A model generated the notes under the pieces. The model was given only the letters and a program-made list of their open reading frames with translations, ran no database searches and had not been told where the DNA came from. This document shows positions 1-64,000 of a DNA stretch of 64,000 nt, piece by piece; position 1 is the first letter of the stretch; each line of letters opens with the position of its first letter. The DNA lies in contig CM120640.1 of the NCBI GenBank assembly GCA_051362555.1, forward strand, positions 5,270,001 to 5,334,000, written 5' to 3'. The translations under genes were made by a program, and so were the position numbers. The DNA comes from Lingula anatina. Its lineage: Eukaryota; Animalia; Brachiopoda.

Positions 1-2167
1 TTTTTCACAGAAACTAGCTATGGCTGAATACCCAACTGCTGCTGGCAAATAAAGCTATCTTTCCTATTTACCAATTTACCTTCAACCTTCAGATGGATAT
101 TGACTGAATAGCCTTTTAACTTCAGGCCAAGCTTTCAAGGAATTATTTAGATTGTTTATTGGTCCTATTTTACTCTTACTGGCACTCCTAATTTTCAACT
201 TATAAATGGTGGTAGCTTTGGTAATAGAGATGTTTAAATGCATAACATCCTCCAGTGGTTATTTACAATTAGAAGAGAATGAATTGTTTTCATAGTATTC
301 TAAAAAACATTCTAAAATGTAGAGGAGTGATATGAAAATACGGCTTATTTTGTGAACAGAAATCACCTCTTTATATGATTCTGCTCGAAACAAAACAAAT
401 TATCTTATAGTAGTAAGGTTATTTAGTACAAGCTGGAATTTTTTCACTATTAACGTACAGCCAAAACTTGTGAGGGACCCTCATCAAGTCAGTCTGATAA
501 AGGCCTCTGACGGGTTTGGAGTAAGCTAACTGTGAGAAAATTATCAGTTTTTGCTAAATAGCCTTTATTAATCCAACTATCAAGCAAATTAACATTTTGA
601 TCAAAACAAGTATGTTTTGGATGTTTTTGAGAAAGTGTAAATAACATAACCAGAAGGTATTAGTAAAAGGCAGGTGCAGGTAAAATATTCAAGGTCAAGG
701 TCTACTTCTCAAATCACATTATTTGTTTTTACTTTATTAAGCGCACAGACATGGTGGTCTGGGCTGGTTAAAAAAATCAAAGGACTGAAGGATGTCCTGC
801 ACTTTTACACCAATATTTCAGTCTGCTTCAGTTCCAACATTAGCCATTTCTTTCATGTTATAAAACATGCAGAGCATTTGATCCAAGGTATCTACCACAA
901 ATGTACCTTTCAAATGTCGACCAATTTTAGTTTACAGTTTTAATGTGAAACTAGCCCCATGGGGACATTTTTAGATTTTTTTTTAGTCTTTTTGATATTA
1001 GGTACTTCAGGTTTAGCCCAGAATCTTTTTTTTTAATCAAATACAGGTAAAAAGAAGTAATATGGTTGTGGGAGTAAGTATCATGATTAGAATTTTAAGT
1101 AGTGTTGTTTCTAGACAAAATGAACCAGATTGATACACATTATTGCCATAAATCCATGTAACAACGGTATCTTTCCTTTTAACATTCTAAATACTAGGGG
1201 ATCTATGGTTGGGTAAGGAAGTTGAAAACTTTCTTTGAAATATGTTTACAGTTATTCACCCTGTTACTTTGTGGCTTAATTTTGTTGTTGGTGTATCTTT
1301 TTGCATTATTGCTTTGACCTTTAATTGAGTTTTGGGAGTATTAAGTTCCTGTTTTAATGTACTACCAGTGGTATAGCCAATGGATCATTCCACAGAATTT
1401 TCTCCATGGTGAGATATTTGCTGAGTCAGTAGATTTTTCCAATTTTTTTCTTTCCCACATAAATAATATGAATAACAATAAAAAAGAAAGAAAAAATTTG
1501 TAAGATATATTTATACACACACACATCTTTTAACATATAAAAAAATAATTGTGTGTTTCTTGTGTGTGTGTAATATTATGACAGAGAAATATGTGGAATG
1601 GCCCAAACTGAAAAACAAGAAAGTACTTCAAAATTCAAAGTCATGCCTCCTCTACACAAGGTATTTGGCAAGTAATTAAGTGTTTTGATTAAAAAACTAT
1701 TGAATATTTGATATGTTTTGGGTTCACATCTAGCAAAATCCTATCATGCCTACACAGAACATTATTTGAATTTATTAAAACTTACAAACTCATTAAGCCA
1801 AATTTTTTCTGAGAAATATTTTTTCTTATGGCCATGTTTTGATTTAACTGCACTTGGGGTCTTTGTTGTTGCACACAGCCTCTTTTCAATATTTGAAGAG
1901 TTTATGCATTTCTGATTCTCACATTTAATTGCGTATTCAAAAGGTGTTTACAAATGTGCGTGAGCCATATTGCACTGCATTGTGGCACAGTTTTTCAATA
2001 ATAACAACAAAGTGAGATAAAGAAAAGCTTTACTGCTTTACAGCTGTCATTCAATCAGTACAAGTGTTGCCAACACTCTGTGTGAGTTAGTTCAAAGGTG
2101 CATTTTTAAAAGTTTCTTCTTAAGTTGTAGACTGAGTAGTGTACTTGTGCATGCTTTCTGTGTGTAG

Positions 2168-5100
2168 GTGTCTGATGGTCATTTGTTGGACAATGTATCT
2201 TCATCTGTAGGCAACTTTGCCACAAAGGTGAGTACGTTACTTGTTACGTGGGTACGAAAACAATAATTGACTCAGTGAAGCAAACCAGATAATATACAGT
2301 ACAGGGACTCCCCTCTTGATTGGGATTTTCAGTTTAACCTTTGTAAATCAACTGAGACTTGGGTAAATAAAACAGTGAAAGAAAACCGGCTTTCTCTTCT
2401 GAATTTTATGTAGGTGTTACTGTGAGGGAGAAACCCTGTACCATTCCTTTCAAACTGGATTGCCACACAATCTAGACTTAATAATTATAAGTCTTATTTT
2501 TGGCACAGAATCTCATCTGGTTTGACATTTATGGTGGTCGTGAATAATGATACACACATTGTGAAAAACAGTTAAGTCAGAAAACCAACACTGTAGACAC
2601 CGCACATGTCTGCAAACCATGGTGCTAAAGTTCAGGAAAAAACGTGTTTAAAAAGATTGTGTCCCTTAGGAAGTTCATTTGAATTACGCTGAACTAATGG
2701 CATCGAACGAAAAACAAATTATCTGCGCAACGTGTGTAGTGTTAAAGGAGCAATCTGGATCTGCAAGAATGAATAGTCGATTGTATCAGCTTGGGTAATT
2801 GATTTGATTGTGAAGTTCCTCCTTATGCATATGTAAATTAACTCAAGATTGTGTTACAGAACTTTGTGGCTGTAAATGCAATCACTGGTTTTGGGCCTTG
2901 TGCATTAATTTGATTAGGAATTGATCAATGGATGCTTTCCTTTGACTTCATCTAGGTAAAGGATGGTTCCATTCTAAATGAAATGTCCACAGGAATGAGC
3001 AGCTTGGCATCAAAGGTGAGTCATTTTGCAAAACTTAAGCTTGGTTTATCTGCATTTTTTCTTACTATTTAACAAAGATCCCAATTTAAAATTTACCTAC
3101 AAAGTTTGCTTGGAAATTATTACCTGTAAACTATAGAATGTTTGAGGAGAAATTAGTTGCTAGAAGACCATGGTGTGTTCCTGAAGATTAATTTTGATAA
3201 AGTTTTGAAAAAAGTAAGGAATATTTGAATTGAAATATGATTTTGACAGAAAAAACAAAATGTTTACTTCTGTCTCAGACATGGGGAAATTGCCTGTCCA
3301 ACTGGTCTTGACCGCTTCAAATGCCAGAGGACCTGCGAAAATTTTTAAGTCGCAGGTCCTCTGAACTGGCAAGGTTTGTGTGAAAGTCCAGTACATTATG
3401 ATAAATTGCATGCAATCATAGACCTAATAAGATGCTAAGTTTGGACCAGCACAGAATTGGGTGGACCTGCAGATTTTTTGTAATACAGGTCCTCCGGACC
3501 CTCAGTATCTGCAAAGATTTTTTCTAATGACCGTTTCCTTGTTTTGTCTAAATCTAAAACAGCAATTGGAAGTAAATTTATCTGCTTACTTGTTTAATTT
3601 TTTAATATTGGTCGAAGTGAATGATTACTGAATGTGTTGTTATTATAGTCAGCTGAGTGATTATTGAGATTTGACACATAAGCAGTAATGAATATATGTG
3701 TTGTGTAGTGTGTACGTATTGCAAGCCACAAAGACGTAGGGTATAAATACATAGCAAGTGATCTTCAGATGGAAATACCATCAATAAGTAACTGATACCA
3801 GCATTTGTTAAAGTTCTGATACTCTTTAATCAATGCTGGTATCATAGTCTTACGTAAAGAAAAGAAATATTAGGTATCACCATGATAGACTTGGTGTACC
3901 ATCAAATGTTTCAGTTGCTTACAATGAAGTACAGACTGAATTTTAAGACAGTCTGAATTCTAAGGTGCTTTAAGACATCTTGACTTTCATTTATCAAATT
4001 GGCATTTTGCTTGAATAATCATTTTAAGGTTTTGCATTTGGTCATGCGTGTTATGATTAGTAATCAATAACATATTGACATATTAAGATCATCAGAAAGC
4101 TTCTACTAATCAAATGAATGTTAGATAAAAATAAAAACATGAACATCGAGAAAAAATCAAAGGGTTAGATAGAAGGCATTATTTTAAAGGAAATTGAGGT
4201 ATACATCTGGCAATGAATGTTATTTTGTTGAAGAAGCTGGGATCTACAGAAACCAAGCACAGGAACAATACATAGTGCCTCGATACGAAACCAGACAACT
4301 TTTGTGTTTTTAATCTCCAAAGACTATAAAAAAAACAATTAAGCTAAAAAATAGGCCAACAACATCAAGTTTCTTATGAGGTGAGATTGTATTTATTATA
4401 ATTTAAGATTCCAATAATAACAAATAAATATTTTGATTTTGCCAATTCGAAATGTTATAGCAAAACTTCAATTTTCACGAGACTATGAATCCCCTTCTGT
4501 AGATGAGGGCCATTGCCTCGCTTTCGAGATATTAAATCTGTCGGTCGTAACGTGTAGTTTAAGTTTAATATCTAATGTCGGTTAATTTCGCCTGTGAACA
4601 TGGGTTTTCTGACATGAATTATCTTAAATAAACCTTCCTACATTTTCGAATGCATTTTGTAGTAACATTCACATTTGCCAAGAAGAGTATTTTCCTGATC
4701 AGGAGTGGGGGAAGGGTGGAAAATCCCCTTGGGGCCACATATAACACAATAAATACGAAGGGAATCCCCCTACAATGAAGGGAAATTGAATGTTATTCTA
4801 AATAGTCCGATGGATTTGCTTTTTAATAAATACAATCAACAAAAGTTTAAGCAGTAATGAATATATATGTGTTGTGTAGTGTGTACGTATTGCAAGCCAC
4901 AAAGACGTAGGGTATAAATACATAGCAAGTGATCTTCAGATGGAAATACCATCAATAAGTTACTAATACCAGCATTTGTTAAAGTTCTGATACTCTTTCT
5001 TATATAATAATATAATAAATATTTCTAATATAATTTCTCAAAACAACACCAGAAAGCTAATTGAATAAAATCAAACAGACAGTAAATACCGGCAGGCTTT

Positions 5101-8100
5101 GTCAATTTCACCATTTGTTTATTTCAAACAGCGCACTTTTCCCACATGCACAGTAGTTTGAATCCTGTGCTCAGAAACCATTGTTTACTGCCTGACAAAA
5201 GAGGGCACTGCATTCTTTTCCTTAAAGAGGGGATAATAATAATAATAACAAAGATTTAGTCTTACATGTCAAATTATTTTCATTTTCATGAGATTGTTGT
5301 AATTGTTCTTTTTGATAGCACTAGTCATCTAATCAAACCTTTAAGTAATGTATAAACAACTTACAGATGTCAATGCGCTTTTAAATGTTTTGCACCTAAA
5401 TCAAAGTATCATGTAAGTACCATGTGTTTGAACTTATCATTATTATGTGAGATAATTGCTCAAGCTCTACTTAGACTATATCATGATTTGAGACCGGTTA
5501 GTGTCTTGGCCATATGTATAGAGGTTGAGCAAATTTCATACTACATAGAATTTTGCCTTAAAACTCCCCATTGTTCCAAAATCTTGAATTTAAACAGATC
5601 TAAATTTTTGGTGATGAGAATCACTTACAGTACTCTGAAACAAAATTCTGTGAAACAGCTACGTTTCGCTCTTATCACTAGAGCGTCCTCACTAGGACAA
5701 GTCTGTTGAATCAACATCACATATTTATTTTCGTTATCCCTGTCTCTCTTAACTCCAGTTATGTTTGCTTTATTGGAAAAACCTGTCCAACCTCTGACAT
5801 CTTACAAACATATTCGTAAAAGATATCGTTACCTGATTTTTAGCATCTAGTTTGCATGTATTACATAGGGGAAATAGAAAGTTTTCAAATCTTCTTCTTG
5901 AACATATTTCACAGATCTCCAGTGCCAGCACCAAAGGCTGGAAGGACATTAATCAGATGTTCAGCAATGATAGGCGAGCTATCACAGCCAATGATGGCGG
6001 CCCAGGGGAAGGGTCTTCACTGCTGGGAGGAGGCGGCTATGGTTCCACCACAGGAAGTATGAGGTAATCAGGCCTTACATTACTAAAGAACAGTATTACC
6101 CTCTATGTATTACTAAATGGTTTGGTTTCTATAGCATGTTATATTGCTGATTTAGACTTGTGAAGAATGTTCTTTGTATACCCTTATTGCATATTTTAGA
6201 TAATCTGAACCTTTGCTTTTTCACTTCTATGAAAATTTATGGATATTTCAGGTTCAGTAGCATAAATAGTAATTCAATATAGCACCATGGAGTAAAAAAA
6301 GTCCATTGCTCAGTACTTCATGGTTACCAGTTGCTTTGATTGCAGTAGCTGTGATTAACAGCACAATTGCAAATCTAACTTTCACTGCTAGGAATCCAGT
6401 GAGGGTTAGGCCACTACTATTATTTTTATATTTGACAGGCCGATTAATTATACATTATAATTGAGGGATTGATGGCAAATTATTTTTCTAATAAATTACG
6501 AAAGTATACCATAACAGTTTACACAGTGCATAGTGGTAATATTGATGTCCTTGTCTGCATACATCTAGACACAAAGAGAAATTAGTTTTTTTTTTCCTAT
6601 GTTTTTAAGGATAGTCTACTGTCATGGCAAGAGATTTCCAATTCTGGTAATTTCTGATTATGTTTAATTCTTTATTTATTTATTATTATTATTATTTCAT
6701 AAAAGACATCAACAGGTCTGGAGTAAATATTGAAATAAGCCCTTTATAATAAGGCCTTTATTATAAAATAAGGCCTTTATATTTTACTTTGAACATTCAG
6801 ATTGCTCTCTTTATTTTCAAAATATAATAAATTACAATTTTTCTTTCCAATCTAAAGCCTAGAGTGAAAATAAAGTCATTTTCAAGAAACAAAATAAAAA
6901 GCTACATTTTGTTTACCTTTCAGTTTATAGGAAACAATGACTATTTACAACATCATTAATGACACAAACCAAATTACTTTGAATTTGACAATAGCTTGAC
7001 TTACATTATTAATGGCTAGAAAATGTGTACAGACTTCAGATGAGGTTAATGTTGTTTTGCAAACAGTTTTTTAAAGTGATATCACCTTGTAAGCCAAAAC
7101 AACATGAATGAGGGCGAAAGTCCATGATTATTTTATGTTATTCAATGGCTGAATGTCAATGTCCTCCTAAATAAAATTAAAAGCTGCAGCTTTCCAACAT
7201 TGCTGTAGGCTGATTGATGGCATTTCCTTTTCTCAGATTGGTCTAAAATTGGTGATTACATCATTGGTCAGTAGCATGTTTGAGGATGATGCCAGTGGCC
7301 AATATGATGTTTTATCAGATCTCAAATTCAGGGATAGAAGATTTTAATCTGTGCAAATAATAAAATAAATTAAATTATTGATTTGGACTTTACTTACAAC
7401 AAAATACAAATTACATTAACTGAAAATACTTTTTTAGATATACAATTGCCACTGTTCATGATGGCATGCCTTTCTCATCTTTTCTTTAATATACATTTCA
7501 ATCGTCTCAAAATTGGTGACGAACTTGATCCAACATATATCAGTTGGAGTCAATGCATGCTCTTCAAACACACAGGCACAAGGTCCATTTATACCTTCGT
7601 CAAGACATCTTTCTTTTTCTTCCTCCTCCACTTACAGCACATGACCATCAGTACTGCAGTCAGTGCCACACACACCACCACCAATGCAATACACATATAA
7701 AGGAAGGTGTACCTATGGTGGGATAGGCCAGAGAGACTGCCATATGAGCCTGAGCCAGTCACAACCTCTTCACAGGCATGATAACTAGGGGGCTTCCTCG
7801 TCCTGGTGGTCACACACACCAAGTAATGATGCCCAGGGGTCAGTCCTGTTATATTATACTGAGTGATAGTGTTTCCATCTAAGAGGTAGCCACGGACTTC
7901 TTTCTCTCCAAACAGTCTGTATGTGATTTTGTATCCCTGGGTCTCGGCCAGATAGGCCCCGTGGACTTTCCAGGATAAATGTGAATAACTGGAGTGAGGT
8001 AGAACTTGTAGAGACAGTTTAGAAGAGTCCACTATAGCCCCTGGTGAGGCAAGGTACACAGTTGAGGCATCCTTGTGAGGGTAGTTTGGCTCTCTCCTTT

Positions 8101-11100
8101 GCTCAGACTTCTCTTCAGGTGCCAGTGAAAAACCTTTCCAAGGTCCTGTATCAAATGTTTTGCTGGGTGAGACAGTAGCAGATTGCATGATTGTGGTAGT
8201 TGTGCTGTTACATCTGGATGCATTGTCACTGTACTTGCACCTGTGAACAATGAATGAGGAGACTTTCCTCACGCGGTTCCTACCACCAACTTGTGTCACA
8301 CACCTGGCGCGGGTGTCTGGGTATGCCACCAGCCACGCCAGCCCACAGTCACACTGCAGTGGGTTGTGTGAGTAGCTGAACACAGATAATTTTGACAGCC
8401 TTTCAAATATGCACTGAGGCAGCTGTTTGAGATTGTTATGGTTTATATCCAAACTAGTCAGGGAGTTCTCAAGGCCGTAGAATGATCGAGGCTCCAAGAG
8501 TTGGATCTCATTGCCTTTCAGAGCCAATGTTTTCAGTTGACTTTGGTTCTTGAAAACATAAGCAGGGACTGCCCTTAATTTATTATTTGACATTTTGATC
8601 TCCGAAAGAAGTTGATGATTTTGTAAGAATTCTACTGGAATTTGTTCAAAGATGTTGTCTGACAGATCCAATTTTCTCAACTTTGATAGACTAGTCCACA
8701 GACTTTGTGGTATGCTTGCAAGCAGGTTGTGTGCTACATACAACTCCTGCAGGTTAACCAAATGTACTAAACCTGCAGGCAGTGCCTTCAAACCCATGCC
8801 AGTCAGCTTGAGCTTGATCAGCTGATAACTGTGCTCTCCAGGTGGCTCAAATACAATGCTACTCATGTTGTTTTGTGATAGATCCAATTCTTTGAGTTGC
8901 TTGAAGGTTGCCAAGAAACGCCTGGGAAGTTTATCAAGTTTATTGTTTGCAAGATTGAGCGTCATGACTATTTTGTCATATCTCCCCATTCCGTCCTTAG
9001 GTACTCTATCAATAAGGTTGGACTGAAGATGGAGGGATTGCAGCACTTCTAGTGACTCCAAGGAATCAAAAACTTTGCAGTCCAACAGATTTTTACCAAG
9101 GCTTAAATGCTGAAGACTGGTCTCTGTGCCATAAAAGGCAGTTGTTGGCAGGGTTCTGATCTGATTGTTGTGGAGGTATATGTGTTTTAACTGTCTTGGA
9201 CCATGAAAAGCCATAGGAGAGATACTGGTAATCTTGTTATGATCTAGGTTCAGATGTTGGAGACTTTCAAGAAGCTGAAATGTTCCTACAAATATTGCAG
9301 TAATTTGGTTTCCATCCAGAGACAAAGAAACAAGGCTCTTGAGACCTGCATGGGTTAAATTCTGTTTGAAATATACTCCCTTAATTTTATTCCCACTTAG
9401 GTCTAATACTTTTATGTTGTTCAGCCTGGATAAGGCCCCAAAGGGCATCAGTTTAATGCCATTGTTACTGAGGTATAAATGTTCTAGGCTGTTCTCTAAG
9501 CTTACGAATGCAAGAGGGTCTATGGTGTCAATGCAGTTCTTGGTCATTGACAGGAGAGTTAGGTTTGTGTTAATGAATGCATTACCTGAGATTGTGTGAA
9601 AACAGTTGTACGACATAGACAATCGTTGAAGTTTTCGCAAATTTTGAAATGTCCTCTGTGGGATTTCTTGTATTCCACAGTGATCAATGCTTATTTCTTC
9701 TATGTAGTCCTCTAAACCTGTGAATGCCGAGCCGGACAGGGTCAACTCTATATTGTATGATAAATCCAGCTTCTGCAGTTGCAAACCCATAAAAGGGCTG
9801 TTCCTCACATGTGTTATGATGTTATGGCTGAGATCCAGCACATCTACCACATTATTGCTGGTTAATTGGAGCTGTGGAACAAAAGGGGAAATCCTTTTCC
9901 TCTGACAATTGATGACCCATGCCTCCACCCCCTTGTCTGTGACTCTCTTCTGGCAGACACATGGTTCTGGTACAGGGCACTTGCTGGCAGTGGCAGTGTT
10001 GGAGAGCAGTGTGGTGAGGTAGAAAATCAAGATCACATGCCTCCACATGCTGGATGCTGGAATGGAATCAAAATAGATCATACTTGTGTAATCACCTCCT
10101 TTTCTGTTACATAGATTTAAGTAAGAGGCACATGTTAAATCAGTCTAGCAGATTGTAGCATTGAGCATTGAATGATAGCTTTGTTTCTTAAGTTTCAATT
10201 GCCTTAGATTCTATTTAAAAATCAATTAAAAAATGATGTGCAGACACAGGTGGTAAAGTTGGCATGTTAAGTACAATAACCTTTATGAAGCTATGTATAA
10301 CGTTATATGAAGTTATATATGAAGTAATATATAGTCAAAGATTGCCCTCCACTTGTGTGCAGTCACAGGTATTTTTCTTTTTATTTTCTCAAATGTCAAA
10401 GGTTCTAATGGACATATGGCAGTCTGTGTGATATATTAAATCTGGGAAATATTCTCCTTTTGGCTCCTTACCATGAGGTTCAGTTGTCAAAAATTGAATC
10501 TGCATGATTTTGTTCATTATTTTTCTTCCCTTGTGCAGCCATGCTTCTTGCCAATTACATCACATTTCCTGTAAATTGAGGAAATTGAAGTTCGTTAGCA
10601 TCATATTGTGAAAAAAATTACTCATATGTTTCATAGAATAAAGTCCTTTAAATTCCGGGAAAAATCTGTACTTTTCTTACCTCTGAGTCATTTTTGAAAA
10701 TTAATTTTTTTCTAACTCAAACTGTCCATATTGAATGGTTATAGATTTTATTATCAAAACAAACATGTTAAATACATATATCTTTTACACTGAGTATTTT
10801 CTTATATAGGCCATATGTTGGTTTATTGATCAGAGATGATAAAAAATAGTCATATTGCCGTTCATTTCTGAAACAAAATGAGACAAGTGTCTCCTCACAT
10901 ATCCCTGGCAATAGTAAGACTCAAGCTGATATATTGATCACAGATACAATAGAACCATGGTGTTATTTGAGAAGGCAGGAAATCAGCCAAGTGTCTCTTA
11001 CCCAGTCTCCATTTTACATTAAACTGTTTTATTTTCATAAAATCAAAAATACAGTGTTTGTCTTTTAATACAAGGAAATTTCTTTTCCTGTGACTGGCAT

Positions 11101-11811
11101 ATGGCAATTTTAATCTCATTTTTTTGCAGTTACACAGAAAAAAAATTAAACTGTAAATCTGACATTTATGAAAGATCTCGTATGACACAGTCAATAATGA
11201 ATTGATCCCACCAAATTTATGAGACAACTTGTGCATCTTGCTTCATGAAGTATTATGTTTTCTGAGAGAAGAAGTATCAGATATTATTTCGTTCTACTAC
11301 ATGTAGCTGCATAAAACTGGGATTATACTGGAGTCAGGTTGTCTTTATGTCTGCGTCCTTCAATCTGTCCTGGTATAATACTATTTGGAACTCAAGTCTC
11401 ATAAGGGGCTCTTGGATGTGTTGGACCAAATGCTCTCCTTGACTTTTCATGGCCACAGAGGTCAGATTTATATATAAGGAAAAACTTAAGAAATAGTTCA
11501 CTCAAAAAGATATGGAACTTTAGAAATAGTTCACTCAGAAAGAAATGGGATTTAAAAACCTGATCAGTATGAAGTTTAGGTGTCTACTAGATATGTTGTG
11601 TACGCGAGGGTGTTGCCATGGAAACATTGATGTCTTCCCCTTCAATTCCCCTCCATAAGAGAAGCACTTGGAAAGCTGTTTAACACCTTCAATACACCAT
11701 CTGGCACTGGTTTATGTCATCAGAAGGAGAAAAAAGATGGTGTTTAGTGATGGAATTTTATATCCTGTATAGCATGAATTATATTTAAATAAAGAATACA
11801 TTTAGATCGGT

Positions 11812-11865
<54 letters not shown>

Positions 11866-14800
11866 TGGAAGGTATTGAAATCCATTCACATGAGTACTAT
11901 GTGAAATTCCATAATTTTGTACCCTTTTTCAGAACTGTGTGCTTTTCTTTAAGACTACTAGATAACTGAACAATGAAAGTATCTCGTCATGCAACCATAT
12001 TACCATATATTATGTAAAAAAACACTGGATATGCTATTATTCAGTTGTTTCATCTGATCTCAGAACAACAGCATCTCCTGCTGCGGGTACCCAGTATTTA
12101 TACATATATGGGGATGAAAAATATTACACATGACATAAATATAAAAGGATCTGAACCAATCTCATTCAGCTTATTTGGGATGGGTATACAAATCTTGCAG
12201 TATAAATAACATATTCTGGTGACTAACTAGTTTATCTCGTGACTGATGAACTTGATAACATTTCTGCTTCACTATAAATACTGCTATACATACTATGAAA
12301 AAAAAACATTTTTTATGGTCTTTAGATTGGATGGTAAAACAGATATTTTTTACCAAGACTAAATAACAAGTCTTGGAGTCATGGCTCATGCGTGCAGGAG
12401 GACATCCTCTGCTTGATCAAGGCCCATAAATGGTGAATGCAGATGTTGTGTATGGCTTGTTACCCAGTCTAAGTCAAAATAACTTTAATGATCTACTTTA
12501 AATATTTCCAACTTAAGTTGGTCGGTGAATAACCACGTTAAATTTCATCCGTGTCTTTTAAATCTTTATCTGATAGTTATTATTTGTCGGAGAATGACCA
12601 CATTAAATTTTGTCCATGTCTTTTCAGTCTTTACTACAGTAGTAACACTGCTTAAATATCAATAAAACAACATAATGGTGTTTGGTAAGAAAACTTGTTC
12701 AAAGGTAAGACCCTGTTTCGGGTGAAATGCAAAACTGAAGGTCTTTTACATTTTTTTTAAACTAATTAAAACCTACCAGTTAGGAAATATTAAACCTTAC
12801 TTATAAAAACTAACTAGTCAGGAAATCATTCCTTATGATATAAAATACAACACCTATAAATTCTGTAATGAGATGAAGTTAAACTGTATACAGCGTCTCT
12901 TCCTCCCATGGATCTCTTACCTAACAGCAGGACTTCTTGCTCTTCTATGCAGTACTGGTCAGATTACGAGATAGGCAATAGCATATATCCCTAGCACATT
13001 CCCTTATAACCTCCAGTGAGAATAAATGAACAATACATATATTTACTACATCCTATCCTTTATCATAACTGTGGAAGTAGGATTTACACATTAGAATAGC
13101 TTGTTTCCAGTGTTACAGCTTCTATGAGTCATATTCTGTAATGAGAAGGGTATGATATTGTTGTCATAGTTGTCATGTGTAAATAAGATTCCATCATTAT
13201 CACTAGAGCACTGAAATGGAGGTCAGTGAAAACTGTAGTATTGATGGATTCTTGATGTAATGTAATGTACCACAGAGCGCATTATTTATTTACGTTGTAA
13301 TTGTAGTTATGAAAACATGTACTCAAAGAAATCCTACTGTTTTATATCTACAATATCATGGCTTAATGGGACCCCCAGGAAAACAATCTGGTAGACTGAC
13401 ATTTGATGAAACGTGGAAATCATGTTAAGAATTACTTTTATACCACATTACCTAGAATTCAAGTGCCATAGTTACCATACTTCCCTTGTCATATTGGAAA
13501 ACATTTTCCTGGAAATACATTTTCATTTACCTATCTGAAAACTGTGAGGTGAAGTTGAATTGTGAAAAGCATTTATTAAGATTTAGATAATGGTTTAGTT
13601 ACATTTATGTGCTACAAGTGAATCAGAATTACCTTGCCACATATTGATTACAACTATACTTTTCATGAAAGAAATTTGGCAGGTCCTGCAATCCAGAGCC
13701 ATTTTACTTTTTTTTTCAATGAATGTAATTAATATACCTTAAAAAATCTTTTAGAAATTAATGTTCTGTGAAGAGCGATAAATTGGACTTAACCAATAAA
13801 TCTTTATGACAACACCCCCTCCCTCAGAGTCATTTCTGTACTTGAACTCATTCAACACTAATGACATCAATTAAAGCACTTTTACACACTTAAAATATCT
13901 AAGGTTCTCACATGAAAATATATCATTGAATTAACATTTGATGGAACAAAACTTAACATGTGTAAACATTGTTTTTTGTCTAATTTGTTTCTTTAAAATC
14001 TTGAACCAGTTCCTTCTGCAGCAGCAAAATTCATTTTTACTATATTTTTAATGTTCAATCATTTTCTCTTCCATATTTACACACATGCAGACTCAGATAA
14101 AACACTTACATAGTTGTAGTAACCTTTTTCTGTAAATGTTTACAATCGTTGCCCTTGAACTTCGCCCTTGTGGTCTACCTTTCAGCTATTTCTCTTAGCC
14201 CCTGCATTATATAGCCTTCTGAAGAACATTAATGGTCTGTTTACAACCTCCTAAAGTCAACCTCTGACAAATGGATTTTTACATGCAATTTGAGTTAAAA
14301 TGCAAATTGTTTTCTTTATTGCACAGGGTCTTGAGTAAGTGTGTATTTTCATAACAGCAGCACTAATGAGTAGAAATGATTTCACAATTGCAAACAAAAT
14401 GGAAGCAGGTGATCAAATTTATCCATCTGTTTCAGCATTTCATCACTATTCTGATGAATGTTGTGGTGTCAAACTGAAAGCTAAAATTTGAAAAGGGGTA
14501 TTCTGCATCTCTGACAGCTGCTGTATTTATTTTCTGACTTGACAGGAAGCAGCTAGTTACATGTGAACATTTAACACCTCTAGATTGAATAAAAATTTTC
14601 AAGCTTATGATAAAATCACTAGTAAGAAAAATATCAATTTTGTAACAATTCTTAAATATATAAGTTGGTATTGGTAGTTCAGAAAGACCCAAGATGAGCT
14701 GACCAAGAACCTTTTTTCGAAGTTACACGGTGAAGAATCCGCCCTTTTGTTCTACTCTTTTTATTGCGTTATATGCTGTGAGTTTTAGGGAGAAGTACAG

Positions 14801-17800
14801 TTGGTCCACTTTCACTTGATTGGGCTGTAGAAAAACATCATAGCCTATTAAACATGACAGAGTAAATTGGCATTGCTCACAGTTCACTGGAGTTGGTCCA
14901 ATTGGCGTTCAATAATTGGTGCATTTGACAGAAAATGTACCTAAACTCACTGCTTTGTAAATCAATGGGTGATAAAGCATTGTACCAAGGCTGCACTCTG
15001 TGTACATTTTCACTGGTTTCAACAACGAAGCACCTCTGTCCAGCCAGCTGCATGTGCTACAGCTTTTTTTTGCGATGTTGTTCCCCTCTCGCCCAATTTC
15101 TTGTTCTTTTATAGATCAATATCCTGGTATTCCATGCATTAAATGGGTATTTTGTAAAGAGGCCTGTGAAGATTTATGGCTTCAGGAGGTTTTCTTCTCA
15201 TGAGTGAAGAAAAATTCTGTCAATATTTGTTTTCTTTATATAAAGCATCCTCAGACAGAAGTCACTTTTGTGCATGTTTTTTATCAGATTCTGCCAAAAA
15301 AATTTACGCTCTGCTTATTAGATTTTCCAACAGTCTGTTTATTGAAATTGTTTAGGCAGTGCCCTGAATATGTCAGCGTCAAAGTGTTTGAAAATAGTCC
15401 TGCTTTTTTTCCTTTAATAACAGGGCAATTCTTCTTCAATAACAATGTTTTGAGTGCTTTTGCTTTTTTTCCCACTTAGTAGATATTATGTAATTTGTAT
15501 TGGGTTTCTTCAAAGTTAAGATATTTTTCAAATAGAAAAATCAATGTATTTTAAAAAAAACATAAATTTATGGTTGTTGTAACAGTCTCTTTCATTAAAA
15601 ATGTTACCTTACAAAATCAGGTGAATAAAACCTGTTTTGACTTATGATTTAAATAACATAAAAGGTGTCATTATTATTTAACAAATTTTTACATTTGACC
15701 AATTCATGTCTATAGTCTCAAGCACATAAAAGTTTTGAGTGAACAACATTCATACCATCCATATGATGTTCAATATGAAATACACAATGCTGGAATTACT
15801 TGAGCATTTTATAATCTCTTGGATGACTCTGACTCCAATCTCTATCCATGGATATAATTACATTTTCAATCAACATTCCACACTGTGTAAGTCACATAGG
15901 AATATTTTTAAAAAGTTGTGTCTGATTTCATAAAGAAGTTTTGCAAGATGTCTCCAAAATACAATATTGCAAGCTCTCTAACCAAGACAATGTACAATGG
16001 CTGAAAAGTTAGTGAAGGCAAAGAGTAAAGAGAAGTTGTTTTCTTGATTAAGGCCAGAACATGTATTCTAATAAATATGAGACTGAGAACAGAATATTAT
16101 TGTGCTAAAGAAGACATATATACCAGCATTTGTAAGGGATTACCGTTAAAACTCTGTAATGTATCAATGCCGCATTAATTTTGTAGTATGATTTTTTTGA
16201 TTGATCACCAGAAGCTAGGATACCACAAGGATGATACAAAGGAATCAAAACTTTAACATGTCAGGGACAATGCTTTGAGGCAGTATAATGTTGTGAAATG
16301 CCTTTGATTTATGATGAAAAACTCTAGCATTGTTTAAGTTTTAATTTTTTTTCCCTCTAATACACCCAGCATTCTACCAAGATGTAGTGTTATTGATTTG
16401 CCCCTGTCATCTCGTCCTTTCTTGTCTCTTAATAAAGTTTTGAAAGTTACTGGATTAAGTGTGTTAAAAAAAAAAAAAGAAGTTTTATGGATAATCTAGC
16501 AAGATGTTTGTTCTCAGATTATTTTTCTCATTATTGACAAAATGCTGTCATAAAAAAGTAAGCCCCTGATATCATACTTCCTTAGAGGATATAAAGAACT
16601 CTCCTACTGATCTCGGTTGCTTTACCTGTATTTCTGATCCTGTATACAGTATACTGTAAATCCTCGGATTGTTTAGTTCCCTGGTACAGCAGTGATTCCT
16701 TTGCTTACACAGGCTTTATTTTATGTGTGTATGAACTCTGGTCTTTCCCTCCTTAATACACACTTGCAAAAACAAAGAAATCCTGTTCCGCCTGTTGTTC
16801 TCAAAGAGACACTGGAGGTTTCGTATGCTGATGCTCAGATAACTTGCGCTAAATAGATATCAACTCACCTGTATCAGTAACATCTTTGCGGTGAACGTGT
16901 CATGGTTATATATGCAGCACAAGAGAAAAATGACTCGATATTGAATTGGGTAACAGGATAAAGACCATTCTGTTTTGTACTGTGTACATTGGAGATCCAC
17001 TCTGCCAAAAGTAGACTGAGATAATAACCTTGCTGAATTGAATCTGAAAAACATGTGATCTCTCTGGATTTTGGGAGTGGGTAATGTTTGCAGCATGTTG
17101 AGAATAGTTCAAAGGATAAAATATCATGCAAGATAAAAGGGTAATGATAAAAACAACCATCATCTATGATCTGGACTCACCTTTTGGTATAGAAACTAGT
17201 TTTATTTATTCCAGTTCTTATGCAACCATAAAACCAGCCAATATATCTTTAGGTAGCTAGGCATTGCCAAACTAATCTTTGTCCAGTCAGTTAATTCTTG
17301 TAGAAAAATCACAAAGTGTTTCGGATAGAAAGTTTTCTTGACTGTCAGACTCTGGCCTTCTGTCATGAAAACTCCAACCTGCAAGATATGTTGTATCTTC
17401 ATGAAACAATCTAGTGAAAGTGACTCCAGTGGCCTTTCTGTGTCACACTTGCACTATGAGGCTTCTCTGACACTGCCTATGGTAAGACTAGTCATTTCTC
17501 CTCCCCCATTCTGGTAGTTTTTTTTCACAGCACAAAGGGTGCAGACAGCTGTATTTTCCACATCTAAGAGTGCCTCTGACAGCTGTGAATGTGATGAGCT
17601 GGGCTACTTGCCAAAAGTTTCTACTATTCTTTATCCAGAATAGTAGAGTGTATGAATAGTGCAATCTTCTGATGTGTAGTATTTTGCTGAAAACCTTGGC
17701 TGCTCCTAGGTTGAATGTGAGCCTAACACCTGCATGTGAAACGAGTGAAGTGGAAAGCCACAGTCTAAGGTTGTGTTGGACCGTGTTTTACCCTTGGGTT

Positions 17801-20800
17801 ATTTTTCATCGTCTGGTATTGGAAATTGGTTAGATTTAGTTTTATTAAATGCATTGATTGACTGTTTGCTCTGACAGTTGATAGAGTAGTGAGATTAGAC
17901 TGATTTTGAAAGGTTTTGATTTGAAAGAGGAGGGTTGTTGGTAGATTAATACTGACAGGTAGTTGGAGAAAGTGGGTGGAGCCAGTAAGGGGATAGTTTG
18001 ACAGATGTCCCTTTAACAGTAGTGGAAAAGAAAGTAGAAAATATCCTAATACAAATGGAAAGATTCAAACATGCAGGTAGAAGAGAAAAGAGCAAGATGG
18101 TCCAGAGGAAAAAGGGTGGCCTTGAAAATTGAAAGAAGAGTTCAGTCACAGGTGTCAAAAAATCTTACATCAAAATTAGTCTGAACATGGGCTCCTATAA
18201 GTTTTTACTGACAAGGTTGCCTTTCTAAAGAGTCTTTAGCTTTTTTTTTTTTTTTTTTCTAAAAATTAAGCCCAAAGATCAAATTTTTCTGGTACCTTGG
18301 CAGGTTAAGTCATGCATTAAAACTTGAGGCTACTGACAGAGTCAACACAACATTGTTTCATTGATAGAGCACCTATAACATGGTGTGTGTGAGCTAGATT
18401 GATTGACCAAAAAATGCTTCATTATTTTTTACCTGAAGTTTTATTTGACATCAGTTTGCATGTGTTACATACATGTGGATAGTACCTTAAATATCTTCAT
18501 GATAGTAACTTTTACCCTGTAAAAAAAATTAACTTGTTACTGTTTTTAAATGTAGTCAAGTATTAACTGGATGATTTTTTCCATTTGTTGTTGAAAAGGG
18601 TCAACAAATTATGTAGTTTGCCACAGATTTATTTTCTCCATGGTAACGTAATTATTACTATGTGGCTACAGCTAACATTTAGAAGCCTGGTAGGATTTCT
18701 GTTAAGATTTAACCACCAGCAGGTTGATCTTACAAAGTGGAATATCTCAGTTTAGACATACTAGTTTAACCTTAAAAGTGTGTGTGTGGGTGTTTGACTG
18801 GGTGGGTGGTTGAAACGGAACCTGGGGAGAGTTTTCACAAAAGAACTGAAGTTGACAGTTAACCTTCATTTAAAGACAAAGTTTTTTCAGATAATTTGAC
18901 CTAGTAGTTATTCACCAAAAACAGAATTGTAGAGCAAATGACAGATCCATAGCTAGCAATTATAGAAGGGGGGTTCTTTTTCTGAAAAAGTGGACCTTTT
19001 ACCATGAAACCTTTTTGTACCTAGATAAAATGTTACCCACAGGGGACCTTTTCTCGGCAAAAAAAGGTAGGGGGTCGAAAGACCCCCCAAACCCACCTAG
19101 TTATGGGCCAGAATGATTAGTCTTCTATAGTTGACTTCTATCCTTTCATCCTGTATGGAGATAGACCAGAGAATTGTCATAAAGTGAAGACCAGCTTTCA
19201 ACTTAACTTCTTTTCTGAAACTGGATCTGGAACCAGAGTGAGTGGTGAGAAGGTATCCCTGCTGGCAATAGGAAATATTTTTTCATAAAGGTATGGAAAA
19301 AGAGAAACCCCAAAATCTAAGGAGGGCCCCTGAACCTGTATATTGACTAGAGTTATTTTCCTTTTATGCAGTTCTGTGATAAGAAATTACGAAATGAAGA
19401 ATTTGTCTGTGTGCATTCATGTGTCTTTATTAGCCTATATCTCATATATCAAAAAGGAAGACAAGCAGACTGTTTGCCCGAATTTTATGAAACTGGAACC
19501 TGTGTTGTCAGTTTCATAATGTAAATGCTGAAGTTATTCATTGGTTCAGATCTAGAATTGAAGGGTAAGAGATTATCCCTGGTAATTTTCAGAAATATTT
19601 TTCTCTGTAATACTTTAAGTATGCGCCAAAATTAAACCCCCAAAAATCTAAGGAGACTCCCTGAACCTGTATCTTGACTCCAATTGTTTTTCTTCATTTG
19701 CAATTTTGTGAGAAGGAACAATGAAATGATGAATTTCTCTATCTGGATGCATTTATGTGTCTTTATTAACCTCTTTCTCATGTATCAAAAAGGAAGACAA
19801 CCAGACTGTTTGCCCAATTTTCTTGAAACTGAAACCTGTATTGTCAGTTTAATGTTAAATGTTATGGTTATTCATTGGTTCAGAAATTGGAATAATTTCA
19901 AGAATAGATTTCAACCTATGGATATTGCTGTGCATTAATTTATACTTAGTTTTAGGGAAGTCCAAATGAAATTTCACCATATCAAAAGCATGTAAACTGG
20001 ATATGTCATGTAAAGTGATAAAAAAATTAGTGCACTGATTAAATAGGATGATCGCAAATTAATGTTAATAATATAAAAATGGCAAAATTTCTTGTATTCA
20101 TAAAAATTAAAGATAATCATGCAAATCTTTGTATTGCTTTCAGTAGTGTTTTCATCACCTAAAACATTTGTTTTCATTTCATAAAACAAACACATACCTG
20201 TCCTGTTCTTATTATTTAAAACATTGCCAGCCAGCATAAAACAAGTGGTTCTAGATGTACATAATCCTTGAGCATATTCTTGCCCTGCTCTATCACAAAA
20301 CACACGGCTAATATTTAATATATGTCATGGGGGTCATTAGATTGTGCCCCACCACCCCAGGGGCTTCACCCTAGACTCTGCCCCATCCATAGAGGTCCAG
20401 TTAGCTGCACCTGTACAAATACTGTCCTGTGGCTTAATATTGGAACTTTGTGTTAAAACATTAATAGTACTTTGACCAGACACTCAGGCAGGGTATATCT
20501 ATAGGCCTATAGACATAACTGGCAGCCATCACTTGATACTCTGTTATACAACATGCTTGACACATTTATAGTAATCATTAGTATAATTTGTGGTATTAAT
20601 TCCTAGAATGACACTATTGAATATGGTCAGTGTGATGTTATTTTCAGTACCATGCTTAGTTCATCTGCGCTGAAGATATTAGAAAAAGGCTAGGTACATG
20701 TAGCAGGAAATGCTTCTTTTTTACTAGATTTTTTTAATTTATAGTGCTATGTTTTTTCCTTTACCTTATCATCCACAATCATTGGTGTTATTTTTCTGGA

Positions 20801-23800
20801 CTATTTTTGCTTGACATTTTTATTGAGAAAAAAATTCTCACAACCTAAAGGCCTCCATTTTCGTTATAACAAGCTTAAAACCATTTCCCAGACAAAGCCA
20901 TGAAGCTGTACATAGTGGGCGTATGAAGTGGTTCAGATCCTGTTCATGTTATTAATTTAATTACATTGATTCAGTTTACCTTTATTTTCCTCCCTTTTTC
21001 TGCTCTGACACAGTTGCTACATTTTTTTTAATTCAGTTATTTCAACAGAGGATTGATATCTTTGTCTTTAGCTATTACTTTAATTACTGAAATCTCCCAG
21101 TCTTAATTGACTAATTCCACCTTTGTCCAAGGATACTTGCTATTTAGGAAAGGAAAAATACTTATATTTTTTTTAATCAAATGACCAGTAATGGTCATTT
21201 TGATGATACTTATGACATGTTAGATTAAAAGAAGCAACATATTCCCATGCTCAGAAAAATTCAGTAGTAGATTGCAGACTTGCTTATTTATAACTCAGCC
21301 TTGGTTTTTTTATCTTTATTTTAATGATTTAAATTATTTTCTATTTGGCATTCATTGTTTACCTTTGCTAAGGCTGTTACTTGCTTTGTTGTTGATTTTT
21401 TTCTTCATGCTTGCTTCTGTCTGATTGCAATTTCATTTATCATATATCTTCATCTTCTTATAGAAATAAACTGGTAGCACATTCAGTTCTCTTCATGTTT
21501 TTCACATATTTTTTCCACTTTTCTTCTCTCTCCAGTGGAGGTGCCTCATTAGTATCAAACCATAAAGGATGTGACGGAGACAAATACCTAGCAATGTGTT
21601 GCTTAGCAATTATGACATGTTAATGTAAAGCTCCCTGACCACATATAACTAGCCATTCCTTACTTTACCTCGGCTCATTACGTCTGTTTTCTAGAAAAAT
21701 CAAAACTGGGTAATAACATATTCTGATAAATATGAGGTACTAACCATTTTGCATGTGTTCTTCTTTCTGAATTGAAACCAGGATTGCAATACTTGGAATC
21801 TATGATTCATCCCAAACTGATGGTATGACCTGGTCTTGTTGGATAGGAGAAAACCAGATTTTCTTAATGTATTGTCAGTAATTATGCTTGGTTTACTCAA
21901 CCTTAAATTCTGTTATTTGTAGCTGGCTTCCAGTAGAAGGCCTGGTATTCAAAGCCAAAAGAAACACTCCTGTTTTTGCACACTGTTTACCCAACATATC
22001 AGATTTATACCTTTACATGTATTGTTCTGCTAAGCATCTCCTGTACATTTTTTTGCTTTCTTTACTCATTTTGATCCTGCACATATTTGTATGCATTTAA
22101 AATGTGCAGGGAGGCGTAAATGAGTCCTTTTTTTCTTCACATTTTCAGAGTTACCATCGTGTAGTGTTCTGTTAAACACCCTTTTAGTACTGTTCTAAAA
22201 CAGGCCTCTTCAAAGAGGGGAAAAACTGGTCTTTATTTGAACAACTTGAACAAAGAAGACTTATTATTTGATAAGAGTACATCACCACCTAACTTTGCAG
22301 TCTGTTGTACATTATACACAGAAACGAGATGCAAGTACTAACTTATAGGAATAATCTGATGGCTTATATGAGGCTTATTGCTCTGCCAGACATCATAAAA
22401 GAGTAGAAATGTGCAAGAATCCGTGAAAGGTGGGCAAAACATCATTTAAGTAACACCTAAAACATGTTGAAATTGTACTGTTGTGCAATAGACTTGTTCA
22501 ACAGAATTTTAGAGGAAACAACTAGAAAAAATGTGTGGGCAAGTTTTATCAGTTTTTTATTATTATTATTGCAGCACCACACTCCCAGGTCTGCTCCAAT
22601 TCTGCTGAGAGTCCCTTGATTTTATCAAAACTCCAAGAATTTGGACCACTTAAGATGATCCTGTTAAGAAACAAAATTCTTACAGAATTCAAAGAAGGTG
22701 CAGAGAGAAATGAAATGTCTTCCCTCTGCTATGGAACAGTGTGATTTTTATCTGTTCATATAAGAAATTTAAAAGTATGATTCATTTGTATTTTTGTGGA
22801 TAGCACACCTTTTCAGGTCACTAATTTCAGGTTTTCTGCTGTGTTATATCTGTGTGATAATTTACACTGTGCAGATAATTTCCTTTCGGGGTTACCTGAT
22901 GCTTTTTCAAATGTTATTATCTCCGTTCAATTTCCTACTTAATTATATGTGCTTTCACTTGAAAAATTGAACAAATCGTGGACTTTAACTTGTCAATATT
23001 TAGATATTTAGATAGATCTTCACCCAATTACACTCAACCATTCACACAAATATGCTCTTGACTTTTTCATTATCATCCATGTATGTTTTTAAATACTCCC
23101 ATTGACTAAAGTTGGAGATGTATAGTACTAGATTTAGTAACTTGCATGTTTGTACATATGATGGCAGTGATAATGTGAAAGCCATCCTTCTCACTTCTCT
23201 CCTTGTCATTTACACAACCATGATTTTATCATGATGGGTTTGTAACAGCATCTTCTGGTTTTGTTTCATGTGAATGTTCAGTGTAATTCAATATGTAATG
23301 AAGTCCATGATAAATTTTAACTGGTTTGATAAACCAGTTGCAAATTACTTTCTAAATAAATTCGTAAAGCCAAGCAAGGACGTATAAGATAAACATCCTT
23401 GAGCCAAGTAAATTGGTTTCTAGATATTGTATGTAGTACTGTTTTTGTTGTTTTTGTTTTATTTCACAGATTGACAATCATTCACTGCTCAACCAACAGA
23501 TTGACCTTTGGATATTCAACCTGATGATGCTCTTGATATGAGTGAAATGTAGCTTTTTTCATGAAAATTTGTTCCAAAGTTAATCAGTGATTCTCATCAC
23601 CAAACACTGTACTTATAACAAGTAAGAAATGTTGTTTTTGAACCATTGCCTACAGTTCACTTTCCTCTTTCCAGTGGTGGGAACAATGCCCCTCTGTTAA
23701 CTGGGGATGACTGGTCAGGATGGGAGGATGAGTGGGGAGAGGGAGGTGCCAATCACAGCCAGGATGACCAGAGACTGACCTCCAGTCAAGATGACGGCTG

Positions 23801-24134
23801 GGGATCCTGGAATGACGAGGACAGTAAGAACACTGCCTCTAGGGAGGACGGCTGGCAAACGGAAGACTGGGGGGCACCCATTGACACAAAACCCAAGTCG
23901 TCTCCAAGTAAGACGAAAGGCAAGGCTAAAAACAAGGAGTCCAAGAGTAAAAAGACAAGAGAACCTGCAACTGCTAATTTGATTGACTTTGGAGATGCCA
24001 CAGCCACTAATGGCAGCAGTGATGCTAACCCTAATATGGGGTGGGATAATGAAGTGTGGGCTAATGATGATGACGCTTGGGAAGCACTGGAAGTGGACAC
24101 AAGTAGTAAAAGCAAGCTGAAAAAGGGAGATTGA
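2168..24134 (+). CDS. ARFGAP1: ADP-ribosylation factor GTPase-activating protein 1, 3' coding exons only (the GAP domain lies upstream of the window)
   Basis: Exons are 2168-2227 (VSDGHLLDNVSSSVGNFATK), 2956-3015 (VKDGSILNEMSTGMSSLASK), 5915-6063 (ISSASTKGWKDINQMFS...) and 23675-24134 (Trp/acidic tail, ...GWDNEVW...KKGD*). All have AG/GT boundaries and compatible phases (0,0,2). They match the recalled human ArfGAP1 segment VKEGKIFDDVSSGVSQLASK|VQGVGSKGWRDVTTFFS and the C-terminal GWDN motif. Confidence 0.85.
3679..4998. repeat. ~150-bp near-identical direct repeat pair (3679-3827 and 4848-4998) in an ARFGAP1 intron
   Basis: Both copies run TAAGCAGTAATGAATATAT...GTTCTGATACTCTTT, with only a few differences. 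Confidence 0.9.
7589..10081 (-). CDS. Type I membrane protein with signal peptide, LRRNT, ~20 LRRs, LRRCT, FN3, TM helix and short basic tail (chaoptin/FLRT/Fish-lips-like architecture); nested in the ARFGAP1 intron
   Basis: 830-aa uninterrupted ORF with a hydrophobic N-terminus, CPVPEPCVC (LRRNT), repeated LxxLxLxxNxI, NPLQCDCGLAWL (LRRCT), LSW...GYKITY...YNITGLTPGHHYLVCV (FN3), TM FLYMCIALVVVCVALTAVLMVMCC, and tail KWRRKKKKDVLTKV. Confidence 0.92.
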   Translation of the reverse strand: MIYFDSIPASSMWRHVILIFYLTTLLSNTATASKCPVPEPCVCQKRVTDKGVEAWVINCQRKRISPFVPQLQLTSNNVVDVLDLSHNIITHVRNSPFMGLQLQKLDLSYNIELTLSGSAFTGLEDYIEEISIDHCGIQEIPQRTFQNLRKLQRLSMSYNCFHTISGNAFINTNLTLLSMTKNCIDTIDPLAFVSLENSLEHLYLSNNGIKLMPFGALSRLNNIKVLDLSGNKIKGVYFKQNLTHAGLKSLVSLSLDGNQITAIFVGTFQLLESLQHLNLDHNKITSISPMAFHGPRQLKHIYLHNNQIRTLPTTAFYGTETSLQHLSLGKNLLDCKVFDSLESLEVLQSLHLQSNLIDRVPKDGMGRYDKIVMTLNLANNKLDKLPRRFLATFKQLKELDLSQNNMSSIVFEPPGEHSYQLIKLKLTGMGLKALPAGLVHLVNLQELYVAHNLLASIPQSLWTSLSKLRKLDLSDNIFEQIPVEFLQNHQLLSEIKMSNNKLRAVPAYVFKNQSQLKTLALKGNEIQLLEPRSFYGLENSLTSLDINHNNLKQLPQCIFERLSKLSVFSYSHNPLQCDCGLAWLVAYPDTRARCVTQVGGRNRVRKVSSFIVHRCKYSDNASRCNSTTTTIMQSATVSPSKTFDTGPWKGFSLAPEEKSEQRREPNYPHKDASTVYLASPGAIVDSSKLSLQVLPHSSYSHLSWKVHGAYLAETQGYKITYRLFGEKEVRGYLLDGNTITQYNITGLTPGHHYLVCVTTRTRKPPSYHACEEVVTGSGSYGSLSGLSHHRYTFLYMCIALVVVCVALTAVLMVMCCKWRRKKKKDVLTKV
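11813..11864. repeat. Poly-T tract (~50 nt)
   Basis: Directly visible homopolymer. Confidence 0.95.
19254..19883. repeat. Diverged tandem duplication of a ~300-bp unit (19254-19549 and 19573-19883)
   Basis: Shared blocks AAACCCC(C)AAAATCTAAGGAG, CCTGAACCTGTAT, TATCAAAAAGGAAGACAA, CAGACTGTTTGCCC and TTATTCATTGGTTCAGA occur in the same order in both copies. Confidence 0.85.
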
Positions 24135-24404
24135 TGATAAAAAAAACACTGGTGCATTCATCTAGCATGTAATTTATGATTAGACTTAAGGAACTTGTAA
24201 TTATTATGTAAGTTCCAGGCCAAAAAAGGGCTGTAACTAGCTAATGAACTGGTTAAACATGTGCCTGGAAAATTGAAAAAAAAAATGGCTGCTTCATTGT
24301 GTAACCTCATGCTTTTGCAGAAGAAAACTATATGTATAGATCAATTTTTCACAGATAAAATGCATGCAATTGCCATATTTAGGTATTACAATTCCCAATC
24401 AAAA

Positions 24405-24466
24405 TATTTTAACTATCTTGAACTTAAGCTTGTAATATTTTAACTATCTTGAACTTAAGCTTGTAA
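24405..24466. repeat. 31-bp tandem duplication in the ARFGAP1 3' UTR
   Basis: ATTTTTAACTATCTTGAACTTAAGCTTGTAA occurs twice in tandem. Confidence 0.9.
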
Positions 24467-26878
24467 GCTCCCAGTTTAATTTACAACATTGCATAAAAGC
24501 TGGTTTGATTCCAGTGTGGTTCATGTTGATCCTCAAAATTCTCCTTTTACAACCCACGCAAATAAGAGAGTATTTAAAATTAGCAGAATTTACAGATAGC
24601 CCCATTAAATATGTTTTAACAAGTTCCATGAGCAACTGCATGTGGCTTGTGGTTACCCTAATTTTATATATTACTGTACTTTTCATCATTATTCTTATTA
24701 ATAAGCCAAACAAAAAAAAAAATCAAAATTAGAATGTAATGGGCATTTTTGGCTTTATTTTCACTTGTGAAGAAAATGCTGATTAAATATATCCTGCATT
24801 TAGTCATGGGCTCAAAATACAAATTGAAGGGCTGTTCCGTGTAATAGTCTAGGTATAGTTATCTTATTAGTCAACATGTACTGGCACACTAGTGTTGTAA
24901 TATTGTCACAGTAAATACAGTATTAACTAATTGAAAAAAATTTAGTCTTGGGTAAAAATCAGTGAAGTACATGTATATTATTTGATGTTCTCAAACTTAT
25001 ATGATTGTATATGTTATGATATAACTGAAGGGTCTCAAGTTTACTTATAATATACAAGTCCATCTTTTCAAGCCCATGTCATTCCAAATGAAATATGTAC
25101 AGAGTATATCTAAGAACTATTTTGGTGACAATTTTTAAAGTATATAATAAAGTTACGACATATAAGACTGTAAATATTACAATTTCAGGTGCAAGGTTTG
25201 GCTTCATAAAACTGGGAAAAGTGTTACATGATAGCACTTATATTGGTAAAAATAAAATTGACCAATATATTTGAAACAGGGTGTATTTTGCAGTTTCTGT
25301 TGTTACTATATAAAACCAGAACATAAATTAGAGGATTACGCCAATGGAGAAAACCTTACCAACTTAAGGACCCTGTAAATCGTGTAACTAGGGGTGCTAT
25401 TCCATTACAATAGATTGAATTCATTTCAGTTTCTACTTGCAGATGTGGCATTAAAATAAGGACCATCTTGAAAAGCTGTCACAATTTCATAAAACACCAA
25501 ACAGAATAAATATTTAACATAAAAATGAGTGTTGCTATAGATTTGATGTATTGCAATTCAAGGGCTTTGAATTGGCTTTGAGTCCATCAAGTTGCCAATA
25601 AATGTCGGCCATGTTGAATTATTTAAATGTGGTACTACCTGTAGATCACAATAAGTTTTATTTGGCTATGTGATTTTTCAAAGCTCATCAGTAAAATTTA
25701 ATCAAAAATCATTTTGCACCATTGGTGACATGGTTCATTGGTATTTATTCAGTATTTGATGGACACTACCACTATACCAAAGAACGGTTGAACGTGGCAG
25801 TCTTTACATGCAGCTTATGTATCACCAGCTGCCATGTCGTGGTAACCATACACTTGTTACCAGGACAACAAAAAGACACTTGTTTTTGTTTGTTTTTTTT
25901 CTGGATTTTCTCACATGGCTAAAGTGGCTTTTATTCAAAGATGGGTACGATTGCTGGTTAAGTATCAATGTAAACTAGAAAAGTACAGACCTCTGACAAG
26001 GTACTGCAATTCTTGTTTTAATTAACTAATTATTAATTAATGGAGCACCACCAAAATCTAATCATTTGTTTATTTGCCAACTCCTTGTCAGTAGCTAACA
26101 TACAGACAAATAATTTATGAATTGTTGGATCACCATTAATATGTTTGTCATTTTGTCTTCCCTTGTTGTTTTCTGAAAATTTATCAAAATCTTATCAATT
26201 TTTCCATTATGTTGGTAACAGACAAACAGAACCTCCCATCCAAAAAAAAAAACTTTGGCAGCGGTTTAAACTCAGAACTCTGTATATTAGTGTCACTGGT
26301 CTTTTGGACCTGCCAAGACACTTTTGCTGGCTGGCATACCTTACAAAAAACAAGTAGATTAGATTGGGAGTCTCAAGTTTTACTCATACATGCTACAGCT
26401 ACCTGGGTTGACCACCATGATAAAGAGTAAAGAATAACAAAATCAAGTTACAGGTATGACATTTTATTGAAAACATTACAATATTAAAACAACGTTTCAT
26501 TTTAAATTTCATTTGACATTTTAAAAGAGGTTTTCCTGCCTTGTGTGCCCACACACACAACCACATGTCAGACTTCCTTCCGTTCAAAATTCATCTAGCT
26601 TAATAACACCGATGTCACACAGGAAAGGATGCAGCAACCATGCCTACTTGAAACTGTAGCAACCACTCGTTTTGAAACAATAGCGACCGCTTGTTTACCA
26701 CATAAACCTCCATTCCCAAGGCAATAAATATACTTCATCAAAGCTGTAAATCCTCATCTCCCAAAACTTCCTCTCATTTGGTATTAACAGATATACTTTC
26801 ATTTGCAAAGCACGTTTGTTAAAAGGTTCTTTAGTGTTATTAATTGGTGTATTTTGCCACTGTTCCTTGCAATTAATT

Positions 26879-28982
26879 TCACCAGTAAAATGTGTTTGAT
26901 ATGTAACTGGCTGCGGCACTGAGCCAACCTTTTGCCTTATTCGCCTGGCCTAACCTTGCCAAGCTGTGGCTGTCTTTGGCAGGACTGTCCTCATCAGGAA
27001 GATACTGGGGGAGATCGAGGTTTTCTTTGTCAGGGGGAGCTGCTGCACCAGCACCAAATGAGATGAACTGCAAAAAAAGTGGAAAAAAAACCATTTCATC
27101 CTTTCGAGAAAGCAAAACAAAGAACTGGATCAATGTTTTATATCATACATAGATGTTAAAAGCTGAATGGAACAAATGTAATTTGTAACTCATCGTTGTT
27201 ACTGTTCCTTTGACATTTTCTTCACAGTTTTCTTTTCATGGCACCATGAAATCAAAATTTAGCGTTACCTCTTCTCCATCTGGTCCTTTGACAACCTGTT
27301 CAGCAGACATTGTGTCAGATTTGGCAATTGCCCTTGCTAAGACCTAGAGAAATAAAATCATATAGCCCTGTAAGTTCAACTGATGAGGATGTCTTCAAAA
27401 AATTGCTTTAAGAATCATCAGGAGTCAAGTACATTTCTTTAAAAATTTGGAGATGAACATAAGCAGATATTTCATTCCTTTGCTCAGTAAAGGCTCCAGT
27501 AAATCCCAGCAAGCTACCCAGCTGGTAATTTAACTGTGGCCTCCTTAAACAAGTTACACAACTCTGAATGAAAATGAGTAATATATATATATATATATAT
27601 ATGTGGTCAGAATGAAATTATTAACCAACCTCTTCTGACATGTCCACCTTTGTACGAAGAATAGCTCTTTTCTTGACCATATCAAAAGTTATACTAATTA
27701 CGCCTTTCACTTCTAGTAAGTGGCTGCGGCAGATCTCCATGTCCGTCTGTACATAAAAAATTTGAAAAAAATAATGGTGAACAAACAAAAAAGTTATGAA
27801 TGGCAAACAGCACCGCCAAATATCAAAGAAGTGACTTCATTTTTAAAGCAATTTTCTTGGGGTTTGTGGTCCAACAATAATATTTTCATTGAACTTTTCA
27901 AAAACCAGTGGAATAAATTTCCTTGGTATTTTCAGTAATCATCAATTCAATGAATACAACATGTCAAAGTGTTTTTTAGGTATGCTTTGTTCCTTTTGTA
28001 TCAAAACTTAGTAAAAAAAATGACAGAGAACACGTCCCACCTTATCTTTAAGTCCTTTGATCTGAAGGACCACCGTCTTACTTCTGCCCTGTGCTATAAA
28101 AAAACCTCCTTTCTTCTTCATTGTTTCTTTTCTGCAAGACTGTGACCTAAGAATAAAATCAAATATGTTGCGGATGAAAAATAATGTAAGATAGATCAAA
28201 TTGTTATCATTTTGCTTACAAGGCTAAAGCTACTTACATGAAAGTTTTTTTTTCTTTGGGGGGGGGGGGGGGGGGGGTGCTGCAAAATTTCTACATTATG
28301 TCATGAAAATATTTTAATGGTTTGTTTTGTCTGCAAATAAAGCAAAAATCTAAGATAATAATATAGTATTGTTCAAATATTTCCACTATCAGATCGTTTT
28401 ACGCAACTGGGCTGTTTTAATAATGACATTTTCCCTTAATTTTTTTTTTATCCATGAAAAGAATGTTTGGTACAGGTATTGGTGCACTGCTTCTATTTGA
28501 ACTTATTGAATAATTTGAGAAGGCGAGTCATAATTTGTATATGTTTCACAACTCCAAATGGCTTCACATGCATCTTGAAATAATCATCTTCCTTATTGGC
28601 ATCATTACACAGGTCTACATTAATTTGAACCAAGGACTTGCATAACATACATAACATCTAAGGCAGAAAGGAAACCTTACACTTCACATATATATATCAC
28701 AATTATCACTAAACTAATCTCTACTACCACATTTTCAATTCAGCTCACCTTGTATTTTTACTGTCTTTCAGGGCATGGCTCTCTTCATACAGAAGCTTGT
28801 GGAGTTGTTTGGCCAAAGTTTGTATCTCATTGTTATCACTGCAGTAAGAGAAAAAATTTTGTTTTCAATGAAATACTGAGATATTCAAAGCACTTATAAT
28901 TATTCATTAATTTTTTTTTTTTTTTTTGGAAATTACCTGAAACTGCCATCCACTGAGCATCTCACGCCAACTGAAACCATTA

Positions 28983-29023
<41 letters not shown>

Positions 29024-30025
29024 TGTGTCTGTGTCTGTGTGTATCACCCCATTTCCATAGATTAGATCGACCTATTTTAGATCGACCTAACTCCCTGGGG
29101 GTTCACGCTAAATAGCTGTCAGCCGGGCGGACACGAAAGTTAATTACCCCCTTACAGCTTGTAGTAGGCGGGACGGACATTTAAGTCAGATTATCTGAAA
29201 GTAATCTAGTGAGACTCCCCGCGGGGATAGATCGATCTAAAATCTATGGGAATAGAGCCTATGTGTGTGCGCACGCACATGCGTGCATGCGAGCGTGTAT
29301 ATATACTTTATCTTACCTCTCCAATAGCATAACAACTTGATCCTCCATGCCCAAGAAACGACTCAGATATGCTCTGTGTTTTGCTGTGTCAGAGAGCAGT
29401 ATGAGAGTCTAAAAGAAAGTATGATATATCAAGTGCTATAAACAATTTGGTGTTTAAAAAATTAAGCAACAAGATTAAGCAAATAATTCATACCATATCA
29501 CAACAAGTTGTTGACATTTTATCTCTTCCGAATATGAGTCTTCATTGCTATCACATTAGTTTAGTTGTCTATTTAGGCATGTATAGGATTGGGAACCTGA
29601 CAGACTGTACTAGTATATTACTTACCTCTAGAGCAGCTTTCCTGAAACTGGGGTCATTGTTTGACAACACCAATACCAGAAACCCTACAGACGCACTATC
29701 CTTGAAATTTGAAAAGAATTGCATTAAATAATGTGAGAGCATTTAATCTTACAATAAAACTGCACATATATTAAAGCACTTCTTTTTAGTTACACTTTTA
29801 GTTATATTAGCTGTTCATGAGCAATAATTTATCATGGGCACCTGACAACAACCAATTCTTATAAATTATTCTGTTGAGAAACAAATTGGCAAAATACATT
29901 TAATAACTTACAATGCTTTTTAACAAGATGTTGATCAGAACCTATACCTGAAGTAGACGCGTTCTTGTGAGAGGATCAGCTGCTATCTTCTTGCAAGCTA
30001 AAACTGTGCTGACATCTGCAGACAT
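26879..30025 (-). CDS. ARMC1: Armadillo repeat-containing protein 1, 8 coding exons
   Basis: Exons are 30025-29948, 29700-29626, 29408-29317, 28838-28749, 28146-28041, 27746-27630, 27343-27269 and 27067-26879, all GT-AG and in frame. The protein has MSADVSTVLACKKIAADP..., an HMA-like KTVVLQIKGL...LLEVKGVISITFD segment, and the diagnostic C-terminus GWLSAAASYISNTFYW. Confidence 0.93.
29049..29254. mobile_element. Putative MITE with imperfect terminal inverted repeats in an ARMC1 intron, flanked by (TG)n-type repeats
   Basis: The left end CCATTTCCATAGATTAGATCGACCT approximates the reverse complement of the right end, CTATTCCCATAGATTTTAGATCGATCT. The element is non-coding. Confidence 0.55.
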
Positions 30026-30432
30026 TTTGGTAGTACACTGTAAAACTGAATCTGAAGGATACATTTGGATTTATTCCACCTAGTACTTATCCAATGACTA
30101 ATGCCCACTGTTAGTGTTACAGACTTTTTTTTTCTGAAACAGTGGGCATAATTCATAATTGCAATTAGCATTTACATTTGAGAATTCAGAGTTTTCCAGT
30201 TGTTTAGAGAAAGGTTTACTCACAACATCAAATCAACGAATAGATCTTACACATGATTTATTTATGAAAAATTGAAAAATATCCCGACAAGTTTGGCCCA
30301 ACCTCACTGACTGATCTTGGCTTTAGTCTAAGCTTCAATCCTAACGTCATCATAACAAAAGACGAACTTTAATCATAATAAATAGGCAGATTGGCACGTT
30401 AGTTTCTGCAATTGTTAAACAATATCACTTAC

Positions 30433-30658
30433 TTGATACTGCTCAAAATTAGAGTTACCTGAAAACGTAGCTAAATTCACTTGCAGTCTCAATATTTTGT
30501 CTTTCGTATTTGATGCCCTTTAACTGATTCGTAATCTTATTGGCCAATGTCGATGACACACTTTTTATTCTCATTTTCATTGGCTGATACAATTGGGTCG
30601 CCACCGGCATTGTGGGAAATAAATTTAAAAGTCTCTGTTGGAACTGGCCTGGTGTCAT
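30433..30658. promoter_or_regulatory. Putative bidirectional promoter and non-coding first exons of ARMC1 (-) and MTFR (+)
   Basis: There is a minus-strand donor (gtaagt) at about 30432 and a plus-strand donor (gtaagt) at 30659. Between them lie the palindromic double CCAAT box ATTGGCCAAT (30539-30548) and further ATTGG boxes. Matching acceptors are at 30038 (-) and 31004 (+). Confidence 0.65.
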
Positions 30659-31074
30659 GTAAGTTCAGTATTATTTCTACTTGTAATATAGTTACATTAA
30701 ATGAAGATTTTTCTATTTTACAGTTATGTACATATATGCCCTCACGTGGATAAGAATTGTTTTTCAGCTTTATATTTTTTGAATTTAGAAAACTGTAAGG
30801 CGGAAAATGTACTGTCCCCAAAATCACATATCGTGCTAATTTTCACAATCATGCCTCACAGTCATTTATCCATTATTATAATTATTAAAAAAGCCTAAAG
30901 CCAAGTCAGCTATCAAATCCACCTTATTTTGATACTTGATTCATTAGAAAAATTCATTTAAAAAATTCCCAAAATTTTCTGTCCAATTTTTCCTATGTTT
31001 CTAGATCTACCAGTACGTCTTTCCTAAGATGAACCAAAGTTTTACATGACATTGAGCCTGAGGACAGAAGCTTC

Positions 31075-33847
31075 ATGGATGTTGTAGAGATCATTAGGAT
31101 GCTGATCGAGTACTTGGGACTGGATTTAATACATTTGGTAAGATTAGTAACTGTTTTTCAGCAGATTTTATGAATATTGATCAATACCTTTAAATAGAAC
31201 TGCCAGGTTTGTGGAGAAAATGCGAAGAATGATGATTGACAAGCATCATTCATATATTCCATAATGATACATGTTTACCTTTATTTCTTGCCTATCAGCC
31301 CCTGCCAATATGGATGACCAACAGCAGAAGTTTAATCAGAACAATCGGAACAAAGCTGCCACTCCAACCTCCAAAAAGAGTCCGAGTCAATGTAAGGAAA
31401 TATTATGCAGATGTTGTAATTACTGTTTCTCCCATCTGACATCTAAATTTTTAAAAAAATTCTTTCTACCATTAGTACACAAATAGAGGATGAGTAAGTA
31501 TATTGTCATCATTAGAATGTTGAGCTTTTTATAAAGGTTGCCATGTTAAATAAATCCATTAGTACACCTATATTTCGCTCCTTGCATCATAAAATTTGTT
31601 GATTGAAAGCCTTTTCCCTGTTACTACAGAGATATCTACTGCATCATTCTGATCATTATGCACGCTGTTCCACACCCGTGTCCATGATAGAGGATGACCA
31701 TCATGGTTTAGAGGAGGCCCTGTGGTTAGATGAAGATGCAGATGACAGGTGAGATAATAACTTCCCATGGTGTTACATTTCTTTCTACAACAAACAAAAA
31801 TCAAAATATCAGTTTTGGGAATGTTGAATCTCTTTTAAAGTTTCATTTATTAATTTTTTATATTTCTTTCTTTCTTTTTTATTCAAGATTTGAAGATCCA
31901 TTCAACTTTAGATCACACCAGAAAAGATTCCACAAGGAACCAGCCAAGCGATTGTTTCATCATCGCTTAAAAGAAGATTTGCATCCCCACCAACAGAGCA
32001 CCTGTGAAGATTCGGCTCTATGGCTTAACAAAGAACTATCTATAACAAACTGTTCCTCTACCTCACAGACTCCAGATCCCGCAGCTATGCAACGGATCTC
32101 AGAACTAGAAGAACAGCTAGAACAACTAAGGAAGCAGATGCAATCAATTGTTCTGATGCAGGAACAAAGTAAAGGTATGGAAGAGTTGGGATTTATTTCC
32201 GAGTGATTGATCAAAACATTGTAATTGTACTGAATTGGTGCCCTGATTTTATTTGTTGGAAAATTCTAAACATTGTCCGTTTTTCTTTGCTTTCAGCTGC
32301 AAGTGGTGTAACCAGCAGTGGGCCTCCTCCAGCAGCTCCGCCACCTCCCCCTCCTCCTCCTCCTCCACCACCCCCACCCCCACCACCTCCACCCATGAGT
32401 GGTCCTATGATGTCACTTAAGGAAACTATTGCAAAGGTAAGGTCTGCACTGTGAGTTTAGCCAATATTCCTTAAGGATACTGTAAGTGTTTGCCAAACAC
32501 TCCTTATTTACTACCTAACATATATTATTTATTTCAGATAAATCTTCAGTGCCAGTGACTAAATAATAAACATTACACACGTCATCTTACGAGTGACGTC
32601 ATAATTGCAATTTTGGGGTAAAAATAGAAAAATTGATTTTTCACATTTCTCTTTTAACTGATGAAGCACAGACACCGTTTCAACGCAAATTTCACAACCC
32701 ATTTAGTACTCCAAAACTTTTCCAACAATTTTTATTAAAGGCCTTAGTTCATATTTTATCAGTGACAAAATAATGAGTTTGTTTAAATCTGGAATTAGGG
32801 GCTCATTAGTCCTTTTAAACCAAAATGAGAGCACAGGATAAAAGCCCATAGACTTGTGGTAAACTGTGCCAATTTTCGTGATAAAGTTTGTTCAGGGACG
32901 GAGTTAGCCCCCCATAGATGACTTATTGAATAATTACGTGCAGAAAAAACTCATTTTTGATGTCTGGATGATAAAAAAACCTTTACAGTACCCTTGAAGC
33001 CAATGGCAGATTGTAGATTGTTCACATTTGAAAACTAAAAGCTGAAGTGGTATAATCAGTAACTTTCAGAACCTTGTTCTTAATATAGAACAAGACTCCT
33101 TCACACATATATAGACTTTATGTCCTCTGTAATGAGTTTATTTATTTATTTATTTATTTATTTTCAGAATAAAAAATCCCAGGGTACAGGTGGCAATAAT
33201 ACAGGCAATGGGCCTAAGGAGACTAGACCAGACATGTCTCAGATATTAAAAGGTTTAGGAAAAGTCAAGTTGAAATCTGTAACTTTGGAAAGGTAAGTGC
33301 AGTTCTGTTCCATTTTGATGAAAATTTTAGTGTTAGAGTTGTACAGTCGCGTCATGTAAATTTATCACTGGGGCTCTTCATGTTGCTACAGCCATTTATT
33401 TGGTGTGCAATTACACAACTGTTCAAAAATATAAAAGTTTGCCCCTGAAACAAGTGTATGATACCCTTTTAGTTCATGCCCACAAGCTACATGCTCATTA
33501 TAAGTACAACATACTGTTACCTTTGAAAAATGTATCACTAATACTCACTTCAACATTTCAGGTCTCCAGGTGGAACCCCAATCAGACCTAAAAAACAAGA
33601 CAGTGCCACTTCATTCATAGCCCAGGCTCTGAAGAAGAAGTTTGCTCACAGACATGTGTACAGCCCTGACCAGGACAAAGAGAACATGAACGACAGTGGT
33701 ACCTTCAGCCCATCATCTCCCACAACTCCAAAGACTGCAGACTTTGGTCCACACATGCTTAAACCCGTGAACAGGAGACTTTCTGGCATCACTAAGGAAA
33801 GGAGGCGTTCTGGTGTTCTTAGTCCATTGGCAGAAGTGAATATGTGA
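31075..33847 (+). CDS. MTFR1: Mitochondrial fission regulator family protein (MTFR1/MTFR2-like), 7 coding exons
   Basis: Exons are 31075-31137, 31299-31391, 31630-31748, 31888-32174, 32297-32436, 33168-33292 and 33562-33847, in frame. Family motifs are IRMLIEYLG, SRSLIRTIGTKLPL, coiled coil ISELEEQLEQLRKQMQSIV, poly-Pro, PDMSQILKGLGKVKLKSV, RSPGGTP and IAQALKKKFAHR. The gene is probably co-orthologous to vertebrate MTFR1/2. Confidence 0.9.
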
Positions 33848-34926
33848 TAACATGGATAGATTTTGTTGTTGAATGAAAGTTGATTACTGACCAACTTTGG
33901 CTCAAAGTCACACTTACATGGGTTTCCAAGTGGCAAAATTGTCAGTGGCGTTTACCTTTCAAAATTGAGAGGGAGTGGACAAGACTTGGTGCTGTTTGAC
34001 CCACTATTCAAATGCCAGCCATTTACAGGAAACAAGTTGGACTTTTTGTATGGTGCTACAACATTATCTGAACTTACAATGTTGTTCACACAAGTTACTT
34101 TTCTCAGATTAAAGGACAGACTTTTCAATTGAATGATCTTTAAGAAAAATATTGCAACATTATGTCCTTAGATACTTAAGAGTGTTGTCATTGATTTATT
34201 TTAATGTGTTGAAGCAAAATGTTTACTTGTATTAATCGGGGATGGTCAAAAGTGCTTGGATGAATGCGATTTTTAAGAGTTCTTTTTATAAGTTCTGTTT
34301 TCAAATGTCAGATTTATTCAGAATTTATCATCTGTAAATATGTAAAAATAAAACAACTGGAAAGTTTTAATAAAATTTTAAAACATGTTCAATATGGTAT
34401 TTTTCAAATTTATTACCATCTTTTGGCAATAATACAGTTTGACTCTTTTAAAAAATACCTGGGCAAGTTTCAAAACACCTGTTGTGCATTTTTACAGCAT
34501 AGCCCATTTCCCTAGCACTATTTTAAACAGTTCATAAAATGGCAGTGGTATGAACTTTCAAAAAATGAAAACGTCTTGAGACAGCAGAAGATTTTAAACG
34601 TTTTTTACTTTCAAGTACATAAACCAATTCTTGTTGAATTTATCAAAGGCACGGTATTACTTATGCTTGTTGATCATTTTTGAATAGCGGAATGTCATTA
34701 ATTGATGTCAACAACCTGAATTATCAGTTGCTACCTGCTCACTGTCTTGACAAACCTCACATTTGAGAATGGGTTAAAGACTTAATTCTCCCAGATTGTT
34801 ACAGTTGTGAGTGTCAGGAAAGGTTGGTTAGATGAAGAAAAATAAATTTTTGATGAACTCTGGGTGACTAATGCGTACAATGTGGTGTTAAGACTTGATG
34901 CAGCATGGCTGCTTTTTCAAATCTGG

Positions 34927-37900
34927 TCAGCTTTTGTTAGCCTGGTTATCTGCCACCCCTTGAAACCTCTTGCCAAATAACGATGAGTAAAGATCATCCC
35001 TGAAAAGGAAAAAAAAATGGTGAGAAATACTGCTTTTCAAGACTTGCTTACCTGTATGTAGACAACTTGGAACTGGGAACTTGAAAATTGACTGGTCTTA
35101 GAGCTATACTTTAAGCACCATTAATACTCACTTAGATTCATCTGTCCAAGTTGTGGTATCTTGTGGAGCCATAAAATTTACCAGCTTGTTTAGAATGTTG
35201 TACCTAGAGTTATAACAATTTACTTTAAAAATTCACTTCTATCAAAAAGGCATTTCTCGAATTACAGTGACATTTATCTGTTCTAAATTTTATCTGTTAT
35301 AAATTTTTCTCACTAAGATTAATTCAATACCCTTTTTCAGAAAAAATACATCTAGCAGCTTGTCAAAGGAAAAAAACAACTGGAAGTACTGATACTGGTT
35401 GGATTCACTATCTTATGAATTAATTGTATTCACAAACTCACCTTATTTTTCGTCCTTTACTTGCTTTTGTATCAACTTTCTTTTTTGATTTACTTCTCAG
35501 TTTCTGTATTTCTAACCACTGCCTAAATAAAAAAAAAAACAAGTTAATATAGCAATGAAAATATCTGTACCTTTTTTCTTTCTTATTCTCATCTAAAGGA
35601 AAAAGAGCACCAATATATGGTCAATGGAAAATCATACTAAATACATTATTTTTATAACAATCATTACATTGTTCATTTTTAGTGAGGAACAATAAAGACC
35701 ACAAATAACATAAATGTCACAATTCATTTCACATAAAAACTGTGATTTACAATCCAGTTAATCTTTTAGAAGAACTATAAAATATATTGATATTTCTTAA
35801 ACTTGTATATCCCTTTTCACCTCGTGATGGCCACTGGATCTGTTAAATCACTTGTTTTTCTTTCTATAAGTTCTCTAAGCAGCTGATGGTAAAAGTCATC
35901 ATCGTCAAATATTTCTTCATCATAATCTTTCAAGTGGTCCCTGTTTGGTAACTGTTCATGTGCCTATTAAATAACCATGGTAAATTAAAAAGTTAAGATT
36001 CATTCATTCCATCTAGTTTTTCATCGAAATTTTTAAAAATTCAAATAGCAAAACAAGCAGGAAAATGGTTTAAGCTTATTCAAGATTTTTCAAATCAAAA
36101 ACAAGATATCTTCAATTCCACCTTTTGTCCCATATTACAGTTCCACTTTATTAGACTTTCCCATACCTCAGTTCTATCTTCATCTTCTTTTTCTTTTCCA
36201 AGAACACGATAAGATGATCTTTTTAACTGGGTCCTCCTTAATAGACGCTCTCTATCAGAAAGAACCTAGAAAAGAGAAATTTAGTATATAATGCAAAGAG
36301 CAATGACTTTTCTTCTCTTCCAATTTTTCATTCACTTGTTTATCTATTTATGAGTTTTAGTCATCCAGTTTAATCAAAATAAAATATGTACAACTAGGGG
36401 TTTTACAGGAATTTACATTAACAACCAGTCCATCCAGGTCATTATTGGTACCTATTGAAAGGTCTCAGGTTGAGACTGTAACATTGGTCAGCTGATAATG
36501 TCAGTTCCAGTACCAGAGTAATACACATATCTTTTTGAGAGGAAAAAGTTGCATCCAAGAAAACAATACATCATTCAACAGCATCTATGTTTACCTGTTC
36601 AATTTGCTTCAGTGTAGATTGGTCAAATGCACTGAAAGATTTACTGCTCACTTTCCCAGCTGCTAATTTGGTTTTGTCATTCCACTTCTGTATTGTATTA
36701 TTCCTAAATTAAAGATTTTTTAAGGGATCGGTATAAATGCTCGCCTTTCTGGACAAAGAACACATTATTTTTAAGCTCATACACAATTGAAATTACAATA
36801 AAAAAACACTGCTGAAACTCACCTTACTGATGAAAATAAAAGTACTTTTTGAAATGGCACTCTAACAACTTTTTTTTTCATGGCCCAATTCAAATTTCAT
36901 GTGTATTTTCACAAAATAAATTTTACTTGATGAAATACACTAAAATTCCAGGAATATTGTCCTCATGTCACGAGGCACTTTTTTTATAACTACCAGAAAA
37001 ATTATAACTTCAGATCATTACTTTAGATTCAGTGAAAACTATTTTGGTTACAAAAAATACTTTTTTTTTATGTGACATTTTCCTTCACTTTTACATGTGT
37101 CAAACTAAAAAAATAAAAGTAAGAAAAATATGACTTATAAATTAACAGAATTTTATCGTTGACACTGAAAAAGATATGCTTTTTACCATGTGGCAGATCT
37201 GTGAATGGCAAGACATACCTACCTGTACAAATGAAAAGCTTTGTGTCTTTTAGCTAGGAATTCTGGAAATTCATCGACTGTAATTTTCCTTTTATGTGAC
37301 AGATCTGGAGATTTTGATGTCTTTTTAGCATTTTTTTCATCATCTTCAAATTCAGACTCACTAGTAATTTCTTCATCTTCAGAATCCTGTGCACTGAAAA
37401 GGTCAATTTTTGCTTAATGAAAAAATTAATAATTCTGCCCCTAAAATCCGAAGTAAAAATTGATTTTAAGTTCAAAACTTTTTTGTTTGTGCTATTAGAT
37501 GAGCAAATATCAAATAAAATACTCCAAAATGTTTTTCTATGATGACCTTTTGTTGTGTGAAAGATAAATACATCCTCCAAGGAAACTCTCCTGTCATATT
37601 TAAAAATACTAGAAAACAGTCAAGATTATTACCTGTTTGGTAGTTTCTGTTGGCCATTGTCAACCAGGTGCTTGACTTCTGGATTTTGTTGTAATAGCAA
37701 TGTTTGCAGTTCAGCAAGAGCATTTTCCAACTGAGATAATACTGATTCCACTGGAAAATGAGGCATATTGTTTTAATAAGAATATCATACATTGTGGCAT
37801 ATAAAACAATTCCCCAATATTATATTAACAAATTCAAAGTGAAATCAACATTAATCTTAGCTTTGATTTCATCATATTATTTGCTGAAGTGAGTTTTTTG

Positions 37901-40900
37901 ACACCCTTTTAAGGAAGAGACACATATATCTGCTTTTCTTCATATCTGCAGTAAAAATGAACTGCATATAATTCTAGGATTACCTAAGTTTGGTATGGCA
38001 TGTTGTGGTATTATATGGTATGGTATGATGTGATCTGCTATGGTGTAGTATGGTACAGTGTAGTATGGTGATGTGATATGAAAATGCGTAGTTTGGAACA
38101 GTGTGATACGGTATATATGAGTATGATATGATATGAGATGGTATGGGTTTCAAAGTTTGCATTTGTATGGTGTAGTACGAGTTGGTATGGTATGATGCGG
38201 TATGGCAAGGTGTGGTTTGGTATGTGATATGGTAAGATGTAGTACAGTAAGACACTTTACAGCACAACTTAGCACACTACAGTTTATGACATGGTTACAT
38301 GAATGCAATATATAAACCAACCTTCTGTTGTGGCTTCCAAATAATTTTCCTCTTTGCTAAAAGCTGGCCAAGTATTAGGTTGAGGAAGCTGATTGGCTAA
38401 TATCAGTGCTTTCTGAAGTTTGATCCTGCCCTCTAGTAAGCTGTCCCACATTGCTACAGGGTAATGAAATTCATTTACAAATCTTAAATATTTCAAATAT
38501 TAAAAAAAACATTATATAATGCAATTCCTTAACAAAAAAATCAAACAATCCTATCATTAACTTTTATCATTTGAACTATTCCATCTAGCAGCTTTTTTAG
38601 GCTCAAATAAGAACCATTTACATGAATCTTTGAAAAATGAACAGAACCTTTGACTTACTTAGTTGAGCTCTTGTTGCCAAGCCCTTTGCCTTTTCCTCTG
38701 CTACATCACCCTTGAATAAACTCTGCACATCCCCTACAAAATAATTGCATTAGCATGGAATGGAAAACAAGCAAGCTGAAACTGACAAATATTTAAACCA
38801 ATATAAAGTCTGAACACTGTCAGGAAATAACTGATTTCAGACTAAACACTAGAATAATCAGTTAATTGGACATTTTAATGAAGAGAGAGGTTTTAATTGG
38901 ATTTAGGTAAACCCTTTTGAGGTTATCATTTAAATTTTGCTGGTGACCCTAGCAGGTCTGAAGCAAACCAGAATAACAGTTTCCTAGACATTACTGAATC
39001 AAGTTTGAAATACATTGCTCAATTTCTTAACAAAGATATACAATTTTCTATAATTCTATATAATTTTCTATATATATATCTTATAATTTGTTCACTATAT
39101 AGTTTGTTTCAACTTTGGCTTGTATTTTGCCCCGACAGATGACTCCAAAATGTTTTAAACAAGGTGACCTCGATTTCAAATTTCTTTGGTGACAAAAAAA
39201 AAATGCAAAAAACATTGACCCAAAAAAGATGGACTGATAAAAGAGATCACTATATATAGTCTTTACTGCAAATGTGCATAAAAGAAAAATATCCTTTAGA
39301 CTTTTAAAGGAATGCACTGTTCACGATAATGTCAAATGAATAAAATACCCTTTTCTTCCTCAATATCATCCTCCTGTTGGTTTGCAGTCTGATCCTTCAA
39401 AAGGTCATCCTCCTCAGTTTCTTCACCTTCAACATCATCATCATCATCATCATCATCACTCATAGCATCACTTCCATCTTCATAATCATCTGAGTGTTCT
39501 GTATTTCCATTTATCTGACTGAAAGTGTTTAAGACATATCTCATAACAACATGTTATATCAGAGCATTATTAGTACCAAATACTTATTTTGATAAAAAGC
39601 ATTTATCAGACATAAATAAAATTATGATTATGATATTTTGTTAAAAAAAAACCAAAAAAGTAATAGATTTGTATATCATATTACATATGTATCATTTGTC
39701 ATCCTTTTTTAAAATTTGGGTTAAAGTGTAACAAAAAACCTTGTAAATCACTTCAAAAGAAATTTATCTGTCATGTGCTTTTAATCTGTTCAATTTCTTA
39801 CATACTCTTTAAGCACACTAGTACAGCAGAAACTACTTTCTTATATTAATAATATACTAATTCTTAATTAACAATTTTTTTTTCAATGGCTGACATATAC
39901 CTTTTCCCTGCAGTTTTATCTGTGAGTTTGTTTTTGAAAGTCTCCAGATCAATGTCTTCTAGGTCGCTGTCTTCCCTGTCTTCATCACTACTTTCCAAGC
40001 TGCCTTCTTCTTCACTTAAAAATTCTTCTTCATTATCTGATTCTGTGCTAGCATCTAAAATAATATTTTTTGGAAATAAAAAATACAATAATAAATCACA
40101 TCCTAATTGATTTACATTTTTAAAACACAGATATTGGCAAACAAATTTATTTTGAGATTATATCAAAATGACATGGATACAGATACTGAAAACAATGCTT
40201 TAACCCTATCAAAATAAGAAACCAAATGCTTCTCAACCCATCTCTGGCAAGTCAGAAAAAATAAACCCCACAGCAGGGCTAGACACTAACTTTTATAAGC
40301 ACCTGTCCTTCGGACAGGTGGTCATAAATTTGACCTGTCTGATTTTCAAACCAACCTGTCCAACAAAACCAATATTTTTTTCTATTAATACCTAGAACTT
40401 TGTAAATTAATATGTGTAGTCATACATTTAATGGATTTATTACCAAAATACTCAATCAAATGAGCTGGGAAAATGCACCTTAAAGTGAATTTATTTTCAG
40501 ATAAAAAGTTGCTTTTTCAAACTTGTGAACTCCTGAAGATTAAATCTTGCATATAAGTCTGATTTAACATAGTTCCAATCAGGGCTTCTCCTAGGATTTG
40601 GGGTACAGAGTCTACTTATTGTAAATCTGCAATTTGATAAGAGATTCACATGAAGTTTAACCACAGCTAAAAAAAAAAAACAACAAAAAAAAAAAAAAAA
40701 CTGAGCGGGAAGTGGGGAGGGGTACTGTTAAATTAATTTTATTAAAATATTCAAAATTAATTATATTTGAATATAGTTCAATGAAAAGTTAAATAATATT
40801 CATTTTATAATACTCAACTTTTATTTATGTTAAGAATTTAACTTCTTTAGGGGTTATCATGTGTTTGAATTTTTTTTAATATATGAATTAAATAATATCA

Positions 40901-42406
40901 GTATAAAAAGTTCTCCTTCTTTTTATTTAAATTCTCATATTTGTTATTACTACCGTAATTTCTTCCTTACATCAATATCACACTGGTATATGACAGCAAT
41001 GTTAATTTATCATATTCCAGCACTAATTTTTTTAACTGTAAATAACATAGGTGATGCTAGAGTCATTAAAGAAAACATCATACAAAATTTCAGGTTATAT
41101 TTTGGCAAATAAACAACATTTCAACAAGATCATCAGTCCAAAAGATTTCACTTTCTATAGTGAGTAGATAGCATACAACGTATTTGATTGACAGGCAGTA
41201 TGTTGCCTTGACAACGAACTAGATATAGCCAGTTCATCCAGTTCAATCTGGCTTTGTACCCAGTACAGTACCTGTGTAGTCCCTGTTTTTGGAACAGTCT
41301 TAATAACCAAAGCACGTAGATTTTGAACTAAATAATATTTAGTAAAGAACCTGATATGTGAATAAAGTTCGTCTGATGAAGTTCTGGAGGGTGTTCACTT
41401 TCATAATTTGGCGGTAAGTTTACTCAGACTTCGTTTTGCGACTGCATGTGTTTTGTGCCAAAAGTAGGTCACTCTTTTCAATGCCGTCTAGGAAGAGAAT
41501 AAAAGACGTTAGGATGCAACAAAAAAAGATTTTTTAAAGACTTTTGCTCCAAATTTCTCACAAAACATGACCTGTCCGTCGGACAGCCAACCTTGCAACT
41601 TCACCTGTCCGAACTGAATTTTTACCTGTCCCGGACAGGCGGACAGGCGCTAATGTCGAGCCCTGCACAGATAAGCTGAAAAAATTACTAGTAATGTCCA
41701 TTTTTCAAGAAATAAATAGTATTACTTGCCAAGTAGATTCTTCCTCGACACACTCCTACCAGCATATCTTACATCTGTATCTGACAGTAATGGGGTCACC
41801 TTCTTCCTAAGAAGACTGGTCTCATTTGTTTCACATAAATCTGATGGTACATATGAATTTACCACCTTTGCAGACGTCTCTGAAGAAAATAAAAATACAA
41901 TATGTAACAACTACAAATCCATAAACCCTGAATAAGAGAGTAACAAGTGTGAAGCCACTGATTACAACTTATAAAGGCAGTTTATTTATTTTTTAATAGA
42001 AAAATTCCATTATAAAAACAAAAAGAATCTGTATAAACGCCCAAGACCATCCGAAGTAACAGAAAACTACATATATTTCAAAATTTTACCCGTAAAAGAT
42101 ACGGGGCTGATCGAGCGTGTTCCATTGCGTGTACCCAAATCATAAAAACGATTCTAGAGTGGGGTGATTAGGATTGGGATTTATCCATTCACATATCAGT
42201 CCACGTGTTTAACAATTCTGTAGATCCTGTTTGCCTGGTTGTGATACCGGTTAGACATCAATTCATAATATCACGTATTTTTTTAATTATATCATTCCTT
42301 GTGTATTTGTTGAATTGGACTTACCGTCATCTATGTCATCTTCGGGATCTTTGAAACTAGGAGCAGGGTTTGCAAGCTGAGCAATTTGTTCTGCGAGGCT
42401 TGCCAT
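34927..42406 (-). CDS. AATF: Apoptosis-antagonizing transcription factor / BFR2 (ribosome biogenesis), ~14 coding exons
   Basis: Starts [24 protein letters not shown] (42406-42325), followed by [18 protein letters not shown], acidic exons, [47 protein letters not shown] and KLVNFMAP. The last exon DDLYSSLFG ends at the stop at 34927. Confidence 0.93.
37990..38250. repeat. Degenerate pentanucleotide (TGGTA/TGATA-type) simple repeat in an AATF intron
   Basis: Visible 5-nt periodicity, which also explains the spurious His/Thr/Tyr-rich ORF 37980-38267. Confidence 0.8.
40274..41665. mobile_element. Non-autonomous DNA transposon (hAT-like termini), 1.39 kb, with 5-bp TSD CACAG
   Basis: The left TIR is CAGGGCTAGACACTAAC and the reverse complement of the right end is CAGGGCTCGACATTAGC. 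Subterminal CCTGTCC/GGACAGG repeats occur at both ends. CACAG lies at 40269-40273 and 41666-41670. There is no transposase ORF. Confidence 0.85.
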
Positions 42407-42511
42407 TTTATTTCGTTCTCTCAACAGAAGCAAGTAAACAACTTGTCACCGTGTAACAACGTTACCTTTTTTCAAGATGGGACCAAATCGGAGCTGATTC
42501 AATGGTAGCTC

Positions 42512-42514
<3 letters not shown>

Positions 42515-42562
<48 letters not shown>
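42515..42562. repeat. (AAT)n microsatellite just upstream of AATF
   Basis: Directly visible. Confidence 0.95.
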
Positions 42563-43151
42563 TTATTGTCATATTTATACAAATATAAAATGAAAATTGG
42601 TATGATCTGTCGATAAAATGTGATACAGTGGAATTATTAAAATACATTTTGTTCATTAAAAATACGTACTGCTGATGGATAAAAACTATTCAATACCATA
42701 TAAGAAATAAGAGATTATTTTGTATCGGTTGAATTAGGCCTATCTTTATTTCCAATGGTGCAGGTTTCGTTTTCAACTGTTCAACTCTTGTACATTCTAC
42801 TATTAATTCTAAAGATGCAATAAATAAGGTATTTCCTATGTGTATCTGTTAACACCTTCAAACGTTCAGCAAAGTGCGCGCAGTGACACACTGTTCAATA
42901 TTGCATGCTAGCATATCATCACTTTATGAGTAGTAATGCAGCATTAGGCCTTAAGTAAAATAAGGGCTAAAATCCTGTCACATCTTCCCATATCAAAGTA
43001 ATGTGTTTATTAAAACGTGTGCCACTGTATCTTTCTCAATAGACACGTGTAGGCCTAAATCATTTACCGTTAGGCCAAACAAAACTGGTAAGATGGTTAA
43101 CCAGCTCAACAGAACTGACCCTAATTTTGAAGAAATCAGATTTCTTTTCTC

Positions 43152-43152
<1 letters not shown>

Positions 43153-43220
<68 letters not shown>
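43153..43220. repeat. Compound (CTT)n(ATT)n microsatellite
   Basis: Directly visible; it explains the poly-Leu/poly-Ile ORF 43003-43254. Confidence 0.95.
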
Positions 43221-44729
43221 CGGATGGAAAATGCATTGGGCATTGATTTGGTAAGTGGCAAGTTTTACAATTGAATTGTGTAGAATTCGTTATTTTAGTG
43301 TAGAAAATTTACTTCCTTGTGCCTGCAAATGCCATCATTAAATGCAGACCAGAGAGTTCATTTCAGGGGAGGAGACTTGTTTCCCAGCACATTGTAATGG
43401 ATTATCCAGGTTAGCTGATTTTAAACCATAATCTCATTACGAACGCCCCTTGTAACACCAAGGGTGCCCACCCAGCCCAACCACACACTACAGACACTAT
43501 AGACACTATAGACTATAATACAATACGATAAGAAACCGTATGTTTGCCTGCTTGTTACTTGTGCGCAGGTTTTCCTGAGAACCAGAACATTTCCTGTCCC
43601 GCCGTGGCCTGCAAGGTGCAAATTTTTTTGCGGATGTGTTGCAAAAGTTCACCATGAAGTACTTTAGGATAGGATTACGGTGATTATCTTATGAGATATT
43701 GAAGTTTGAATTTTTTTACCCTAAATTAGTACGTAGTGGCATTAGTTCATTCTCTTATGACGTTATTTACTTACGACTTTTAAAAAGAGATCGATAAACC
43801 ACATGCGTACTAAAAATAAAAATGCAAAAGAATACAATAATTGTCAATTATATCGTTATATTTTAAGATCACCCGACAAATACCACTTTACAAACTTCGA
43901 TCGCTCAAAACACATCTCTTTGCAAATTCATCTCAGATGCAGGTGTCGCTATAGAAAACTTCTTGTTTTGTGTTTGATGCATCCTGTCTCTTAATTGCAA
44001 GGAAGATCGCACGTCCTTCTTGAACTCTTTAAATCAATCGTTCCTGTTACTGCCATAAATGGACCACTTTAGTCATCCTTAGACTGTCGTTTTACGAGTG
44101 TAATCTCAGAGCACCTGATAATTGAACTCCAGGTGTAAGCAGGAGGTTCGTGACGTCGGATATAATAATTATCGTGATTCTCCTCGACATCACATATATA
44201 TCTCAATATATATACACATTACGACACTGATACTAGGGGAGTCAGACTGAGAGCACGAAGACTGTCTGACGAACGGCTGAGACTGACCACTTCCACTAAC
44301 CATAATCGTAAAAGTAAGTGTAGTTTTACTGAGAAATTAATATTTAGACAAGCAGAATGTTTCCGAAATCAATTTAAATGAAAATGGTCCTATGGCGAGC
44401 GAAATATAGAGACTCAATAATAATTTGACATTAACTGCATTATTATATAATTTACTTTAAAGGACAGGTATATTTTAAATCAGCATTATCGAAATGTCGT
44501 TTCATTTTATTTGATACAAAATCGTTGGAAATAAAATTACATATTTACTAAGAGACATCGACGGCTTATAAATGATACGATGGACCAATCACTTTTTTTC
44601 ATGTAAACGCATAATAAACTTTGAAGGGAATTTTGAAACAAACATCAAATTCACAAAAAAATCATTTCACTCTATAGTACTTCTAACTATTTACATATTC
44701 TTAATATATTCTTATCTTTTTTACTCAGG

Positions 44730-45000
44730 ATGATTAAAACACGACTGTATGCAGTAGCCACGCTGACGGTAACACTTTCTTTGGTAATGGCCGGACAAAT
44801 GGACGGGGAAGCGACCGCCATGTCGTGGGAAGACCCACCATCAGAAAAGATATTCAAACCAGAATCTGTTGTCGAGTATTCGATGTTGACCGATCCCGAC
44901 CTTAGTGAAAGACAGAGATTCGCTACTTTTTGGAACAAACTCAGAGGAACACAATCTGGCTTCAGTGAAGGAAAAGTTCATGGACTGTATAATATGCAAG
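44730..45000 (+). CDS. First coding exon of an unidentified secreted protein (signal peptide plus ~70 aa); downstream exons not identified
   Basis: Acceptor tttttactcag lies just before the ATG. MIKTRLYAVATLTVTLSLVMAG looks like a signal peptide, composition is coding-like, and a phase-1 donor CAAG|gtaaag follows at 45001. An upstream non-coding exon ends at a gtaagt donor at about 44314, with TATA-like and CRE-like (TGACGTC) sites at 44150-44215. Confidence 0.6.
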
Positions 45001-47256
45001 GTAAAGTTTTTTTTTTTGTTTTTTTTTACATTAACACTGACCACTTTTACATATGATCAATATGATTTATGCATTTTGCATATTGATGTATGATATGTAT
45101 TTTTATTTGGAGGTTGGAATCTTAGTAGAAGTTGAAAATTTCCCGATTTCGTATGTGATCAAATTTTAATTTCTATTTCTAGTAAAATTAATAAAATTTG
45201 CTGTATTAGTTTTGAGACTCAATGTTTTATTTGTGCTGAAATGATAATGTAGTTTCCTTCACAATGTAAATTTGATATTCGGTTCCAATTTTCGGAATTT
45301 ATAAAAAATAATAATAATCAATACGAAGAAAACAAGCAGTCTTAAAACGCTTATTATTATTTTTTTTTTCATAGTTCCATTGAGGTACGAAATAATGAAC
45401 ACCATAAAAAGAGCTCGTCCCACCAAGGGACGCCTGTGTCCACGTGGGCGGGCCCTCATTGAGTGTTACGACGCTTCATTTGCCGTGTGGATTCACCAGC
45501 TGATGAAACAAAATGGGAGACGATAACCTACTAAAAACTTACTTCTTTCCTGTTCGCCAACAGAAAGACTATCTTTTAAAAAGCGTAGATCTTTGTTTTT
45601 CTTTTCTTTTTGTCTAAAAACGTTAACTGTTAAGTGAGGACTCATTTTCTATTGATAATAGGTATTTATAATTCGTTATATTTCCTGGGGTATTTCCATT
45701 AATTAAATTAACTGGGCCAATCAGTATAGGTCTGACATTTCATCTGAAGCCTATCGACTTCCAATTGATGGATGGTTTAATAATGCCTTTATCATAAGCC
45801 GGTATTCGAGAGGTTTACTTCCTGTCAGGCACATCGGTGACGTTTTGGATTATAAAATATCAGAGGCCCTAGGTTATTTAAACGGCAGAAATGTAGATAT
45901 TAATAGTTTATTTTTCGATGCCATGTTCATGATGTTTAATCAACTGAACATTATTGATTGGGAATATTTCGATGTTTAAGTTTAATTTTATGTCACTGCA
46001 ATCTTTAAGTATTCTGTAAAGCGTAATGCGTTGAGTTTAATTTTATGTCACTCCAATCTCTAAGTATTCTGTCGAGCGGTCTGTTTGTACTTTATCTTAG
46101 GTGTATTTCACCCTACGTGCACTTTTATTTTATGTATACAGTTTACCTTTCTATATTCCCTAGTATCGATAGAAGCGTGTATACATCCCATTCGCCTGGA
46201 AACTGGACTATTGTTAATTGATTTTTTATTATCATCATCAACAACAACAATCCAGTGTGAATATTTTCACTAAGTATTGTCAATATGGAAATATATATAC
46301 CAAAGTCCAGTGTTCTTATCAATCATTCAGATTTTCCATTTTGATTACCTGGTCAATTATTCAAGGCGGAGTCGCAAAGTCTTATTCACTTTAGGCAAAA
46401 ATAAAAGCGGCAAATATCAATCAACTGAAATTTCGAGTTCTTATTGATGTCTATAATGGACCTCTAACTAATTCATATGTTTTGATTGCAGGTAAAAGGT
46501 GCTGCCATCACCGCGTTCTGTTTTTTTTTTTTTTTTTTTTAAACCCCTATTCCACACCGACTACGTATTCTAAGAACTGCCAGATATTTAAAGAATTAAG
46601 AAATGTGAGTAATAGTGGAATATATGGAGATATTGATTTTTCTAATGAAGGCAATATTATTAAAATTGCTGACATGATGAAAAAATTGTAAGAAAAACGG
46701 GCAAAAAGTATCATTTTAATTGCAACTTTCTTCTTTCTAATTAAAGACACTCAAAATTCTATGTGAATTTTTACATCAAAAATCCATCCTTGTGCCATCT
46801 TTTTCAACCACTGTTGTTTCAAACATTCAGTCTTTGGTTTGTTGAATTACTATGAAAAGGGAGAAAGTTTTAAAAAGATTTCATACAATGTTTTATCTTA
46901 GCTACATCTCTAAATGCCTAAATATCATTTTCCTAGATCTACATAAATATTGGCCAAGATTCACATTGATCAGCATTTCTTGTGGGGTGAATCATGACCA
47001 TACAAGTTTTGGTGTATAAGAATGAAATCTTATGTCTTATGTTAGATGTACAGGCCAATCCACTTTTCTTTAATTATTATCGTTATAACCTTTTTGGTTA
47101 GCAGCTATTGAAGCAATAGTGAATACGAACAGTCTAAAATGCAGGGTTGTGTTTAGCTAAATAGGCCGTGCCAATTAAGTGACTGTTATGTCTTCACACG
47201 ATCTGTTACCATGTGATTTTACAGCCCCCAAAAATGAATTATGCAAGCAAGGTAGG

Positions 47257-47263
47257 TATAAAA
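47257..47263 (+). promoter_or_regulatory. TATA box of M13 variable first exon A
   Basis: GGTATAAAA lies 85 nt upstream of the ATG and is conserved in the paralogous copy, while surrounding bases have diverged. An Inr-like TCATT follows about 30 nt downstream. Confidence 0.6.
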
Positions 47264-47341
47264 CACCATCTAGAAACTCTGAGCTTCATTTTAAATGATT
47301 TTACTCTTCGAACAGTGCCATCATTCAAGGTGGTAGAAAAC

Positions 47342-48079
47342 ATGGGAGGAGTTGGGGAACCGTTTAAAAACGACGATGAACCACCAGGAAATCCAATTAA
47401 GTTTATTTATTATTCAATGAAAAGGAGAGAAATAATTTTAATCGGTGTTTTGGCGAGTGTACTCGTGGTCAGCATTGCTTTGGCTGCATTGGTTGGGGTT
47501 TACGCCCACCAAGGGGGAGGAAATGGTAACAGCCCTGGTACGGCCGCCCAGACATCCCCGGGGGTTAACATCCCAAGTCATCCAGATATTTGCTTGGAGC
47601 AAGGATGTCTTGATACGGCTGCCTATATGCTGTCCAACATGAACTTGTCCGTGAAACCGTGTGACGATTTCTATTCTTACGCCTGCAGCCGGTGGCCTCT
47701 CTGGCATCCGCTTCATTCCGACTCCCAGAGAACCATATTCTGGAAAATTTATGACGAGAATCAGAAAAAACTGCAAGACATATTAGAACAACCAATAAAG
47801 AGAAATGTAGATTGGGCGTCAGAAAAGAAAGCAAAAAACTTGTTCAGCTCCTGCATTAACACCTACATTAAGGAACGAAACTACGCAAAACCATTCATCC
47901 AAAATGTTGTTATGAGCTCGGACGGTATTGGTGGTTGGTACGTTTTCAACACTAATATTCAAAATACGTGGAACTTCCAAAACGCATTGGAAAAAACGCA
48001 TGTAGATTTTTGGACAGATGCTTTATTTACGTATTACATAGGTTCGGATTGGTATGATTCAAGCAAGAATGTACTCCAG
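47342..48079 (+). CDS. M13 peptidase (neprilysin/ECE-like) first exon A: cytoplasmic tail, type II TM anchor and N-terminal ectodomain
   Basis: 246 codons containing TM IILIGVLASVLVVSIALAALVGVY, ICLEQGC, MNLSVKPCDDFYSYAC and KAKNLFSSC. Ends VLQ|gtgaga (phase 0). Confidence 0.88.
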
Positions 48080-49773
48080 GTGAGACACAATAGATGTAAT
48101 ATTTAAGAACATTTTCAGGAGTATAGGGAGTGGAGAAATGAGTAAGTTAGAAAATGCATACGCATTTCGTTTTATTTTATCTTTGGGTTCAGGTGTTGCA
48201 TTCTAATCCGTGTTTATCGAAAATCAAGTTAATATAGGTGGAAATCCTGTTAGAAGTGCCCATCGATCAATTATCTCAACATATTTATTTATTGTTTGCC
48301 TCTTTATTAATTTATTTTATCACTTCTTTTGGCATCACAAGTTACTGTTTGTCGGAACTAGATATGAATACTTTCTCTGTCATTATATTCTGTACAGTAG
48401 GCATAGTAAACAAAATTGCCGTTTGTTACTTGTGATTGCGATAGCCTAATAGTGCTTGTGGATAAGTGATTCCGATTGCCGAATTTATGACTCAAACTGT
48501 GAATTCATGTTTTGACTGTAAAAATCCTGAACGCGAGCATCTTGTTATTAACTGCGAACCACAAGTCTCCTCACCTGCCTATTTGGCACGTTCCGTATGT
48601 GCTGGAAATTATCGAGAGCGCATTGCTCTGGTATTTATAGGAATAGGAGATTAAAGAAATAAGTTTAATTCATTTTGGTGCTTTGATTTTTTAATAATAG
48701 CGTTAATTCAGAATATATATTTGTAAGTTGGTGAAAGCATTCAACATGGAACAAATATTTGCAAGTTGGTGGAAACACTCGTTGAAAGGATTTTTTTACT
48801 TATGTCTTACCAGTATTTACCACTTGTAGTCCAGGCCTGAGTGAGCACAGCAAGCAATATCTCTTTCGCTTCCAAACACTTTTCAGTAACGCACCAATCA
48901 CTTTACTGCGCCTTGTTATAGACGTCAAGAATTTCATCGTTTTCGTTACTGAAATGAATACCTGTGCATCTCCGGATACACTCGCGTGCAGTTCTTCTTA
49001 TCTGCTGCCAAACTGAAATAGTTTGCGTCGAGAACAAAAAATGTACGTAAACAGCGAGAGACCCAGATGAAAGCTGTGTAAAACCTCACAATTTGTTTGC
49101 AGTTAGTAATGCGATGCTTGCTCTTGTATATTTGCAGTTGGACCATAAAATCGCGGTGTAAGTCACGAATTCGGAAAATATAAACACTAATCCGCGGCTG
49201 CAATTCAAAAACGGCAATTGTTGGTTACAAGGCTTGAATAAAGACACACCAAATTTTAATTTCCAAGAACTATCCACTTATGTTCAGTGAAGCATCAATC
49301 AATGCATTCAAAATGATATTACCACTAGTACATTAAAGTTTCGACTCATTTTGGGGTCGGTCGGCCAATGTCCTAGATAAAATCCTCTTTATCAAATTAA
49401 CACGATTCAGGGACATAGCTATTCATTTCATATAATTTTGATTCATATAAATTAATATATAAATTTGTTCAATTATTTTTTCAGCAAGGACGCTGACAAA
49501 ACTCCTTTCATCCGGGGCTCAAACACACACAGTAGAAACGGCTTTCTAACAAAAGACAAATTTTGATAAGCTTTTGCCCAGATTTTATCTCAAAATCCAT
49601 TGAAAACTAATAAAGTAGACATTGAAGCAAATAGGGAATATGAACAGTCTTAAATGCAGAATTATGTTGTAGCTGTATAGGTCGTGTCAATTAAGTGGCT
49701 GTTATGTCCTCACACGATCTGATATCATGTGATTTTAGAGCCCCCAATAAATGAATTATGCAGGCAAGGTAGG

Positions 49774-49780
49774 TATAAAA
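49774..49780 (+). promoter_or_regulatory. TATA box of M13 variable first exon B
   Basis: GGTATAAAA lies 86 nt upstream of ATG 49860 and is paralogous to 47257. Confidence 0.6.
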
Positions 49781-49859
49781 CACCATCTAGAATATGCAAA
49801 CTTCATTGTACATGATTTTACTCTTCAAGCAGTCACATCAGTCACGGACGTAGAAAAAA

Positions 49860-50597
49860 ATGGGAGGGGTTGGTGAACCGTTTAAAAACGACGATGAACC
49901 ATCAGGAAATCCAATTAAGTTTATTTATTATTCAATGAAAAGGAGAGAAATAATTTTAATCGGTGTTTTGGCGAGTGTACTCGTGGTCAGCATTGCTTTG
50001 GCTGCATTGGTTGGGGTTTACGCCCACCAAGGGGGAGGAAATGGTAACAGCCCTGGTACGGCCGCCCAGACATCCCCGGGGGTTAACATCCCAAGTCATC
50101 CAGATATTTGCTTGGAGCAAGGATGTCTTGATACGGCTGCCTATATGCTGTCCAACATGAACTTGTCCGTGAAACCGTGTGACGATTTCTTTTCTTACGC
50201 CTGCAGCCGGTGGCCTCTCTGGCATCCGCTTCATTCCTACTCCCAGAGAACCATATTGTGGAACATATATGACCAGAACCAGAAAAAACTGCAAGACATA
50301 TTAGAACAACCAATAAAGAGGACTGTAGATTGGGCGTCGGAAAAGAAAGCTAAAAACTTGTTCAGTTCCTGCATTGACACGTATGTTAGAGAACGAAACT
50401 ACGCACAACCGTTCATCCAAAATGTTGTTATGAGCTCGAACGGTCTCGGCGGTTGGTACGTTTTCGATACTAATATCCAAAATACGTGGAACTTTCAAAA
50501 CGCATTGGAAAAAACACATGTGGATTTTTGGACAAACGCTTTATTTACATATTACATAGGTTCGGATTGGTATGATTCAAGCAAGAATGTACTCCAG
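49860..50597 (+). CDS. M13 peptidase first exon B (recent paralog of exon A)
   Basis: 246 codons with 15 amino-acid differences from A by manual count. The ORF is intact and has the same VLQ|gtgaga donor. The duplicated unit spans roughly 47105-48210 versus 49620-50720. Confidence 0.88.
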
Positions 50598-52881
50598 GTG
50601 AGACACAATAGATGTAATATTTAAGAATATTTTCATGAATATAGAGAGTTGAGAAATGAAAAAGTTACAAATTGCATGCGTATTTCGATCTATTTTACGG
50701 GTGTGGCATTCTAATCCGTGATTATCTTACACCCTTCCGGTAGGAAAGGGTGGACATTTCGTGAGAAGTGTCCGTCAGTTAGTTGTTTAAAAAATTTATC
50801 TGTATTGGTGGCCTCTATTTTGCGACAAACGTCACAGTATCATCGAGATGTTGAGTTAGATCTATAGCTATTTATACTTGGTAGATAAAACGCTCCAAAC
50901 TTAAGATGCAACTTCCAAAACACTACTTACTGATACTCAGCGAAGCCTTTTTCTATGGGACCATTCAGAATGAGAAGAGCCGAGTGCTAGCTGGTCCACG
51001 GCCTAAATATGGCGGACCTACATGATAGGAAGACCGCTTAATCCTGTAATGGTCTCTCCGCCTCTTTCACGCCTCCCCACGCGTCGTCCCTGCAGGGGCA
51101 CAGTAATTAAATCTCGTCTCAATTCGACCGGTCTAGAGACGATAGATACCTACCCTCTGTAATAATCTCTTAAGATATTATTACAAAAAAAGACTTTTAG
51201 GAAAAAAAGGGGGGGTACTAACTATGAATGTCGGAACGGATTCATTAACAATTTGTTAATATGGGGAAAGTGTCGTTTACCTCAGGAAATATACTTTTTG
51301 GAGAAGATGAACGGCTGTAATCACTTAAACATGTGCCAAATTATTGTTTTAATGAATTTACAAAACTGTACCACTTGAGTAAAGCACTGCTGCTTTATCA
51401 ACGTTCTTTTCTCTCTTTTTTATAAGTTAAATCAAATTCAGAAACTTTCCCAAGGTTGGTACTGCCATCCTCTAGACCCTGTTCTACAGTGCACATGCAT
51501 ATACATGGATAGTACAACCGAAAGAATGTATCCCTGCATAGAACCTGCCGCATAAAGACAATAGTGATTATGGTAATTATGTTCATTAGTGTTGACCTCC
51601 TGATCAGTGATTAGTTTCAACCCTCGATGCAATAAGCTGTACTGCACATACAGAGGTACATATACTTCAATTGCTCGACGTAAATTCCGTATGATACATA
51701 AATTGTAATAATGGTAATTATGGTCATTTGCGTGTTTTGTAAGCTTCAACCCTCGACGGTCTGACTGCAGTTTTGTATAGCATACGAGGCTATTATATAT
51801 GTATCACCTTTAGCCGCATTCTCTGATGAGTGAGGCATTGAAATATTGGGCTGCTAATACTTGTTGTTGGAAGATCCTTCCACAATTAATTTGAGTGCAG
51901 AACACAACAGTTGAAATTCTTTACTTAACCAAACTTCTACTTGTACTTTTTGATTTTAATTCGGTGCTTATTGAAAATCAGTCTGGTATAGTGAGGACCT
52001 GATTAGGAACCCCGGCCATGGATGTGTGACTTAAAGTATCTCTCTTTTCCTAGGCTAACTGGTTTTTCCTACACTTTTGGCGGTTGCTCTTGGAGGTGGA
52101 TTTGTTCATTTGGTATTTTCTTAATGATATCCTTCTGCCCACCAGTGGCAGTTAATGAGAGTGCTATACTATATCTCATGGTATATTAGCCTTGTTGGTA
52201 TTTGCCGCTCGGCGACTTGTTAAGCCCATGCTTTTACCCCCCCCCCCCCTCCACACACACACACACACACACACACAAACGATTTTTGCCTGAAATAACT
52301 GTTAAATCCTTCTACTGAATCTCATAGAAAAAAATTACTGAAATATTTCTCCGTGTTAACTCCCTCATTTTATCACGCAGGTAGTAAAATCAATTCAACA
52401 CAAGGAGATCATATAGATTACGCGAGAAAGACCAGGCTGGTATTATCAATGGTTTATAACCGACAGAAGACACCAAGTTAATTATCAACTAGAAGGCACT
52501 TCTTATTGATCTATTACAATGATTGCAAACATGTTACATTCTATAAATCAATAACTGATAAGCTGTAGCGGGAATAACAGCAAAATTATCACAAGGTCTA
52601 CTACTACCCGGTACATGTGCACAGTATACGCCCCCTTCACGATGACCATCTTTAGTATGCATGGTATGGTTTGCGACGACTACGGGTCGTATCCGCCCCT
52701 TCTGATAAAGGTGCTGAGAACAGCACCTTGAGAAAATCGGTGTATTTATGGTTGAGATGTGCTGGATTAAGTATTTAATTTTTTTGTATATTTCACAAGG
52801 AGAAGGGATAAAAACTGACTTGTATTTGAGGGTTATTTTTTCTTCCCGCCAAAACTGAGAGCACTGAACCCCCTTTTTAGT

Positions 52882-52912
<31 letters not shown>

Positions 52913-54200
52913 GGGGAGGGGTGTTTCTTTTGGTCGCACGAATCATTATTAAATTTTTTGCTTGTAGCATTACATTGTCATGCTGAAAAAAAACTACATC
53001 CTCTCTCACACCAGTTTCACAAGTTAAGTGTGCCTGTTAAATAGCTAATGAAATGAAAACTTGTTTTTTTAATACCATATCAGTGTAGAACGCTGCAAGA
53101 GGGCGGGGGTTATTATTAAGTTTTCTTCTTATAGCAATGGACCTATTGCAATTTCTGAACATTTAAGATTTGCCACTGGGATATGTGCATTGAGCAGCAT
53201 CAGTATTTGTTTCACTAAGTTTCCTATTCGAGATGTTAGAAATGTTAATGTGTATATGGTAGATATAAGAGGTGAAGAACGCCCTGGTACGGTATGATAA
53301 GATAAGGCGGAGTACCGTGCCTTATGGTGCCCAGTCCCTGCTGCACTTTTAATATCAGAACATAACTTTAACTGATGATATTCTTACTTTAATGTTGCGT
53401 CTCCTTTAAATAGTACTATTTAACTGTCTGTAATGCGTTCGGTCGCACTCAAAACGCAGTGCACCTGAAAGTTGATCACCCCCTAGCTGCTCGAGGAGGC
53501 GTGACATCAATTAATCTGAGTGGAGTTGGATCGATCTACATGTAAAACGATAGTTTCATGGGGAACGCGCCCTTAGACGCGATGGAATTTTACTTGGTTT
53601 TCGTCATATTTCTAATAGGGCGTTTTTCCTTAGTGAAGTATGTTCAATAAAAATGATACTTGCATTTAAAAACTTAAGATTTCTTTGTCATGTCTATGGG
53701 CTAAATGTATTGGACAAATCTATCAGTATCAGATATGAGTGCACAAACTGTTTGAAAGACAAGGTCGCAGTTGGGGTTAGAGGGTGTTGGGGGGGGGGGG
53801 GATGGACGATTATCAGTCATGCCTCCGCTTAAAATATTATGATTTACGAAAGCGTTTATTGAAAACAAAATAAAACATTACAGCATTTATATAAATAAAA
53901 TAAAAATTTGACATATAAATAAAGATAAGTTACTATCTGTGTCTCAGTGGTAAATAATTTTGAGGACAAAATATAGATAGTCCAGGCGCAAGTAGATTTA
54001 ATGAGTTTACAAAAGAGATAAGAGTCACCCTTGTCCTACGCTTTGTTCGTCCAACCTTTGCTCTAATCAAAGGTGGAAAAACGCCCCCAATATACTTGAA
54101 CAACCATCATCATCAGCAGGAGGACGCTTCATCGTGGTGGAGTGCGGGTGTTAATGCTTTTCCATAATTTCGTTTTGGGAAAAAAATTCTCAAAGCGAAG

Positions 54201-55129
54201 ATGGCTAATTCAGATAAAGTGGATATTGTAAACAGCGTCAACGACGTAGAAAAAGTGATTCCTAGCAGTAACTTCGGCATGACTTTTGGAGACAACAAAT
54301 TGTCGACCAGGGAGACAATTCTCGGTGTCGTGGCAGTGGTGTTCTTTCTAATTGCCATTGTAGTTATAGCATTATTTGCCGCTGGTGTCGGCAATCCGCC
54401 TCCTGCTCCAGATTTATGCTTGACTAAAGGATGTATGCGGGAGGCGTCAAGGATGATTAATTTTATGAATGCCTCTGTTAATCCCTGTGATGACTTCCAT
54501 ACCTTTGCATGTGGCAATTTTCCTAACTTTGCACAAATTACGAGCGGTAATAATGAAAGGACGGTACTACGCGACGCCGCCACTTTTAACGAAGGCAAAC
54601 TGCGAAGGGTATTAGGCGCACCTCTTCAGCGAAATGTGGATTGGTCATATGAAAGAAAAGCTAAGGAACTTTTTTCTTCTTGCATGAACGGATACGAAAA
54701 TCAAAAAGCGGGCGGAAAGCCAATGATAGATTTGGTAAACCAGATAGGCCCGTGGTATGTGTTTAACACGATGGGGATATCAAATTGGGACTTCCAAAAT
54801 GCGCTGCAGAAGGTTCACGTGGACTTTTGGATCAACGCCCTCTTTTCGTACACCGTCGCCCCCGATGAGTTGGACACCAGCAAGAGAGTGGTTGAGGTCG
54901 GTCATATATCCTCCATCACGCTTACATATAACTATTGGGCATGTTGATGCGGGAAGCCTTTCCAAAGTCTCCGAAGTGTGCATAAGTCGCTTAAAGTCTG
55001 AAAAAGTCTTAAAGAATGCAAGAAGGGGGGCGGGGTGGGGTGGGGTGGGGTGGGGTGGGATGTGCCTATACCAAAGTCTGTGCAGGGAAGACAGCATAAC
55101 AGCATATCTGTTTGTATGATTATTCATTA

Positions 55130-55160
<31 letters not shown>

Positions 55161-58100
55161 TTATTTGGAAAATGGGCGTACATATGCTCCATCAAAGCAC
55201 TGCTGATATTGCATTAAGGAGTTATCAGTTTTTCTGTATTCAAAGATATCATTTTAAAAGTCTTTCTTCCCCCATTGCGGTTAGAACCGCCGCCCACAAT
55301 TTCAAACCCTGTACTCAATAACTCATAAATTTGCTGACCGTAGTCCTATAATACGGTAAAAATACAATATCTTAATATTATTATTCTATGAAATTCAACC
55401 AAACGATGGCTACAAATAATAGTATTACATAAAGTATATTTAAATCCACACCAAAAACATTTTTGGTTCTAAATGTTCTGTAAAAATATGCATTTCTTGT
55501 GATGATTTAATGAAAATCAGTTGGGTCTGTTGGGATAGGCTGTAAGTGGTGCCAAAGCTAAATGCTATATATATGAATTTCAGAAGTGGAACGTGGAACG
55601 AGGGGCAGCATATTTTTTGCCCCCCCCCCCCTTGCAAACCCCTCCTGGAATCGTTATCAGCTTAAGTGTCACACAGCATTCAATGTGTTCGTGTATAATA
55701 AGGTTTTGAAATATATCTAGATAACTGCAATTTGTATATATAGTATCATCCTTTTTTTTAGATTGACTATAGTGGTCTTGGCATGTACTGGGGATACTAC
55801 ATTTCTACATCTTCATATGCAGCTAAGGTGAGAGTTCTTCCAGCAGAGGTCATTGAAAATGGGAGGATATAAATGTGTGCGTACGCGCTCGTGTGTGTGC
55901 GTGTGTATTTGTGCGTATGCTTGCGTGAGCGTGCGTGTGTGTGTGTATTAAATGTGAAAGCTAGTAGTATCTTAGATTTTGGTTAAGTTTATGCGTCAAA
56001 ATTAAGCAGTCCTTGTGTGTTATCAGCACTGTAGTTTAGACAAACCATGTCTTCAATCAGTTACTTGTAAAATACAGTATATACATGCAATACAAACATA
56101 AACGCATTACAGAAAACAAGAAACGACAGAGGATTGTGTATATTAATTGAGTTATATGCGATGTCCTATTAGTACGGGTTTAAAGTTGAATTGAATGAAA
56201 AAAAAGGAATTTAGGATTTGCATGTTCATAATAAATGTGGATTAGGGATGGTCGTCGATGTTTGAGGACAGATAATTTGTTGACATATCTATATAGGGTA
56301 GAGAGAGTTATCACTTCAACGCACTTATTAACAATAAGCATTCAATCAAGGAAACACATTTACATTTGCTATATTTTTACACATACTAAGAGGGAAAATA
56401 AACACACAGAGAGAGAGAGAGAGAGAGATGTTTCTAAAATCCATTCCCTCGTTACTTAGGTACAAGATGCATACAAGGGTTTCATGAGAACAGTTGCCGG
56501 CTACATGGTGAGAGATAATGCTATGAACCCCACAGACAACACAGTGAAGATCAACATCGAACAGTTTGTTAACGACGCTTATCAATTTGAGTACCAGTTA
56601 GCCAATGTAAGTACGGGCTGTGCGTTATCATAAAAAATTAACCAAATTTGATAATTTGAAAATAGTGATAATATGGTTGTAGTTATAATATAAAGAATGT
56701 ATCGTAAGATCCAACCCCGTTGCCAGGCCCCTTTGGCAAGGTATAAGCCAATTAAGTGGTATTTGTAATATTGAACAACCAAGACATCCTTGAAGTAAAG
56801 GATAGTTTTACAAAACAATGAAAAAAGAAAAGATCGTGGAGTGATTTTTTCCGACATATTTTGAAATTTCGTTTATTTTCCAATGGCATGTCCATGAACA
56901 GAAGCAAGGTCAAAGGGAGATGAGGGGGGGGGGGGCACGTGATCCTGAGCCTACCATCCACATAGATAGCTACACTTTTGTTTACCTGCACCTTTCTTCT
57001 AATTTGCAGGTAACAGCCTATACCCAGCCTTCCCCAGACCCTCACGCTCCCGGAAACAGGAAGAAAATCTCAGAACTCAATACAGTAGCTGACCAGGTAA
57101 GACTTTCTGTCGTGAAGAAATTGTAACGAGTCAAGGGACCAATAAAGGCAAAAGATATAACACAGGTTCAAACCAAACGAGAGAGAGAGGGAGAGAGAGA
57201 GAGGGGGGGGGGGGGGGAGAGCGAGCCCTAGAAAATGTGATGCTGCTTCACCTGTTTCTTTTACAATTTATAATTTATCTTTTGTCATACTTACAGGTGA
57301 ACTGGGTCAGTTTCTTCCAGTACATGTTTGGTAGTAATAATGTGAACGGAGACACGTATGTCGTGCTCTTAGAGGCTGACTACCTCCAGAAGATGAGCAA
57401 TATGATTAAAAACTGGGACCCTAATTCGAAGACAAGGTAGGGTATTGCCTAAGAATACCGTATCATTTATGAAACGCATTCATGTATCATTTTTACGTAC
57501 ATAACGACATAAATTTTACATGGGCAAAGTAAAGACATAATTTTGGTGCAAAATAAGCTTGCCAGTTATAAATTTTCAAAAAGTCTTACTTCTTAACCTC
57601 TGACAGCACCTCACATAAGCACAGTAACAGACGCTCCCCCCGTGTAGCTCGCATCGCAAGATAGGATTCTCAATATTAAAAAATAATGATTGAAATAATG
57701 AGCAAAGTAATCAGGTACAACCCTTAGGAGAATAGCCGTCTGTTATCAAAATAATGGCGTCGCACATGGTGACAATTCATCACAAGGAATGTATTAGACT
57801 AATTCCTAGATCTGTATGACGTGTGTCGAATGTTCATTTGCGTCATAGACTATAGCTGAGTATACGTGGATGTTGTCTCGAAAAAAAGAAAAAGCCAAAC
57901 AGAAAGCAAGTGCAAGTAGTGTCATCGCACTCGACCTCTATATCAAGTTATTAAATCCATAAATGTTCTTAAAAATACATGTATGCATGTTTTTTTATTT
58001 TTAAGAAAACTTTGGGTAGAAACAAGAAAATAAGGTGCTATGCCATTATAACTTCTCGTGAAAATGCTAATTTTGAACACCTATCCGAAAAGCCAAAGCA

Positions 58101-61100
58101 GAGCTGAAGCTATATTTTCTCAGAATTTGAAATAAAAAATCCTTCAAATCTCTCAAGTTTATCTTCAATGCTCCACATATTGGTCTTATGAATTTTAATT
58201 ACCCAATTTGCATTTCTTCTGAAAAACAAATAATTTTAACTATAATTCCAAATCTGAATATTATTTCAGAGTGCTGAATAATTACCTGATGTGGCGCCTG
58301 ATGCAGGCATATGCCCAGGACTTGTCTTGGGAATACGTCCATGCCAATAGAGAGTTCTACGTAGCTAGGACAGGCAGGGCTCAGTTCTTGGGGACATATC
58401 GCTTCTGTTTTAACTACATGAAGAGTAAGATGCCCGATGCTCTCGGGGCACTGTTCGTCCAAGACCATTTTGCTGATAATGCCAAAAGCGAGGTATGGTT
58501 GTTTTGATGATTTTAACTTTTCAGTTGTTGTAAGAGATCTCTGTTTGTTCTGCACATATTTGTCCACCTTTTTATGCCATGTGTAGTATTGCTCATGCCT
58601 CCTTCGATGCCGTGCATAATCTCCCCTTAACTGCCAAACAAACTTGCTGTGTTAGTTGATATTTTCTAGCAGGTTCTGTCCGTCAGTAAGCAAATCACAA
58701 TGTATCATTTTCTGGCACGAGCACTGTTAAGGGGTTAAAATTGAATAACATCTTTCGTTTATTTTTCACATATTTATCACTTTTGATGTGTAAAATTTTT
58801 AAAATATACCTGTGAATTATTTTAATGGAATTTTTCACAAATACCTCCAAAACTTAATTTCAAGGAATTTACTTTCTAAATTTCTCACAGTGCAATTTTA
58901 ACAAAGGAGTAACGTGCTTATTTTTACGGTTCTACTGAAATGATAAATATCTTTCCTCACATAATCTAGGTTGACGCTATAGTCTCTCGACTGAAGCAAA
59001 CCATTGCGACTCGCATTCAGCAGGCGACATGGATGGATGCATCGACCAAAAAATATGCAAGTTCGAAGGTACAATTTATTATTTCAATGTGGACAGGGTT
59101 GTGCCTCCCCGTCTATGGGAAAGAATCTATGGGAAAGGGGTCAAAACCACTGTGTGAAAGTTATCTCTGTAAATGAAAGTAGTATCACGTATTTTATTAT
59201 TATTATTTATTGTGGTATTTTGTTATTATTATTTATTTATGGTGCAGGCAGCAGCGCTTGAAATTTGTTAGGGAATTGAAGGATCTGATTTTCCAAAGTA
59301 AGAAAGAGCGTATTTGTTCATGAATATACATAAACAAAGACATTTATACATAAACTGAGAGGGAAATAATTTATTTGCGCCATGAATTTGTCTTTTGTTT
59401 TACAGATGCAATCAGTGGTAGACAAAATTGCCTATGACACGGCTGCTGTCAGTCACGACTACCTGGACAGGAAGTATGATTCTGTGAGTAGCATATCTTT
59501 TTTTCTTCTTTTCAAAAGTGACATATTTACAAACTGATCGTGCGTTCTGATGTTTTAGTACGTACGGGCAGTTAAAACAAACTCGTTATTTTTCAGTTGA
59601 AAATCAATGCAACAAACTACTTCGCAAACATCCTGAGCATGAACGCTTTTGAGAAAAATGACTGGACAAACCAGTTGGTAAGAGGGCAAGACAAGACTAA
59701 ATGGCGCTATAACACCTATGACGTGGTAGCCCACATGTACAATCCTTGGAACGAGATCATCGTCCCGGCAGGGTTGTTTCAGTTCCCTATCTATACCAGA
59801 ATTATGCCCCAGCACGCGCGCTTTGGCGCCATGGGTTCCATTGTCGCACACGAACTAATGCACGGCATCGATGAGTATGGCAAGTATACAGTCTACTAGT
59901 ATCTTTGGATTGGTATTTGGTTTATATTGTTCTCGTACATTTCATGTCCTCATGCCGAATGGTAATAATATTGCTATCCTGTATACGTTGAAAATAATTT
60001 GAAATGTTGTCTTTCCTAAAAAAAATAATAATAACGTTCTTAAAGGGACTGTTTATCTCGCTGTGCTGGGCACTTTTTCTTTAAAAACATCTTAAAATAA
60101 TTACCATTACTGAAAATATCACGACTTTCACTTTTTACACCCCTTTCCCACCAGGTGGCTATTTCCTGAAGAATGGTACTGTATTTGACTGGTGGAGTAA
60201 TAAAACTACAGTAGATTATTTGAAAAGCAAACGCTGCGTGTCCGACTACTATACTAATATGACTGTGGGCTTCAGAATACCTAACAGCGAGGGCACGGTG
60301 GAAACGGTGAGAAAAACAAAGTTTGTTTTTAAATTTTTAGTAATGTATATATACGGTAATATCTGCAACATATTTAGTTAAAACCCAAGTTTGATTTTTC
60401 AGTTCTAGTTTTGAATTCTTTTTTTTTTTTTTTTTCAGAGGAAAGTTCCAATTAATGCCAGACGGTATGCATTTGAAGGGCTGACGGAAACAGCGGGAGT
60501 GCGTATGGCCTACTACGTAAGTGGACAGACAACACTTGTTCTTTACCGGTTAAATCAAGCTGATTTTACTTTCCATTATTATCTTTACTTGCCCCAAGGT
60601 TATGTTTTTGTCTTAATTGGTTTATTAGTTGACACTTTAATCCAAATTCTTTTGGTCAGGATTTTGATAAATTTTTCCAGATAGGTCAGACATGTTTTTA
60701 TTACTTATTATCAATTAGATTGTTGTGGTCTTGTGTGAATTGAAGTGCAACTAGTTAATGGTGATTTGAACAGAGCTGCCTTTATAGAAATCTTCGTTCT
60801 CTGAACGTTTTTATAGTTATTCAGGAAATATCTTGTTTTTTTTTGTTATAAAGAATTTAGTAAATTTCAAATGACGAAGTTATGTAAGAGCACCCTACCG
60901 ACGCATAAATCTGAAATGTCAGAAGAGTAGACCAGTCATGAAATCCTTTGCTTATTATGATGGGCGCTTAGAATTTGACCTGATAAATGTTGTCTAGTCC
61001 TATTTATTCATTACTTTTGTTTCGTTTTAGGCGTACAAAGATTGGGTCAGTCAGAATGGAGCAGAGAAGCAAGTCCCAGGACTGAATAAAAATAACGAGC

Positions 61101-61855
61101 AGGCCTTCTTCATCAGTTACGCACAGGTAAATGGAGAATCGGTGCTGCTCGTAAGATTTTTAAAAAGGAAACGCTCTGTACCTTTTGCATTAACATTGTT
61201 GTTATAATTCCAGTTTCTGTTGTACATGTGTATATGTAGCTGGAAGGTGTGTCGGTGGGAGAAGGAAATTCTTCATTTAATTTCCTAAATAAATTGGTAC
61301 GGCAAATAATACATTATTCCCTTTCTTTTAGACAAACTGTTTCAACAGGAATGAGGGATACGGATATTCCCAGGCAATGCAGGGCAGTTATCCAGAGAGT
61401 TTCAAGTGAGTTTTAACAAACAAACAAATGTACATGTATTACAACACTGTGGTGACGGTGCGATTTTTAATTACAGCTATTACATGAAGAACAGATAAAA
61501 GCACTTTAATTGCCACCTTCTTTGTTTGAATTTTTTGAGATTGTATACATGTATATGACGCGCATTATGTTCATTCATGGTTTCCAATGAGAGTTTAAGA
61601 TTAAATATTGTAGTCATTTGAATGATTTTAGTATATCAGCCATTATTGTAAGGCGCCTTGAGATAGAATGTAAGGCGCCATATAAGAATCTTATTATTAT
61701 ATTATTATATTAGATGTGACAGTAATTTCTGACACGAATCCCTTGTTATTTGCAGAGTAAACACGGCTTTAGCACAGTTGGATGAGTTCGTGCAGGCATT
61801 TAGCTGTCCAGCAGGCTCCACAATGAATGCAGATAAAAAGTGCAACGTTTATTAA
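54201..61855 (+). CDS. M13 zinc metallopeptidase-family protein (neprilysin/ECE-like): first exon C plus 13 downstream exons
   Basis: Exons are 54201-54896, 55762-55827, 56460-56606, 57010-57096, 57297-57436, 58270-58492, 58970-59068, 59406-59483, 59597-59879, 60155-60306, 60439-60516, 61031-61126, 61332-61405 and 61756-61855, in frame. Motifs are PCDDFHTFACG, LNNYLMWR, WMD, NEIIVPAG, HELMH, DWW, EQAFFISYAQ and FSCPAGSTMNADKKCNVY*. Confidence 0.92.
61640..61712 (+). mobile_element. Short 3'-end remnant of an L2-like LINE or SINE
   Basis: TGTAAGGCGCCTTGAG...AAGGCGCCATATAAG followed by an (ATT)n tail resembles typical L2-clade 3' termini. Confidence 0.45.
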
Positions 61856-63042
61856 GAGGAAAATTTCCATTCCTAAGCCACGAACGCCACAGTTTCGTAC
61901 CGCCACATCGTATCATAAGACATAGCTTGAGTGAGCCTGCGAAAATGGCTAATTGACGCGAAAGGAGACGGGGAAAAGTGCATTTTTCTACCATGTTGAT
62001 TTCAGATGATTCTAATTCACATAGACCATGACCCTATTGTACTTTTCTCGTCTGTAAAGTTAGATGCTTCGCTAATAACATTCATCTAAAAAAATAACAG
62101 AGGACAATCATATCTTCGTTAGATGGTAAACCGTTATCCATGAGTACAAAAATCATTGTGCATAAAGTGAAATCTCTCCATTGTAAGTTCATTACTTATC
62201 CAGATTAACAAAGGTCGGGTTCGCAGAGCGACAATAATTAATTTACTTATCTTTTTAATCAATTTTAGTATTATCAGTTTATTTATTTGTTTGATATTTA
62301 TCATCCATTTTACTGAGATTAAGATATATATCTGTAATTTTAATTTGTTTTAAGGATCATTTTTTGTTTCAGTTAAGAGCATTTTTAAAAATCTTGTTGA
62401 TGAGGCGTTGATTGATAAATTGTTGAGTTTATAAATATATAGGTATTCATACTTAAAATTTGTTTATACAAACTTGAAATAAAATGACTTAACTAATGAT
62501 TACATGCTTCCTTTAATTATTACAAATGAATGATTGGGAAAGAGGTTGAAACAAAGCTTAAGTAAGGTTGTACATTTTAGAAGTTATATAATAACGTGGT
62601 TTGGTTGCGACATTTGTTAATTAACAGGAAAGAGAGAGCGTAAGACAGCAAGCGCACACATCTCTCACATCAGCCTTTGCCCTTGTACCCGCGGATCCCA
62701 AGAGGCACACTGTAGGTCTGTCTGTCTATGTACTACAGTGTACAGGTCGACATAGAACAGTATTTTCAGCTATCAAACACATATAATGTCTGGGCAAAGT
62801 ACAAGTTGTGCATTAAAGAACAATTCGGGGAAAACGTTTGTCAAAGTTCCTACAACTATGGTAGTATATCCTTTTTTGCGCATGTAAATTTCAATCAAGT
62901 ATATTGTCTGATAAAAAAAAAAAAATTCAGGATTTGAGCGTGCGCTATCCCAGATAACTTCGTCTTGGACAGGTTGTTCGCCTAGTTCAGTCTAGTAACT
63001 CGTATTATTGACTCTGCTACCATGAGCTCCAATCATGTTGTT

Positions 63043-63326
63043 CTATGGTATGCTTCCGGTGAATGGCATTTCTCCGTTAGGTTGGTCGCACACAACGGTT
63101 GGATCGCATTCTGTTCCTCGTAGCCTGCAAGGAGTTCCCAGTCCCGAGTTGGGCGGCTGGCGGGTGAAGTTACAGGGTAGCCTGGTGCCTCGCGCGCACG
63201 GCTGTGAGTATGCCCTCCCCCAAACACAATGGTAGAATTTGCAAAGGTCAGAATCGTCGCCCAAGTAATCGCCATTGGTCTTACATTCTGAATAAAAGAA
63301 AATATTTGAAATTATATATGTACAAG

Positions 63327-63365
<39 letters not shown>

Positions 63366-63447
63366 TTTATCTACCTTCTTTAGGAGCACCATCTGTTAAG
63401 ACTGACATGATGAACATGAGGACAAGAATCTGCCAAAAAGACTCCAT
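63043..63447 (-). CDS. Small secreted protein (105 aa) with a single chitin-binding type-2 (CBM14/peritrophin-A)-like domain, 2 exons
   Basis: Exon 1 63447-63375 encodes MESFWQILVLMFIMSVLTDGAPKE (signal peptide) with a phase-1 gtagat donor. Exon 2 63287-63043 encodes ECKTNGDYLGDDSDLCKFYHCVWGRAYSQPCARGT..., matching C-x-x-F-Y-x-C-x2-G-x5-6-C-x2-G-T. A TATA-like TATTTATA lies at about 63551-63558. Confidence 0.8.
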
Positions 63448-64000
63448 TCTGCAGTTGTATCTGTACTTGGTCTCTAGCAGCTTCACAAAACAATCAGTAT
63501 TAGTATGTGGGTCACTCCATGTATCAAATTTCACTTGCAGCGTCAAGAAATATAAATACCAAGGGAATAAGAGATTTATGGTGGCAGCTCTGATTTTTGT
63601 CGCTGGACGGTGTTTATCCTAAATGTTACGGTCATAATTGGGGATAAAGAAGCAAAATGCAAAAGAAAGATGTGTAAAATAGCCTTGGCCTACTTTGATT
63701 TACTTTCAGTTGGATAGGCCTACTTTTTAAATCTGAGGATTTAATTATATAATAATATATGGCATTGTAGGATCCGGAAGATTGGCCGTGGATTCGCACA
63801 CTTTTAAAAATCTTATTCATTTATTTTTTAATTTTTTTTTTTTCATTTCACTTATTCAGATTAAGACGCTCTCTGGCTATTAAAAGATGTATTTAATACA
63901 CAGTTTACATAAGCGTTTTGGGAGTTTCAGGCCAACAATATCAATAACATGTAAACCGCCAGTACATCGCTCCATAAAAGCAGAAATTCTACGATCGCTC

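What the first reader, a model, noticed from the sequence alone, without database searches (positions are those of the whole stretch)
47105..61855. Neprilysin-like locus with three alternative, promoter-bearing variable first exons and one shared constant region (UGT1A/protocadherin-like layout)
Seen in the sequence: three paralogous ~0.7-kb exons (A 47342-48079, B 49860-50597, C 54201-54896) each encode start codon, cytoplasmic tail, TM anchor and N-terminal ectodomain. All are intact and end at the homologous codon with a phase-0 GT donor (VLQ|, VLQ|, VVE|). I found no copy of exon 2 (IDYSGLG) or any later exon between them, and only one set of 13 downstream exons exists. A and B each keep a TATAAAA about 85 nt upstream. 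Established knowledge: variable first exons spliced to common exons is how UGT1A and clustered protocadherins diversify. Inference: promoter choice yields three membrane-anchored M13 isoforms sharing one zinc-binding domain. I do not recall this layout being described for M13 peptidases, but have not searched.
Basis: partly seen in the sequence, partly recalled or inferred. Interest (0 to 1): 0.85.

Follow-up and report, generated by a model that had tools for sequence, protein, structure and literature searches.

The report
Swappable first exons in brachiopod neprilysin
A neprilysin-family gene of the lamp shell Lingula has three related first exons in front of one shared set of 13 exons; RNA shows the farthest one joined to the shared part, skipping the other two, so the gene likely makes up to three membrane proteins with different predicted peptide-binding pockets.

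Summary
Three intact paralogous first coding exons (A, B, C) precede one intact 13-exon M13 (neprilysin/ECE-family) region in Lingula anatina. In two spliced contig sets, A joins the shared exons and skips B and C. RefSeq annotates only C plus the shared exons. C has a weak RNA trace and no joint; B has no RNA cover but is under purifying selection against A (dN/dS 0.17). All three have a TATA/initiator-like pair upstream. Independent DNA runs support the layout. A/B and C are not one clade (AU p 0.001 and 0.015): C is the gene's own first exon, and A/B likely come from an older paralog. The swapped exon carries the equivalents of neprilysin pocket residues Phe106 and Arg110. Zinc ligands are kept, but Asn542, His711 and Arg717 are not, so catalysis is doubtful. 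The closest known layout is vertebrate GCNT2; I found no such layout in print for M13. Verdict: real, a new member of a known architecture, one of three splice forms shown.

The parts
47257..47291 (+). TATA box and initiator-like element of exon A (31 nt apart); predicted core promoter
   Evidence: motif positions; start site not measured
47342..48079 (+). First coding exon A (246 aa: cytoplasmic tail, membrane anchor, start of the M13 ectodomain); spliced to the shared exons
   Evidence: RNA contigs X9 record 24 and X8 record 17; arithmetic
47729..47752 (+). Codons 130-137 of A, aligned to neprilysin Arg102-Arg110 (S1'/S2' pocket segment)
   Evidence: alignments; residue roles from PMC4121237 and PMC7822871
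47385..47672 (+). 288-nt tract identical in A and B (copy at 49903-50190); likely gene conversion
   Evidence: 0 of 100000 permutations reach this run; synonymous-only p 1e-5
49774..49809 (+). TATA box and initiator-like element of exon B (31 nt apart); predicted core promoter
   Evidence: homologous to A's, so not independent of it
49860..50597 (+). First coding exon B (246 aa), recent duplicate of A; intact, splice to the shared exons not seen
   Evidence: no cover in X8 or X9
53914..53949 (+). TATA-like and initiator-like pair upstream of C (32 nt apart); predicted core promoter
54201..54896 (+). First coding exon C (232 aa), the exon in the RefSeq model; sister to the first exon of the paralog XP_013399075.1
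   Evidence: one 154-nt RNA contig at depth 4.6
55762..55827 (+). Shared exon 2 (66 nt), the common acceptor
   Evidence: 66-nt interval in X9 record 24 and bin depth in X8
56460..56606 (+). Shared exon 3
57010..57096 (+). Shared exon 4
57297..57436 (+). Shared exon 5
58270..58492 (+). Shared exon 6
58970..59068 (+). Shared exon 7
59406..59483 (+). Shared exon 8
59597..59879 (+). Shared exon 9, holding the HExxH zinc motif (59849-59863); followed by a GC-AG intron 59880-60154
60155..60306 (+). Shared exon 10
60439..60516 (+). Shared exon 11, holding the third zinc ligand Glu (60475-60477)
61031..61126 (+). Shared exon 12
61332..61405 (+). Shared exon 13
61756..61855 (+). Shared exon 14, coding part to the stop; RNA contigs continue to at least 62600, first AATAAA at 62478

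Best explanation
This is one Lingula M13 gene in which exon A is spliced to the 13 shared exons across B and C, and in which B and C are likely alternative first exons, each predicted to have its own promoter, giving up to three membrane-anchored isoforms. SHOWN: the layout; the A-to-shared-exon splice; selection keeping A and B intact; C grouping with another Lingula paralog and not with A/B. INFERRED, expression: transcription starts at one of three TATA/initiator promoters, and the donor nearest the cap joins exon 2. Downstream first exons have no acceptor of their own and are removed with the intron. INFERRED, origin: the family forms tandem gene arrays and has an old, large first exon ending in phase 0. 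An upstream paralog likely lost its own exons 2-14 and its first exon was captured by the neighbour's exon 2; it later duplicated into A and B. INFERRED, function: the swapped exon supplies the tail, the anchor, five of ten conserved cysteines and the S1'/S2' pocket segment. Promoter choice would therefore change where the protein is made and which peptides it binds, while the zinc site stays the same. The product is more likely a weak or altered peptidase, or a peptide-binding surface protein, than a typical neprilysin.
For: X9 record 24 holds A (47456-48077; 2 differences from A where A and B differ at 33 places) and exon 3 on one 1001-nt contig, 66 nt apart, which is the length of exon 2. 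622+66+149+84+80 = 1001. X8 record 17 fits the same join by length and bin depth (1324 against 1327 expected). The longest word shared by the two joint regions is 8 nt, so an assembly chimera is unlikely. All 10 intron lengths listed in the RNA joints match my model. C plus shared exons equals RefSeq XP_023930067.1 at 771 of 772. A vs B: dN 0.026, dS 0.153, Fisher p 3e-7, no gap in 738 nt against 18 gap columns in the aligned flanks. A TATA/initiator-like pair occurs 5 times on the + strand of 64 kb, and 3 of the 5 lie upstream of A, B and C. A+B+C as one clade is rejected (p-AU 0.001 LG+G4; 0.015 mixture model). C groups with paralog P0001 at 100/99 in the first-exon tree, as does the shared region. 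Mollusc gene models break at the same boundary. The boundary lies inside a predicted strand (229-235) of a model with pLDDT 92.6 that matches neprilysin (TM 0.78), so a first exon alone would not be a complete domain.
Against: No RNA joint from B or C was seen in 8 of 20 listed runs laid. X8 and X9 come from one study, and their kind is only a guess in the listing ('DNA?'); I read them as RNA from their intron-skipping joints. The A-to-exon-2 joint row itself fell among the 50 rows not printed. The RNA support behind the RefSeq C model could not be seen. C's donor (GTCGGT) is further from consensus than A's and B's. The promoter motif was defined after seeing A and B, and C's copy lies in AT-rich DNA 287 nt upstream with two upstream ATGs. 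The trees rest on 164 columns and 26 rows, and A+B+C+P0001 as one clade is not rejected (p 0.44). Pocket assignments come from alignments near 26% identity with a one-residue gap at the Arg102 position. None of the 20 closest relatives aligned keeps all zinc and catalytic residues.
Confidence: 0.7

Rival explanations
1. Exon A has replaced the original first exon; only A is used now, and B and C are recent, still intact relics.
For: In X8 and X9 all contig depth at the 5' end of the shared exons is accounted for by A-type contigs (bin arithmetic). No joint from B or C was seen. C has a non-consensus donor.
Against: C is free of stops and frameshifts although the A-B duplication already carries dS 0.15-0.30 and many flank indels. 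C has its own TATA/initiator-like pair and a 154-nt RNA contig inside the exon, while most intron bins are empty. B shows dN/dS 0.17 against A. RefSeq models C spliced to exon 2.
Confidence: 0.12
2. A and C are real alternative first exons, but B is a silent or redundant duplicate held intact by gene conversion from A, somewhat like the ECEL1 pseudogene copies beside human ECEL1.
For: B has no cover in X8 or X9. A 288-nt identical tract points to conversion between A and B. Human ECEL1 has neighbouring pseudogene copies from duplication and partial triplication (PMC3413121 passages); that they are 5' fragments is recalled, not seen.
Against: The unconverted 3' part (codons 111-246) has dS 0.30 and dN/dS 0.145 (p 2e-7), so B was under selection for most of its history. 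Its donor, TATA and initiator are intact.
Confidence: 0.12
3. The population is polymorphic: A joins exon 2 only on a haplotype that lacks B and C, so there is one first exon per haplotype.
For: No DNA of the X8 and X9 animals was laid. RefSeq holds a second, 533-aa model of the shared part on another scaffold. X10 lacks cover in part of the B-C spacer.
Against: DNA runs of two other studies each hold A's flank, the spacer-to-B junction and all of C (records 1, 4, 5, 9, 10, 13). X9 has RNA from both A and C.
Confidence: 0.04
4. Misassembly: complete genes were collapsed into one set of downstream exons.
For: Two RefSeq models of the shared region lie on different scaffolds, each one residue from the window. 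No contig spans the whole stretch.
Against: First exons 42% identical would not come with near-identical downstream exons. X3 record 10 (48178-49898) runs from A's intron into B with no downstream exons between. X3 contig depth is about the same over A/B, C and the shared exons (a weak measure, as the tool warns). The two RefSeq models fit two alleles.
Confidence: 0.02

Closest known systems
Vertebrate GCNT2 (IGnT) cluster
   Same: Three similar variable first exons, each with a promoter and an N-terminal membrane segment plus conserved cysteines, spliced to common exons (PMC1885805 passages).
   Different: GCNT2 is a glycosyltransferase with two constant exons, and that organisation is described as vertebrate-specific. 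Here it is an M13 protein in a brachiopod with 13 shared exons, and the variable exons are not one clade.
UGT1A / UGT2A clusters and clustered protocadherins
   Same: Tandem variable first exons and one constant region; birth-and-death evolution; gene conversion between neighbours as in protocadherins (PMC1885805 passages).
   Different: Those arrays are mostly larger (UGT2A has two). In UGTs the variable exon is roughly one domain; here the boundary cuts a predicted strand. Promoter choice is shown there and only predicted here.
Chelicerate sDscam 5' cassettes
   Same: Invertebrate case of promoter-bearing 5' variable units joined to constant exons (PMC4835542 abstract and section 11).
   Different: Cassettes have two or four exons, encode Ig domains and are numerous. 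Downstream cassettes can also splice there; that was not tested here.
Neprilysin, ECE-1, ECEL1 and neprilysin-like (Nepl) proteins, family M13
   Same: Type II anchor, ten cysteines, HExxH plus Glu, same predicted fold. ECE-1 has four isoforms (PMC2259306 passage) and fly Nep4 has two (PMC8223033 passage).
   Different: ECE-1 isoforms differ only in the short cytoplasmic tail, from non-paralogous exons (recalled), and Nep4 switches between membrane and secreted forms. Neither swaps about 160 ectodomain residues for a paralogous copy. NAFY, ENIAD, His711 and Arg717 are altered here.
RefSeq XP_023930067.1 and XP_013388474.1 (Lingula anatina)
   Same: Same gene: 771 of 772 residues (C form) and 532 of 533 (shared part only).
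   Different: No full-length A or B form was found in the protein collection, although A is the form seen in RNA.

Membership tests
Variable-first-exon / constant-exon clusters (GCNT2, UGT1A, Pcdh type) | Two or more paralogous first coding exons in tandem, same phase | tested here: met
Variable-first-exon / constant-exon clusters (GCNT2, UGT1A, Pcdh type) | One set of downstream exons only | tested here: met
   (window only; no whole genome held)
Variable-first-exon / constant-exon clusters (GCNT2, UGT1A, Pcdh type) | An upstream variable exon splices to the constant region, skipping its paralogs | tested here: met
   A to exon 2/3 in X9 record 24 and X8 record 17
Variable-first-exon / constant-exon clusters (GCNT2, UGT1A, Pcdh type) | At least two different variable exons are spliced to the constant region in RNA | tested here: inconclusive
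   A shown; C only by RefSeq model and a 154-nt contig without a joint; B not seen
Variable-first-exon / constant-exon clusters (GCNT2, UGT1A, Pcdh type) | Each variable exon has its own active promoter | tested here: inconclusive
   TATA/initiator-like pairs before all three; contigs cannot show starts, and raw reads were too few
Variable-first-exon / constant-exon clusters (GCNT2, UGT1A, Pcdh type) | Tissue- or cell-specific choice of variable exon | not testable with these tools
   run tissues are not given and both read-laying runs were used
Peptidase family M13 (sequence family) | Peptidase_M13_N and Peptidase_M13 domains, type II anchor, conserved cysteines, neprilysin fold | tested here: met
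Active neprilysin-type peptidase (four-motif rule of PMC8223033) | HExxH | tested here: met
Active neprilysin-type peptidase (four-motif rule of PMC8223033) | ENIAD(xGG) motif | tested here: not met
   the ligand Glu is kept but the motif reads EGLTE
Active neprilysin-type peptidase (four-motif rule of PMC8223033) | NAY/FY substrate-binding motif (Asn542), His711, Arg717 | tested here: not met
   aligned positions read V-A-H-M, Ser/Tyr and Lys
Active neprilysin-type peptidase (four-motif rule of PMC8223033) | CxxW motif | tested here: inconclusive
   present in A and B, Phe in place of Trp in C
Active neprilysin-type peptidase (four-motif rule of PMC8223033) | Peptide cleavage | not testable with these tools
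   needs an enzyme assay

The most novel reading that the evidence does not exclude
A brachiopod rebuilt a GCNT2/UGT1A-type locus from the wreck of a tandem gene array. The first exon of a lost paralog was captured by its neighbour, then duplicated and tuned. Three promoters now switch the S1'/S2' pocket on one zinc core of the only member of a largely catalytically dead M13 clade (among 21 sampled) that keeps all zinc and catalytic residues, giving tissue-specific peptide recognition, possibly of the amidated-peptide-like gene next door.
Probability: 0.25. Interest if true: 0.72.

Novelty: new member of a known kind. Interest (0 to 1): 0.52.

Why it matters
Variable-first-exon enzyme clusters such as Ugt1, Gcnt2 and Ugt2a were described as vertebrate-specific (PMC1885805). 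This locus is an independent case in a brachiopod and in a family (M13) for which my searches found none. It is small enough to show how such loci begin: an old exon boundary of matching phase lets one paralog's first exon take over a neighbour's remaining exons. It offers a natural domain-swap test of how the neprilysin Phe106/Arg110 segment sets specificity. It also shows that the form seen in RNA (A) is missing from current annotation.

Tried and rejected
No whole genome is held, so other Lingula M13 loci could not be read as DNA. Four raw RNA runs (X11, X14, X17, X19; 6-30% of each read) gave next to no reads on the gene and no joints; this is no evidence on B or C. The run search listed no RNA holder on record. 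Lack of cover over B in X8 and X9 is not proof of silence. Protein searches with exon A found no hit at E 1e-20 among proteins of 432-2000 residues, which is weak evidence. The ESM Atlas did not answer. Among 147 further representatives no protein had a clean run of repeated first-exon domains before one intact constant part; P0186, P0243 and P0250 had two partial N-terminal hits and were not followed up. Earlier findings: none. My first exon boundaries were off by one base and were corrected. A strict TATAWAWR pattern missed A and B, whose eighth base is C; the looser pattern was used. The paper on ECEL1 gene structure was not held, so ECEL1's large first coding exon and 5' pseudogene copies stay recalled. 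The one held supplement of PMC9741552 lacked even GCNT2, so it says nothing about M13 genes. No complex prediction was run: two halves of one gene would pass by likeness to solved structures. Rejected: A as an orphan fragment; collapse of three full genes; simple tandem copying of C to give A/B.
Full report
WHAT IS THERE. Exons A (47342-48079), B (49860-50597) and C (54201-54896) are open from ATG to a phase-0 GT donor at the homologous codon. Each scores on Peptidase_M13_N and has one membrane segment. Thirteen downstream exons give 540 residues and a stop when one intron is read as GC-AG. The predicted isoforms are 786, 786 and 772 residues. tblastn and profile searches of the six frames found each downstream exon once and no further first exon in the window. 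The shared part matches Lingula anatina RefSeq XP_013388474.1 at 532 of 533 residues, and C plus the shared part matches XP_023930067.1 at 771 of 772. The two models lie on different scaffolds and most simply are alleles (inference). No A or B form turned up in the protein collection.

RNA. Of 20 runs listed I laid 8. Four raw RNA runs had almost no reads on the gene. Two small contig sets, X8 and X9, are listed as 'DNA?' but skip introns at splice sites and leave most intron bins empty, so I read them as RNA. All 10 intron lengths in their listed joints equal my model, out of 12 introns in the shared part. X9 record 24 carries A at record positions 1-622 and exon 3 at 689-837. The 66 letters between equal exon 2, and the rest equals exons 4 and 5, summing to its 1001 nt. 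It differs from A at 2 places in a stretch where A and B differ at 33, so it is A. X8 record 17 carries A over 691 of 803 nt, and its depth accounts for exon 2's bin (1324 observed, 1327 expected). The joint row itself was among 50 rows not printed, so for X8 the join rests on this arithmetic. The two sides share no word over 8 nt. So A is spliced to the shared exons across 7.7 kb holding B and C. B had no cover. C had one 154-nt contig at depth 4.6 in X9, with no joint. X8 and X9 are two samples of one study.

ASSEMBLY. DNA contigs of two other studies hold A's upstream flank, the spacer-to-B junction and all of C. X3 record 10 runs from A's intron into B's first codons without downstream exons. 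Contig depth in X3 is about 4-17 over A/B, 7-8 over C and 4-13 over the shared exons, with no two- or threefold step. The tool warns that this is no copy number. No contig spans the whole locus.

SELECTION AND PROMOTERS. A and B differ at 36 of 738 bases: dN 0.026, dS 0.153, ratio 0.17, Fisher p 3e-7; in codons 111-246 dS is 0.30 and the ratio 0.145. The exons have no gaps, while the aligned flanks have 18 gap columns and 11-12% mismatches. A 288-nt identical tract (0 of 100000 permutations) points to gene conversion. A TATA-like box 31-32 nt before an initiator-like element occurs 5 times on the + strand and twice on the - strand of the window; 3 of the 5 precede A, B and C. A and B are not independent, the pattern was chosen after seeing them, and about 1-3% of 350-nt windows hold it by chance. 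No pyrimidine-tract acceptor was found within 400 nt upstream of any of the three. This is motif evidence only.

ORIGIN. The closest relatives are lophotrochozoan and amphioxus proteins (Lingula, Owenia, Tubulanus, Mytilus, Haliotis, Dreissena, Biomphalaria, Tegillarca, Batillaria, Branchiostoma). Several occur as pairs on records of the same length, which suggests tandem arrays. Models in Dreissena and Mytilus, and an unnamed protein in the Haliotis cluster, begin or end at the same boundary, so the large first exon is likely ancestral in this clade. In trees of 26 rows and 164 columns, C pairs with the separate Lingula paralog P0001 (100/99), and the shared region does too. A+B+C as one clade is rejected (p-AU 0.001 and 0.015); the group was named before the test but after a first small tree. 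A+B+C+P0001 is not rejected (p 0.44). So C is the gene's own exon and A/B stem from an earlier duplication. Capture from a paralog that lost its other exons is the simplest account; an older two-exon locus that later gave rise to P0001 is not excluded. Rows used: 23 stored proteins chosen from the top hits plus two ECEL1 among them; fragments and multi-copy fusions were left out.

PROTEIN. The C isoform folds with pLDDT 92.6 and matches neprilysin (TM 0.78) and ECE-1. The exon boundary falls inside a predicted strand, and five of ten conserved cysteines lie on each side, so a first exon is likely useless alone; cross-boundary disulfides are recalled from neprilysin, not tested. The variable exon aligns with neprilysin Arg102, Phe106 and Arg110, which form the substrate pockets (PMC4121237, PMC7822871). 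The Phe106 position is Phe in A and Leu in B and C. The Arg110 position is Tyr, Tyr and Ala. Four of the 15 A/B amino-acid changes fall in residues 127-139, a post hoc remark. HExxH and the third ligand Glu are present, while 0 of the 20 closest relatives aligned keep all four residues. Asn542, His711, Arg717 and the ENIAD motif are altered. By the four-motif rule used for flies (PMC8223033) it would not be filed as an active neprilysin. It is an M13 family member whose catalysis is open.

MECHANISM. Most likely each promoter starts a transcript whose cap-proximal donor joins exon 2, while downstream first exons leave with the intron. This is shown for A only. The result would be up to three surface proteins with one zinc core and different tails and pockets, expressed in different places. 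Confidence 0.70; rivals: only A in use 0.12, B silent 0.12, haplotype polymorphism 0.04, misassembly 0.02.

COMPARISON AND NOVELTY. It works like GCNT2, whose three promoter-bearing variable exons each include the membrane segment (PMC1885805, passages). UGT1A, protocadherins and chelicerate sDscam (PMC4835542, abstract and section 11) share the plan. N-terminal swaps by duplicated exons are uncommon but known: 40 of 236 human events (PMC9741552, passages; no mention of ECE1, ECEL1 or neprilysin in the main text, gene list not seen). Searches for this layout in M13 genes or in Lingula found nothing relevant in the listings (25 of 36 rows seen, 20 of 41); subscription journals and most supplements are outside this library. 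Other papers were seen as passages (PMC4121237, PMC3413121, PMC2259306, PMC8223033) or passages plus one section (PMC7822871). Membership of the variable-exon class is met for layout and for one skipping splice, and inconclusive for a second splice and for promoters. Verdict: a real feature, a new member of a known architecture in a new family and phylum; interest 0.52.

Noticed in passing
window 44240-45750 (+): Small neighbouring gene just upstream: a non-coding exon ending 44313 (joint 44313>44729 seen in RNA), then about 140 codons with a signal-peptide-like start, a Lys-Arg site and a C-terminal peptide with two Cys ending in Gly-Arg-Arg, like an amidated peptide precursor. No Pfam hit. 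Read in X17 and X19, where the M13 gene was not.
   Followed up: partly
window 50950-51190: High-copy element with internal inverted parts between B and C; very high depth in DNA runs and present in RNA. Probably a MITE or similar repeat.
   Followed up: no
window 59880-60154: GC-AG intron, confirmed by a 275-nt RNA joint.
   Followed up: yes
window 47295-47336 and 49812-49853: A 13-codon upstream ORF just after the predicted start site is kept in both A and B and ends a few bases before the main ATG.
   Followed up: no
proteins P0001, P0002, P0004, P0115-P0133 and others: A lophotrochozoan and amphioxus M13 clade in which none of 20 sampled relatives keeps the full zinc and catalytic set, yet all keep ten cysteines: a likely pseudo-peptidase clade.
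   Followed up: partly
window 7592-10144 (-): Long single ORF for a leucine-rich-repeat protein with an fn3 domain.
   Followed up: no
window 51406-53007: DNA run X10 has little or no cover here while X3 has; possibly a structural polymorphism in the B-C spacer, though a hole in contigs proves nothing.
   Followed up: no
window 19305-19884: A tandem pair of about 250 nt, 81% identical.
   Followed up: no
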